Assembly (NCBI GenBank): GCA_964593285.1
Contig: CAZQHZ010000001.1
Coordinates: 66,124 to 116,998 of the forward strand
Length of the DNA: 50,875 bases
DNA from: an uncultured Methanosarcinales archaeon
GTDB taxonomy: Archaea > Nanobdellota > Nanobdellia > Woesearchaeales > DSVV01
Direction of reading: 5' to 3'
Shown: positions 1 through 50,875 of the stretch, one piece after another
Position numbering within the stretch: position 1 is the first letter of the stretch
Layout of the letters: each line of letters opens with the position of its first letter
Notes under the pieces: model-generated
What the model saw: the letters and a program-made list of their open reading frames with translations, nothing else
The model's database searches: none
What the model was told of the DNA's origin: nothing
Translations under genes and position numbers: made by a program

Positions 1-2
1 CT

Positions 3-2678
3 TTTGAGATTGAAAATTTAGACGAATATGAAAAAAAAGCGAAATTGTTTTTACAAACTTTTTATTTATTAAATAAAGAAGAACAAAAAGAGCAAAAAGA
101 ACAAAAAAAAGAATATTCTGATTTTATTTCAAAATATAGTGAATATAAAAAATTTTTAGAATTTGTTAGTGTTTGGGATAAGTATAATAAATTAAAAAAA
201 GAAAAAAATCTTCTTGATTTTTCTGATTTAAATGAATTAGCATTAAAAATATTTAATGAATTTAATATAAAAACAGATTTTAAATATGTTTTTGTTGATG
301 AATTTCAAGATACAAATAAATTACAATTTAAATTACTTGAGTTTATTGCAGACCATAAAAATATTACTGTTGTTGGTGATCGTAATCAATCTATATATGG
401 TTTTAGAGGTTCATATAAAGAAAGTTTTGATAATTTTAAAAAATCTTTTGATGCAGATAATTCATGTATATTTAAACTTGATAAAAGCAGAAGATCAAAA
501 AATACTGTTTTAAATATTTCTTATGATTTAATCAAAAATAATTATGAAGATGAAAAAGAATGTGTTTTTGTTGAGCATTTTGAAAATATTTCTGGAAATA
601 AAGTTAAAGTTATTGCATTAAAAAATCAATATGAGGAAGCTAGGGTTATTGGGGATTTAGTTGAAGAAAAAATTAAAAATAAAATTCCATTAAATAAAAT
701 TTGCATACTTCATAGAACTCACAAGCAGGCAAAAGTTATAAAAGAAATTTTAGATTTAAAAAAAATCCCCTCAATTTCTGCAGGAAAAACAAACTTAATG
801 CAAAAACCAGAAATTAAAACAACAATTGCATATTTATCCATGATTAATAATACTCTAAATAGAACTGCAACAGGAGAGCAAGCATGGTGGTATATATTTC
901 ATTATCATAATACAATTTCATTAAAAGATTCAATCAAAATTGGTAGATTTTTAAAAAAAAATAATTATAATCTTCAAATTTATGAACAAGAAAGCATAGA
1001 TAAATTATTATTAACATCGATTGAAAAATTAGATTTAACAAGTGATACAAAAAAAATAGTTTCAAAAATTGTAAATAATTTACAAAAATTATCGCAAAAT
1101 ACAAACAAACCCTTGCCTGAATTAATTCTTGATATTTACGAAATTACTGGTTTAAATCGTGCATTTAGTTATGATAGGTCAATTGAAAATATTGAAAAAA
1201 TGCTTAATTTAAAAAAATTTTATGAAATTTCTGAAAAATTTTATTTAATGCATGAAAAAGATATTTCAAAATTTATTGATTATCTTGAAATTATTGACAA
1301 TTTAGATGTAAATATAGATGCTTCAAAAATTGAGCATGTAGATGCAGTAAGATTAATGACAATTCATTCATGTAAAGGTCTTGAATTTGATACAGTTATT
1401 TTATCTAATTTAGCAAAAGATAGATTTCCTATTTCAAGAACAGGTAATGAGCCATTAATTCCAAAACATTTACTTTTAGATATTAAAAATAAAATTGTTA
1501 AATGGAAACAAGAAGGATTAAATGAAACAGAAATTGCAAAAAAAATAAAAAAGTATGAAAAGGAATTTTTATTATTAGAAGAAAGGCGACTGTGTTATGT
1601 TGCATTTACTAGAGCTGAAAATCAATTAATATTAACATATGCAAAAGACTACAAAGGAGAAGAAGATTCAACAACAAATTCATTATTTTTAGATGAAATC
1701 AATTTTAAAGAAAATGAAAATATTGAATTTATCGAAGATAACCAAGAATTATGCATGTATTTTTCTCATCAATCTATACAAGATATTGAACTTTCAAAAT
1801 TAAAAAATCAAATAATTAATTCTCTTGATACAGATTCAGTTGAAGATATTAATAATCGGATAAAAAAATACATTGAATTAAAAAATAATATTAATGAACT
1901 TTCTAGAAACATTAAATTTAATTTTGAAAATACATCTTTTAGTCCATCTGCAATATCTTTGTATTTAGATTGTCCAAAAAAATATGAATTATCAAAAATT
2001 TATTCAATGCCACAAAGAAATGATTTTGATGAAACAGGCGGTGGTAGTACTATTGGTTCATTTATCCATAAAGTTTTAGAAATTGGTGTTAATAAAAAAT
2101 TATCTAGTTTAGATGAATATTTAAAATTAGCAAAAGAATTAAATGTTGGTGAATTTAAATATGTTAATTTAAATGATGCACAAGTTTTATTAGAAGTATT
2201 TTGGCATAGAAATAAAGACAAGATACAAGATAGTTCAGAAACTGAAGTTAAAATTAATTTTAATATCGATAATTTCAAATTTAATGGGGTAATTGATAGA
2301 ATTGATTATTTAGAGGATGGAATTGAGATAATAGATTATAAAACTAATAAAAATCAAATCTCCCCTGATAAAAGGGCATTACAACTAGGTTTTTATGCAA
2401 TAGCTTTAAAAGAAAAAGGATATAATGTAAAAAGATTAACTTTAGACATGTTAAGGCTTGATAAACCAATAGTGATGGATGTAATTGATAATGAAGTTAA
2501 AGCAAAAATTGGTGGTAATTCTAAAAGTAATTTTAATTTAAATGAATTAAAGAAAGAATTAATTGAATATTGTAATAACATTGTTCATGATTATGAAAAT
2601 GGATTTAATGTTACAGATGATGAAAACAATTGTAAGTTTTGTGGATACAAATTTTACTGTCCAAAATTTAATGAGTAA
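3..2678 (+). CDS. SF1 UvrD/PcrA-type helicase fused to a C-terminal PD-(D/E)XK nuclease with 4-Cys Fe-S motif (AddA/AdnB-like); 5'-truncated by the window edge
   Basis: Helicase motifs VDEFQD, VVGDRNQSIYGFRG, MTIHSCKGLEF and EERRLCYVAFTRA. Nuclease motifs GVIDRID and IIDYKT. Cys in CPKKY and CKFCGYKFYC. The frame is open from position 3 and Walker A is absent, so the start lies upstream. Confidence 0.9.
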   Translation, partial: FEIENLDEYEKKAKLFLQTFYLLNKEEQKEQKEQKKEYSDFISKYSEYKKFLEFVSVWDKYNKLKKEKNLLDFSDLNELALKIFNEFNIKTDFKYVFVDEFQDTNKLQFKLLEFIADHKNITVVGDRNQSIYGFRGSYKESFDNFKKSFDADNSCIFKLDKSRRSKNTVLNISYDLIKNNYEDEKECVFVEHFENISGNKVKVIALKNQYEEARVIGDLVEEKIKNKIPLNKICILHRTHKQAKVIKEILDLKKIPSISAGKTNLMQKPEIKTTIAYLSMINNTLNRTATGEQAWWYIFHYHNTISLKDSIKIGRFLKKNNYNLQIYEQESIDKLLLTSIEKLDLTSDTKKIVSKIVNNLQKLSQNTNKPLPELILDIYEITGLNRAFSYDRSIENIEKMLNLKKFYEISEKFYLMHEKDISKFIDYLEIIDNLDVNIDASKIEHVDAVRLMTIHSCKGLEFDTVILSNLAKDRFPISRTGNEPLIPKHLLLDIKNKIVKWKQEGLNETEIAKKIKKYEKEFLLLEERRLCYVAFTRAENQLILTYAKDYKGEEDSTTNSLFLDEINFKENENIEFIEDNQELCMYFSHQSIQDIELSKLKNQIINSLDTDSVEDINNRIKKYIELKNNINELSRNIKFNFENTSFSPSAISLYLDCPKKYELSKIYSMPQRNDFDETGGGSTIGSFIHKVLEIGVNKKLSSLDEYLKLAKELNVGEFKYVNLNDAQVLLEVFWHRNKDKIQDSSETEVKINFNIDNFKFNGVIDRIDYLEDGIEIIDYKTNKNQISPDKRALQLGFYAIALKEKGYNVKRLTLDMLRLDKPIVMDVIDNEVKAKIGGNSKSNFNLNELKKELIEYCNNIVHDYENGFNVTDDENNCKFCGYKFYCPKFNE

Positions 2679-2878
2679 ATTAATTACTATTTTAGTATTA
2701 AAATATAGATTAAAATTTATTTTATTTTAATAATTATTAGGTTGCATTGAGAATTTTTTAATATAATTATATATATCTATAAAATTTATATAAAATTTTG
2801 AAAATGCTATTGAAAATGCTATAAATTTACAATAGATAAAAGGATGTTTTAAGAGGAAACAATTCACATAACGCCTAC

Positions 2879-2971
<93 letters not shown>

Positions 2972-3055
2972 GATATACAAATAATTTGATTTATTAATGC
3001 TGTGTGGCTATAATTTTTAGAAAATTATTTAATATTTGAATTTTACTAATATTTC

Positions 3056-3403
3056 ATGATTAAGTTTGCATGTAAAAATTTTAAGATAGATGATGTTATT
3101 AAATGTAGTTTGTCTTTAAATAAGACTGATTATAAAATTTTTAAATATTTTTTTGATCAAAATGATGATTGGGTTAATGCAGAGGATTTATCTTCGCATT
3201 TGAATTTACATATTTCAGCATGCCAGCGTTCTTTAAAAAAATTAACAGATAAAGATGTTTTATTTAGAAAACAACTTAATCTTAAAAATGGTGGGTATGT
3301 ATTTATTTATAAAATAAAATCACTAGATTATTTACGCAATTTAATATTTGATATTGTTTCTAAATGGACAAAAATGGTAGAATCTGAATTATTAAAATGG
3401 TAA
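3056..3403 (+). CDS. Archaeal winged-helix transcriptional regulator (TrmB/MarR-like)
   Basis: DVIKCSLSLNKTD N-terminus, HTH (AEDLSSHLNLHISACQRSLKKL) and wing GGYVFIY. Confidence 0.8.
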   Translation: MIKFACKNFKIDDVIKCSLSLNKTDYKIFKYFFDQNDDWVNAEDLSSHLNLHISACQRSLKKLTDKDVLFRKQLNLKNGGYVFIYKIKSLDYLRNLIFDIVSKWTKMVESELLKW

Positions 3404-3482
3404 ATATTGGTTTTTCATTTTTTTAGTTGTTTTTTTCAGTACTCCAATTTATTTAAAAATAATTTGATTTTTCAATTCTTGT

Positions 3483-4652
3483 ATGGAATCAAAAAATAAA
3501 TTGTTTAACTTAGATAATTTTACACCATTAATTTTTTTAGCATCACTTGGTGCAGGTGGGATTGCTGTAATGCCTTTTGCATTTTTGCAATATACATTTT
3601 TCACGGGAGATGGTTTAATTGCAATTAAGCATTTAATGCATGGATCTAATTCTTTACTGCAAGAATCATTTTTTCGTTTACTTGAATCTATTATGATTAT
3701 TTTTTCATTAATACATATAGTTTTATCTGTTGTCTTTTTTATAAAATTATTTTTTTGGTTAAAAACTAAAGAATACAATTCTTTTGTTAACAATCCGCTA
3801 AAAAATGCAGGTATTTTAGTTCCCTTTATATCAATATTAATGACTATGAATGTATTTATTGGGCCTATACGTTTCTTTATACCATGGTTTGCAGAAAATT
3901 TACAATTATTAATGTTTCCTGCTTTTTTATTTTGGATCTTTTTGTTTATTTTGCTTTTAAGGCTTGATATAAAATTGCTTAAAATTTCATTTATTCAAGG
4001 TTTTGATGTTGATAAAATAAGTTTTGGCTGGCTTTTACATCCATTTGCATTATCAATGCTTAGTGTTGTTGGAACTGGAATTGCTGCTATGGCTAAAAAT
4101 AGTAATATAGCGCATCTAGCAGCATTTATGTCTTTAATTTCACTTTCAATGGGTATTTTTTTATTCATAGTAAAAATTATTTCAATTTTTAAAAGCCATT
4201 TTAATCAAGTTGGGCTTCCACAAAGACAATTTTTACCATCTTTTTTAATGGTAATACCAATTGTGACCTTGTTTGCAATAAGTGCATTTAGATTTGGACA
4301 TTACCTTGAGCATCAGTTTAATTATTCACTTGGTCCATATTTTATGATTGTCACTTTAGGTGCTTTTGCTTTTGAAATGTGGTATTTATTTTTTGGACTT
4401 GCAATTTTAAAAGAATTTTTTTTAAAGTATTATTTTAAGAATGAATATTATGTAACTTTATGGGGGCTTATTTGCCCAATTGTTGCATTTGGTGTACTTG
4501 GAAGTTTTGTTTATAGTACTTTTCTACCAAGCATTATTTTATATATTTTTGTGCTTTTAATTATTTTAATTGCAATTATATTTTATTTTGATTTATTTTT
4601 TAGATTTAATAATTGTTTATTTAAAAGAAAAAAAAATATCAATTGTATTTAA
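3483..4652 (+). CDS. Polytopic membrane protein, about 10 TM (TsoY-like / TDT-like)
   Basis: About 10 hydrophobic segments. The N-terminal PLIFLASLGAGG resembles the TsoY family as I recall it; function unknown. Confidence 0.6.
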   Translation: MESKNKLFNLDNFTPLIFLASLGAGGIAVMPFAFLQYTFFTGDGLIAIKHLMHGSNSLLQESFFRLLESIMIIFSLIHIVLSVVFFIKLFFWLKTKEYNSFVNNPLKNAGILVPFISILMTMNVFIGPIRFFIPWFAENLQLLMFPAFLFWIFLFILLLRLDIKLLKISFIQGFDVDKISFGWLLHPFALSMLSVVGTGIAAMAKNSNIAHLAAFMSLISLSMGIFLFIVKIISIFKSHFNQVGLPQRQFLPSFLMVIPIVTLFAISAFRFGHYLEHQFNYSLGPYFMIVTLGAFAFEMWYLFFGLAILKEFFLKYYFKNEYYVTLWGLICPIVAFGVLGSFVYSTFLPSIILYIFVLLIILIAIIFYFDLFFRFNNCLFKRKKNINCI

Positions 4653-4673
4653 TTTTTTTAATTTTTTTCTTTA

Positions 4674-4754
4674 ATTTTTTAAACTTCACTAATATACAAA
4701 TGTCCAGAAAAATCTCTTAGCACAATACGTCCTTGCTTGTTATTAATTTTATTT
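4674..4754 (-). repeat. Displaced copy of the 3' end of the MtrA-ThyA gene (putative att site, left island boundary)
   Basis: 73/81 nt identical to 17191..17271 in direct orientation. The minus strand reads NKINNKQGRIVLRDFSGHLYISEV* against NKINKKRGHIVLTDFSGHLYMSEV* in the gene. Confidence 0.92.
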
Positions 4755-4835
4755 TACTTTTATGTGATAATTTTTAATATATTTAAAAATTGGCTAAAAT
4801 ATGTTTTAAAAAATTTGGTTTTGATTAATTTTATA

Positions 4836-5057
4836 GTAAGTATAAAGTCAGGTATAAAAAAAAGCAATATCTTCAAAACTTTTTATGATTTTATTAAAGG
4901 TTCTGGGTTCTCGTATGGAGTTCTATCACTAGCGTTCAAAAGTTTATAATCTTACGAGATTATAAACCAACCCCTCGCAAGCGAACTATATTTCTTGTTA
5001 TAACAAAGTTCTGACCTTATGATATTGTCTTTTTTCAAATATAGACTTTATACTTAC
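4836..5057. mobile_element. 222-bp MITE, IS66-like ends
   Basis: Perfect 14-bp terminal inverted repeats GTAAGTATAAAGTC (4836-4849) and GACTTTATACTTAC (5044-5057). 8-bp direct repeat ATTTTATA on both flanks (4828-4835, 5058-5065). Subterminal AAAAAAG(A)CAATATC at both ends. GTAA ends with an 8-bp target duplication are IS66 hallmarks. Confidence 0.8.
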
Positions 5058-5106
5058 ATTTTATAGTAAATTTTTTATACTTTAAATATACTTTCATAAA
5101 AATAAT

Positions 5107-5658
5107 ATGGAAAATCCAATAAAACTTACTGAAAATGAAAAAAAAGTTCTCAAGAAATTAATTTGTGATAGTAGGATGAATGATACAAAAATTGCAGAAA
5201 GTAATTCTATTTCTCAACAAGCAGTATATCAAATAAGAAACAGATTAGAAAGTTTAGGAATAATTGAGGGGTACTGTCCAATAATTAATTTTAAAAAAAT
5301 TGGCTTAAATATAATGTATATAATTGGAATAGAAATTTTGCCCTATATGTGGGAAGAATTTAAAGAACATGAAATTACAGAAAAACTCAAAGATTTACCT
5401 TTTGTTTTAAAACTTATAAGATTGCCTTCTACAGATGTTTCATATATTGCAATTCTTGGATTTAAAGATATAAAAGATCGAGAACTGTTTTCAAGTAAAA
5501 TAGAATCCAAATTTTCTAAAAAAATAAATATTGTCTGGTCCTATACAACTTATTCTGAAAATTATATGGGAAAAAATAAATTAAGTAGTATAGATTATGC
5601 TCTTAATAAGAACGAATTAGATTTTGATAAAATAATTGATAAAATTAATAAAAAATAA
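5107..5658 (+). CDS. Lrp/AsnC family transcriptional regulator
   Basis: LTENEKKVLKKL..DSRM..TKIA..ISQQAVYQIRNRLESLGIIEGY..INFKKIG HTH, followed by a RAM-like domain. Confidence 0.85.
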   Translation: MENPIKLTENEKKVLKKLICDSRMNDTKIAESNSISQQAVYQIRNRLESLGIIEGYCPIINFKKIGLNIMYIIGIEILPYMWEEFKEHEITEKLKDLPFVLKLIRLPSTDVSYIAILGFKDIKDRELFSSKIESKFSKKINIVWSYTTYSENYMGKNKLSSIDYALNKNELDFDKIIDKINKK

Positions 5659-5661
5659 AAA

Positions 5662-5949
5662 TTATTCTCTTATATAATAACCAAAAATTGTATCTCTCAT
5701 TAAAGTACCTCGAACAAGCACTTCTTCACCTTCATCAGGAATATCATCAGAAACTACACCTATTTTTTCATCATCATCAACAATTAAATAACCTGAAAAA
5801 TCTCCAATGTCTACAGATCCTTCTACTATACCTCTAACACTTACTCTTTCACCAATATACTCTTCACTTTTTATATCTTCAATATTTTGAGTAGCACACC
5901 CAGCCAATAAAACAAACAAAAATAAAAAAATAATAAAATATATTTTCAT
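5662..5949 (-). CDS. Small lipoprotein with OB-fold
   Basis: Lipobox LLAGC; GERVSVRGIV and GEEVLVRGTL strands; GGAGG ribosome-binding site. Confidence 0.7.
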   Translation of the reverse strand: MKIYFIIFLFLFVLLAGCATQNIEDIKSEEYIGERVSVRGIVEGSVDIGDFSGYLIVDDDEKIGVVSDDIPDEGEEVLVRGTLMRDTIFGYYIRE

Positions 5950-5971
5950 TTTATACCTCCAAAATAATTTT

Positions 5972-6169
5972 TTATTTATTTACTGCAAAATAAATCATAT
6001 ATATAGCTGAAAGTCCGACAAGTACATATACAATATTTTGTAATGTAGGTATTGTTCCAAAGATTGCTTCAACAAAATCAAAATTAAAAAATCCTACAAG
6101 ACCCCAATTTAATCCACCAACTATTACTAAAACTAACGTTATCCAATCTAATGTATTTTTATTTGTCAT
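5972..6169 (-). CDS. DUF378 small membrane protein
   Basis: LVIVGGLNWGLVGFFNFDFV..IFG and IVYVLVGLSA signature. Confidence 0.88.
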   Translation of the reverse strand: MTNKNTLDWITLVLVIVGGLNWGLVGFFNFDFVEAIFGTIPTLQNIVYVLVGLSAIYMIYFAVNK

Positions 6170-6216
6170 AATATCCCCTCCGTTTTTAACGCGTAAAAAA
6201 TCATTTTACGCAAAAA

Positions 6217-6468
6217 TTAAGATTTTAAAATAGTCATCAATTTAGATGTTTCTTTTGTAACATTTACATTTTGAAAACTGCCATCTTCACGATGAACTAT
6301 AACCTTGCCGTTTTCATATTTTTGAGTTATATCAAAAGCATGTGCTATAGCATTCATTTTTAAATCAAATATTTTAGATGGTTGTTCGCTATTTTCGGCT
6401 CTAACACCCCATCTCCCATCAGATGGTACAACGTGTTGTATTTTTGTTTCAACTTCTATTTTAATCAC
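6217..6468 (-). CDS. DUF2188 domain protein
   Basis: QHVVPSDGRWGVR..S..F..K..AI..A and VIVHREDGSFQ. Confidence 0.8.
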   Translation of the reverse strand: MIKIEVETKIQHVVPSDGRWGVRAENSEQPSKIFDLKMNAIAHAFDITQKYENGKVIVHREDGSFQNVNVTKETSKLMTILKS

Positions 6469-6527
6469 CTCGTATCATAGTTTATTTATATTAATTATTT
6501 ATGTAACATTAATCTTTAATAACAAAT

Positions 6528-6968
6528 TCAAGTTTTTTTTTGAGCTGCAAAATCAAATAAATTCTCAATTTCAGGTGGTAGTGTTGCTTTTATATTATTT
6601 ATTTCTCCTTGATCAATATGTTTTTGCATGACATAAAATATTGTTTGTATAACATTTTCTGGATTAATTTTAGGATCATTATTAAAATATGAATGCACCC
6701 TACTAATAAATGTCATTTTATCTAATTTTTTAGGATTATCTTTAGGAGTCCAATTATTATAATAAATTCCTTTAATAATTAGTGGAAGCTGAGCACCCAA
6801 ATGGGTGAGATTTTCAATAGTTAATCTATCTCTAAGAGTATGCATAGTTCCATAAAGGGCAATGTAAGCCTGGTTATAAGTACATTTAAGTTCATATTTT
6901 ATTTCTTTAATCCAAATATTAAAATCATGAACTCCTTTTTCTACACTACTAATATGTGAAATAGTCAT
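6528..6968 (-). CDS. DUF2267 domain protein
   Basis: AY.AL..TMHTLRDRL....HLGAQLP.IIKGIYY..W and ID.GEI..IK.TLP. ATG at 6968 follows a GGTGA ribosome-binding site. Confidence 0.85.
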   Translation of the reverse strand: MTISHISSVEKGVHDFNIWIKEIKYELKCTYNQAYIALYGTMHTLRDRLTIENLTHLGAQLPLIIKGIYYNNWTPKDNPKKLDKMTFISRVHSYFNNDPKINPENVIQTIFYVMQKHIDQGEINNIKATLPPEIENLFDFAAQKKT

Positions 6969-7010
6969 AATAATCACCTACAAATATTTTTAAAAAATAA
7001 AAAAAATTGA

Positions 7011-7667
7011 TTATATTTCTTTAATATATACATAATCAGTTTTTGAACTCAACCTTCTAATACCTCTAAAAAGCTGTGCTTTAACTGTATAAATACCTTT
7101 CATTTTAGGGATAAACTCAAATGTACGCTCCTTTAATTCGTTTGGAGCTAACGTATCTAGAGATATTAATTCTACCTCTTCTATTTCCCCATCAGGAGCC
7201 TCAATCCAAGTTTCTAAATCTAAATCTTCAGTAGCTTCTTTAGCGGATATTAAAACATCGCATTTTATTGTATCTCCTATTATTGATCTAGGATTTCTTG
7301 TAGCAAACAAACTAATAATTTCTGCTACTTGAGTAGATACATTTATTAACATATCAGGTGTTTCCCAGTAAAACAGTTCATCGTCCTTATTACCAACCAT
7401 TGATACATAAACTTGTGTTGAAAAATGCACATTTATTCTAAAATAAAGATTTACTTCATCATCTGGTAGCAACAAAGGTATATATTTAGCAAAGTCCCTA
7501 ATTTCTAAACCTAATGTATCAACAGAATTTAAATGTATATCTAAATTTTTTAATGTATTTTGGCTTATATTTTTTAAAGTTAAAGTAAGCCATCTCTCTC
7601 CAGGATCAACAACTTCTGGAGTTATTTCAAATTCTACGCCTTTTCTTATTCTTCTCATTTTTTTCAC
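7011..7667 (-). CDS. Hypothetical protein with two beta-sandwich (Ig/CARDB-like) domains
   Basis: 218-aa ORF with alternating beta-strand pattern (LTLTLKN, GIYTVKAQL); start uncertain. Confidence 0.55.
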   Translation of the reverse strand: MKKMRRIRKGVEFEITPEVVDPGERWLTLTLKNISQNTLKNLDIHLNSVDTLGLEIRDFAKYIPLLLPDDEVNLYFRINVHFSTQVYVSMVGNKDDELFYWETPDMLINVSTQVAEIISLFATRNPRSIIGDTIKCDVLISAKEATEDLDLETWIEAPDGEIEEVELISLDTLAPNELKERTFEFIPKMKGIYTVKAQLFRGIRRLSSKTDYVYIKEI

Positions 7668-7708
7668 CCCACAAAAAAATATATTGGTAATAATACATTT
7701 TGTTAAAA

Positions 7709-7874
7709 TATAAAAATTATTTCTAGTAAATTACAAAAATTAAATAAAAATATGTTGTAATTTACTGATTCTTAAAAATAAATTAGAAATAAACTTAATT
7801 ATTTTTTTGATATTTTTGTAATTTACATTTTTTTTATAGTATTCTTTTGTATAATACTAGGAATGCTTTTTATA
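7709..7874. promoter_or_regulatory. Divergent promoter with four phased GTAAWTTAC-type boxes
   Basis: Boxes at 7726, 7757, 7818 and 7849 (last is GTATAATAC), spaced 31/61/31 bp. Each outer box lies 10 bp from a TTTTATA box (7709-7715 minus, 7868-7874 plus). Confidence 0.75.
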
Positions 7875-7910
7875 AAATAAATAGCTATATTATTATTAAG
7901 GTGATTTTTT

Positions 7911-8384
7911 ATGAAAGAAACAAGTAAATCTATTTGGAAGGAAATAATGTCATTACAAAATCAAATAGATATGTTGTTTGAAAATAGTTATTTAGAAGAG
8001 TATCTTGGAGCTAGTAATTTATTAAAAAAAGGAAATATAACACCAGAAAACTATAGAAAACCTATTTCTAATATTCATGAAACAGATACCAAAATAATTG
8101 CAGAAATAGAAATGCCTGGAATGAATAAAGAGGATATAGATGTAGAAGTAGATGATAATACACTGAAAGTTAAAGCAGAAAAAAAACAAGAAATCAAGGA
8201 AAAAGATAAAAAAGAAAGTTATTCTTATAAGCGAGATTTTTTAGGATTTTATAAAAAATTTTTATTACCTGAAAATGTTGATTCACAAAAAGCTAAAGCA
8301 GAATATAACGAAGGAATATTAAAAATAAATCTTCCAAAAATTGAAATTGAAAGTTCAAAAAAAAACCGCTTAAACATAAAATGA
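7911..8384 (+). CDS. Small heat shock protein Hsp20
   Basis: P.SNIHETD...EMPGMNKEDIDV and LPENVD...AKAEYNEGILKINLPK alpha-crystallin domain. Confidence 0.95.
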   Translation: MKETSKSIWKEIMSLQNQIDMLFENSYLEEYLGASNLLKKGNITPENYRKPISNIHETDTKIIAEIEMPGMNKEDIDVEVDDNTLKVKAEKKQEIKEKDKKESYSYKRDFLGFYKKFLLPENVDSQKAKAEYNEGILKINLPKIEIESSKKNRLNIK

Positions 8385-8409
8385 TTTTTTATTTTTTTAA
8401 AAAAATAAA

Positions 8410-10140
8410 ATGAAAACCAACAAAAATATTGCAAAGCTTTTTGATGAAATGGCTATACTTTTAGAATTAGAAGGTGTTGAATGGAAACCTCAAGCTTATA
8501 GGAAAGCTTCTAGAAATATTAATAACTATTATATGGATATAAATGAAGTATATAAAAAAAAAGGTATCAAAGGTTTGCAAAAAATAAAGGGTGTAGGGGA
8601 AAATATATCTAAACACATAGAAGAATATTTGAAAACTAATCAAATTAAGAAACTTAAAGATATGAGAAAAAAATATCCTAAAGAAATAATGGATATTTCA
8701 ACACTTGAAGGTTTAGGGCCAAAAAAAATAAGATTTCTTCTACGAAAACTAAATATTAAATCTAAAAAAGATCTTGAAAATGCAGTTAAAAATAAACAAA
8801 TAAGAAATTTAGAAGGCTTTGGAGAAGTAACAGAAAAAAATATACAACAATCATTAAATCTTCATAAAAAGAAAAAAGGGAGAATGTTATTAGATCAAGC
8901 AACGAGGATATGTAATGAAATCATAAACTATCTAAAAAAAGAAACAAACATAAAAACAATTAATTATGCTGGATCTATTAGAAGAATGAAAGAAACTATA
9001 GGTGATATTGATATTTTAGCTATAAAAATAAATGCTGATAAATTAATTAATGCTTTCACAAATTTTAAAGATATAAAAAAGGTCATAAGTAAAGGACAAA
9101 CAAAAAGTTCAATAATATTAAATGAAGATAATATTCAAGTTGATTTAAGGATTATTCCAAAAGAAAGCTATATAGCGGCACTTCAATATTTTACCGGAAG
9201 TAAAGCACATAACATTGAATTAAGAAAAATTGCTTTAAGCGAGGGATATAAATTATCTGAATATGGATTATTTAAAAAAAAAGATAATAAAAAAATTTCA
9301 TTAAAAAATGAAAAAGAATTATATAAAAAATTGGGTCTACAATACATCCCTCCAGAAATTAGAGAAAACCGAGGAGAAATAGAATTAGCTAAAAATAATA
9401 AAATTCCTAAACTTATCAGACACAGTGACATTAAAGGAGATTTACATATACATACTACTTATAGCGATGGTTTAGATACTATTAAAGATATAGTAGATAA
9501 TGCAAAAAAAAAGGGCTATCGATATATAGCAATAACTGATCATTCAAAATCAAGAAAAATTGCAGGAGGACTTAGTGAAAAAAAACTTAAAGAGCAATGG
9601 AAGGAAATTGATAAAATTAAAAAAAATATAAGTATAGAAGTATTAAAAGGTGCTGAAGTAGATATATTAAAAGATGGAAAATTAGATTATTCAGATAAAA
9701 TACTAAAAAAACTTGATTTTGTAATTGGAAGCATTCATCAAAATTTCAAAATGCCAAAAAAAGATATGACAAAAAGAATAATAAAAGCACTCAAAAATGA
9801 AAATCTACATGCACTAGGGCATCTTACGGGAAGAATGATTAAAAAAAGAGAACCTTATAATGCAGATTATAACAAAATTTTTCAAGTTGCAGCAGATAAT
9901 AATAAATTAATAGAAATTAATTCACAACCACAAAGACTAGATCTTAATGACGATTTTATATATAGAGCAAAAAAAAAAGGAGTAAAATTCATAATCAATA
10001 CAGATTCTCATACAAAATCAAATTTAAATTTTATAAGATTTGGAATAGGACAAGCAAGACGTGGCCAATTGAAAAAAAGTGATGTAGTTAACACAAAATC
10101 ATTTAGCCAATTAAAAAAGGTTTTAAAAAATGAAGTATGA
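8410..10140 (+). CDS. polX: DNA polymerase X with PHP domain
   Basis: HhH motifs, GSIRR..ETIGDIDIL, QVDLR, YFTGSKAHN, PPEIRE; PHP motifs DLHIHT..SDG, ITDHS and NTDSH. Confidence 0.95.
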   Translation: MKTNKNIAKLFDEMAILLELEGVEWKPQAYRKASRNINNYYMDINEVYKKKGIKGLQKIKGVGENISKHIEEYLKTNQIKKLKDMRKKYPKEIMDISTLEGLGPKKIRFLLRKLNIKSKKDLENAVKNKQIRNLEGFGEVTEKNIQQSLNLHKKKKGRMLLDQATRICNEIINYLKKETNIKTINYAGSIRRMKETIGDIDILAIKINADKLINAFTNFKDIKKVISKGQTKSSIILNEDNIQVDLRIIPKESYIAALQYFTGSKAHNIELRKIALSEGYKLSEYGLFKKKDNKKISLKNEKELYKKLGLQYIPPEIRENRGEIELAKNNKIPKLIRHSDIKGDLHIHTTYSDGLDTIKDIVDNAKKKGYRYIAITDHSKSRKIAGGLSEKKLKEQWKEIDKIKKNISIEVLKGAEVDILKDGKLDYSDKILKKLDFVIGSIHQNFKMPKKDMTKRIIKALKNENLHALGHLTGRMIKKREPYNADYNKIFQVAADNNKLIEINSQPQRLDLNDDFIYRAKKKGVKFIINTDSHTKSNLNFIRFGIGQARRGQLKKSDVVNTKSFSQLKKVLKNEV

Positions 10141-12199
10141 AGAATTAAAAAAAAAGTTGAAAAGTAAAAATTCTATAATTAAATTTAACTCTATAAATAG
10201 TTTAAATGAAAAAGAAGCAAAAAAAGAAATGAAAGCACTTGAGGATGCAATAAATTATCATGATGAACTATATTATAAAAAAAATAAGCCAAAAATATCA
10301 GATAATACTTATGATCAATTATTTGAAAGACTTGAAAATTTAGAAAAAAAATTCCCTCAATTAAAATCAAAAAACTCTCCAACAAAAAAAATAGGTAAAG
10401 AACCAAAAACTACTTTTAAAAAAATAAAACACACAAAACCTCTTTTAAGTTTACAGGCTACAGCAAAAAAAGAAGATATAAAAGACTTTCTTAAATTCGT
10501 TAAAAAAAATACAACAAATACTAATTATATTTTAGAACCAAAATTTGATGGATTTTCTATAGAAATAATATATAAAAATGGAGTGTTTGCATATGGTGCA
10601 ACTAGAGGGGATGGATTTATAGGAGAAGATATATCAAGAAATATTAAAACTATTAAAACAATTCCAAAGAAGTTAGCTAATGATTCTATTAATTTTTTAT
10701 CAATTAGAGGAGAAGTTTTTATTAATAAAAAAGACTTTCAAATGTTAAATAAAAAAAGAATTCAAAACAATAAAAAAGAATTTTCAAATCCAAGAAATGC
10801 AGCAGTTGGCCTAATGAGGCAATTAAATTCTAAAAATGTTGAAAACATTCCATTTAAAGCAATATTTTATGAAATAATAAAAATAAAAAACCAAAAAATA
10901 AAAAACCAAAATGAAGCATTACAATATTTAAAAAAATTAAATTTTAATGTAAGCTCAAAAAATAAAATTATAAAATCCTATGAAAAAATAATTGAAAAAA
11001 TAATAAGATATTATAATAATTTTGAAAAAATTAGAGATGATTTAAACTATGAAATAGATGGAATTGTAATAAAAGTAGATGAATATAAAGAACGTGAAAA
11101 ACTTGGAAGGAGAGAGAAAAATCCAAGATGGGCAATTGCATGGAAATTTCCACCAAAGAAAGAAATAACAACATTAAAAGATATAGTAGTTCAAGTTGGA
11201 AGAACAGGAATCTTAACACCAATAGCACTTTTAAATCCTGTAAATGTTGGAGGAGTTACAATATCTAAAGCAACTCTTCACAACCAAGATTATATTCAAC
11301 AGAAAGGATTTAAAAAAGGAGATAAAGTAAAAATTTTAAGAGCTGGAGATGTTATACCAAGAGTAGATGAATTAGTAAAAAAAATTAATAAAAGCAAAAA
11401 AAAATTTAAACTTCCAAAAAAGTGTCCTGTCTGTAAATCAAATACAATTAAACAAGGAGCATATGTAATATGCCCAAATAGCTTATCATGTGATGCACAA
11501 TTAAAAGGTAGAATACAACATTTTGCATCAACTGAAGCTATGAATATAAGAGGTCTTGGAGAAAAAATAATTATTCAGTTGGTAGATAAATCATTAGTTA
11601 CAAAAATATCTGATCTATATGAACTTAAAAAAAAGGATTTTTTAAAATTAGAAGGATTTAAAAATAAATCTGCAAAAAAATTATACGAACAAATACAGAA
11701 TTCAAAAAATCCAAATCTAGATAGATTCATATATGCACTTGGTATAAGATTAGTTGGTCTTAAAAATGCAAAAGTACTTGCCCATAATTTTAAGTCCTTT
11801 GGTAGATTAATGAAAGCATCAAAGAGAGAGCTTAAAAAAATAGAAGAAATAGGAGATGAAATAACAAAGAGTGTGTTAAATTTTTTTCAAAATAAAAAAA
11901 ATAGAAATGTCATAAAAAAATTAAGAGAAAACGAAATTAAACCAAAGGAATTTAAAATTTTAAAAACTCAAAAATTAAAAAAAAAGAAATTTGTAATAAC
12001 TGGTATTTTGCGAAATTATTCAAGAAAAGAAGCAAAGGAAGAAATAGAAAAAAGAGGAGGGCATGTAACAGAAAACATTAGTAAAAATACAGATTATTTA
12101 ATCGTTGGAAAAAAACCTGGATCAAAATTAGATGATGCAAAAATAAACAATATTAAGATTATATATGAAGAAGAATTTGAAAAAATATTAAAAAAATAG
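10130..12199 (+). CDS. ligA: NAD-dependent DNA ligase
   Basis: EPKFDG adenylation motif, ATRGDG..GED, NPRNAA.G, DGIVIK, QVGRTG, RAGDVIP, Zn finger CPVC..C..C, C-terminal BRCT. Overlaps the end of polX. Confidence 0.96.
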   Translation: MKYEELKKKLKSKNSIIKFNSINSLNEKEAKKEMKALEDAINYHDELYYKKNKPKISDNTYDQLFERLENLEKKFPQLKSKNSPTKKIGKEPKTTFKKIKHTKPLLSLQATAKKEDIKDFLKFVKKNTTNTNYILEPKFDGFSIEIIYKNGVFAYGATRGDGFIGEDISRNIKTIKTIPKKLANDSINFLSIRGEVFINKKDFQMLNKKRIQNNKKEFSNPRNAAVGLMRQLNSKNVENIPFKAIFYEIIKIKNQKIKNQNEALQYLKKLNFNVSSKNKIIKSYEKIIEKIIRYYNNFEKIRDDLNYEIDGIVIKVDEYKEREKLGRREKNPRWAIAWKFPPKKEITTLKDIVVQVGRTGILTPIALLNPVNVGGVTISKATLHNQDYIQQKGFKKGDKVKILRAGDVIPRVDELVKKINKSKKKFKLPKKCPVCKSNTIKQGAYVICPNSLSCDAQLKGRIQHFASTEAMNIRGLGEKIIIQLVDKSLVTKISDLYELKKKDFLKLEGFKNKSAKKLYEQIQNSKNPNLDRFIYALGIRLVGLKNAKVLAHNFKSFGRLMKASKRELKKIEEIGDEITKSVLNFFQNKKNRNVIKKLRENEIKPKEFKILKTQKLKKKKFVITGILRNYSRKEAKEEIEKRGGHVTENISKNTDYLIVGKKPGSKLDDAKINNIKIIYEEEFEKILKK

Positions 12200-12219
12200 T
12201 TTAAAAAAAGGTGATAATT

Positions 12220-12804
12220 ATGAAAAAAGAATTTATAAAATATTTACAAAATAATGGTGTTGCATTAAATCCTAGAGTGGCTGAAGCATTTAACGCAATA
12301 AATAGAAAAGATTTCATGCTAGAAGGAGAATCTGAAATGGATATGCCATTTCCAATTGCAGGAGGACAAACAATAAGTCAGCCATATACTGTTGCATTTA
12401 TGCTCGACAAATTAGACATAAAAGAAGGAATGAAAGTATTAGATGTTGGAAGTGGAAGCGGATGGACAACAGCATTAATTGCACATATAATAGGCAAGAG
12501 AGGATATGTTGTAGGTGTTGAATTATTAGATGAACTTGTAAAATTTGGATCAAAAAATCTAAAAAAATACAACTTTAAAAATGCAGAAATTATAAAAGCA
12601 AAAAAAGACATTAAAGGCTTACCAGAAAAAGCACCATATGATAGAATACTAGTCTCGGCAGCAGCAACAACTGTTCCTGAAATATTAATTGATCAATTAT
12701 CAAAAGAAGGAATTATGCTAATTCCAGTAAATAATACTATACAACGGATAACAAAAAAAAGTCGTGAAATATGGCATGGATTTTCTTTTGTACCATTAAA
12801 GTAA
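12220..12804 (+). CDS. pcm: Protein-L-isoaspartate O-methyltransferase
   Basis: GQTISQP, VLDVGSGSGWT, APYDRILVSAA, FSFVPL. ATG at 12220 follows GGTGA. Confidence 0.93.
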   Translation: MKKEFIKYLQNNGVALNPRVAEAFNAINRKDFMLEGESEMDMPFPIAGGQTISQPYTVAFMLDKLDIKEGMKVLDVGSGSGWTTALIAHIIGKRGYVVGVELLDELVKFGSKNLKKYNFKNAEIIKAKKDIKGLPEKAPYDRILVSAAATTVPEILIDQLSKEGIMLIPVNNTIQRITKKSREIWHGFSFVPLK

Positions 12805-12856
12805 TTTACAACTTGCAAAAGGTTTTAATTATTTTTTACTAGAAATATCTTTTATA
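12801..12856 (+). promoter_or_regulatory. Island-type promoter of the PEBP gene
   Basis: GTAATTTAC at 12801; degenerate box ATTTTTTAC at 12831, then TAGAAATATC-TTTTATA. Confidence 0.65.
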
Positions 12857-12893
12857 TCGTAGAATATTAAAATAGAGAAATTAATAAATAGAG

Positions 12894-13364
12894 GTGAAAA
12901 AAATGTATAATTCAAAAAAATTAAAAATTACAATACCTGCTTATAAAAATGGAGAAGTAATACCAAAAAAATATACTTGTGATGGTGAAAATATAAACCC
13001 TAAAATAATAATAAATAATGCCCCTAAAAGTGCAGATACATTTGTATTAATATTTGATGACCCAGATGCACCAAATAATACATTTACACACTGGGTAGTA
13101 TTTAATATACCAGCACAAACAAATATTATTCTTGAAAACACAATACCTGGAATCGAAGGAGAAAATGATTTTAAGAAAACTAATTATTCAGGACCTTGCC
13201 CTCCTAGTGGAACACATAGATATTATTTCCATCTATATGCAATACAAGGAAAGTTATTGTTTAAAGAAGGAGCAAGCAGAAAAGAGATAGAGAAAAAAAT
13301 GCAAGATAAAATAATTGAAAGTGCATCTTATATGGGTAAATATGAAAGAATCAATGAAAGATAA
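12894..13364 (+). CDS. YbhB/YbcL family (PEBP/RKIP-like) protein
   Basis: IPKKYTCDG, DDPDAP..FTHWVVFNIP, YSGPCPPSGTHRYYF. The true start may be ATG 12903. Confidence 0.93.
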   Translation: MKKMYNSKKLKITIPAYKNGEVIPKKYTCDGENINPKIIINNAPKSADTFVLIFDDPDAPNNTFTHWVVFNIPAQTNIILENTIPGIEGENDFKKTNYSGPCPPSGTHRYYFHLYAIQGKLLFKEGASRKEIEKKMQDKIIESASYMGKYERINER

Positions 13365-13577
13365 ATTAATGTAATAAAATGTATGATTTATTTTAAAAAT
13401 TATTTACTAAAAAAATAAAGATGTGTAATGCAAAAAATTTAGTCAAGTAATAGAATCATCAATAGTAAATACATACATAAATAAAAAGTTTTTTTAATTA
13501 CTATATTAAAAGTATTTTCTGTTAATTTTTTTTAAAAATCTCAGCATTAAAAGTTTAGACTTTTATCAACTTTGAAA

Positions 13578-13778
13578 TTATCTTTTAAATAAGTCATTAT
13601 TTGAATTTCTACCGAAAAAATAATAAAAAATTGCAGTGATGATACTAAAAAATAGTGCTAAAACTATCCAAAAAATTTTCATCCCATTTGATAAATTTTT
13701 ATTATGTAAAAGCACATCATAAATTACCCATATCATACATATTATTGCTAGTATACTTATTATTTGTCCTATTACCAT
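13578..13778 (-). CDS. Small 2-TM protein (PLDc N-terminal-like)
   Basis: IWVIYDV......K.FW.....FF..I.AIFYYFFGR pattern. Confidence 0.7.
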   Translation of the reverse strand: MVIGQIISILAIICMIWVIYDVLLHNKNLSNGMKIFWIVLALFFSIITAIFYYFFGRNSNNDLFKR

Positions 13779-13827
13779 TTTTATCCCTAAATTTAGTATT
13801 AATTACAATTAATAAAAAAAATATTTT

Positions 13828-14013
13828 TTAAATCATCTCACCAGTATCTAATTTTTCATCTTCTTCTACTATTTCTGGTAAAATCTCTTCCTCTTCTATT
13901 ACTTCTTCGTCATCTATAAAATCATCTATTATTGAGTCTTCGGATACCTCATTTGTTTCGCAAGCTATAAGGGCTAAAAAGGATATTAATAATATTACTA
14001 TGAAATATTTCAT
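13828..14013 (-). CDS. Small acidic lipoprotein
   Basis: Signal peptide ending LIAC, then a D/E-rich tail; ATGA overlap with the upstream gene. Confidence 0.65.
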   Translation of the reverse strand: MKYFIVILLISFLALIACETNEVSEDSIIDDFIDDEEVIEEEEILPEIVEEDEKLDTGEMI

Positions 14014-14900
14014 TGTAAGCCACCTCTATTTGGTATTTTTTTATCTAAACCTTTTATTCTTTCACTAATGTTTTGTTTTACATCATCAGGTAATCTATCC
14101 TTTACTTCTTTTATTCTCTTTCTTGCTTTCTCTGTTATATCTTCTAAAACTTCTTCTTTTATTCTATTGACATTTTCTTTTGCATTCGTTTCTTGTTTTG
14201 TTGCTTCATCTCGCATGTTTGCTAATACTTCATTAGCTTGTTCATCTCTAACTTCTCTTACTAAATTCATGACCTCTCCTCTTATTTCTTGAGGTTCTAT
14301 TTCTTTGTTTCTTATTCTTTCAACTAAGTTTTCGCTAACAATTCCTTGAGCTTGTAAGTTTCTTCTGACTGTTTCTTCGTTGTGTGCCATAGCTTTTTCA
14401 TTTATGTTTTCTTGATATCTTGTAGCTACAATAGATTCTTGTGCTCGTTCATCTGCCACATTCCTAACTACTAAAACTTCATCTCCATCCACAATTATTC
14501 TAGCAGTATCTCTAAATTCTTTAGTTAGTGCTGATGCTTCTTGTTTAAAACTCATAAATGCTTCAATATTTTCTTCTCTTTCTGCTATTTCATATGTTGA
14601 TACTTCCTCTTTTAAATCTATTAAACTTATAAGAATTGCTTCTAGTTCGTCAATGGTTGGTTGAGTAACTTCTTCCTCAATATATTCAAGCACTGTTTCA
14701 CCTTTTATTATATTCATGTGTATTGCTCTTTCGAGTTGTAACAACCTCATTTCTGCACCAGGATTTGTTTCAAAAGGCATTATTTCCTTTACATCTATTT
14801 CTTGTTCAACTTCATTTGTTATATCTGGTTGTGCCATGGTTAATGGCAAAACTGATAATAAAGCAAAAACCACAATAAATGGTTTGATTATATTTTTCAT
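14010..14900 (-). CDS. Secreted acidic coiled-coil protein
   Basis: From ATG 14900 (GGTGA upstream): signal peptide MKNIIKPFIVVFALLSVLPLTMA, then an E/K/R-rich helical sequence. Confidence 0.7.
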   Translation of the reverse strand: MKNIIKPFIVVFALLSVLPLTMAQPDITNEVEQEIDVKEIMPFETNPGAEMRLLQLERAIHMNIIKGETVLEYIEEEVTQPTIDELEAILISLIDLKEEVSTYEIAEREENIEAFMSFKQEASALTKEFRDTARIIVDGDEVLVVRNVADERAQESIVATRYQENINEKAMAHNEETVRRNLQAQGIVSENLVERIRNKEIEPQEIRGEVMNLVREVRDEQANEVLANMRDEATKQETNAKENVNRIKEEVLEDITEKARKRIKEVKDRLPDDVKQNISERIKGLDKKIPNRGGLQ

Positions 14901-14960
14901 TTTTTTCACCTCACTAAAAATATTAAATAATATGTAATGATATAACATATGTTGTTTAAC

Positions 14961-14992
14961 TATAAAAGGGTTATTTAGTAAATTACAAGATT
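14961..14992 (-). promoter_or_regulatory. Island-type promoter (box 10 bp from TATA)
   Basis: Plus strand reads TATAAAA-GGGTTATTTA-GTAAATTAC (box at 14978). Confidence 0.7.
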
Positions 14993-15037
14993 TAAACAAA
15001 ATAAATTGTAAACCACGATTATTTTAATTGTTAAAAT

Positions 15038-15262
15038 TTATTTTTTTACCCAATTATTTCCTTGTTTAGTATATTTTTGTTTAACTGCTGACCAAGCAAC
15101 TTTATGTGCAACTTCTTCTCTAGAAGCGTTTCCTTTTCTATCTTCTGGATTTTTATATTGTTCCCATGCGTTATTATAAGCTTCTTTGTATATTTTTTGA
15201 GCATCTATTGGTAAATTATTTTTTACTAATTTTGGCAAATCTGATTCTTTTTTATAAGGCAT
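15038..15262 (-). CDS. chaB: ChaB family protein
   Basis: MPY....DLP..VK..LP..AQ.IYKEAYNNAWEQY...REEVAHKVAWSAVKQKY.K....W. Confidence 0.93.
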   Translation of the reverse strand: MPYKKESDLPKLVKNNLPIDAQKIYKEAYNNAWEQYKNPEDRKGNASREEVAHKVAWSAVKQKYTKQGNNWVKK

Positions 15263-15325
15263 TTTGATTCCTCATTTTAATATAATTAATAAAAAATTAA
15301 TTTTTAAGTTAATTTTTTACATTAC

Positions 15326-16450
15326 TTATTTGTTTTTATATTTACTTTCAAGTTGATTTTTTAATTTTTCAAATGATTTTCTAATTGCTATCATAATTTC
15401 CCAATCATCATCTTCTGAGGTTATTATAGCTCCTGGATAACTTAATTTACTAAAAACTTGAAATCTGCTTTTATTTCCTTCTTTTTGATGTTCTTTTATG
15501 TGTATATTAATTTTGAAAATATTTTTAAAATAATATTGTAATTTTTCAGCATAGTTTTCTACTGTGTTTTGAATATTTTTGGTCATTGTTTCATCTAAAT
15601 TGAGTTCTTTTAATCCTTTATAAAAAATATTACTTTGTTTGATTTTAAATATTTCAATTATAGATTTTAATGTTTGTTTAAGGTTAATTATACCTATATT
15701 TTTATTTGATGAATTTTTGACTAAAAGATTATAAGACTTTGTTTTTGAAAATAATTTTAAAACTTCATTAAATTTTGCATCTTTTTTTATTTTGTTTATA
15801 TTAGGTTCAATAAAATTTTCAATACTTAGTTTTTTTATATCTTTTAATTCTGTCTGATGAGTTTTTATAGGTGTATTTGGTACTTCTCCATGTTGTCTTT
15901 CAGTTATATGTTTTAGTATAAAATTTTTTAAAAGGTTTATAGTTGATATAGTTCCTATTATTTCTCCTTTATTTTCAACATATACTTCTCTAACTTTATT
16001 AATGTTCATAAAATGAATAACTTCTCCTAAAGTTGCACTCTGTTTTATTGTTACTAATCTATCAACGATATCATTTATTTTAAGTTTTAATTTAGGATTA
16101 TCTTTTAATAAATTGAATAATTCATACACATCAACAAATTTAATTAAATTATCTTTATCAAAGACTGGAAGAATAATTGAATTACTATCAATAAATTTTT
16201 GTGTAATTACAATTAAATTATCATCAAGATTTACTTTTGATACTGGTATTATAAACTGTTTTATTTTTGTTTTATTAGCACTTGGTCTTGAATTTAATAA
16301 TAAAAAATGTGATAGGTTTCCTTGTAACTCTTCAATATACACTTCACTAGCATTATTTTTTTTAAGCCTACCTATCACTTTTGAAACTATTTCTTCTTTC
16401 TTAGTACAAATTACAATTAAGCTCTCTTTCATATCTTTTGCGTTAATCAT
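15326..16450 (-). CDS. CBS-domain protein with C-terminal HPF/RaiA(S30AE)-like domain
   Basis: Four degenerate CBS repeats. C-terminal ~100 aa (YKGL..D..M..NI...VE.YAEKL..YF....INIHIKEH....RFQV..KL.YPG.II..EDDDWE...AI..SFEKL..QL) match the HPF pattern. Confidence 0.72.
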   Translation of the reverse strand: MINAKDMKESLIVICTKKEEIVSKVIGRLKKNNASEVYIEELQGNLSHFLLLNSRPSANKTKIKQFIIPVSKVNLDDNLIVITQKFIDSNSIILPVFDKDNLIKFVDVYELFNLLKDNPKLKLKINDIVDRLVTIKQSATLGEVIHFMNINKVREVYVENKGEIIGTISTINLLKNFILKHITERQHGEVPNTPIKTHQTELKDIKKLSIENFIEPNINKIKKDAKFNEVLKLFSKTKSYNLLVKNSSNKNIGIINLKQTLKSIIEIFKIKQSNIFYKGLKELNLDETMTKNIQNTVENYAEKLQYYFKNIFKINIHIKEHQKEGNKSRFQVFSKLSYPGAIITSEDDDWEIMIAIRKSFEKLKNQLESKYKNK

Positions 16451-16465
16451 TTTTTATTTCAACGT

Positions 16466-16828
16466 TTATCTTCTTGCAACTGTTAAAATTGCTTTTATTG
16501 CAACTATTGCTGTAGCTGGTGCTATAAAAACATTTAATAGACTAAAAAATGTCGGTATTGCAGTCCATCCAAAAGCTAAATTATTAAGAATTGAACTTAA
16601 TGCTTGAAAACTTAATAAAAAAGCAATAGCTCCAATTAAGAATGTTTTTACTTCACTGGTTGCAATGTTTATTAAACCCACTAAAATACCCAATATTGCA
16701 ATAGTATAAATTGACCAAACAGGTACAACTGTTGCACTAAATAGTGCAATAACTATAGCTAATACTAATCCAACAATAAAAGATATTCTTCCAATCATAG
16801 AAATTTTTTTTTTATTGTATATACTCAT
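16466..16828 (-). CDS. Small 4-TM membrane protein
   Basis: Four hydrophobic helices, GILVGLINI...E...FL motif. ATG 16828 follows GAGGTGA. Confidence 0.7.
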   Translation of the reverse strand: MSIYNKKKISMIGRISFIVGLVLAIVIALFSATVVPVWSIYTIAILGILVGLINIATSEVKTFLIGAIAFLLSFQALSSILNNLAFGWTAIPTFFSLLNVFIAPATAIVAIKAILTVARR

Positions 16829-16866
16829 TTTAATTTTCACCTCAATATATAAACAATAGTTTATTA

Positions 16867-16923
16867 TATAAAAAAGATTTCTAGTAATTTACAAAAATAA
16901 AATAATATTTTTTAGTAAATTAC
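16867..16923 (-). promoter_or_regulatory. Island-type promoter with two boxes 31 bp apart
   Basis: TATAAAAAAGATTTCTAGTAATTTACAAAAAT (16867-16898) is nearly identical to 7709-7740; second box GTAAATTAC at 16915. Confidence 0.75.
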
Positions 16924-17195
16924 TATATCATATAATTTAGAAAATTTTAGATAGCATTTATTTTATAAAATTCTCATATTTTTTTAAGGTTATTTTTTAA
17001 ATTAAAAATTTTTTATAAAAATTATTTTATTTGCATATTAGATAATTTAATGTAAGCTATTTAAATTAATCTTTTATATTAATTAATAAATGTATTCAAA
17101 ATACAGAATATAAAAGATAATTAACATAATTTAAAAAATATTAACTTTTTAATTATTTATAATTTAAATTAAATATTAAAAGAAGTATTTATTTT

Positions 17196-18539
17196 TTAAA
17201 CTTCACTCATATATAAATGTCCAGAAAAATCTGTTAGCACAATATGTCCTCTTTTTTTATTAATTTTATTTGCAATATATTTTTGCAGGGTTGCAAGTGC
17301 ATATAAATTTAAAACAAACGCTCCTTCACCTTCAATTAATTTACCATCCTTTGTAATTGTTGCAAGATGGTGGCTTCTAAAAACAACATGCATTTCAAGT
17401 TTATTATCTCTAATTACCAGCCAAATAAAATTTAAACATGGTGGATTTTCATTTTCTAAATCATTTATTGGATCCCATAAACTTATAATACAGCGTCTTG
17501 TATTCTTATCCTTTTTTAAAACATTTATTGCTTTTTTTACTTGATTTCCCCATTTTTTAAAAATTCTATCATGATATGTATAAATAAAATCATTTTCGTT
17601 TTTTCCATTCATAAATTCATCAACATAATTTTCAATATATTCTTTTGAAAATTCTTTTGGAATTACTTTTAGTGCATCTTTTATTACAACGCTAAAACTT
17701 CTAGATTCCATTGTAATTATATTTCGTTGATCTTTAAACATAACTCCATTTTCATAAATAAATGCAGTAATCATTTCAAGTGCATCTTTTAGATTTTCTG
17801 CATTAACTTTTTGGCCAATAGGTAATTTTGAATATTTTTGAATAAATTTTACCTTTTTTGTAGTATTTGATAAATCTAAATTATATTGATTAAAAAATCT
17901 TGCACCATCATCATATAATAAATTATTCTTAATAACATTAGAATAAAATCCAAACTTGTCTAAAACTTTTTTTGCATTATTTGGTTCTTGAATTAATGAT
18001 TTAATTAATTCTTCTGCTTCTTTTAAATTTTTATTAGGATTAATATTTTTATAAACAACTAAATCACATTGTTTTCTAATTCTTTTAATTGCTGTTTTTG
18101 TAACTTGTGAAAATTTAGGATTTTGTGCTTTTGAATTTATAATTATATTGTTTTCATCAACACCAAATTTCCAAAAATTAGTTATTGCATCAACTAATAA
18201 ATGCCCATTGTCTTTATTATCAAATACAAATAAAACTAGTTTATTTACATTAGGATTTTTTAAAATATTAGAAAAGACATATTTTGTGCCATTTGTGGTT
18301 TTCCAGTAACCAGTTAAATATGCATAATTTGATATTTTTAAAAAAAAATCTTTAATTATTTTTGGTGGTTTATCAGTTTTCCAATTATAAATAAAACCTA
18401 TTGCAATATTAGATAAAAAATTCCCAACAATAACATCTTCACTATTAAAAAATTCTAAACAATGCTCATTTTTTGTTGGTTTTATTTTATAAATTTCTTT
18501 TTTTTGATATTTATCATAGCCAATTTTTATTTTTTCCAT
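17196..18539 (-). CDS. MtrA-like domain fused to an archaeal-type thymidylate-synthase domain
   Basis: N-terminal DVIVGN..SNIAI..G.WKT.NG...V.SNILKNPNV..L......GH......FGVD....II......F......AIKR.RKQ follows the MtrA pattern. C-terminal YTYHDRI, NQV, TRRC, LWDP, PPCL, FRSH and SGHLY follow ThyA. Confidence 0.8.
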   Translation of the reverse strand: MEKIKIGYDKYQKKEIYKIKPTKNEHCLEFFNSEDVIVGNFLSNIAIGFIYNWKTDKPPKIIKDFFLKISNYAYLTGYWKTTNGTKYVFSNILKNPNVNKLVLFVFDNKDNGHLLVDAITNFWKFGVDENNIIINSKAQNPKFSQVTKTAIKRIRKQCDLVVYKNINPNKNLKEAEELIKSLIQEPNNAKKVLDKFGFYSNVIKNNLLYDDGARFFNQYNLDLSNTTKKVKFIQKYSKLPIGQKVNAENLKDALEMITAFIYENGVMFKDQRNIITMESRSFSVVIKDALKVIPKEFSKEYIENYVDEFMNGKNENDFIYTYHDRIFKKWGNQVKKAINVLKKDKNTRRCIISLWDPINDLENENPPCLNFIWLVIRDNKLEMHVVFRSHHLATITKDGKLIEGEGAFVLNLYALATLQKYIANKINKKRGHIVLTDFSGHLYMSEV

Positions 18540-20489
18540 CTAAATAACTCCTTTATCAAACCAACCTGTAGTATATCCTTTTTTAATTTTTTTATCATTA
18601 AATTTTTTTTCTAAAATATTTTTATATATAGATAATAATTTACCTGAATTTTCATTTGATTCTAAATAAAAGTTATTAATGTTATTTTCATTGTATTTTT
18701 TTATTAAATTAAATAAACCAAGTTTTTTATTATTAATTAAATTATAGTAATTATTTTCTTTAATTAATTTAAATTTTCTGTTTTCATAATCTGTTAATAT
18801 ATTTTCTTTAAATTCATTTTTTATTTTCATCAAACTTATATTTCCATGAATATATACTAAAAAACCTTTGTTTTTTATTTGTTTTATTTCATTAAACGAT
18901 AATTCCATTGAAATTATTGGTGTTGCATTAAATTTTGTTTTATAAAAATTTATATCAATATCATTAAATGCATTAATTGAATAATCTAAATGGATATCTA
19001 AATTTAATTTTTTTTTATTTATATAATTCATTAAACCTAAATCTTTTGTTAAAATACCATGTAATTTATAATTTTTAATTAAAGAAAATATTTTTTTAAT
19101 TTCTTCATCATTTAATGGACCATTAATGAAACCATAAATTTTTGAATTTTTTATTTTTTCATTTAATGTTGAAAAATCCTTATTTAGTATATCAAAATAA
19201 ATTACATCAGGCTTTTTTTTATCTGCGTTAATTCCATCTTTTAGAGAACTAACTTTAATGTAAAATTTATTTTTTTTATCTTGTTTTTGATAAGAAAAAT
19301 TTTTATCAATTTCTTTTATGTAATTAATTTTGTTAATATTTTCATTTGGTGATTTTCTAAATGTAATTTCTTCTCCTAAATTTAATTTTTTCTCTCTAAT
19401 GCATGTTTGATATATATTTTGATTTTCTAAAAAAATATTATCATTAATAGTTATTTCATCATTTTTTTTAGCAAAATTAACAGAATTTTCATTAATTTTT
19501 ATTGCATTAATTTTAAACCTAACTAATTTATTATTTTTAATAATTGAAACAAAATCACCAATTTTTAAATTCTTATTAATTTTTATTTTTCCATTTTTTA
19601 CTTTTCCAATAATAATTCCTCTATTTCCGGGTAATTCATTTGAAATTATATTGTTTTCAAACATAAATCCTTTTGTAAAATTTCTATTAAAAATTTGTTT
19701 TAGTTTTTCAATTTCATCTTTATAATTTTTTGTTATGTTTCTATAATAATTATCAATTGCTTTTCTATAAGCAATAGTTACTTCTTGTACATAAAATTCA
19801 TTTTTCATTCTACCTTCAATTTTTAAACATTTAATTCCAAGATTTATTAATAAGGGAATTTCTTCAATTAAACATAAATCTTTTGTGCTAAGCGAATATT
19901 TATCATTATACATCTTTCTACAAGGCTGTGCACAAAGTCCTCTATTGCCCGATCTTTTTCCAATTATTGAAGAAAATAAGCATTTTCCAGATAATGAAAT
20001 ACATAAAGCTCCATGAACAAAAATTTCTGTTTCAAATTTTTTTGAAAATTTTTCTATTTCATTTTTTAATAATTCTCTTGGAAGAATAATTCTATCAACC
20101 TTTTCAAGAATTGAATATGTATTAAATAATCCACATTGTGTTGATAAATGTATTTTTAAATTTGGAAAATATTTTTTTATTAATGGAATAAAACTTTGAT
20201 TAGTTATAATAATTGCATCAGCTTTTGCTTTATTTATCAAATTTAAGTAATTAAAAAATTCATTAATTTCATTATTTTTTATTAAAGTATTTAATGCAAC
20301 ATATAGTTTAACATTTTTCAAATGACAATATTTAACAATATCATCTAATTGATTTATTTTAAAATTATCCGCATTAATTCTTGCATTAAATTTTTCAAGT
20401 CCAATATAAATACTATCAGCACCATTATTTACTGCAGCTCTCAAACAGTTAATATTTCCTGTTGGTGCTAGTAATTCAATTTTATCCAT
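18540..20489 (-). CDS. Peptidase U32 family Fe-S protein (RlhA/TrhP-like)
   Basis: ELLAP.G, GADSIYIG, HLSTQ, EIFVHGALC..SGKC...NRGLCAQPCR, LKIEGRMK; degenerate second U32-like half. Confidence 0.9.
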   Translation of the reverse strand: MDKIELLAPTGNINCLRAAVNNGADSIYIGLEKFNARINADNFKINQLDDIVKYCHLKNVKLYVALNTLIKNNEINEFFNYLNLINKAKADAIIITNQSFIPLIKKYFPNLKIHLSTQCGLFNTYSILEKVDRIILPRELLKNEIEKFSKKFETEIFVHGALCISLSGKCLFSSIIGKRSGNRGLCAQPCRKMYNDKYSLSTKDLCLIEEIPLLINLGIKCLKIEGRMKNEFYVQEVTIAYRKAIDNYYRNITKNYKDEIEKLKQIFNRNFTKGFMFENNIISNELPGNRGIIIGKVKNGKIKINKNLKIGDFVSIIKNNKLVRFKINAIKINENSVNFAKKNDEITINDNIFLENQNIYQTCIREKKLNLGEEITFRKSPNENINKINYIKEIDKNFSYQKQDKKNKFYIKVSSLKDGINADKKKPDVIYFDILNKDFSTLNEKIKNSKIYGFINGPLNDEEIKKIFSLIKNYKLHGILTKDLGLMNYINKKKLNLDIHLDYSINAFNDIDINFYKTKFNATPIISMELSFNEIKQIKNKGFLVYIHGNISLMKIKNEFKENILTDYENRKFKLIKENNYYNLINNKKLGLFNLIKKYNENNINNFYLESNENSGKLLSIYKNILEKKFNDKKIKKGYTTGWFDKGVI

Positions 20490-20542
20490 ATTTTTTAAAG
20501 TTTTATCTATAAGTTATAAATTTTTTTGAATATTTGTTTATA

Positions 20543-20881
20543 TTAAATATATTTTACACTTTCTGCATTTATTTGATATCTTTTATTATATCGATTAATT
20601 ATCCCAATAACTTCAACATTGCTATTTTTTTCAATATCAATTTCATCAAAAATTACAACTTCAATTTCCTGGATTGTTTCTACTTTTAGGATTGTGATTT
20701 TTTCATTATTTTGAATTGATTTAATGCTACCTTCAATTCTAATTTGTTTATCTAAATCATTATCATTTATTAAAGCAATATTTTTTGTTGGAATTTGTGA
20801 ATTTTGCATTATTATAAACAATACAATTATTCCAATAATTGCAGTTGTAGTTGATGCAACCAATAAATGTTTGTCTTTCAT
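20543..20881 (-). CDS. Membrane-anchored OB-fold protein
   Basis: N-terminal TM, then IRIEGSI..I, IEVVIF and VEVIGII..Y....QINA. Confidence 0.7.
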   Translation of the reverse strand: MKDKHLLVASTTTAIIGIIVLFIIMQNSQIPTKNIALINDNDLDKQIRIEGSIKSIQNNEKITILKVETIQEIEVVIFDEIDIEKNSNVEVIGIINRYNKRYQINAESVKYI

Positions 20882-20954
20882 TTATTTTAGAAATCTTTAT
20901 TTATTTATAATAATTAAATGAATTTTTTTAAAAATTTTTTATTTATTTTAAAAA

Positions 20955-21242
20955 TTATTCAGAAATTTTTATTTTATTTGTAATATATCCGATAATTCCA
21001 CCAAACAAAAAAGCAACGCCACCAAAACTAATAATTAACATAAACATGAATTTAATTCGAGAAACTACGGCTTCACTAAAAGAACATTTTGTGTTTTCAG
21101 TAAAACTAAAACACATATGATCAATCCCTTTAGTTGATAAATAATAATCATGGAAAATTAAAATCGCAGTATATATTAATGATATTATTAAAACAAAAAT
21201 AAAACCATATAAAGCTCCTTTTTGCCAATTTCCAAATTTCAT
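20955..21242 (-). CDS. Small 2-TM hypothetical protein
   Basis: Two hydrophobic helices with a Cys pair in the loop; ATGA overlap with the PfkB gene. Confidence 0.65.
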   Translation of the reverse strand: MKFGNWQKGALYGFIFVLIISLIYTAILIFHDYYLSTKGIDHMCFSFTENTKCSFSEAVVSRIKFMFMLIISFGGVAFLFGGIIGYITNKIKISE

Positions 21243-22225
21243 CTTAAAACAACAATTTTTTCATTTTTTTTAATTTCATTCATTGCTTTTTTTAAAGTTA
21301 ATAAATTATTTTTTGCACCAATCTTTTTAATTACCGATTGTGCATTTGCAATTCCTAAATTTAATGAAAATTTAACATCATTTTTTAAAATCATTCCACT
21401 AACAAAGCCAGATGAAAAAGCATCACCTGCACCTGTAGTTTCTTTTACTTTCATTTTTTTTGAAGGTCCAAAATAAATTTTTTCAGATTTTTTATCAAAT
21501 ACATAAGTTCCATTTTTACCATTAGTTATTATAACTATTTTTGGTCCATATGAAGATATTTTTTTTATTAATTTTGTTATTTCTAAATCTTTTTCTTTAG
21601 TTAATAATCTTGCTTCTTCTAAGTTAAAAATTAAAATGTCTGAATTTTTTAGTGGCACTTTTAAATATGTGATACCTTTTTTTGCAATATAACTACTTGG
21701 ATTAAATGCAACTTTAATTTTATTTTTTTTAGCATATTTTGTTAATTTAACAAAAGTTTCAAACGATTTACCCATTAATGAACTAAAATAGAAATATTTT
21801 GCTTTTAATTTTGTTTTATCAATTTTTTTATATTCTAATAAATCATTAACACCTTTATATGTTAAAATGGTTCTATCATCAACATAGCTATCTAAAATTA
21901 TAGAGTAACCGGTTTGACCTTCTTTTTCAATACCAATAAAATCAATTTTTTCTTTTTCTAATTGTTCAATTATTTGATGTTTATGTTTGCATTTTCCAAT
22001 TACACCACAAAAAGCAGTATTTAAACCTAATCTTGAAAAACCAACAGCAGTATTAGTGCCACCACCACCTATTTGAAAATCAAGTTCTTCAATTAAAATT
22101 TTTGATCCATTTAAATATGCAATAAATTCTTCTGTTGAATTATTATTTTTTATTGAAATAGTTTCAGTTTTAGTTTTTGCAAATGCATCAATAGTTGCAG
22201 AACCAAAAGTTATTATATCATACAT
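21239..22225 (-). CDS. PfkB/ribokinase family kinase
   Basis: GGGGTNTAVGFSRLG, N.EEA, IT.GKNG, ETTGAGDAF.SG. Confidence 0.93.
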   Translation of the reverse strand: MYDIITFGSATIDAFAKTKTETISIKNNNSTEEFIAYLNGSKILIEELDFQIGGGGTNTAVGFSRLGLNTAFCGVIGKCKHKHQIIEQLEKEKIDFIGIEKEGQTGYSIILDSYVDDRTILTYKGVNDLLEYKKIDKTKLKAKYFYFSSLMGKSFETFVKLTKYAKKNKIKVAFNPSSYIAKKGITYLKVPLKNSDILIFNLEEARLLTKEKDLEITKLIKKISSYGPKIVIITNGKNGTYVFDKKSEKIYFGPSKKMKVKETTGAGDAFSSGFVSGMILKNDVKFSLNLGIANAQSVIKKIGAKNNLLTLKKAMNEIKKNEKIVVLR

Positions 22226-22286
22226 GTTTTTTTTTATCTTATAAATACTATTTAAATGTTTCTTTAGTTTTTTAAGAATTTAGTTC

Positions 22287-23834
22287 TTATTCATTGGTAT
22301 ATGTTAAATTATCAAATCCATCTCTTATCATTACTCTAAAAGGATATATTGAATCTATTTTTAATTGATTTAGTGAAAATTCTTTTTTTGAAGAATACAC
22401 CACATTATTTGTATTTTCTATAAAAAAATTTGCAAGATTTTTTCCTTTTTCTTTTTTCATTCCAGTATTACAAGAAAATAAAAATATTTTTCCATTATTT
22501 TTCATATCAAGATAATCAAATAATTCATAATCGTTTGTAGTTATTTTAAAATTATCAATTTTATTATTATCAAAATTATTATTGTCTAAATTTATATATT
22601 TTTTTTGTCCATGCCCTGCTAAAATTAATAATGATAAATCTTTTGAATTTTTTAGTGTTGAATATATTTCTTCTTTTCTTTGAGCTACAATCATTTTTGT
22701 ATTATATTCTTCTTTTATTTTTGAAATTAATTCGTTTTTATTATTATAAAATGCATTATTATAGTCATCTAAAGGGTATATAATTAGTGCGTTTGGTTTA
22801 TTATTGTTTGTTAAATTCAAATTATTTATTTTTTCAATGTTTAAATTTTGGTATCGTAAAATTTTATCTCCAGTCATATATAATAATAATTCTGAAGGTG
22901 TTGATTTTAAAAACTCTTCTAATTTTTTATAACTTCCACCATTGCTTATATATTTTAGAATTTGATTTTTATCGCTAAACATGTTAGATGAATTTATTTT
23001 TTCAATTTCTAAACTATCATGTGTTTTATTTTGTGTTGTAAAATTTTTTAAAACATCTGTTTTAGTTTCATCATTTATTAAATCAAACAATATTTGATTT
23101 GAAATTTCTTTTTTATTTTTATAAGCTTTATTTAAATGAAAATTTAAATCATTAATTGTTATATCATTAATAAATAATTGATTTATAATACGTCCATTTA
23201 TGTTTAAATTTTCATATTTTTTTTCTAAATTAAAAACATTTTTAATGTAAATTTCATCAATATTATTTTCGATTGCATCAATTATGTCTATTCCATAAAA
23301 ACTGTCTTGTTTTATTGTTTCGTTTATTGAATAATATGATTCTATTTTATCAAAAGGTATATCTTTAATAGTTGCAACTATTATTTCACTTGATGAAAAT
23401 AAATAATTATTTTTTGAATCTTTAAATTTTAAAAAATTATTAATGTCTTCTTTTTTTAATCCTTCATTGTATGCAATAATTATTTCAGTTATACTTTTAA
23501 AATAATGTTTATTTAAATCATTTTTATATGAAAGAATCATTTCAGTATATGAATAAGGAATATTAAATTTAATTAATTCTTGAATTTCATCATTTATCAA
23601 TATCTTATCAATTGTTTTATATTTATTATATTCTTTTGATATTTTATTTAATTGTAAATTATTTAATAAAAAATTATCTAATATTGTATTTTTTTGAGTA
23701 TGGTTTTTAGTTATATTACTATCATTAGTTGAATTAAAAATTTTATTTTCTAAATTCCCAAATACTATATTTGTATTAAGTAAAGTTATTAATAATGGAT
23801 TAATTACTATTTTTTTAACTATATTTTGTTTCAT
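22287..23834 (-). CDS. Probably exported protein with helical repeats and a C-terminal clan CD (caspase/CHAT-like) His-Cys domain
   Basis: Weak N-terminal signal; LLILAGHG and IFLFSCNTG motifs. Confidence 0.55.
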   Translation of the reverse strand: MKQNIVKKIVINPLLITLLNTNIVFGNLENKIFNSTNDSNITKNHTQKNTILDNFLLNNLQLNKISKEYNKYKTIDKILINDEIQELIKFNIPYSYTEMILSYKNDLNKHYFKSITEIIIAYNEGLKKEDINNFLKFKDSKNNYLFSSSEIIVATIKDIPFDKIESYYSINETIKQDSFYGIDIIDAIENNIDEIYIKNVFNLEKKYENLNINGRIINQLFINDITINDLNFHLNKAYKNKKEISNQILFDLINDETKTDVLKNFTTQNKTHDSLEIEKINSSNMFSDKNQILKYISNGGSYKKLEEFLKSTPSELLLYMTGDKILRYQNLNIEKINNLNLTNNNKPNALIIYPLDDYNNAFYNNKNELISKIKEEYNTKMIVAQRKEEIYSTLKNSKDLSLLILAGHGQKKYINLDNNNFDNNKIDNFKITTNDYELFDYLDMKNNGKIFLFSCNTGMKKEKGKNLANFFIENTNNVVYSSKKEFSLNQLKIDSIYPFRVMIRDGFDNLTYTNE

Positions 23835-23995
23835 TTTTATTTATTTAATTTATATTATTACTATTAATTAATGGTTAAATGGTTATGCTTTTATTGTTTT
23901 TGTTTTTTTAGCTAAATAATTAAAAAATAAAATCGAAAGTTATTTAAATAAATAATATACTAAATTTTAATATTATATATAATAATTATTGTAAA

Positions 23996-26197
23996 ATGGA
24001 TTTTATTAGTTTTTTTAAGAAAAAATCGCAAATTACTATATTTCTTATTATAGGTTTAATTATTTTATTTATAATATTTTTTTTGGTACTAATTTTTTCT
24101 AAAGATACACCAAATGTAACACCTTCGCAAAAATCGGATGATTTTGTTATTTTTGTTGAAGAATGTTTATTTACTACATTACAGGAAGCTGTTGTTAAAA
24201 TTGGCGAAGGGGGTGGATTTATTGATTATCATTTAGCACATGGTTTTAATCCAGTTGATAATCCATTGGAATCAAATTCTTTGAATTTGTTTAATTCATT
24301 AGAGTTAGTATATTGGTTTGATCAAGATAAATCAGGATTAAACCATTTAAATATACCACCTTTATATAAAACTTCAGATGATGATTCTTCAATACAATCT
24401 CAAATTGAAAATTATGTTAATGAAAATATTGAAAATTGTTTTAATGGCTTTAAAACTTTTAGTGATAGACAAATTGAAGTTATTGAAAAATCTCCAATAA
24501 AAACTGAAGTTTTATTCACTAATTCTAAAGTTATTGGAAAACTAGATTATTCAGTTGATATTATTATGCAAGATGGCACAGTAACAAATTATAGAGATTA
24601 CACTGCTGATGTTTTAGTTAATTTAAAAAAAATTTATGAATATGCAAAAGAAATAACGCTTTATCAATCTGAAAATGCATTTATTGAAAATGTTGTTTTA
24701 GATTTAATTAGTATTTATTCAAGAGTTGATAAAGATTATCTGCCACCAATGTATCATTTTGATATGGACTCTTGTAGCGATTATGTCTTTTGGTCAAAAA
24801 CTGATGTTGAAGATAAATTTAGAGAAGTTTTAGCATCAAACATTCCATTTATTACTTTAGTTAATGGTGAATATTTTGATTACAAAATAGATGAGAGTGA
24901 GTTTGAAGATGAAGAATTAGAAATTGCAAAAGGAGTTATGGAAAAATTTAAACATCAAGTTTCAGAAAATGATTATTCTTCTATATTAACACATTTATCT
25001 TTCATGGAACAATTTCCTTTATATTTTGATTTAGGTGTAAATTTTTTAGAGCCAAGAAATTTAGAAGTTGATTTAATTTTTTCAAAATATTGCTTTTTTG
25101 AATATAGAACATATTATAGCTCAGCATTTCCTGTGTTATTTACATTATATGATCAAGATTCAATAATTGATGATAAAAAAGGTTATTTATTTCAATTCCC
25201 AATTCTTTCAGTAATAAGGAATAATTTTCCAAGAGTTAACTATATGACTGATGATGAAAGCCCAATAGAAGATGTTGTTTCATACCAATGTAATTTAAAG
25301 CAAAGAATTAGTGATAATGTCACAATTAAAGTTACTGACAGATTAAATAAACCAATTGACGATGTATTGGTTTTATTTAGATGCGGTCCAAATTTTGTAT
25401 ATGATTATGATGGAGATGGAAATATTAATGGTAGTAAAAGATTTGCTGAAAATTGTATTATTGGAAAAACTAATTCTTCTGGGATTTTATTTGAAAAATT
25501 TCCTCCATGTATTGGTGGTGGTGTGATAGAATTAAAACGTGATGGTTATTCAGATTATATTGAATTAGTTGGAGATATTAGAGAAGATGAAGAATATAGT
25601 TTTGATTTTAATTTATTAGAATTAGTTGATTTAAACGTTTCTTTAAATAAATTTATAGTAAATGATGATGTTTTAGATATAGAAGGGAAAAATTTAGGAT
25701 GTTTACCTAATTTCACTCCAATGCCAATTGAAAATAATGAGCATGCAATGATTAGAATTGAAATGATTGAAAGCCAAGACGGCCATGAAATATCTTCGTC
25801 GCCATATATTTATTATACAACACAAAATGAATCTACAATTTCACTTGTTCCTGGAATTTATGAAGGTGAAGTTATGTTAATGCGAAATGAAAAATATCCA
25901 GGGGAAATGATGATTAAAAGAAATAGTCAATCAAAAACAATAGATAAAGGAATTGTTGATGGAAAAGAAACAATTTATTATCCAGATGAAGATATAGAAC
26001 TTCCAATGGTAATGTCTGGTGGTTCAAATTTTACATTTGAGGTTAAGTCAATTGATTTATATAATTCAAATGAAATAAAATTTTATACATTTGATTTTGG
26101 AATTCCAAAATATGTAGAAAAAATAGGGACAGCATCAAATGAAGCAGAAATTTGTTCAAATACTCATGATAATTTATTAACTGCGGAGTTTAGTTAA
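23996..26197 (+). CDS. Large pilin-like protein with class III signal peptide (paralog A)
   Basis: KKKS/QITIFLIIGLIIL; acidic, Cys-containing ectodomain; homologous to 32037..33980. Confidence 0.75.
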   Translation: MDFISFFKKKSQITIFLIIGLIILFIIFFLVLIFSKDTPNVTPSQKSDDFVIFVEECLFTTLQEAVVKIGEGGGFIDYHLAHGFNPVDNPLESNSLNLFNSLELVYWFDQDKSGLNHLNIPPLYKTSDDDSSIQSQIENYVNENIENCFNGFKTFSDRQIEVIEKSPIKTEVLFTNSKVIGKLDYSVDIIMQDGTVTNYRDYTADVLVNLKKIYEYAKEITLYQSENAFIENVVLDLISIYSRVDKDYLPPMYHFDMDSCSDYVFWSKTDVEDKFREVLASNIPFITLVNGEYFDYKIDESEFEDEELEIAKGVMEKFKHQVSENDYSSILTHLSFMEQFPLYFDLGVNFLEPRNLEVDLIFSKYCFFEYRTYYSSAFPVLFTLYDQDSIIDDKKGYLFQFPILSVIRNNFPRVNYMTDDESPIEDVVSYQCNLKQRISDNVTIKVTDRLNKPIDDVLVLFRCGPNFVYDYDGDGNINGSKRFAENCIIGKTNSSGILFEKFPPCIGGGVIELKRDGYSDYIELVGDIREDEEYSFDFNLLELVDLNVSLNKFIVNDDVLDIEGKNLGCLPNFTPMPIENNEHAMIRIEMIESQDGHEISSSPYIYYTTQNESTISLVPGIYEGEVMLMRNEKYPGEMMIKRNSQSKTIDKGIVDGKETIYYPDEDIELPMVMSGGSNFTFEVKSIDLYNSNEIKFYTFDFGIPKYVEKIGTASNEAEICSNTHDNLLTAEFS

Positions 26198-29100
26198 ATG
26201 GCTAGCGAAAATTTTAAAAAAAAAGTATCATTGTTTTTGATATTTTTAATTATTTCACTTCAATTTAATATTTCTTTTGCTTTTGCATCATTAGTTGGAC
26301 AAATTGAAGATATAACTATACATGGAAAAGATAATATTGAAGATGTATTAAGACATGAAAATGATACTTTACATATGAGTGCTAAAGTTAGCTTATATGA
26401 AAATATTGAAGGTGATGATAATGAATATTTTACATTAACTGAAGATAATGTTAGATTTCAAGTAGATTCATCAACAGCACAAAGATTTAGTTCTTGTGAT
26501 ACTGACACCGATGGATTTTATATATGTACATATAGTGATGATGATTTTAATTTAGATTCAAAAAAATATTCATTAAAAATTAATTTGTATGATGATAATT
26601 TAATGACAGTTACTAGTTCTTCTAAAGATTTTTATGTTGATGGCATGCCACCAAAATTTACAAAACTTGATATACCAAAAACAATTTCAACAAAAACGCA
26701 AGACATTGAATTTAGTGTTGCTGATCATTCATGTTCAGGATGTGGTAGTAATTGTATTGGCCTTGAAAAAATAGTTTTAAGAACAGATAATAAAACATTA
26801 GAAACAAAAACTGATGTTAGTGGTTGTAGTTATAGTGGAAATTTTAGTTTAACTAAATCTTCATTAAATCAAGGTGATGTAAAATTATGTATTGATGTAT
26901 ATGATAAAATGGGTTTGTATAATTCTAATTGTGATAATGTTTTAGTTGATTTTAGCAAGCCTAAATTTTCACAAAATTCGTTTGTTATAAAAGATTTAAA
27001 TGGAAATGTTTTAACTTTTTCTTCAAATGATGGTATAAAAGCACATATTGAAATTAATGTTAGTGATGAACTTTCAGGAATTAATCCAGAAAGCATAAAA
27101 GCTAATTTATCAAATTTAAATCCAAAATATTCAAACGAATTAGTTTTTGCAACTAATTGTGAGCCAATCGATGAATTTGGTTATAATTGTGTTTTTAAAG
27201 ATATTTTAATTAAAGATATTAAAGATTCAAGTATAATGTTTTATGCAGAAGATGACTCTAAAAATATTGTTGAAAGTTCATTTTCATTTAATTTACCACT
27301 AGATACAACACCTCCAATTTTAGAAGGCGTTGTTTCATCAAATGATGAGTATGTTAATCCAACAAACACAATAATTACTGCAAAAGTAACTGAAACAGAC
27401 TCTGCAATGTTTAATGCAAATGCATATTTTGGAGCTAATGGTGAATCTATAAAAGCTAGTGAATGTAATTTAAAAGAAAGTTTATGGCACTGTGATTTAG
27501 ATTATAATTTTGATAATTTAAATGATGGTGATGAAATAGATATTTTTTTAACAGAATTGACTAACGATGCAAAATTAAGTGCAAATATATCATCTTTAAA
27601 ATCCAAAAAAAATTCATTTATTTATGATGGAAAAACTCCAGAAGTAATTAATATCTCAATTTCACCTTATGCTTCAAATTTAGAAGTTGCAACAGTTGAT
27701 GATGTATTGGAAGTTGTAGCTTTAATTAAGGAAGAGCATTCTGGACTTAGTGCAGATAATGCATATTTAAATTTTAGTGATTTTGATTCAAATGCAAATT
27801 TAATTAGTGCAAGTAGCTGTGATGAATTAGAAGATTTTATTTATGAGTGTAAGTGGGAGTATTCTGGAGATTTAGATTCTGGGGAAAAATTTTTTGTAGA
27901 TTTAAAAGTTAATGATAATGCTGGAAATATTTTATTAAAAGAAAAAGTTACTGGAATTAATGTTGTTTCATTTGATGATAGAAAAGTAGATTTTTGGGCA
28001 GAAGAATCTGAAACTAGTAAAATTGATTTAAATCCTAATTTTTTATGGATGTCAGATCAAGGAACTATTGTTAGGGCTACAGCTACACTTGTTTCAAAAT
28101 CAGGAAATCCTTATGTTCATAATTTTCATTTTACAAGTTGTAGCACTAGTTTTAATTCAACTGGTGCTATTGAAATTTTATCACAATCTAATTTAGATAG
28201 TAAAAAATCTAAAATACTATTATTTAAGATTCCACAATTTGATAAAAAAGATATAAAGGGTAAAAATTCATTTAAATTTACATGTGAAGGGCAAGTAGTT
28301 CAAGCTACATCACAATTTGGTAATATTTATTCTGAAAATGAATTGGTTAATGCAACATTTGATATAAGATTTTCTGAAAGTTTATTTTTAGATCCCGCAC
28401 TTAAAAGTATTGATGATATTAGAGAAAGTGAAGATATGATTGATAAATTAGACACAATTATTGAGTGGATTGATAAATTAAAAATTTTTAAAACTATATG
28501 TAAAATTTTTAATGCAATAAAAGAAATTTTAAATGGAATTACTATGATTTTAGAAGGTATTTCTACTGTATTTACACCAACGCAAGGTGCAACAGATGCT
28601 TCTAAAAATATTATGGATAGATTAAATGGTTTATGGTATGGCAGTGGTGAAGGAACATTTGGTTCTAGTAAAAGTTATGCAAGTGTTGGTTTTTGGTGTG
28701 ATTTATTTTTATGTACAGAATGTAATAGGATGTGGCAAGGTTTTGCAAAAAATGTTGCTGGTAAAATAGGCGGTGATGAATCAGGAAGTAGTGAAGTAAA
28801 GGTTGATACGAACGAATATATTACCATTGAACCGAAACAAGGAGAGGGTGGTACAGGTGAAGATGAAGAATCAAAAGCAACAAAGTTTTTTTCAACAGCT
28901 TTTTCAAAAGATAATATTGTGTCTAAATTAGAATTTGACCCTTTTAGATCACTACCTGTTGCAGTAATTTGTATGCCACCTTGCATTGAGGGGATTAGAT
29001 TAAATTTAGTTATTTATCGAGAAATTTTAGTTAATTATAATATTTGTTTAAATATTGCTGAAACACGAGGTTATGGTAGGTCTGAATGTGAAGATTTTAA

Positions 29101-29422
29101 ATCTACAAGAGTTTGTAGTGAAATTGTTAGACATTTATTTTTTACAGATACAATCGCTGCATTAATCAGGAATTTAGTTGTTGGTATGGTATTTGATACA
29201 ATAGATGAAAAACTTAAAGATGCATGTAATGTAGAAGGTGGCGGTACTAGTGGAATGAAATATACAACACCTTGTGGTATTACAAAAATTTTAGCAATAC
29301 TAGAATGGCTAATGCTTGTTTCAGAAACTTATGAAAAAATAACCGCAATTCCAGATATGTTTAGTGAATTTAGTTCAGATGATGATGAAGAAAAGAAAAA
29401 AGACATTGAAAAAGACCTATGA
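26198..29422 (+). CDS. Secreted Ig-like repeat protein with Cys-rich helical C-terminal core
   Basis: Sec-type signal; repeat linkers DGMPP, DFSKP, DTTPP, DGKTP; C-terminal Cys-rich region. Confidence 0.75.
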   Translation: MASENFKKKVSLFLIFLIISLQFNISFAFASLVGQIEDITIHGKDNIEDVLRHENDTLHMSAKVSLYENIEGDDNEYFTLTEDNVRFQVDSSTAQRFSSCDTDTDGFYICTYSDDDFNLDSKKYSLKINLYDDNLMTVTSSSKDFYVDGMPPKFTKLDIPKTISTKTQDIEFSVADHSCSGCGSNCIGLEKIVLRTDNKTLETKTDVSGCSYSGNFSLTKSSLNQGDVKLCIDVYDKMGLYNSNCDNVLVDFSKPKFSQNSFVIKDLNGNVLTFSSNDGIKAHIEINVSDELSGINPESIKANLSNLNPKYSNELVFATNCEPIDEFGYNCVFKDILIKDIKDSSIMFYAEDDSKNIVESSFSFNLPLDTTPPILEGVVSSNDEYVNPTNTIITAKVTETDSAMFNANAYFGANGESIKASECNLKESLWHCDLDYNFDNLNDGDEIDIFLTELTNDAKLSANISSLKSKKNSFIYDGKTPEVINISISPYASNLEVATVDDVLEVVALIKEEHSGLSADNAYLNFSDFDSNANLISASSCDELEDFIYECKWEYSGDLDSGEKFFVDLKVNDNAGNILLKEKVTGINVVSFDDRKVDFWAEESETSKIDLNPNFLWMSDQGTIVRATATLVSKSGNPYVHNFHFTSCSTSFNSTGAIEILSQSNLDSKKSKILLFKIPQFDKKDIKGKNSFKFTCEGQVVQATSQFGNIYSENELVNATFDIRFSESLFLDPALKSIDDIRESEDMIDKLDTIIEWIDKLKIFKTICKIFNAIKEILNGITMILEGISTVFTPTQGATDASKNIMDRLNGLWYGSGEGTFGSSKSYASVGFWCDLFLCTECNRMWQGFAKNVAGKIGGDESGSSEVKVDTNEYITIEPKQGEGGTGEDEESKATKFFSTAFSKDNIVSKLEFDPFRSLPVAVICMPPCIEGIRLNLVIYREILVNYNICLNIAETRGYGRSECEDFKSTRVCSEIVRHLFFTDTIAALIRNLVVGMVFDTIDEKLKDACNVEGGGTSGMKYTTPCGITKILAILEWLMLVSETYEKITAIPDMFSEFSSDDDEEKKKDIEKDL

Positions 29423-29452
29423 TAAAATAAAACTTATAAATTTAATAATAAT

Positions 29453-29496
29453 TAAAATAAAATAAAATAAAATAAAATAAAATAAAATAAATAAAA
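29453..29496. repeat. Pentanucleotide repeat (TAAAA)7-TAAA-TAAAA
   Basis: Read directly; ends 10 bp before the ATG at 29507. Confidence 0.9.
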
Positions 29497-29506
29497 TAAT
29501 ACAAAA

Positions 29507-31120
29507 ATGGTTAAAAAAACAATCATCAAAAAACTTGCATTAAAAAGTTTAAGTTTACTAATCTTAATTCTTTTTTTGAATTTAAATTTTCTATATGCAA
29601 ATGAGGGTTTTTTTAATGAGTATGATTATTGTGTTCAAGATGAGGGTGCTTTATCATGTGATAATAAGCACACTTATCCTTCGGATAATATTGAATATAA
29701 AACTTTAAATGATAACTATATAGTTTATTCAAAAGATTATACACCTACAAATTTATATCAATATTATGCTATGAAAGGTGAAAATTTACCTGATAGGGAT
29801 ACAAAAAGAGCTGAACTTTATTCTGAATTAGAAGTTTCAGATGGTGATGATGAAGAATATACAGGAACTTCAGAACAAAACAAAAAACTTTTAGAAAAAC
29901 TGCTAGAAAAAGATAGTACAGAAACGGGTGGTAAAAATTCAAAAGCAGATGATGTTTCTTCTCGTGCTCCAGATCATACTAAAACAACAACATTTAAACA
30001 TGGAGAAAAAGAAGTAGAATTAGTTTATGATGGTGTTGGGAATGTTGGATTTAGGGGTTCAGAAATTGCTATGGAGTTGGATACAGGTGAAAATCCTTCA
30101 TTTCTAAACCAATTGGGTAATTATTGGTCAGAACGAGGGGATGATTTTGATCCCATATTAAATGTAAAAGATGGTAACATGAGAATTTCTGGTGAAAATA
30201 TAAATACAAAAAATTTTAATGGTAAAATAGAATATAAAGGTAATGGTGGGCATCGTGTTTATGATGCTGATGATGAATATGTTGGTGAATTTCAAGTTGG
30301 TATTGCTGGAAAAAATGAATTCGTACCAGATAGAAATTATAAAGATTCAGAAGGAAATTTATTATCTCTTGAAGAGATTGAAGAAATTGAAGGAGAAATA
30401 AAAAAGGTTAATGAAAATTTAGAACCAATTAAAGAAATGAATGATAAAGCAGGTTTTCTTGCTGATGATAGAGCAAAAGCTGAATATAAAAATAAAATGG
30501 CATCAAATTTTTTAGGCAGATTAAAAAATGCAATGAATACTCATTTTGACAACTGGCTTGGTCAATATACTTATGGTATCCCAGCAGCTATTTGCGGAGA
30601 TAGTTTATATGCAGATACAACAAAATCAAAAAGTAAAGCTGGTGGATTAATCCCTGGAGCTTTTGATTTTGAACCAGAAAAAAGAACACAGTTTAAATCT
30701 GAAATGGAAAGGCAAATACTAGAAGATATGAGAACAGTTGTTATAACTGGTGAAAAAAATGAATTAACTGAAAATTTATACAGGTATGCTGTGTCATTAA
30801 AATTAATTGGAGATAAAAGTGAAGATTGGAAATTATATTTATATAATTCATGTACTAATGAAAATTCAATGCAAAAATCAATAGAAACAGAAGGCTCTTT
30901 AGGGTGGTATCAACAAGGTTCTCTAGAAAAAAGATCTTATGTTGAAACAGTATTTGCAGGTAGCATGGGGCATAATATGGTTTTTGATTGTAGTAAAGGT
31001 GATTTTTGTAGATTTGATAAAGTTTGTATTGATTTTACAAATTCAAAAAATGAATGTTTTAGTTTGGCTAATGGAGATGGTTTTATAACTGAAGGAAAAA
31101 CAGGTTCAACTAGTTGCTAA
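29507..31120 (+). CDS. Secreted protein with DUF3597-like motif and Cys-rich C-terminus
   Basis: Signal peptide; LYQYY..KG..LP....RA.LY....YTGTSEQN..LL..L motif. Confidence 0.65.
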   Translation: MVKKTIIKKLALKSLSLLILILFLNLNFLYANEGFFNEYDYCVQDEGALSCDNKHTYPSDNIEYKTLNDNYIVYSKDYTPTNLYQYYAMKGENLPDRDTKRAELYSELEVSDGDDEEYTGTSEQNKKLLEKLLEKDSTETGGKNSKADDVSSRAPDHTKTTTFKHGEKEVELVYDGVGNVGFRGSEIAMELDTGENPSFLNQLGNYWSERGDDFDPILNVKDGNMRISGENINTKNFNGKIEYKGNGGHRVYDADDEYVGEFQVGIAGKNEFVPDRNYKDSEGNLLSLEEIEEIEGEIKKVNENLEPIKEMNDKAGFLADDRAKAEYKNKMASNFLGRLKNAMNTHFDNWLGQYTYGIPAAICGDSLYADTTKSKSKAGGLIPGAFDFEPEKRTQFKSEMERQILEDMRTVVITGEKNELTENLYRYAVSLKLIGDKSEDWKLYLYNSCTNENSMQKSIETEGSLGWYQQGSLEKRSYVETVFAGSMGHNMVFDCSKGDFCRFDKVCIDFTNSKNECFSLANGDGFITEGKTGSTSC

Positions 31121-31168
31121 AATTTATAAATATTAATTTTTTTTAATATAAAAAAAGGGGTTTTATGT

Positions 31169-32047
31169 ATGGTAAAAAAGAGGTTAAATAAATTTCAATT
31201 ATACTTTAATAATCATTTAAAATATTTTAATAATAGTTTAAAATTAAAAAAAAATTTTTTTAAAGCAGTTTTTTTTGATTTTTTATTCTATTTATCATTT
31301 TTTTTACTATTATTTGTATTTGTTCAATTAATTTTAGTTCCAAATGTTAACTTAGTTTCTGATGCAGAAGTATTGATGAGTAAATTACTTGAAAATCCAG
31401 ATGAAGTAGATAAAGAAAGAATGGATGAAATACTAAAAGATATACAGTTTTTTAAAATTTTATTATTTATAATTATAATAAGTTTTATAATCGTATTTTT
31501 TTTAACAAAAAGCTTAAAATGGTTTTCACTTACAAACAAAAGAAATTATAAAAAAAATTATTTTAAGTATTTTTTATATTACATTTTACTTAGTTTGATT
31601 TTATTATTTTTATTCATGTTATTATTTTTTATATTAGGAATTTTAATAATTGGAATATCTTTTTTTATGTATTTGTTTTTCAATTTTGAAATTTATTTAG
31701 AATCTTTAGCAAGTTTAATTTCATTAATAACAATAATTGTCTATTTTTATTTTGCATTCATTTTTAGATTATATTTAGATAAAAAAAATTTTTTGTCAAA
31801 TGTAAAAAAGGCTTTCATTATTTCATTTAAAAAAATGCATTATTTTATACCTATATATTTATTATTTTTAATTATATTATTTATATTAATGATTATTTTT
31901 AATATAATATCTATTTCAATATTGGGATTGCATCATTATATTAGAATACCACTTTTGTTGTTTATTATTTTATTTTTTTTATTTATTATAACATATTTTA
32001 AAAATTATTTTAATCAAATTGTTTTAGATTATAAAAATGAGAAGTAA
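31169..32047 (+). CDS. Polytopic membrane protein (about 6 TM)
   Basis: F/I/L-rich helices with basic loops; overlaps the next gene. Confidence 0.75.
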   Translation: MVKKRLNKFQLYFNNHLKYFNNSLKLKKNFFKAVFFDFLFYLSFFLLLFVFVQLILVPNVNLVSDAEVLMSKLLENPDEVDKERMDEILKDIQFFKILLFIIIISFIIVFFLTKSLKWFSLTNKRNYKKNYFKYFLYYILLSLILLFLFMLLFFILGILIIGISFFMYLFFNFEIYLESLASLISLITIIVYFYFAFIFRLYLDKKNFLSNVKKAFIISFKKMHYFIPIYLLFLIILFILMIIFNIISISILGLHHYIRIPLLLFIILFFLFIITYFKNYFNQIVLDYKNEK

Positions 32048-33980
32048 AAAAAGTCAAATTTCAATTTTTATTATATTTGGGATAATTATTATTTCATTTA
32101 TTGTATTATTTTTGTATTTTAATGATCAATTACCAGGTGTTAGTAAAACTCAAAGTGTTTCAAATATAGTTGTTTATACTGAAGCTTGCTATGAGGATAT
32201 TGCAGCTAGAGGTATATTTTTACAAAAAATGCAAGGTGGATATATAAATATTCCAGAAAGGCTTATTAATAGAAATGCTTATGTTGAAATAGGTGGATTT
32301 AAGGTGCCTAATTGGTATTATGATGGGTCAAATTATAAGCCATCAATAGTGCAAATGGAAACAGAACTTGCAAATTATATAGATGATAATTTATTTGGAT
32401 GTTTGAATTTTTATAAACCATTTTTAAATAGATTTGATATAGTTTTTGATGAATTGCCAAAAACAACTGTTAAAATAACAGATTCAAAGGTTTCAATTGA
32501 TAGTTTTTTTCCAATAAAAATTGAAACTAAAGGAAGCGATGAAATACAATATATTGAAGAATATAAAACCCATTTAAATTCTAATTTAGGTGAATTATAT
32601 TTTCTTGCATCCGATCTTAATGATTATGAAAATACTGAATTCTTTTTAGAATTTTATACTGATGAAATGATTGCAGCATCAGATTATTTACCATATAGTG
32701 GCTTAGAATTAAGCTGTAAACCAAATTATCTTTATGAAAGTGAAATGAAAGAATATACTCAAAAATTAATTATGCATAATTTAAAATATTTACAATTTTT
32801 AAATACAAATTATCAAGAATCAGGGATGCTTTATTATGATAAAATATACAAAGTTGATTTTACAAATAATAAATATAATGATTATAAAGTGAATGTTTTA
32901 TATAATCCTAATTGGGAGATGGATTTTAAAGCTCTTCCATCAAAAAATGGTGTAGTAAAACCTCATGAATTTAAAGCATTAAATATTTTTAGTGTTTGCA
33001 TGCAAGTTTATAATGTTCGATATAATACAAATTATCCTGTTGTTTTTCAATTATTTGGGGATAATCAAATTGATGACTTTTTCTATTTTTCAACACCTGT
33101 ATTAATGAAGCAAAATCAACCTAATAGAAATTTTGAAGTTGAGCCATGGGATATTGATTCGATGGAAACTAATTTAGATGACCCATATTGCGATATAACA
33201 CAAGAAGTTACTAATTATTATCTTGATTCAAATAATTTAATGCATGCAAATCCACGTGTTGTAAATAAACGGGAAAATACATTAAAGGTTTATGGTGTTG
33301 ATTGGTATCATGGTTATCCAAGAGGGGTTTTAGATAATGTATCAATAAATTATCAATGTGTTGAGTCTAGATGCCATATTGGTAATACATCTCATGTTTT
33401 AGTTGATAATATAATTATGCAAAATTCTTTGCCTCACGTTGATACATTTTTTCCAGATTGTGAAAATGGAATTGTTATTGCAGAAAAAGAAGGATATCAC
33501 CCTGCATTTGTTTATCAAACAGTAAATTCAAATACCAATGGAGAACAAGTTACTGTTGAAATGTATCAATTAAAAGAATTTGATTTTAATTTAAAAGTAT
33601 TTGAAGAATCTTTTAATTTAATTGATGATAGAAAATTAAAAGATGATGAAAATGCAATTATTACTATTTCAAATAACGAATTAAAATTTGAACAAATTTT
33701 ATATTTTCCAAAAAATGGAACAAAGTTTAATGATTTAGAGTTATTAATTGGGGATATTGAATATGAATTAGAAATTATTTTAACAAAAGGAAATTATTTA
33801 GTTGGTGGAGCAAATTTAAATTGGACACCAGATGTTAATGATTTATTACTTTATGACAATGTAATGTTTAATGTATATAGAAAATTACCAGATACTGTAA
33901 CTTATTCACCAGAAGATTTATTTAAATTATATGAATCTTCAATTGAATCATCAATTAATTATCCACCGAGGTTTTATTAA
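32037..33980 (+). CDS. Large pilin-like protein with class III signal peptide (paralog B)
   Basis: MRSKKS/QISIFIIFGIII; shares C..QGGYI, YPV.F.L, C.IG.T and FP.C..G.....K.GY blocks with paralog A. Confidence 0.75.
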   Translation: MRSKKSQISIFIIFGIIIISFIVLFLYFNDQLPGVSKTQSVSNIVVYTEACYEDIAARGIFLQKMQGGYINIPERLINRNAYVEIGGFKVPNWYYDGSNYKPSIVQMETELANYIDDNLFGCLNFYKPFLNRFDIVFDELPKTTVKITDSKVSIDSFFPIKIETKGSDEIQYIEEYKTHLNSNLGELYFLASDLNDYENTEFFLEFYTDEMIAASDYLPYSGLELSCKPNYLYESEMKEYTQKLIMHNLKYLQFLNTNYQESGMLYYDKIYKVDFTNNKYNDYKVNVLYNPNWEMDFKALPSKNGVVKPHEFKALNIFSVCMQVYNVRYNTNYPVVFQLFGDNQIDDFFYFSTPVLMKQNQPNRNFEVEPWDIDSMETNLDDPYCDITQEVTNYYLDSNNLMHANPRVVNKRENTLKVYGVDWYHGYPRGVLDNVSINYQCVESRCHIGNTSHVLVDNIIMQNSLPHVDTFFPDCENGIVIAEKEGYHPAFVYQTVNSNTNGEQVTVEMYQLKEFDFNLKVFEESFNLIDDRKLKDDENAIITISNNELKFEQILYFPKNGTKFNDLELLIGDIEYELEIILTKGNYLVGGANLNWTPDVNDLLLYDNVMFNVYRKLPDTVTYSPEDLFKLYESSIESSINYPPRFY

Positions 33981-36900
33981 TGAATAACAAGAAAATAAAC
34001 AAAAAAATTAGCAATAAGCAATTTTTGCTAAAAATAATTAGTTTATTTTTAATTTTCTTAATATCTTTTATGCCGTTTACCTTTGCTTTAACGATTAATT
34101 CAGACTCTATTAATGCAGTTGATGTAACTTCAGATAGTGCCAAAATTATGTGGTCTACAGATATTGAAAGCTCTGGTTTTTTAGAATATGGCATTAGTAC
34201 AAATAATTTAATTACAAAACCTTCGCTAGATGGTAGCAGTACAAATCATCATGTAAATTTAGAGTCATTAAATTCTGGAACAAAATATTATTATAAAGTT
34301 AAAGCAGAGGCACCAGATAACAATCCATCAGAAATTGGTTTTTTTGATTTTACAACATTGTTAAATGCACCAGAAAATTTAGATTATGAAAAAATTGAAG
34401 CAAATAAATTTAAAATTACATGGAATAGTATTAATAAAGCTAATTTTTATGAAGTTTATTTAGATGGAAATTTTTATGAAAAAATTAGTTCAAATGAAAT
34501 AATTTTAGATAATTTAGAATATGATAAAAATTATAAAATAAAAGTTTTAGCTATAGATGAATCTGATAGAAAATCTTCTTTTTCAAATGAATTATCTTTT
34601 AAAACAGATTTAATACCTGTTGAAATTAGTTTTCTTCAAGCAACTGAAATTTCAAATACTAGTGCATTGATTAGATGGGAAACAACTAGAGAAGTTGAAA
34701 GTAATTTAAACTACAGCCAAGATATGAGTTTTAACAGGGATGTTAATGAACAAGCAAAAAAAACCGAGCATTCAATTTTGCTTGAAAATTTAAAGCCAGA
34801 TACAAGATACAATTATAAAGTTCATGCTGATGGGATATATTCTGAAAATAAATTTTTTAAAACCGATAAGAATATTGACGGCGAAAATGTTATAATTTCT
34901 AATATAAAAATAGAAATTATTTCAAAAAGTAATGCAAAAATTAGCTGGAATACAAATATTAATGCAAATTCAAGAGTTAGTTATGGATTAACGCATAATT
35001 TAGATAGTGATGTTTATGGTGATAATTTATTAAAAAATCATGAATTAATCTTAAATGATTTAGATGAAAACACAAAATATTATTTTAAAGTAATTTCAAA
35101 TAATAAAGAATCAAATTATTTTTCATTTACTACAGATGAAGGAGCAGTAATAGAACCAGAAAATGAACCTTCTGATGATACAAATGGCGATAATGGCGAA
35201 AAATTTTTAACATTAAATTCTTTTGAGGAAGTAACTAACAATATAAATTTTAATGTTTCTGGAAAGTCACTTATTGGCTCAAAAATATATATTTTTGTAA
35301 ATGACTTAGATGAGCCACAAATACAAAAAGTTTTAGAAAAAACAAATTTTAATTATGAAGTTAAATTAAATTCTGCAGTTACAAATAATGGGGTTAGAGG
35401 TAGAAATTTAATTAAAGTTGTTTCATGGGATAATGAAAATAATAAAAATGAAGAAACAATTTATGTTACATTAGATATTGTTCCACCAAAATTACAAATA
35501 AATGATTTGCCAAAACTTACAAATAAAAATTCTATAGATATTATTGGCACTGGTGAAATTGGTGCATCAGTTGATTTTTATTTGGATAATGTCTCCCAGC
35601 ATGGAATTAATGAATTAACTAAAGAAAATTTTAATCATTCATTTAATCTTGGAAGAACTGGAGAATTTAAAATAAAAGTTGTTGCAACTGATGGTGCTAG
35701 TAATGAAAATACTTTTAAACACACAATTACTGTTGATAGAGAAGCTCCTGAAATTGAATTTGAAAATGAATTTACAGAAACTCATTTTAGTATTTATCGA
35801 ATTGTTGGAAAAACTAAACCAAATTCTAAAGTTACTGTTATAAATTTAGCAGAATATAGTAGTTGTGATAGTGTTTCAGTTGAACTTGGTTTTACAAATT
35901 GTGAAGATTATTTAAATTCAGATAAAATTTCAATGCAGGTAAGCCCATTAGCTGCAGCTCTTGGTGTTTCTCAATCAACAAAATCCGATAAAAATGGTGA
36001 TTTTGAAGTTGCAATTCCTCTTTTAATGACAGATACAGAAACAAGTGATGTTACAGGAAGTATTAATAATTTACATATTGTTGTTAAAGATGAAGCTGGA
36101 AATTCTAGGGATTATTTAAAAAGATTAGAATATAAACCAGGGTGCTATGAATTTAAGGTAGGTAATGTTGAAACATATCCTTTTAATATTTATGTTGATG
36201 ATATGAGATCTGGTGAAATTCAAGCAAGTGCCATGTTTCCAATAGAATATGTTGGTGGTGGGAAAGCTCCTGTTATAAATTCTGTTACAATGTTTAAAGA
36301 TAAAGCAGAAATTGGTAGTGGTGTTGTTGGAAATATTAAAGATTTAAAAAGTAGTAATGAATTAATTAGAATAGGAAATCCAAAAGCTACAAATTATGAT
36401 TCATCATCTAATTCATTATTTGTATATGCACCAATTAATATTAATAAATACACTGGTGATATAGATGAATTACCAGATAATTTAGTTGCAGCACTTGGAA
36501 TTAATATAGTTTATGACATTCCAGGACAGGGCGCTGGTGAGTGTGAATTATATCCTTTAATTTCTTTTGATATTCAAAAACCAATTGACCATTCAAAATG
36601 GTTATCTCCAAAAATGATTAATAAGACAATAAAAGCCTTGGATGATATTATTGAATTTACAGAAGATTTCAGAGATGTTGCAAAACAAGCATCAACTTAT
36701 GGTTTACTTGCATGTGGTGCTTTGATTGCATGGAATTATATTAGTAGTTTTACAAAAGATAAATCTCAATCAGTTGAGGGTGGTTGTAGTCAGCAAGAGC
36801 GAGATATGGAAAAAGTTTATAAAATGTGCGATAGGGTTTTATGTCCTGTAGCACCCCCAAAATGTGAGGATTTTTCTCCATTTGGACAATTCACCGCAAT

Positions 36901-39754
36901 ACATAATGGTGAAGAAGAAATTTTAGAAGAAAAAGAATATCAAGATCAATTAAAAACAAATAATAAATGGCGTGAAAAATATAATGAATATGTAGATGAT
37001 TCACGAAATAAGGGACAAACAGTAAAACCTTTTGATGATTGGATAAAAGAAAAAAATATTGATGGTGAAGGTGCTTATAAAACAATTATTCCACCGGATT
37101 TTGAAGTAAATCTTCCATCAGATGATAAAACAGAAATTACAAATGTAAATTTACAGTTTATTGCAGTTGATAGAAATGGCAGACCAAAAGATAGTTTACC
37201 TCACGAATCACATGTTGATAGCGATGGTAGTGAATATAATTTTTATATAGATTTAGATAGGGCATTTGATGATGCACTTAGGCGCTGTCCACGAGGGCAG
37301 GAATCAACATTAATAATTTCTAGAAAAGATAGGGTTTCAAGAAATGAACCTGGAATTTTTGATAGTTCATATATTGAAGAAGTTAGGGCATCAAAATGTG
37401 TTGGAAATTCTCTTGATGAAACGTTGCATGATAGTGAATATGCAGAAGATGGTAAGCCTAAATCTAGTAATATTCCAGGATGCTATAATGCAGAATGTCC
37501 CCAATTTGATAATTCAAAATGTCCAAAAGGTTTTGGTTTATTTGGTGGAGAGCAAGGATACGATAATATTAATCCTGCAGGAGGACTTTGGTCTTCGCTT
37601 CAATGTGTATGTTTTCCAGCACTATGGAAACATTTAGAAAATTATTTAAAAATATTAACTGGCGCAAAAAAATGTTTAGAGCAAGCATTAATTGGTGAAA
37701 CTACTGCAGGTTTTTGTGAAAGACTACTTGCACAATTTGTATGCGATTTATTAGTTGAAGCTTTAAAATATTTTATGAAAGCTCTTGAAACAAAAAGTAC
37801 TCGTGGTGTTAGTGAACGTGGACTTATTGATAATTACAAAGATAATTCTGCACAAATACAAGAAGGATTATCTGATAGATATTCTGGTGTTGTAGATGAA
37901 AGAATGGGTTTGTCAACTGATCAGTTGATTCATAAAGCGTGCGTTGCAGGAATAACTCAAGATTGGAGTATGATTGAAGGAGTTTTTGATAACTATGTGG
38001 AACATTTTGATGTTGAACCTATCGTAAATATTGATGCAGAATCAAGACCTTATGGATACGATCCTTTTACTGGTGAGATGTCTATTGGATATAATATTTA
38101 TTTAGGTGTAGTTCCAGGTGGAGATACAAAATTAGAATTATTTTTAGAATGCGACCCTGATTTTGAAGGTGGTGAATATTGTGCACCAGATGTTGCAAAT
38201 GAGCAAATAACTACACGGCAATTAACTTTTAATAGTCCTGCATTAAATGAAAATTTACTGCATATTGATAACTCTGCTTTATTTTGGTATAATAAAGTTT
38301 CAGTAAGATTAAGTTATAGTGTTGGTGGTGAACAAAAAACTAATACAATAACTAAAAAAATCTGGAAAAAAGGAGATTTAGCATTTAATTGTCATTTTTC
38401 ATTAACTGATGGAATACAATGTCCAACAAATGTTAATTTTAACAATCGAAAAGGCGTTGTTGAATTAAAGCCGTTTGGCGGTGGAACAACACTTATGCCA
38501 AGTAAAACTTATATTTATCATAAAGATAATTTGATTTTTGTGTTTGCTGAAATTAGAAATCAGTTTGATGAAGATTTTTATATACATATAAACGCAAATA
38601 ATGATGAATTTCAGTATCAAATCCCAGCATCAGAAAATGTTCATGCATCAAAAGACTTTGGAGGTAATAGATTATTACTATTAGTTGATAAAATAGGAAA
38701 TCAAGGTTTACAATTAACAGAAGATGAAGAATCTCAGGTTAAAACAATTAATGATGGTATAAATTTTCAATTTGATGAGCAAAAATTTAGAGTAAGTAAT
38801 GTTGAAAGTGGCGCAATTAAATTTTTTTGTGATGGTAGTAATCAAAATATAGAAATTGAAGAGTCAAACAAAAATGATGAAATAGAAGTTGAAAAGTGTA
38901 ATGAAAAAAAAATTACTAAAATTGAAGCTTGGAATATTAAACCTACAGATAAGGATAAAAAAGCAAATATTAATTTTTTTATAGAGGGTGATAAAACAAT
39001 ACCAATTAAAATATATGAGCCAGAAACTGATGAAGAGACAAGGGCTGGTTCATCTGAGTCTAGACGGATGGAAATTGATGTTTTAAGTGATTCAGGTAGC
39101 GGTGGTGGTGATACTCCTATTTTATATGATACAGGTAAATCTCAAAAAACAAATACTGAATATAGGGTATTTACAGGTAGTGCTGATAAGAATTTAAATC
39201 AAAAACCAGTTGTTCAAATAATTCAACCAACCGGTACTCATTTTCCAAAAGAGGGTGTTTTCCCACTTGGTTTTATTGCAATAGACGATAATAATGATAT
39301 TGAAACTATTAAAATTAAGGTAACTGGCACTGGGCAAAATAATAAAGATATAGTTTGTACTTTTGAGATAATTAATAGTGATGAAATTCAACAAAAACAA
39401 TGTTCTGATTTTACTGTAGAATTTAGTGGAAGAAGTACTAATTTAGATAATTATTATGAATTGTATTTAAGTTTAGAAGAGCGAGATTTAAAATATTTAG
39501 ACGAGGATGCAATGTATCAAGTTAGAATTACTGCAATTGAAAAAGAAAATGAAGGAGATGATAAATTAACATCAGATCCTGAAACAAAAACTTTTAGAAT
39601 TTATCAAGATGATGAAATTAAAAAAGAGGATTTTTTAATTTATTTAGGCTACCCTGATGCTAATTGCTTTAAATGTACACAACAAAGAAATGCACCAGCA
39701 CATATTGAAGAGCAAGAAGATACAAGATTACCAACAACAAGAGTTAGAAATTAA
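33980..39754 (+). CDS. Giant secreted FN3/Ig-repeat protein with Cys-rich helical core (1924 aa)
   Basis: Signal peptide; four FN3-like repeats (SAKIMWST..YG..H.V.L..L...TKYYYKV); Ig-like repeats; Cys core shared with 26198..29422; TAATG coupling to the upstream gene. Confidence 0.8.
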   Translation: MNNKKINKKISNKQFLLKIISLFLIFLISFMPFTFALTINSDSINAVDVTSDSAKIMWSTDIESSGFLEYGISTNNLITKPSLDGSSTNHHVNLESLNSGTKYYYKVKAEAPDNNPSEIGFFDFTTLLNAPENLDYEKIEANKFKITWNSINKANFYEVYLDGNFYEKISSNEIILDNLEYDKNYKIKVLAIDESDRKSSFSNELSFKTDLIPVEISFLQATEISNTSALIRWETTREVESNLNYSQDMSFNRDVNEQAKKTEHSILLENLKPDTRYNYKVHADGIYSENKFFKTDKNIDGENVIISNIKIEIISKSNAKISWNTNINANSRVSYGLTHNLDSDVYGDNLLKNHELILNDLDENTKYYFKVISNNKESNYFSFTTDEGAVIEPENEPSDDTNGDNGEKFLTLNSFEEVTNNINFNVSGKSLIGSKIYIFVNDLDEPQIQKVLEKTNFNYEVKLNSAVTNNGVRGRNLIKVVSWDNENNKNEETIYVTLDIVPPKLQINDLPKLTNKNSIDIIGTGEIGASVDFYLDNVSQHGINELTKENFNHSFNLGRTGEFKIKVVATDGASNENTFKHTITVDREAPEIEFENEFTETHFSIYRIVGKTKPNSKVTVINLAEYSSCDSVSVELGFTNCEDYLNSDKISMQVSPLAAALGVSQSTKSDKNGDFEVAIPLLMTDTETSDVTGSINNLHIVVKDEAGNSRDYLKRLEYKPGCYEFKVGNVETYPFNIYVDDMRSGEIQASAMFPIEYVGGGKAPVINSVTMFKDKAEIGSGVVGNIKDLKSSNELIRIGNPKATNYDSSSNSLFVYAPININKYTGDIDELPDNLVAALGINIVYDIPGQGAGECELYPLISFDIQKPIDHSKWLSPKMINKTIKALDDIIEFTEDFRDVAKQASTYGLLACGALIAWNYISSFTKDKSQSVEGGCSQQERDMEKVYKMCDRVLCPVAPPKCEDFSPFGQFTAIHNGEEEILEEKEYQDQLKTNNKWREKYNEYVDDSRNKGQTVKPFDDWIKEKNIDGEGAYKTIIPPDFEVNLPSDDKTEITNVNLQFIAVDRNGRPKDSLPHESHVDSDGSEYNFYIDLDRAFDDALRRCPRGQESTLIISRKDRVSRNEPGIFDSSYIEEVRASKCVGNSLDETLHDSEYAEDGKPKSSNIPGCYNAECPQFDNSKCPKGFGLFGGEQGYDNINPAGGLWSSLQCVCFPALWKHLENYLKILTGAKKCLEQALIGETTAGFCERLLAQFVCDLLVEALKYFMKALETKSTRGVSERGLIDNYKDNSAQIQEGLSDRYSGVVDERMGLSTDQLIHKACVAGITQDWSMIEGVFDNYVEHFDVEPIVNIDAESRPYGYDPFTGEMSIGYNIYLGVVPGGDTKLELFLECDPDFEGGEYCAPDVANEQITTRQLTFNSPALNENLLHIDNSALFWYNKVSVRLSYSVGGEQKTNTITKKIWKKGDLAFNCHFSLTDGIQCPTNVNFNNRKGVVELKPFGGGTTLMPSKTYIYHKDNLIFVFAEIRNQFDEDFYIHINANNDEFQYQIPASENVHASKDFGGNRLLLLVDKIGNQGLQLTEDEESQVKTINDGINFQFDEQKFRVSNVESGAIKFFCDGSNQNIEIEESNKNDEIEVEKCNEKKITKIEAWNIKPTDKDKKANINFFIEGDKTIPIKIYEPETDEETRAGSSESRRMEIDVLSDSGSGGGDTPILYDTGKSQKTNTEYRVFTGSADKNLNQKPVVQIIQPTGTHFPKEGVFPLGFIAIDDNNDIETIKIKVTGTGQNNKDIVCTFEIINSDEIQQKQCSDFTVEFSGRSTNLDNYYELYLSLEERDLKYLDEDAMYQVRITAIEKENEGDDKLTSDPETKTFRIYQDDEIKKEDFLIYLGYPDANCFKCTQQRNAPAHIEEQEDTRLPTTRVRN

Positions 39755-40158
39755 AAATTAGTTATTTTTCTCATTAATTTTGTAAAATCTGGGTAGTGAA
39801 CCATTTTTTCATTTATTATTTGATTTTTTGAATCTTTTTTAAGTGCAATATAAAAATTTGTTGGATCAACTTCAGAATCTATCAATAAAAATTCATAATC
39901 TTTAAAATCAAAGTTAGCAGTATATTTTTCTTGAAAGTTATGTTTATTTCCATTTATCAAACAATAGTTACCATTTTTAACATAACTGCTTTTTTTATTT
40001 CCCATAATTTTTGTTTGATAAACATTTTGCCCATCATCAATTTCATAGGGTATTTTAACAATATCATCAATATATGTTGATTGAACTTTATGGTCGTGAT
40101 TTACAAAATCAGGGTTACATGCAATAATTCTTACACCTTTTACTTTATTGTATGTCAT
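39751..40158 (-). CDS. Hypothetical protein
   Basis: 135-aa ORF convergent with the giant gene; no motif recognised. Confidence 0.55.
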   Translation of the reverse strand: MTYNKVKGVRIIACNPDFVNHDHKVQSTYIDDIVKIPYEIDDGQNVYQTKIMGNKKSSYVKNGNYCLINGNKHNFQEKYTANFDFKDYEFLLIDSEVDPTNFYIALKKDSKNQIINEKMVHYPDFTKLMRKITNF

Positions 40159-40281
40159 TTTAATAAATAATTTGATAGTCCCAACTCATATTTAAATGTT
40201 ACCATTAAGTAGTTATATTAAACCATTTTATATTAATCATAAAAAATAATAATCTTGCAAAAATGTATTCAAATCAAATAA

Positions 40282-41652
40282 TTAATTCCACCACCAATCT
40301 CGATTATTAGTAGAATTATGATATATTTGTGTTTTTGATTTTACAAATTTCATTAATCTTGAAGAGGATGAAGGAATGCTTGAATTTTTCCATCCTTGAA
40401 AATATTCTCCACCAACTAATGGGATATTTGAATCATTTACCCATATAATTCCTACATCTAATTGATTTGCATATTCTTTAGCTTTTTTAATATCTTTGGT
40501 CCAAATACTAGCACCAAGTCCATATTTTGTAGAATTAGAATAAATAATTGATTCTTTATCTGATTTTGTAATAATTATTGAAACAACAGGTCCAAAAATT
40601 TCTTCTTTTATACTTGTATAATTATTATTATCAAGAAGCAATATTGTTGGTTCATAATAAAATCCGTCTTTTTTCATTATTTTCCCGCCAGATAATAATT
40701 TTGCACCTTCTTTAATTGTTTTTTTAACTTGCAAATCAATTTTTAAAAGTTGTTTTTTATCAATGATTGGTGTAACTTTATTTTTAATTTGATTTGTTTT
40801 TTTAATCAATTTTGGAATTAATTTTTTATTTGTTAAATAAATTCTTTTAATTTTACAGCAAACTTCTCCAGAATGTAAAAATGATCCAGAAATAACTCCA
40901 TTTATTGTTTGTTTAACATTACAATCATTAGAAATAATTGTAGCATCATTTCCAGATAATTCTAGTAAAGTTGGTTTTAAATCTGAATTTTTTTGAATTT
41001 TTTTGCCTGTTTTTATGTTTCCTGTATAAACAATATAATCAATATCTTCTTGTTTTACTAAAAATTCACCTTGTTTTTTCCCACCAATTACAATATTGAA
41101 AACATTTTTTGGCATATTTTTTGAAGAATTTATTATTTTGTGTATCAATTTTCCAACAATTGTTGATTTTTCAGAAGGTTTAAAAATAATAACATTTCCT
41201 GTAAGTAATGCTGGAATTGCACTAATCATTGTTTGCCAAAAAGGGTAATTCCATACACCAATTTGTAAAATAACACCATAAGGATGATAAGTAATATCAC
41301 AATTTGATTGAGGAAATACTTCTTGATTTAATGAAAATTTTACTTTATTTAATTTTGTATATTCTTCAATATAATAATCAAATGCATCAATTATATCATA
41401 AAATACACCTTCAATTTCTGCTTTTTCAAAACCACAGTCTAAATTTATAGTATTAATTATTTTATCTTTGTTACTAATAAAATTTTTTTTTAGTTCGTTA
41501 ATTATAAAAATTCTTTTATTTTTATCTAAATTAGACCACTTTTTAAATGCTTCTTTTGATCTTTTTATAATATTAATAATCTCTTCATTTGTATTTTCTG
41601 AATGTATTTCTATTAATTTTTTATTAGTTGGATTTATGCTTTTAATTACCAT
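40282..41652 (-). CDS. Aldehyde dehydrogenase family protein
   Basis: PYGV...WNYP, GN...FKPSE, YTG, LELSGND (Glu), GEVCC (Cys), EEIFGPV, YGLGASIW. Confidence 0.93.
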   Translation of the reverse strand: MVIKSINPTNKKLIEIHSENTNEEIINIIKRSKEAFKKWSNLDKNKRIFIINELKKNFISNKDKIINTINLDCGFEKAEIEGVFYDIIDAFDYYIEEYTKLNKVKFSLNQEVFPQSNCDITYHPYGVILQIGVWNYPFWQTMISAIPALLTGNVIIFKPSEKSTIVGKLIHKIINSSKNMPKNVFNIVIGGKKQGEFLVKQEDIDYIVYTGNIKTGKKIQKNSDLKPTLLELSGNDATIISNDCNVKQTINGVISGSFLHSGEVCCKIKRIYLTNKKLIPKLIKKTNQIKNKVTPIIDKKQLLKIDLQVKKTIKEGAKLLSGGKIMKKDGFYYEPTILLLDNNNYTSIKEEIFGPVVSIIITKSDKESIIYSNSTKYGLGASIWTKDIKKAKEYANQLDVGIIWVNDSNIPLVGGEYFQGWKNSSIPSSSSRLMKFVKSKTQIYHNSTNNRDWWWN

Positions 41653-41697
41653 AATAAAAGTTTTTTTTTAATATATTTATATTTTGGGTTTAATTTT

Positions 41698-42168
41698 TCA
41701 ACTTAAAAGTTCAAATTTAATTAATTCATTATTTGTCATAAAATTTTCTCTTTTAATTTCTTTTATAATAAAAAATACATTCTTTTTTTTAACATTAAAC
41801 CTATCTTCTACTAATTCTAAAAAATCTTCAAGTTCTTTTATTGTTCTAAATATTCCTTCTATGAAAAAATCAAAACCGTTTGTTATTTTAAAAACAGAAT
41901 TTATTTTTTCATGTTTTAACAAATATTTTTCTAATTCATATCTTTCGTTTTTACCAGACTTTAGCATAATTGTTGCTCGTGTATTATATCCTAATTGTTC
42001 AAAATCAATTAGTGATGTGTGTTTTACTATATTTCTTTCTTCAAGTTTTTTTAGTTTGTCAAAAATTGTTGAAATTGGTATGTTTGTCCGTTTAGAAATC
42101 TTTGTTAAATTTTGTCTTGCACCATTTCTTAGTTGTGTTACAATCACAATTTCTTTTTTAGATAACAT
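41698..42168 (-). CDS. Lrp/AsnC family transcriptional regulator
   Basis: LRNGARQNLTKISKRTNIPISTIFDKLKKLE..IDFEQLG; ITNGFDF. Confidence 0.88.
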   Translation of the reverse strand: MLSKKEIVIVTQLRNGARQNLTKISKRTNIPISTIFDKLKKLEERNIVKHTSLIDFEQLGYNTRATIMLKSGKNERYELEKYLLKHEKINSVFKITNGFDFFIEGIFRTIKELEDFLELVEDRFNVKKKNVFFIIKEIKRENFMTNNELIKFELLS

Positions 42169-42256
42169 TTTATCCCACCCCCAAAATGTTTTATCTATTA
42201 TGTTGTTTCAAAGCATTACTGAAATATAAATTTTACAAACCAAAAATAATTGTTTT

Positions 42257-42275
42257 GTTCAGAAAAAATCTGAAC
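42257..42275. promoter_or_regulatory. Inverted repeat GTTCAGA-N5-TCTGAAC, candidate operator
   Basis: Perfect 7-5-7 palindrome between the divergent Lrp and wHTH genes; extra half-site ACTGAAC at 42310. Confidence 0.55.
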
Positions 42276-42359
42276 CATTTATAAATAAGCTAAAAAGTAG
42301 TGACAAAATACTGAACCAAAACTAAACATTTATATAAAATATTATCTATACATAAAAAT

Positions 42360-43967
42360 ATGCATAAATCAGAATATAGTATTTTAAAACTTTTTAAAGA
42401 CAATCCCCATAAAGAGTTTTCAACAAAACAGATTGCATTAAATTGTTTTAAAGAAACATATCAAGATTTATCAAAAGTAAATTATCATGATTTTAAAGAT
42501 AAAATAAATTTAACAAATGCAAAAATAAATAATGCAAAATTACATAGAAATATTTTATATCATTTAAATAAATTAGTAGATGAAGAATTGATTGTTAATT
42601 CAAAATCAGGAAATAAAGGGGAGAAATATTTTGTTTTAAATTTAAATGAAGGAGAAGAATTAATTTTTAAGAAAAAAAGAAAAAATATACATATTTTAAA
42701 ACCGATTATGAATGCATTTCCAATTGAAGGATATGAAAAAGAAAAAATTATTTTTAAATATGAGCCCCAAACTTGGATTTCAAGAGTTAATGCATTACTT
42801 TTACAATCTGAAAAATTTGATTTAGATGAATTAAAACAAGTTATAACTGAATGTTTTTCTAATGTTAATGATGTTATTTGCTTAAATGATTTTGAAAAAT
42901 TAATTGAAAATAATTATTTAGAGCAATTAAATGATTTTTTAAAAAAAATACATATAGAATGTATTAATTATTCAAAACAAATAACAATTGTTATTGACAT
43001 GAAAAATATTACTAATGAAAATGCTATTTTAAAATTTATCGATTATTATTGTTTATTAAAACCAAAAGAAATAAACATTATCTTTGATTCACGAATAAAA
43101 GATATTCAATTATATTACAATTTCTTTATTTATGTAATTAATAAATTTAAAGAATTAAATTTAAGTTTATATATAAAAAATAAAGATTTGATTTCGCAGC
43201 CATTTATGATCGGTAAAGCCGGCCCTTATACTTTTACAAAAAAGTCATGGAATAATTATTGTACTAATTTTTTAAATAAAAGCCGTGGTGTTGTTTGTTG
43301 TTCATCAACTATTAATGTTGATGTTAAAAGATTTTTTGAAATTGATGGTAAGATGGATAATTTTAGAAAATTAATAAACAACATTTTAAAAACATTATTT
43401 ATTGCAAATTCTGCTCAAAGGTCTAGGTCTAATGAATATTTTAGAAATATTATTAATTTAAATAATCAAATGCAACAAGAATTTTTTTCAATTGCAAGAA
43501 ATTATATTAGGTTTTGGAATTATGGTTGGAAAAACCCTTCATTAAATCAAGAATTTGTAATTGATTTAATTAAAAGTACTAAAAAGGAAGTTTTAGATTT
43601 TTCATTAACACAAGAAGCAATATATATAGCATGTGGGATGCCAACTAAATTTAATGTTGCGTTTTCATGTGCATTTTCAACATTTTCAAAAGAATTATCA
43701 ACTAAAGATTATCTAAATATAAAAATTGAAGATAGTAATGATATTTATAAGGATGAAATAAAAAATTATTTGAAAACTAAAGAAGAAATTTTTAAAATTT
43801 TTGATGGTGGAGATAGAGTTAGAATATTTAGATCAAAAAAAACATCATCTCTAGAAATAATTAGAGAAATTGACTCATTAATTAATTTATACAATCTTCC
43901 TTTTTTTTGTTTTGACTTTTCAAAAATACAAAATAAAGAAAAAAAATTAACATCGTTTTTTAATTAG
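42360..43967 (+). CDS. Hypothetical protein with N-terminal winged HTH
   Basis: IL.LF...P..EFSTKQIA...LHRNILYHLNKLV.E.LI....G.KGEKYF; remainder unrecognised. Confidence 0.65.
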   Translation: MHKSEYSILKLFKDNPHKEFSTKQIALNCFKETYQDLSKVNYHDFKDKINLTNAKINNAKLHRNILYHLNKLVDEELIVNSKSGNKGEKYFVLNLNEGEELIFKKKRKNIHILKPIMNAFPIEGYEKEKIIFKYEPQTWISRVNALLLQSEKFDLDELKQVITECFSNVNDVICLNDFEKLIENNYLEQLNDFLKKIHIECINYSKQITIVIDMKNITNENAILKFIDYYCLLKPKEINIIFDSRIKDIQLYYNFFIYVINKFKELNLSLYIKNKDLISQPFMIGKAGPYTFTKKSWNNYCTNFLNKSRGVVCCSSTINVDVKRFFEIDGKMDNFRKLINNILKTLFIANSAQRSRSNEYFRNIINLNNQMQQEFFSIARNYIRFWNYGWKNPSLNQEFVIDLIKSTKKEVLDFSLTQEAIYIACGMPTKFNVAFSCAFSTFSKELSTKDYLNIKIEDSNDIYKDEIKNYLKTKEEIFKIFDGGDRVRIFRSKKTSSLEIIREIDSLINLYNLPFFCFDFSKIQNKEKKLTSFFN

Positions 43968-43977
43968 GAGTAAAAAA

Positions 43978-44631
43978 ATGGCTGAAATAGTTTCATCAAA
44001 TGTAATAGATGCATGGAAAAAATCATTAAGGTATATTATTGATAATGGTACAGATTATAACGATACAAAAAGAGATTTTAGACAAGTTTTAAATTTTAAT
44101 TTAATTATTACAAATCCTGTTGATGATATAAATTATCCAATACGATTTTTGAGTGAATCTGATTATTGGGTATATCCATCAATTGATGAAATAAAAAACA
44201 TTATTTTATCAAAAGATAAAAATCCATCATATGATTTTACTTATGGACAGCGATTATTTAATTTTTCAAATAAAATCAATCAAATTGACGATTACATCAT
44301 TCCATTGTTAAAAAAAGATAATTTTACAAGGCGTGGTATTGTAATATTTTGGGATCCAAATGTTGATATTAACACTACAACCGATCAGCCAGGTCTTTTA
44401 TTATGTACATTTAAAATAGTTGATAATAAAATGAATGTTACAGCAATTATTAGAAATAATGATTTTTTCGTAGGCTTTCCAGCAACACTTTATCAAATAA
44501 ATTTATTACAAGAATATACTGCAGATAAAATTGGTGTTGAAATTGGAAGTATTATATTTTATTCAACAACTGCTCATATATACAAAGAAAACATAAATTT
44601 AATTGAGAATAAATTATTACTTAAAAAATAA
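43978..44631 (+). CDS. Archaeal ThyA-like protein lacking the canonical catalytic Cys
   Basis: FTYGQRL, NQI, TRRG, FWDP, IRNNDF..GFP and AHIY are present, but QPGL replaces PPC. Confidence 0.8.
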   Translation: MAEIVSSNVIDAWKKSLRYIIDNGTDYNDTKRDFRQVLNFNLIITNPVDDINYPIRFLSESDYWVYPSIDEIKNIILSKDKNPSYDFTYGQRLFNFSNKINQIDDYIIPLLKKDNFTRRGIVIFWDPNVDINTTTDQPGLLLCTFKIVDNKMNVTAIIRNNDFFVGFPATLYQINLLQEYTADKIGVEIGSIIFYSTTAHIYKENINLIENKLLLKK

Positions 44632-44649
44632 TAACATCAATTATTTAAT

Positions 44650-45202
44650 TTATGGTTTTATGCTAAATAGTATTTTGTGATATTCTTCTCTATCTGGTTT
44701 AAAATTAATTTCATTATTTTTTATTTTTTCTTTAAGTTTTTTAAGACTTATAGACATTATTTCATCAACTTCATTGTTAGGTTTAAAATCTTCTATATCA
44801 ACATATGCAATATAAATAGGATTAAATTCTCTATCAATGAAATTTTTATATTTTTTCTCTTTTTTATATTCACATAAATATATTAATTGATTTTTTTCTA
44901 AATATACTCCTAATTCTTCAAAAGTTTCTAAGATTGCTGCATCAATAGGTTTTTGTCCTGATTTTACATGACCTGATGCTGATATTGTCCAAAAATTAGG
45001 ACTAATTTCTCTATTAGAATTTCGCTTCTGGAGTATTAGTTCATTTTTTTTTATTAAATATCAATACATGTACAGATCTATGCCATAAACCTTGTTTATG
45101 TATTATATCTCTATTTTCTACACCAAATTTTTTACCAGTACTATCAAGAACATCAATTTTCTCTTGAGTATCATAAAATGTATCTATGTCTTTTATCTTC
45201 AT
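44650..45202 (-). pseudogene. IDI-like NUDIX hydrolase frameshifted in an A9 tract
   Basis: ATG 45202 reads ...HKQGLWHRSVHVLIFNKKK*. Removing one A from the tract at 45044-45052 continues NELILQKR..WTISASGHVKSGQKPIDAAILETFEELG to TAA at 44650 (183 aa). Confidence 0.85.
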
Positions 45203-45302
45203 TTTAACGCCAAAATTTTTAATAATTTATCTTAAAACTTTATATAAAAATTCTTTAATTTTTAGTAGAAAAATTAGATAAAAAAAAACTATATAAAAAA
45301 AA

Positions 45303-45872
45303 TTATTTTTGTGAATCAACAAAAAGATTATATTTTTCCTTGCCCTGTAGCTCTAACATTATTCTTTTAATTATAGCTTTTTTTGGTTCAGGTAAAAGTC
45401 TTACTCTTTTTTTAATATCGCTAAAACTTTCAAAATCTTTTTCTTTTCGCTCTTCTAAAATTTGCCACATATGTTTTTTCCCAACACCTGGTAGTAATTC
45501 AAGTTGATGCATTCTAGTACTTAAAGGATTTGCTTTATTGTAAAAAAATATAAAATTTTTTTCATTTTTTGAAATAATTTCATTTATAACAAATTCTAAC
45601 TCTTTTTTTGCAGTTCCAGTAAGTCGTGTTAGTGGAAGTTTTCCAATTATATGGTGTACTTTATCTCTTTTTCCGTTTCCAATGTAAATTTCATCGTATG
45701 GCTGGAAAAAAACACCTTTTTTTGGAGTTACTTCTAATAAAGTGAATTTATCCATGCCAATAACTTGTGCAATTGGTGTTTTTTGATGTGCAGGTTTTCT
45801 ATCAAATGGATATCCATTTGGCAAAAAATCTAATACAACTGCATATTCTTCTTTATTTTTAGACTCTTCCAT
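45303..45872 (-). CDS. DUF655 domain protein (archaeal, HhH nucleic-acid binding)
   Basis: EEYAVVLDFLP.G, AQ.IG..FTLLE, RMHQLELLPGVGKK.MW.ILEER. Confidence 0.9.
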   Translation of the reverse strand: MEESKNKEEYAVVLDFLPNGYPFDRKPAHQKTPIAQVIGMDKFTLLEVTPKKGVFFQPYDEIYIGNGKRDKVHHIIGKLPLTRLTGTAKKELEFVINEIISKNEKNFIFFYNKANPLSTRMHQLELLPGVGKKHMWQILEERKEKDFESFSDIKKRVRLLPEPKKAIIKRIMLELQGKEKYNLFVDSQK

Positions 45873-46012
45873 TTATACTACCACCTATCTTAATCATTTC
45901 ATAAAATTAAACTATTATATAAATCTTGCTAATTTTAAACTAAATATTTTAAAATACTAATTCTTTTCCAAAATATATAAATGCATTTATTTAATAATTT
46001 TTGGAGAAAAAA

Positions 46013-47431
46013 ATGTGTACAATAAATTATAATGAAACAATTAAGGATTATTTGAGAGCAAATTCTAAAATAACTGCCGAAAATTTAGGTATTTTAATTT
46101 TAATTGATAAAATTTATGAAAAACAACCAAAAGATATCAAATTATTTAGACAAAAATTTCATTATTTTAATCCAGAATTATTAGATAATACTGAAAATTC
46201 AGAAATTATTTTTTTTGAATTATTAAAAAGTAAAGAACCTTTAAATGTAATAAAACATAGATTAAATAGCTATATAAATTTAAAATTAAATTATATTGAT
46301 AGTTATAAATCATTTAATGAAAATTTAAAAACTCTAAAACGGTATTCTTTTATTGTTTCATCAGTAATTGATGATTTATTAAAAGCAACAAAATTTCCAC
46401 AAGAAATTATTGAAATTTACAAAGAAGATAAATTAGTAACTGAATGTCATGATTTTTATTCTCTTTTTTTGTTATATAAAAAAACAAAATCTAAAAAAAT
46501 TAAATTTGAAATTATGCGAAAAATTGGTTTAATTGAATTAATACTTAGAATTAGGAGAAGTTTTAATGTTGATAATTATGATTTTGGATTAGATAAAGTA
46601 AAAAAATTATTCAAATCAGGTCTTGGAATGGCCAGAATGAAAGAAAAAAAATATTATTTATGGTTAGATGAAGAAGATAGAGTAGTTTATACTCAAAATA
46701 AAAAAAAGGCAACAAAAAATTATGAAATTGATTTAATTAAACGACAAAATTTAGGAAAATCAATTAATCAAATGCAAACTGTGATACTATTTCCATCAAA
46801 AACAATGTTTGGAAATATTGTTTTAAATTATGAAACACGTAATAAATTTAGACGAAATGGTGATTTAAGTTATAGTTCTTTTATTGAAAAAGTAATTAGA
46901 AAAAATATTGAATTTCCACTTCATGTAAGAGATATTTTGGGTGTAAAATTAATTGTTGAAACAGAAGATAATGCGATGCAATTTGTTGAAGATTTAGAAA
47001 GATTTTTAGGTGGAATTTCAACTAGAAAAAAAGAAAAAAATGCATTAAGTAAATTTGGTAAAAAAAAATTATCTGAATTTTCTTCAAATGACTATTTTGT
47101 CTGGAAAGCAGTTTATGATGTTACATTACCAAATCCATACATTAGCGATTTTGAAAAAATTATGTCATTTGTAAAAAATAACAAAGAAGGTTTCAACTTT
47201 TTAAAATCAAAAATAGATTATTTTAAAAATCATCCGACAGATTTTATTGTAGAGGTTCAATTACAAGATTTATCTTCTTATTTTCAAAGTTTAGTGAAAG
47301 GTAGTTCTACAATGCATGATGGTTTAAAAATGAGACAAATTAGAGTAAATTCTCTTCATAAATTATTCCCACAAGAAATTTTTAATGAAGAATTAAAAAA
47401 ACTTAAAAAAGATATTATAAAAAAAAGCTAA
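46013..47431 (+). CDS. Hypothetical protein with RelA/SpoT-like nucleotidyltransferase domain
   Basis: RNK..S.IEKVIRK..VRDILGVKLIV..S..DY..EVQL. ATG 46013 follows GGAG. Confidence 0.6.
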   Translation: MCTINYNETIKDYLRANSKITAENLGILILIDKIYEKQPKDIKLFRQKFHYFNPELLDNTENSEIIFFELLKSKEPLNVIKHRLNSYINLKLNYIDSYKSFNENLKTLKRYSFIVSSVIDDLLKATKFPQEIIEIYKEDKLVTECHDFYSLFLLYKKTKSKKIKFEIMRKIGLIELILRIRRSFNVDNYDFGLDKVKKLFKSGLGMARMKEKKYYLWLDEEDRVVYTQNKKKATKNYEIDLIKRQNLGKSINQMQTVILFPSKTMFGNIVLNYETRNKFRRNGDLSYSSFIEKVIRKNIEFPLHVRDILGVKLIVETEDNAMQFVEDLERFLGGISTRKKEKNALSKFGKKKLSEFSSNDYFVWKAVYDVTLPNPYISDFEKIMSFVKNNKEGFNFLKSKIDYFKNHPTDFIVEVQLQDLSSYFQSLVKGSSTMHDGLKMRQIRVNSLHKLFPQEIFNEELKKLKKDIIKKS

Positions 47432-47434
47432 AAA

Positions 47435-47803
47435 TTATAAGACAATTTGTTTTTTATCTTTTAAAAATTTCAAAAATTCTTCTGCATTATTAAATCTATA
47501 AATTTCTTCACTTTCACCATCACTTCTAGTACAATTCTCAGGGTCATATTCAGAACAAATTTTTGGTCTTTTTGAATAAATACTACATAAATTGTTTTCA
47601 TCTAATTTTGAACAATTGCTTATAAATTCAACAAACCATGTTTCTTCATTATCGTTTTCTTCATCTTCAGTTACAAACACATTAACGTTATTGTGAAGTA
47701 CATACCAATAAATATCGTGAAAATCATCTTTTGATTCAGGTTTGTCAATTTCAATTGCAATATGATTACAACATCCACCGCATGTTTTACATTTATTTTC
47801 CAT
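47435..47803 (-). CDS. YkgJ-family CxxCxxCC cysteine-cluster protein
   Basis: CKTCGGCC...CSKL....CSIYSKRPKICSEY. Confidence 0.9.
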   Translation of the reverse strand: MENKCKTCGGCCNHIAIEIDKPESKDDFHDIYWYVLHNNVNVFVTEDEENDNEETWFVEFISNCSKLDENNLCSIYSKRPKICSEYDPENCTRSDGESEEIYRFNNAEEFLKFLKDKKQIVL

Positions 47804-47862
47804 CTTAATTTTGAAAAATTTTTTATTTAAAAATTTAACTGTTTTTAGAAATAATAAAAAAT

Positions 47863-48126
47863 TTAATAATAATTTTCATAACATTCTTTTGCCATTTCAA
47901 GTCTTGGACCATGTTTTGACATAACACATTTATTACCTATACTTTCAATAGAACATTCACCTAACGGAGTATTAAATTCACAAAAAACATTCTGATTTGT
48001 ATCTTTAGTTACCATAGCAGACATTTTTGTATCATTAGTTGGTGTTATAACTAAAACAAATAAGCAAAAAAATCCAATCATTATAAGTAGACTTGATAAA
48101 TAAAAATGATTTTTTTCATGATTCAT
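47863..48126 (-). CDS. Small membrane-anchored Cys-containing protein
   Basis: One TM, then four Cys (TPLGECS..KC); has its own BRE/TATA upstream. Confidence 0.6.
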   Translation of the reverse strand: MNHEKNHFYLSSLLIMIGFFCLFVLVITPTNDTKMSAMVTKDTNQNVFCEFNTPLGECSIESIGNKCVMSKHGPRLEMAKECYENYY

Positions 48127-48225
48127 ATATTTACTAATATCAAACTTATATAAAAATATTTCTATAATTTTGATAATTTTTTTAAAGATAACTTTTTAAA
48201 GATAATTTGTTTTTTATTTTTTAAA

Positions 48226-48795
48226 ATGTTAAATAGTAAAAAAAACAAAAATTTAATTTTTATAACCGGTAATTTATACAAATTAGAAGAAGTGAAATTA
48301 CTTTTACCAAATTTTGTTATAAAAAATAAAAATTTAGATATAAATGAAATTCAAGGAAATTCAGAAGAAATTGTTGAAAATAAAGCATTTTCTGCACATA
48401 AAATTTTAAAAAAGCCTTTATTTGTTGAAGATACAAGTCTTTATTTTGAATCATTGAATAATCTGCCAGGCCCATACATTAAAGAATTTATAAAAAATTT
48501 AAGTTTAAATCAAATTTATAAAATTGCAAACTTAAATTGTAAAGGTTTGGCTAGAGCTGTTTGTCTTGTTGGTTTTATTGATGAAGATGAGAAATTTCAT
48601 TTATTTAAAGGGGAATGTTTTGGAAAAATAGTTTATCCAAAAAAAAATAATGGTTTTGACTGGGATCGAATTTTCAAGCCAAACGATCATAAAATAACAT
48701 TTTCTCAAATGAGTAAATTTGAAAAAAACAAAATATCGCACAGAAAACTTGCATTTGAAAAGTTTAACAAGTATTTAATGTCTAAAAATAATTAA
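48226..48795 (+). CDS. rdgB: Non-canonical purine NTP pyrophosphatase (Ham1/RdgB)
   Basis: FITGN..K..E, EIQG, VEDTSL, LPGPYIK, F.WD.IF, KN.ISHR. Confidence 0.93.
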   Translation: MLNSKKNKNLIFITGNLYKLEEVKLLLPNFVIKNKNLDINEIQGNSEEIVENKAFSAHKILKKPLFVEDTSLYFESLNNLPGPYIKEFIKNLSLNQIYKIANLNCKGLARAVCLVGFIDEDEKFHLFKGECFGKIVYPKKNNGFDWDRIFKPNDHKITFSQMSKFEKNKISHRKLAFEKFNKYLMSKNN

Positions 48796-48889
48796 AAAAA
48801 CAAAACAAATACAAAAACTTTAAATAAAGGTATAAAATCTAAAAAAATATTTAAAATAAATTATGTTTTAATTTTTAGGAGGTATAAAA

Positions 48890-49117
48890 ATGGATTCATC
48901 AAGACCACTAGATGCATTAAATAATGCAAGAAATAAAAGAGTTATCGTGGAATTAAAAAATGGCAAACAATACGTAGGTAATTTAAAAGCTTTTGATATT
49001 CATATTAATGTTGTAATAGATGATGCAGAAGAGCGTATAGACGGTGAAGTTAAAAGAAAAATGGGTGTTTTATTCATTAGAGGAGATACAATCACTTTAC
49101 TTTCACCATCTGCATAA
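48890..49117 (+). CDS. Archaeal Sm-like (Lsm/SmAP1) protein
   Basis: RPLDAL, V.VELK.G..Y.G.L.AFD.H.N.V..DAEE, IRGD; GGAGG ribosome-binding site. Confidence 0.95.
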   Translation: MDSSRPLDALNNARNKRVIVELKNGKQYVGNLKAFDIHINVVIDDAEERIDGEVKRKMGVLFIRGDTITLLSPSA

Positions 49118-49152
49118 ATATTTTTTAAAATTTATTAAATAGGTGTATATAA

Positions 49153-49326
49153 ATGGGTACTGGAACAGCATCAATGGGGAAAAAATCAGGGAAAAAGTTA
49201 CATATAGCTTGCAGAAGATGTGGTAAAATGACCTATCATATGAAGCATAAAGTATGTAGTTCTTGTGGTTTTGGAAATAGTTCAAAAATGAGAAGTTATA
49301 ACTGGCAAAAGCCTAATAAAAAATAA
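49153..49326 (+). CDS. rpl37e: 50S ribosomal protein L37e (absent from the ORF track)
   Basis: [52 protein letters not shown]; conserved archaeal Lsm-L37e gene order. Confidence 0.96.
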
Positions 49327-49400
49327 ATTTTATTTTTTTATTTTTTTTAACTTTAAATTCTAAATATTTATTAATTTAATATATTATCGTTATTATTATT

Positions 49401-50852
49401 ATGTATGATAAAAGTTTATTTATTTTTAGGAGAGATTTACGATTATTTGACAATAGTGCACTAAATTATGCCCTAAAAAATTCAAATAAAGTAATTTTAT
49501 GTTTTATTTTTGATGAACAGCAAATAAAAAATAATGAATATTTAAGTAAATTTTCACTATCTTTCTTAATTGAATCTTTAATTGAGATGAATGAGAATTT
49601 AAAAAAATTTAATTCTAAAATTTATTTTTGTTATGGTAAACCTGATAAAATAATTTCAAAAATAATTGATGAATTATTAATAGATGCAGTTTTTTTAAAC
49701 AAAGATTATACTCCTTTTTCAATTAATAGAGATAAAATAATAAAAAATTTATGTGATAAAAAAAAAGTTTCTTTTAATAGTTATTTTGATATATGTTTAA
49801 ATGAAATTGAATTTATAAAAACAAATAATAATGATAATTACAAAGTATTTACACATTTTTATAATAAAGCAAAGACTTTTATTGTAAAAAAACCAAATTA
49901 TGATATATTTTTAAATTTTAAATTTGAAGATATATTTAATTGTGAAAAAAGTAATAAATTTATAAAAAATATTTCAAATAAATTTTATTCGAATAAATTA
50001 TCTATTGAAGATGAAAAAATTTTAGAAAAACTAAAAGAAAAGTTTAATTTAGATAATAAATTACATAGTAATTCAAAAATTTTTTCTGGCAGAAAAAAAG
50101 CAATTTCACTTTTAAATAATTTAGAAAATTTAATTGACTATGAAAAAACTAGAAATTTTCCTATTTTAGAAAAAACCAGTCATTTATCAGCTCATTTAAA
50201 ATATGGAACTGTATCTATTAGAGAAGTTTATCATACAATTGCTAAATTTTTAAATTTAAATCATCCCTTAATTAGGCAATTATATTTTAGGGATTTTTTT
50301 ATTTCTATTGCATACAATTATCCACATATTTTTGGTAATTCATTTTATCAAAAATATGATAAAATAAAATGGGAAAACAATATCAATAAATTTAATGCAT
50401 GGAAAAATGCAAAAACTGGTTTTCCAATAATTGATGCTGGAATGAATGAATTAAATAAAACAGGATTTATGCACAATCGTTTAAGAATGATTACTGCATC
50501 TTTTTTAGTTAAAGATTTACATGTTGATTGGCGCTATGGTGAGAAATATTTTGCACAGAAATTAATTGATTATGATCCTTGTGTTAATAATGGTAATTGG
50601 CAGTGGGCTTCATCTACTGGATGTGATCCTGCGCCTTATTTTAGAATATTTAATCCATGGCTTCAGCAAAAAAAATTTGATAAGGATTGTTTATATATAA
50701 AAAAATGGATTCCACAATTAAAAGATATTTCATCAAAACAAATACATGATTTATTTAAAACAAAAGAAAAAATTAAAAATTATCCCTTGCCTTTAGTTGA
50801 CCATAAAATTGAATCTGATAAAGCAAAAAGTTATTTTAAAATAGTTAATTAA
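49401..50852 (+). CDS. phrB: Deoxyribodipyrimidine photolyase (class I CPD-like)
   Basis: FRRDLRL.DN, TSHLSAHLKYG, TGFPIIDAGM..L..TGFMHNRLRM, DYD..NNGNWQW, RIFNP..Q..KFD. Confidence 0.93.
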   Translation: MYDKSLFIFRRDLRLFDNSALNYALKNSNKVILCFIFDEQQIKNNEYLSKFSLSFLIESLIEMNENLKKFNSKIYFCYGKPDKIISKIIDELLIDAVFLNKDYTPFSINRDKIIKNLCDKKKVSFNSYFDICLNEIEFIKTNNNDNYKVFTHFYNKAKTFIVKKPNYDIFLNFKFEDIFNCEKSNKFIKNISNKFYSNKLSIEDEKILEKLKEKFNLDNKLHSNSKIFSGRKKAISLLNNLENLIDYEKTRNFPILEKTSHLSAHLKYGTVSIREVYHTIAKFLNLNHPLIRQLYFRDFFISIAYNYPHIFGNSFYQKYDKIKWENNINKFNAWKNAKTGFPIIDAGMNELNKTGFMHNRLRMITASFLVKDLHVDWRYGEKYFAQKLIDYDPCVNNGNWQWASSTGCDPAPYFRIFNPWLQQKKFDKDCLYIKKWIPQLKDISSKQIHDLFKTKEKIKNYPLPLVDHKIESDKAKSYFKIVN

Positions 50853-50875
50853 AATTGTTGTAATTTAATAAATTT

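Follow-up and report, generated by a model that had tools for sequence, protein, structure and literature searches.

Insertions behind the end of a coding gene are known from several systems. The prophage e14 of E. coli lies in the 3' end of the coding gene icd, with the whole gene on one side and a C-terminal fragment, icdC, on the other (PMC13626634; PMC4383910); it excises after SOS induction, and its icd-icdC chimera is described as functional (PMC13626634). Gene-end duplications of 109-950 bp were also obtained by RecA-dependent single crossovers of circularised DNA in E. coli, and such Campbell-type or homology-facilitated illegitimate recombination, described in laboratory bacteria with engineered donors, acts without a dedicated recombinase (PMC3240628). 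Some islands lack an integrase of their own and use host Xer at dif (PMC4383910), IS1549 and IS1634 generate long direct repeats of target DNA that vary from 8 to 514 bp (PMC2266710), and large tandem duplications are the subject of a further report (PMC3784515). Island finders such as Islander demand both an integrase and a tRNA target (PMC4383910), and therefore miss insertions of the kind considered below.

We analysed a window of 50,875 nucleotides (the whole stretch of DNA under study) from a small archaeon of the Woesearchaeota (DPANN), whose 1.18-Mb genome is a metagenome assembly of 38 contigs. An 81-bp direct repeat, formed by the 3' end of a gene for a fused MtrA-ThyA-like protein and a distal orphan copy, encloses 12,436 bp that look inserted (Table 1). 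The two copies are identical at 73 of 81 positions in an ungapped alignment (75/84 after a 3-nt extension) and have no counterpart elsewhere in the genome (BLASTN E 3.6e-26; next match 5e-5); by a crude estimate, the chance of such a repeat is about 6e-19. The sequence-only reading had already placed the repeat over the last 24 codons and the stop of the target gene, in frame, and this was confirmed. On the minus strand the C-terminus of the target protein reads NKINKKRGHIVLTDFSGHLYMSEV*, and its last residues align with the 'DTHIY' stretch of ThyA, whereas the orphan copy, read in frame, gives NKINNKQGRIVLRDFSGHLYISEV* and is preceded by a stop codon just upstream.

Table 1. Coordinates of the features of the locus, as positions in the window.
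Feature	Position	Strand	Remarks
TsoY-family membrane protein (tsoY)	3483..4652	+	left flank; would be convergent with the target gene in an empty site
Distal orphan copy of the repeat	4674..4754	-	24 C-terminal codons and stop of the target gene plus 5 nt; decayed
Inserted segment	4755..17190		12,436 bp; 17 ORFs
MITE	4839..5054		216 bp; terminal repeat AGTATAAAGTC; TA at both sides
Lrp/AsnC-type regulator	5107..5658	+	
Lipoprotein-like ORF	5662..5949	-	95 aa; no family match
DUF378 membrane protein	5972..6169	-	
DUF2188 protein	6217..6468	-	
DUF2267 protein	6528..6977	-	
218-aa protein	7011..7667	-	no family match; homologues in two further DUF2267 clusters
GTAAWTTAC palindromes (three)	7726..7826		at 7726, 7757 and 7818; divergent promoter region
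Hsp20 small heat-shock protein	7911..8384	+	
PolX with PHP domain	8410..10140	+	
NAD-dependent DNA ligase LigA	10130..12199	+	
Protein-L-isoaspartate O-methyltransferase (PCM)	12211..12804	+	
GTAAWTTAC palindrome	12801..12809		upstream of the YbhB/YbcL gene
YbhB/YbcL (PEBP) protein	12894..13364	+	
PLDc_N small membrane protein	13578..13778	-	
Acidic lipoprotein-like ORF	13828..14013	-	61 aa
Secreted coiled-coil-like protein	14010..14900	-	296 aa
GTAAWTTAC palindrome	14978..14986		upstream of the 296-aa gene
ChaB family protein	15038..15262	-	
CBS + HPF/YfiA protein	15326..16450	-	domain layout as in HibA, a ribosome hibernation factor of archaea
Small membrane protein	16466..16840	-	no family match
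GTAAWTTAC palindromes (two)	16884..16923		at 16884 and 16915; close to the right end
Gene-proximal copy of the repeat	17191..17271	-	working 3' end of the target gene
Target gene (fusion of MtrA-like and thymidylate-synthase-like domains)	17196..18539	-	447 aa

When the segment is removed in silico, the target gene and tsoY become convergent and are separated by 26 bp, a distance typical of this genome (median 13 bp; at most 30 bp in 60% of 182 gaps). Codon use of the segment is atypical, with only one of 677 control blocks equally deviant, and it shifts at the right-hand copy of the repeat, beyond which the target gene is host-like. Codon use defines the left boundary less clearly, since tsoY is itself atypical (z -3.2) and patchy (8/301 genomes). 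The comparison of composition inside and outside, proposed as a check, was thus borne out by codon use but not by tetranucleotides, which alone do not set the island apart (7.5% of 265 windows are equally deviant); its GC content is 24.3% versus 22.8%. The palindrome GTAAWTTAC is enriched, with 7 of the 28 genome sites falling inside the segment, a sevenfold repetition that the sequence-only reading had missed. Together with the gap left after removal, these data uphold the earlier proposal of an insertion bounded by the repeat. The junctions are those of the assembly, and an artefact of this 38-contig metagenome assembly, or a local duplication without insertion, is conceivable. We consider it very improbable: the copies differ at eight positions and share no identical run longer than 18 bases, contig C1 has no N, a sequencing run from a second study contains 0.95 of the sampled words of positions 3000-12900, which span the left copy, and codon use and palindrome set the enclosed DNA apart as a single foreign unit. 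Three other runs (X5-X7) contain 0.10 or less of the words and were given no weight.

Searches for an empty site returned none in 61 relatives, 31 metagenome loci, 67 genome loci and 7 tsoY loci, the nearest genomes belonging to other genera, and a scan of genome contigs with a single protein confirmed none. Similarly, no donor with the module beside the target gene was present among the homologue loci, where again the nearest genomes are of other genera. None of the 49 homologue loci (out of 56) that include the C-terminus has a second copy of the gene end, nor has any of the four other pattern-positive genomes (of 301). These loci extend at most 10 kb downstream (20/49 reach 9.5 kb), which is shorter than the island, so recurrence at the target gene is only weakly excluded. 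Double matches in two loci, L064 and L102, were rejected as duplicated ends, since in each locus a single gene, interrupted by an internal insertion, accounts for both matches.

None of the 17 cargo ORFs is interrupted, and the block is likely a horizontally acquired module with predicted functions in stress, DNA repair and dormancy. PolX, ligase, PCM, the HibA-like gene, DUF2267 and Hsp20 are found reshuffled in other Woesearchaeales, and DUF2267 is rare in the order (10/401 genomes above the cut-off, the present one included). The HibA-like product has the layout of a CBS module and HPF/RaiA described for HibA/AHA, with 374 aa here versus 392 aa (PMC13324472; PMC13728122); the likeness is one of architecture, and the cargo gene differs in having PolX, ligase, PCM and DUF2267 as companions in a cluster that is patchy and transferable. 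The 296-aa protein has 16 unnamed relatives, its own cluster counted, and weak ESM Atlas leads. The Lrp/AsnC-type regulator is a candidate binder of the palindrome. As a whole, the cargo suggests a patchy module for stress and dormancy that has been little described and has a candidate operator. Retention of the island through an essential gene was considered and rejected, as the host encodes its own ATP-dependent ligase (C10) and ThyX.

Searches with PF00589, PF00239 and PF07508 together with family scans detected no integrase, resolvase or recombinase in the segment, in agreement with the sequence-only reading. Nor did the segment yield any nuclease, transposase or replication gene, or any virion, virus, plasmid, conjugation or transfer gene. 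The terminal gene-free gaps (352 bp, of which 216 are a MITE, and 350 bp at 10% GC) hold no integrase remnant, and no tRNA target lies within the window. Elsewhere the genome encodes a XerA-like gene, which a frameshift splits in the assembly, and two degenerate Xer-like genes.

The copies had nevertheless been read as attL and attR of an integrase. In such a relic element of the e14/icd type, the crossover, made by a tyrosine integrase, would have fallen at the 5' boundary of the repeat, the 3' end of the gene would have come from the element, and the integrase would later have been lost or acted in trans. The geometry fits, as the intact target gene and a co-oriented 3' fragment bracket the element and the repeat extends 5 nt beyond the stop. 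Coding genes are reported to be used about as often as RNA genes by proviruses with tyrosine integrases (PMC13626063), some islands depend on host Xer (PMC4383910), and Xer-like genes do occur in this genome. The 15-bp identical block TTATTAATTTTATTT, suggested earlier as crossover core, does exist, and a conspecific protein differs from that of the window solely at the two codons directly after it, a placement within the last 24 codons with a chance of about 5% for a single event. On the other hand, the block is only the third longest in the repeat, after those of 17 and 18 bp, and occurs five times in the genome. With every cargo ORF open, the integrase would be the sole loss; no virus, plasmid or conjugation gene is present; the contigs of the eight related modules are free of PF00589 matches; and no viral contig matched the gene-end pattern, the target alignment or the 296-aa protein. 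Contrary to the islands at dif, the target here is the end of a coding gene, no dif-like inverted arms are seen by eye, and the XerA-like gene is split.

The differences between the copies also distinguish the locus from e14. Six of the eight are non-synonymous and only two synonymous, so that the earlier remark on synonymous changes holds for the smaller part, and therefore the orphan reads as decayed rather than as a second working allele like icdC. Four of its five changed residues are absent from all homologue C-termini (0/39), and the changes are consistent with neutral decay (P 0.10-0.26); a possible clustering of mismatches at the 5' end of the repeat gave P 0.07. The replacement of a native C-terminus by a foreign one is accordingly not supported, and the two copies were probably near-identical at the time of insertion.

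The same layout was found at three unrelated genes of this genome, each with a downstream copy of the gene end around integrase-free cargo and repeats of 81, 344 and 45 bp; the targets and cargo of the two further cases are unrelated to those of the island. A screen of the ends of 1021 genes (score at least 45) returned four downstream copies, one of them an archaellin paralogue, and none upstream or on the opposite strand, and among 1091 genes in 77 loci from relatives, two had a downstream copy, again with none upstream or on the opposite strand. Three targets with three repeat lengths in one genome are not explained by a single site-specific integrase, and the recurrence at two unrelated genes leaves the attL/attR assignment unsupported. 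A relic integrative element is therefore possible but rather unlikely in our view. In the C7 case the mismatches are confined to the first ~36 of 344 nt; the alignment of that repeat contains a 1-nt gap.

Beyond the stop, the 81-, 344- and 45-bp repeats continue for 5, 29 and 5 nt, which would be expected if homology is lost where the neighbours of the gene begin to differ. The position of the stop also bears on capture during break repair. Here, foreign DNA would have been inserted into a staggered break close to the end of the gene, 81 target bases would have been duplicated, in the manner of a long target-site duplication, when the gaps were filled (perhaps by PolX and LigA of the module), and only events that kept the stop would have survived. 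The island does encode PolX and a ligase, the copies were probably near-identical at insertion, and long variable duplications are reported for IS1549 and IS1634 (PMC2266710). This explanation predicts, however, a stop anywhere in the repeat, and it lies within the last 6-14% in all three cases (combined P ~0.03 against random long duplication). The C5 and C7 inserts encode no PolX and no ligase. In contrast to IS1549 and IS1634, the island has no transposase and no convincing terminal inverted repeat (among random pairs, 11% equal the best inner-end alignment; the P value of a flush 5-bp match is ~0.03), and a genome-wide search for the IS630-type transposase family (PF13358) found no member. 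We regard break-repair capture as improbable.

The two further integrase-free insertions behind duplicated gene ends favour a single crossover by the host over a relic integrase element, and entry by one host-catalysed homologous crossover on the end of the target gene is the most likely route, although we hold it with about as much doubt as confidence. The module would have stood directly behind an MtrA-ThyA-like gene in a close relative, and a fragment comprising the module and the last 81 bases of the gene would have entered the lineage and closed into a circle. Host RadA, which is encoded in the genome, may then have made a single crossover within the shared 81 bases. The gene would thereby stay whole, and a second copy of its end would come to lie on the far side; the product would be the same for a one-sided, homology-facilitated join. 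The far copy would since have decayed by ~10%, hindering clean excision, and the MITE would have landed 85 bp inside the left end. The locus shares with Campbell-type integration the hallmark of variable-length chromosomal direct repeats at unrelated targets without an element recombinase, and differs from it in being natural and archaeal, with shorter homology and a putative role of RadA. A length of 45-81 bp is short for RadA, a search for DprA in the genome found none, and the conspecific variant right after the 15-bp block would suit a fixed crossover point, all of which argue against a host crossover, as does the failure to find an empty site or a donor in the loci searched. In S. islandicus, 35-40 bp of homology are reported to direct gene replacement (PMC6249222).

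With three insertions, one carrying 17 genes, in a genome of 1.18 Mb, gene-end insertion seems to be an ordinary route of gene gain for these small archaea of symbiotic type, and one locus alone defines no new class of element. A broader idea, which we consider speculative and unlikely to hold as a whole, is that DPANN archaea acquire genes by a general, recombinase-free means for which the 3' end of nearly any gene can serve as a landing pad, and that a transferable, self-regulated dormancy kit (hibernation factor, PolX and ligase, PCM, Hsp20, DUF2267, and an Lrp regulator with its own operator) travels in this way, with PolX and ligase closing the circle.

Rfam searches of positions 2600-18600 gave no match at E up to 1. 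Additionally, the segment contains the 216-bp MITE, which the sequence-only reading had missed. It is probably a separate, later insertion, and it accounts for the strong predicted fold at positions 4840-5050 (z -4.4).

Comparison of the two direct repeats at 4674-4754 and 17191-17271 showed 73 of 81 identical bases, and the source genome holds just these two copies. As the sequence-only reading had claimed, they cover the final 24 codons and the stop of the target gene (17196-18539, minus strand); they extend 5 bases beyond it. The gene joins MtrA-like and thymidylate-synthase-like parts, and in alignment its duplicated residues fall on the part of ThyA that ends DTHIY. The His and Tyr there bind the nucleotide sugar, so the end of the gene is probably needed; since the genome also has ThyX, the enzyme need not supply thymidylate. 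When the island is removed in silico, the target gene is convergent on tsoY, the TsoY-family gene of the left flank, with 26 bp separating the stops, which is in the usual range.

The 12,436-bp segment is an insertion. Of the comparisons proposed between the inside and the outside of the island, codon usage set it apart, but tetranucleotide composition did not separate it from the genome. The codon-use distance from the genome is 0.173 for the 11 island genes of at least 100 aa, a value reached by one of 677 overlapping control blocks (0.072 +/- 0.019). In a leave-one-out model of island versus host codons, 13 of the 17 island genes scored zero or more and the flanking genes fell below zero (tsoY -10, target gene -17, U32 -29); a host-only model gave a sharp right boundary, with tsoY atypical as well. 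The island also contains 7 of the 28 GTAAWTTAC palindromes of the genome (7726-16923), each of them inside, or bordering, a gap that precedes a gene; the binomial P of 1.4e-8 is generous, because the motif was chosen from the island itself, and related clusters, of higher GC, have at most one site. The insertion and its gene-end duplication are real, and we hold an assembly artefact to be very improbable. The sequencing runs that contain the window DNA are recorded as microbial mat metagenomes from two studies.

To explore the differences between the orphan, the distal repeat copy, and the working gene end, we built a profile of 39 distinct homologue C-termini, obtained from 47 loci (49 contained a C-terminus, but two were left out as the anchoring motif was absent). 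The orphan residues N5, Q7, R9 and R13 occur in none of the 39; T13 is found in 33 of them and R7 in 27. Profile scores are 28.0 for the orphan, 43.1 for the target gene and, in-sample, at least 37.3 for the homologues; 10-26% of the neutral-decay simulations reach the score of the orphan. Because of these absent residues and this fit to neutral decay, the orphan reads as a decayed copy of the gene end, and the two copies were probably near-identical when the island inserted. The proposal that a foreign C-terminus replaced the native one is thus unsupported. Some changes are indeed synonymous (2 of 8; the neutral expectation is 19%). A conspecific protein, P0018, differs from the target protein only by K428T and K429R, at repeat codons 5 and 6, and is not a simple excision product, since it does not have the orphan's end; the variant could reflect exchange of the gene end, or two coincidental changes within a stretch rich in A.

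The absence of an integrase from the island was confirmed. A search of the genome for tyrosine integrases (PF00589) gave five matches, none on C1, the contig of the window, and the terminal gaps of the island hold no integrase remnant. The recombinases sought elsewhere in the genome were found in part: the matches include a XerA-like gene on C5, perhaps a pseudogene or the result of an assembly error, while C9 and C3 carry degenerate Xer-like genes. Searches for a resolvase, a large serine recombinase and an IS630-type transposase found none. The left gap of the island carries one of seven genomic copies, five of them full length, of a MITE with the terminal repeat AGTATAAAGTC, preceded by GTA and mostly followed by TAC, and a strongly folded interior. 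This copy probably landed later than the island, since 6 of its 216 bases depart from the majority, against 8 of 81 in the repeat.

Features located in the window, its source genome (G000) and fetched loci of relatives
Feature	Position	Remark
XerA-like gene, frameshift-split	G000:C5:138-950 (L048)	contig start
MITE family, 216 bp	window 4839-5054; G000 C3:52564, C5:43705, C8:29520, C9:14172, C11:1911, C15:633	
344-bp repeat of GlmU-like gene end	G000:C7:54074-57071 (L240)	encloses one 749-aa gene, pilin-like N-terminus
45-bp repeat of 178-aa gene's end	G000:C5:49377-50851 (L241)	encloses HTH-nucleotidyltransferase and HEPN gene pair
81-bp repeat of arginine decarboxylase gene end	L102:1653-16069, also L064	encloses 14.4 kb
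73-bp repeat of metallophosphoesterase gene end	L106:13999-15115	encloses single Fic gene

We screened all 1021 genes of the genome for a second copy, no more than 30 kb away, of the 45 bases that end each gene. At score 45 this revealed four downstream matches, and none in the upstream or opposite-strand controls: the island locus, an archaellin paralogue, the GlmU-like gene and the 178-aa gene. Neither of the last two inserts has an integrase. The mismatches of the 344-bp repeat are confined to its first ~36 bases, the next 308 being identical, and the codon use of its cargo gene is host-like. At all three insert loci the repeats terminate 5-29 bases beyond the stop (combined P 0.03-0.04 against random duplication). 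The same screen in relatives (77 fetched loci, 1.25 Mb, 1091 genes) found two downstream matches and none per control; the interior of the 14.4-kb locus includes an MtrA-ThyA homologue, H+-pyrophosphatase, Dus and a radical SAM gene, with four further ORFs outside the family scan. A second target-gene end was found in none of the 49 homologue loci, whose downstream reach of at most 10 kb (20 reach 9.5 kb) is shorter than the island, nor in the four other pattern-matching genomes among 301, G000 itself having two copies.

These data bear on how the island entered. The repeat copies had been read as attL and attR, with a 15-bp block as candidate crossover core; the data do not establish an integrase att pair. 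The identical blocks along the repeat measure 17, 5, 18, 11, 5, 2 and 15 bp, so the last is distinctive by position only. Because targets, lengths and cargo differ, no integrase is present and the repeats stop where genes stop, host recombination fits better than one site-specific enzyme. A relic integrase element is less likely. Host recombination at a shared gene end would have inserted the island and left the duplication, a route to which we give about an even chance; capture during break repair is improbable. In E. coli, RecA-dependent single crossover of circularised DNA yielded gene-end duplications of 109-950 bp (PMC3240628); the repeats in G000 are 81, 344 and 45 bp. Most likely, the island represents a large case of a style of insertion without recombinase that is common in this group. 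We found no open-access report of the target gene as an integration site or of such DPANN islands; the island tables of TIGER/Islander or ProBord could list such sites.

The source assembly (1.18 Mb, 38 contigs, completeness 95.9%, ~23% GC) contains the window at G000:C1:66124-116998; its nearest comparison genomes were 27 of the same family. Among named records, those closest to the target protein belong mostly to Woesearchaeota / Nanobdellota. The island encodes an Lrp regulator, DUF378, DUF2188, DUF2267, Hsp20, PolX, LigA, PCM, YbhB/YbcL, PLDc_N, ChaB and a CBS-HPF protein, plus five family-less proteins. Of 401 genomes in the order, 10 have DUF2267 above its cut-off, and PolX has matches in 43 of 151. 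The genome samples behind these tallies and those of 301 include genomes flagged as unpublished (G138, G147, G208, G360, G396), on none of which a claim depends singly. Among 11 DUF2267 neighbourhoods from 10 genomes, eight carry two or more additional island families, rearranged in order, and BON, PRC-barrel, DUF72, MscS and aldo-keto reductase genes are extra members; these eight have no PF00589 match on their contigs and no gene-end repeat, three contigs ending within the cluster. Two related modules have an ATP ligase in the place of LigA, whose best named relatives are bacterial (closest 62%). Judging from the family names and from HibA (PMC13324472), the archaeal ribosome hibernation factor whose architecture the CBS-HPF protein has, the module may serve stress survival or dormancy. 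A further genome has an isolated DUF2267 gene flanked by two weak PF00589 matches (G193:C10:4742-22051; L222, L223), possibly an integrated element.

Outside the island, TsoY is present in 8 of 301 genomes, and its pairing with an Lrs14-type regulator (3056-4652) recurs in a fetched locus (L233). A long (AAT)n tract (2861-2998), similar to tracts on many contigs, separates this regulator from a UvrD-like gene. A second thymidylate-synthase-like gene lies behind a 535-aa wHTH protein (42360-44631), a pair that recurs in L096.

Follow-up and report, generated by a model that had tools for sequence, protein, structure and literature searches.

A 12.5-kb island flanked by direct repeats lies within the window, the whole 50,875-nt stretch of DNA that was analysed, which comes from a tiny DPANN archaeon of Woesearchaeota type (Table 1). 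It carries the gene of a predicted Lrp/AsnC-type regulator, P0001, and 16 further genes, all of which are headed, in inferred operons, by five promoters, P1 to P5. The flanking repeats are 84 nt long, 89% identical and spaced 12,517 bp apart.

Table 1. Repeats, predicted regulator, promoters and genes of the island (window coordinates; operons inferred).
Feature	Coordinates	Strand	Description
Left direct repeat	4671..4754		Relic of last 24 codons of MtrA-ThyA-like gene; in frame, 5 amino-acid changes
P0001, predicted regulator, 183 aa	5107..5658	+	Lrp/AsnC (FFRP) type: N-terminal winged helix, RAM-like domain, ~40-aa C-terminal extension
P1 operon (inferred)	5662..7658	-	ORFs, Pfam; one direction, gaps 22-59 nt
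Lipoprotein-like 95-aa protein	5662-5949	-	P1 operon; ORF
DUF378	5972-6169	-	P1 operon; Pfam
DUF2188	6217-6468	-	P1 operon; Pfam
DUF2267	6528-6977	-	P1 operon; Pfam
CARDB-like 215-aa protein	7011-7658	-	P1 operon; Atlas lead
P1 promoter	7709..7765	-	Distal 7757-7765 (exact), proximal 7726-7734 (exact), TAGAAATAAT, TTTTATA 7709-7715; strict composite; matrix rank 2
P2 promoter	7818..7874	+	Distal 7818-7826 (exact), proximal variant GTATAATAC 7849-7857, TAGGAATGCT, TTTTATA 7868-7874; strict composite; rank 4
P2 operon (inferred)	7911..12804	+	Pfam; gaps 25, -11, 11 nt
Hsp20	7911-8384	+	P2 operon; Pfam
PolX with PHP domain	8410-10140	+	P2 operon; Pfam; NCBIfam PolX 523 bits
NAD-dependent DNA ligase LigA	10130-12199	+	P2 operon; Pfam
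Protein-isoaspartate methyltransferase PCMT	12211-12804	+	P2 operon; Pfam
P3 promoter	12801..12856	+	Distal 12801-12809 (exact), degenerate proximal ATTTTTTAC 12831-12839, TAGAAATATC, TTTTATA 12850-12856; rank 6
PEBP (YbhB-type), P3-driven (predicted)	12903..13364	+	Pfam PF01161, E 1.9e-38
P4 operon (inferred)	13578..14900	-	ORFs, Pfam; start codon read off sequence
PLDc_N small membrane protein	13578-13778	-	P4 operon; Pfam
Lipoprotein-like 61-aa protein	13828-14013	-	P4 operon
Secreted 296-aa protein	14010-14900	-	P4 operon
P4 promoter	14961..15016	-	Distal variant GTGGTTTAC 15008-15016, proximal 14978-14986 (exact), TAAATAACCC, TTTTATA 14961-14967; rank 3
P5 operon (inferred)	15038..16828	-	Pfam
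ChaB	15038-15262	-	P5 operon; Pfam
CBS + HPF/S30AE fusion	15326-16450	-	P5 operon; Pfam; NCBIfam yfiA 29.4 bits, under 40.9-bit cut-off
Membrane 120-aa protein	16466-16828	-	P5 operon
P5 promoter	16867..16923	-	Distal 16915-16923 (exact), proximal 16884-16892 (exact), TAGAAATCTT, TTTTATA 16867-16873; strict composite; rank 1
Right direct repeat	17188..17271		3' end of intact MtrA-ThyA-like gene 17196-18539 (minus strand)

The box GTAAWTTAC occurs in exact form eight times in the window, where 0.98 copies are expected and none of 100 shuffles reached eight, and 28 times in the full 1.18-Mb assembly. Seven of the eight window copies fall within 7726-16923, in the five promoters, and are the seven that the original prediction had listed; the eighth, at 31380, lies inside an ORF (31169-32047). 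The two variant boxes described earlier, the proximal boxes of P2 and P3, are likewise present, and a further box that had been overlooked, on the minus strand, is the distal partner of the exact copy in P4. The longer pattern TTAC-N10-TTTTATA has seven matches in the window where 0.60 are expected (0 of 100 shuffles at seven); four of these matches are island promoters and the other three, at 9072, 27448 and 43718, lie elsewhere, while P2, whose box ends ATAC, escapes the count. The box is thereby confirmed as real and far above chance.

The five promoters share one layout, TTGTAnnnTAC-TAGAAAnnnn-TTTTATA, preceded 30-31 bp upstream by a further box or half-box (TTACAA), and in its best copies the proximal operator is the 13-bp palindrome TTGTAAWTTACAA, of the format TTGTA-AWT-TACAA. 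As had been claimed, the proximal box stands exactly 10 bp from TTTTATA at all five, a gap that is also invariant in six aligned promoters of relatives, and the paired boxes are spaced by 31, 31, 30, 30 and 31 bp; the distal box of P3 overlaps the PCMT stop codon. The proposal of a TAGAAA-like BRE in the gap stands in part: the element reads TAGAAA in three promoters, TAGGAA in one and TAAATA in one, but it is specific to this class of island promoters and is not the generic BRE of the genome, TACTAGRAAT followed by TATA occurring in this assembly solely at the island promoters. The site outside the island used earlier for comparison (about 48147-48162) indeed lacks a box and carries TAGAAATATTTTTATAT on the minus strand, with a spacing one base shorter. 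Among 11 aligned promoters, agreement of at least 8 of 11 is confined to TTAC.A in the distal box and to TTGTA...TACTAGAAA...TTTTTATA, the spacers being free. The promoters are partly paralogous (75-77% identity over 60-75 nt), and part of their likeness within the window is therefore shared descent.

Pattern and matrix searches found no composite of box, TAGAAA and TATA elsewhere in this assembly; it is therefore island-wide, as predicted, and island-only. With a matrix built from six sites, all from other genomes, the window promoters took ranks 1, 2, 3, 4 and 6 among 2,352,832 genome positions. At homologous clusters in other genomes, too, the composite adjoins orthologs of P0001. Among 401 genomes of the order the strict 26-nt form is confined to 3, its six matches all lying 0.03-11.2 kb from an ortholog, against two matches for a reversed-pattern control. 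In relatives with an ortholog of 41-64% identity (two of them at 39-48% GC) it stands just downstream of that gene and precedes homologues of island genes. Thus in G402 (64%) boxes lie directly 3' of the ortholog, followed by PCMT, and a second composite precedes homologues of u95, ChaB and DUF2188; in G065 (48%) one composite lies 30 bp past the ortholog and another precedes DUF2188; and in G244 (42%, 48% GC) it lies 92 bp past the ortholog, ahead of DUF2267-PEBP-DUF72-CBS-HPF-PolX-PCMT. A weaker composite, not found at up to three mismatches, lies 37 bp past the ortholog of G193 (about 41-46%), with PLDc_N downstream. In G296 (45%) none was found within the surrounding 20 kb or genome-wide at up to three mismatches, and most orthologs of 34-41% identity have none or weak matrix matches only. 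At up to three mismatches in five genomes the pattern and its reversed control each gave five matches, so that it is the location of the matches, and not their number, that is telling.

The assignment of P0001 to the Lrp family, made in the original prediction, is borne out by sequence and fold (phmmer, NCBIfam, Foldseek). Its best phmmer match in the PDB is Pyrococcus furiosus LrpA (1i1g; E 1.8e-12, residues 8-132), which has the same fold, and among the Foldseek matches listed for the P0001 model all 35 top rows are Lrp/AsnC/FFRP structures, aligned over some 145 columns; the global TM score, at about 0.4, is low because the monomer model places the domains in a different mutual orientation. 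The helix-turn-helix, which aligns to that of LrpA, is recognized by Pfam as TrmB/HTH_24 (residues 7-54), with model helices at 9-20, 26-32 and 37-49, and the recognition helix, SQQAV.QIR.RLE, is kept in 12 orthologs, Q38, I43 and R44 being invariant. A RAM-type domain in beta-alpha-beta-beta-alpha-beta order spans 69-149 of the model; the Pfam RAM model (PF01037) has no match to P0001 at E 0.1, the helix-turn-helix being all that Pfam names. The protein does not reach a curated Lrp/AsnC family threshold (46.6 against 250 bits for NCBIfam LrpA, with other Lrp/AsnC equivalogs lower) and is, judged by its sequence, a divergent Lrp subfamily and no equivalog of any named Lrp.

The same promoter type thus stands beside the same kind of regulator gene in distant relatives, and P0001 is therefore predicted to switch on the set. 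We consider it probable, though by no means assured, that the conserved operator of the five promoters is bound by P0001 and that binding would activate transcription as in known archaeal Lrp activators. At the proximal site, whose centre lies some 45 bp upstream of the predicted start of transcription, one dimer would bind and aid the loading of TBP and TFB at the adjoining promoter; a second, three helical turns off on the same DNA face, may belong with it to one higher oligomer. The state of the switch would be set by a ligand or condition to which the RAM domain responds, and 16 genes would be induced together: those for protein repair (Hsp20, PCMT), for DNA gap repair (PolX, LigA), for hibernation of ribosomes (CBS-HPF), for small proteins of general-stress type (ChaB, DUF2267, DUF2188, DUF378, PLDc_N, PEBP) and for envelope proteins. 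Such a set looks like a programme of maintenance or dormancy. The earlier view of an island-wide programme activated by the island's own Lrp is supported to this extent, with binding, activation and a stress function predicted.

Characterized archaeal Lrp proteins offer parallels. Their sites are described as palindromes with AT-rich centres, such as the 13-bp FL11 site, with neighbours two or three helical turns apart, and the activators Ptr2, LysM and Ss-LrpB are described as using a position-constrained dimer site just upstream of the BRE with auxiliary sites further upstream (PMC2995911); the candidate sites agree with this account in format, three-turn phasing and position. Ptr2 of Methanocaldococcus jannaschii, reported there to activate fdxA, rb2 and rbr, is likewise an Lrp/AsnC-type protein with two regularly spaced palindromic sites, the proximal one adjoining BRE/TATA at a constrained position. 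P0001 differs in its distantly related sequence, its extra C-terminal segment, its operator and its predicted targets, which serve chaperone, repair, hibernation and envelope functions where those of Ptr2 serve electron transfer; TBP recruitment is a prediction here. Ss-LrpB of Sulfolobus solfataricus, as presented in PMC4046817, resembles P0001 in its TTGYA/TRCAA-type half-sites with AT-rich centre, its several phased sites and its activation, here predicted, of neighbouring operons, but its 15-bp consensus (TTGCAAAATTTGCAA) has a centre of 5 bp where that of the island, like FL11, has 3 bp, and its three-site autoregulatory operator was not found here. FL11/PH1519 (PDB 2e1c, a DNA complex) shares the fold and binds a 13-bp palindrome (PMC2995911). 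Both LrpA and FL11 are, unlike the role predicted for P0001, chiefly described as repressors of metabolic genes.

The most serious competitor keeps the same protein and boxes and makes P0001 mainly a repressor or a dual regulator, whose phased oligomers would wrap the DNA and block TBP and TFB until a signal arrives. Activated promoters are often weak, and the near-consensus TATA boxes of the island thus leave repression or dual control possible; a half-box also lies over the regulator's own TATA (about 5066-5081), while no full box was found upstream of the regulator gene or its orthologs. Archaeal Lrp proteins with repressing or dual action and DNA wrapping are indeed described (PMC2995911). 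The island's boxes, however, lie entirely upstream of TATA and overlap neither it nor the predicted start, and archaeal regulators with published sites upstream of the BRE are activators in the accounts cited (PMC2995911, PMC4706686), TrmBL1 activating from upstream of BRE/TATA and repressing from downstream (PMC4706686), so that we regard this reading as rather unlikely. It is less probable still that something else reads the composite, be it the window's second Lrp-like protein (41698-42168), some further DNA-binding protein, or the basal factors with TAGAAA as a special BRE. TAGAAA is conserved yet outside the palindrome, and the second protein, a distant HTH plus AsnC-type one, is scored by the Pfam RAM model; against this, the protein shares 23% identity with P0001, adjoins an aldehyde dehydrogenase gene and has no homologue at the seven relatives' loci examined, four of them with clear composites, whereas the composite tracks P0001 orthologs across genomes. 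The assembly holds one TFB and one TBP gene, which makes it less likely that an alternative general factor reads a promoter class of its own. That the promoters are mere copies which duplication within the island has spread, with no regulator dedicated to them, has very little to recommend it, for although they are 70-77% identical over 47-75 nt in the window (repeat families D2, D5 and D8) and the two of G402 are identical over about 30 nt, the conserved blocks are discrete between free spacers, the box forms a palindrome and comes in phased pairs, and the pattern is kept at 39-48% GC in genomes where Lrp identity is down to 42-48%.

The island that carries P0001 is probably a mobile cassette. 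Like integrative genomic islands at gene 3' ends, it has repeats at both ends, one of them the 3' end of an intact gene, and it appears patchy among relatives: the closest ortholog of P0001 (64%) belongs to another family, in which one of 18 genomes has one at E 1e-40, and the best match within the family of the window is at no more than 36%. The related cluster of G402 likewise has flanking repeats, some 195 nt long. It differs from such islands in that Pfam and NCBIfam scans of its ORFs found no integrase or other mobility gene, in having no tRNA target, and in its GC content, which matches the surrounding DNA. A bolder and distinctly tentative proposal is that of a portable 'regulon in a box', in which an Lrp-type activator and a dedicated box-TAGAAA-TATA module with swappable repair, hibernation and envelope cargo might move between Woesearchaeales lineages through recombination of flanking repeats, with no island-borne integrase.

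DPANN archaea are uncultured and have few regulators, which is why their gene regulation is still all but unexplored. The locus offers a sharply defined predicted regulator-operator pair, one 183-aa protein and a 13-bp palindrome at five promoters, with a predicted regulon that is small and complete in a 95.9%-complete assembly, and its composite is specific enough, all matches among the 401 genomes lying near the regulator, to spot further members in metagenomes. The mechanism of archaeal Lrp activators is already known, and what is new is another member with a predicted repair-and-dormancy gene set. The Lrp family is usually tied to amino-acid and central metabolism; if the prediction is true, its reach extends to a programme of repair and hibernation comprising Hsp20, isoaspartate repair, PolX/LigA gap repair and an HPF-like factor. 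The island also suggests that such programmes are exchangeable as cassettes and, were the portable regulon real, a minimal-genome recipient with almost no regulators would gain a ready-wired dormancy or maintenance programme in one step.

Reading of the window sequence (C1:66124-116998 of the source genome G000, an assembly of 1.18 Mb in 38 contigs, 95.9% complete, with 22.9% GC) recovered all seven exact copies of GTAAWTTAC listed in the original prediction, at 7726, 7757, 7818, 12801, 14978, 16884 and 16915, and an eighth that falls within an ORF. This total of eight compares with 0.98 expected and was reached in none of 100 shuffles. The fixed distance proposed between box and TATA holds in all five box-carrying promoters of the island (P1-P5), with exactly 10 bp between the proximal box and TTTTATA, and the proposed pair spacing of 30-31 bp is likewise found, the distal box lying 31, 31, 30, 30 and 31 bp upstream of the proximal one. 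The distal partner of the box at 14978, which the prediction had missed, is GTGGTTTAC. The best copies of the box together with their flanks form a 13-bp palindrome, TTGTAAWTTACAA, and the window contains seven occurrences of TTAC-N10-TTTTATA where 0.60 would be expected, four of the seven being island promoters. A promoter outside the island that had served as a boxless control indeed has none; its spacing is shorter by one base than that of the island promoters. Positions, spacing and counts against shuffles confirm the observation of the box as a whole.

Features of the window and of related loci, with the genes downstream of each island promoter
Feature	Location	Strand	Content
Trinucleotide tract	2870-2980		Long (AAT)n/(AAC)n tract, shortly 3' of a large ORF ending at 2678
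Left direct repeat	4671-4754		84 nt; in-frame relic of the last 24 codons of the MtrA-ThyA-like gene, 5 amino-acid changes
Regulator promoter	5060-5107
Regulator gene (P0001)	5107-5658	plus	Predicted Lrp/AsnC-type regulator, 183 aa
P1 unit		minus	Proximal box GTAATTTAC; CARDB-like 215-aa protein, DUF2267, DUF2188, DUF378, lipoprotein-like 95-aa protein
First gene of P1 unit	7011-7658	minus	CARDB-like 215-aa protein
P2 unit	7911-12804	plus	Proximal box GTATAATAC; Hsp20, PolX-PHP, NAD-dependent LigA, PCMT
P3 unit		plus	Proximal box ATTTTTTAC; PEBP
P4 unit		minus	Proximal box GTAATTTAC; secreted 296-aa protein, 61-aa lipoprotein-like protein, PLDc_N
Distal partner of 14978 box	15008-15016	minus
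P5 unit		minus	Proximal box GTAAATTAC; 120-aa membrane protein, CBS plus HPF/S30AE fusion, ChaB
CBS-HPF gene of P5 unit	15326-16450	minus
Right direct repeat	17188-17271		84 nt; 3' end of the intact MtrA-ThyA-like gene
Eighth exact box	31380		Within an ORF
Aldehyde dehydrogenase gene	40282-41652
Second Lrp/AsnC-like gene	41698-42168	minus
Outside control promoter	48140-48170	minus	TAGAAATATTTTTATAT; upstream of an 87-aa gene at 47863-48126
CBS-HPF gene, G244	L067 7038-8219	minus
Inner repeats, G402	L061 9703-9896, 13429-13621		About 195 nt, 90-94% identical
Outer repeats, G402	L061 8448-8615, 18568-18735		168 nt, 95% identical, 10 kb apart
Viral-contig match	L074 and L081, 6001-6026		GTAATATAC-TAGAAAGTAA-ATTTATAT

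The frequency of the box outside the island had been proposed as a test of the prediction, and here the 9-mer is widespread, with 28 copies across the whole AT-rich genome, yet the composite of proximal box, TAGAAA-like gap and TTTTATA is confined to the island promoters. Two copies of the perfect 13-mer also lie outside the island (contigs C18 and C19), neither with a TATA at the right distance. The lone box is therefore rejected as a genome-wide marker, and specificity resides in the composite only. TACTAGRAAT adjoining a TATA was found in the island promoters only, in a genome-wide pattern search, and a position matrix trained solely on six sites from other genomes placed the window promoters at ranks 1, 2, 3, 4 and 6 among 2,352,832 positions of G000, rank 5 being a site on contig C14 without a TATA. 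The TAGAAA-like element had been taken for a BRE; it is conserved across this promoter class, but it is no general feature upstream of the genome's TATA boxes. Among TTTTATA promoters of Shine-Dalgarno-led genes genome-wide, 3 of 48 carry TAGAAA at -10 to -5, the same number as the island promoters that have it, a count on which its reading as a generic BRE is rejected. TAGAAA may belong to the operator, or it may be a contact for TFB that is specific to this class.

Of 401 genomes sampled from the order, 51 have an ortholog of P0001 at E 1e-30 or better, a tally that includes two unpublished genomes, G228 and G232, which enter no other result. Neighbourhoods of 20 kb were examined at 20 ortholog loci, and the genomes with the closest orthologs carry island-gene homologues together with the same composite by the ortholog. 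In G402 (ortholog 64% identical) the composite GTAACATAC-N22-GTAATATAC-AAGAAACAAT-TTTTAAAC stands directly 3' of the Lrp stop and is followed by PCMT (protein-isoaspartate methyltransferase), and a second composite stands ahead of homologues of u95 (an island-gene family), ChaB and DUF2188. The G065 locus (39% GC, ortholog 48%) has GTATATTAC-TAGAAAGTCT-ATTTATAT 30 bp 3' of the gene, with DUF308, PRC-barrel, ChaB, a ferritin-like protein and a disulfide reductase downstream, and a second composite, GTAATTTAC-TAGAAAGCCT-TTTTATAT, ahead of DUF2188. In G244 (48% GC, ortholog 42%) GTAGGTTAC-TAGAAAATTT-TTTTATAG lies 92 bp 3' of the gene and is followed by DUF2267-PEBP-DUF72-CBS-HPF-184 aa-PolX-PCMT, and in G193, whose ortholog is about 41-46% identical, PLDc_N, SHOCT and DUF5661 are preceded by a weaker composite that lies 37 bp 3' of the gene. 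The motif that the original prediction proposed to look for at homologous clusters is thus present by the ortholog in the first three genomes and, in weaker form, in the fourth. No composite was found in G296 (ortholog 45%, PEBP 10 kb off) or by most of the 34-41% orthologs; G409 and G381 gave weak matrix matches only.

The strict pattern GTANNNTACTAGRAANNNNWTTTATA is present in 3 of the 401 genomes, and all six of its matches lie 0.03-11.2 kb from an ortholog; the reversed control gave two matches. When up to three mismatches were allowed in five relatives, five matches were obtained, all by the ortholog, and the control also gave five, so only the location of the matches is informative at that setting. 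Across 11 aligned promoters, agreement in at least 8 of the 11 is restricted to TTAC.A of the distal box and to TTGTA...TACTAGAAA...TTTTTATA, and the spacers vary freely. Pattern matches in nine stretches of viral contigs (four distinct sequences by eye), which have no island homologue within 6 kb, are probably due to chance. The match in L074 and L081 (IMG/VR, 39% GC) is followed by a Shine-Dalgarno-like GAGGTGG; this one, too, is probably chance but might represent a promoter of this class in an archaeal virus.

P0001 aligns with P. furiosus LrpA (1i1g) over residues 8-132 (E 1.8e-12), its matches to NCBIfam Lrp/AsnC models fall well below the cut-offs, and Pfam names a helix-turn-helix alone. 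An AlphaFold model from an input of 12 orthologs has a mean pLDDT of 73.6, with an extra C-terminal segment of about 40 residues poorly modelled, and ranks 1-35 among the structure-search matches listed are all Lrp/AsnC/FFRP structures. On this basis P0001 is read as a divergent Lrp subfamily, the recognition helix of which is conserved among the orthologs. Public data contain few members of the family, 15 clusters among 5.8 billion at E 1e-20, with the proteins P0002, P0004 and P0005 58-68% identical, and protein scans of public metagenome and genome contigs returned only L029/L030 (38-41% identity) and L031 (a G402 contig), plus an irrelevant Acinetobacter match. A scan upstream of the Lrp gene and of seven orthologs found no convincing box, and autoregulation via the box is rejected on that ground. 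In the regulator's own promoter TTTTTATAC is situated about 34 nt ahead of the ATG and no Shine-Dalgarno sequence is present, which makes a leaderless mRNA probable; the TATA is directly adjoined by a half-box, TAGTAAATT.

In the excerpts of published work drawn on here, archaeal Lrp proteins have palindromic sites that are AT-rich at the centre, such as the 13-bp FL11 site, and neighbouring sites lie two or three helical turns apart on the same DNA face; the activators Ptr2, LysM and Ss-LrpB share a dimer site immediately upstream of BRE, where its position is highly constrained, and auxiliary sites farther upstream, and the Ptr2 gene and its target's regulatory region overlap (PMC2995911). 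The Ss-LrpB consensus is TTGCAAAATTTGCAA (PMC4046817), and TrmBL1 activates from sites upstream of BRE/TATA and represses from downstream sites (PMC4706686). The architecture agrees with all of these cited points, the placing of regulator before target in G402, G065 and G244 included, and Ptr2-like activation is therefore the reading chosen. P0001 would bind at the boxes and activate the five island promoters in the manner of Ptr2, and it is to this role, as putative activator of the predicted box promoters, that our analysis commits. The main rival is repression or dual control of the island promoters, because their TATA boxes are near-consensus. Activation of the whole island by the Lrp encoded at 5107, as originally predicted from sequence, is supported by independent comparative evidence. 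The 16 genes assigned to P1-P5, in putative operons drawn from gene direction and short gaps, are all those between the flanking repeats except the regulator and one doubtful 70-aa ORF, so the island-wide claim holds.

The window contains a second, distant Lrp/AsnC-like gene (HTH_24 and AsnC_trans_reg, 22.8 bits; 23% identical to P0001), which has an aldehyde dehydrogenase gene downstream of it and overlaps an opposite-strand 181-aa ORF. No homologue of its protein was found in the loci of seven relatives, four of them with clear composites. Only one TFB and one TBP gene were found in the assembly, which argues against an alternative TFB or TBP.

The direct repeats that bound the island are 89% identical and 12,517 bp apart, and have the look of integration, or of recombination, into the MtrA-ThyA-like gene at its 3' end. 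In G402 direct repeats that carry an internal repeated GCGGAAGAAATCC motif stand on both sides of the Lrp-PCMT-u95-ChaB-DUF2188 cluster, with a further pair outside them; the G402 repeats resemble neither edge of the G000 island. Rfam (gathering threshold) and ARAGORN returned nothing in the window, L061, L062, L067 or L066. The island is without an adjoining tRNA, and for the G402 repeats neither an Rfam family nor a tRNA model gave a match. The closest ortholog (64%) belongs to another family, in which an ortholog at E 1e-40 is present in only 1 of 18 genomes, and within the window's own family the best ortholog identity is only 36%. The sequencing runs listed as matching 7001-17000 were four microbial-mat DNA runs from two studies, with no RNA run among them. 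It is plausible that the island is a mobile cassette, although a family scan of its ORFs found no integrase, its GC content is not atypical, and the G065, G244 and G193 loci have no flanking repeats.

In the ESM Atlas the first gene of the P1 unit, which has no Pfam match, resembles CARDB-type beta-sandwich envelope proteins (feature score 0.97, structure TM 0.7-0.8, a lead only). The P2 unit joins in a single putative operon Hsp20, a bacterial-type PolX-PHP polymerase, a bacterial-type NAD-dependent DNA ligase and PCMT, and the PolX-PCMT linkage recurs in G244. In the P5 unit CBS domains are fused, in an archaeal host, to a bacterial-type ribosome hibernation factor domain (S30AE/HPF), the matches to which are weak (28.9 and 29.4 bits); the fusion is kept in G244 at 32% identity, adjoining the same regulator. 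The cargo has functions in the repair of proteins and of DNA gaps and includes an HPF-like ribosome factor, small proteins of general-stress type and proteins of the envelope, and the relatives' loci hold related but variable cargo. In combining alpha-crystallin with CBS and HPF-like genes, the cargo resembles the mycobacterial DosR dormancy regulon. As annotated, the cargo of the island and of its relatives suggests a maintenance or dormancy programme. Nothing on an Lrp regulon in DPANN archaea or Woesearchaeota was found among the papers listed by literature searches. The sequence evidence supports the view that this locus would be a new, divergent member of the known kind of archaeal Lrp activators, one whose regulon, for repair and hibernation, is unusual.
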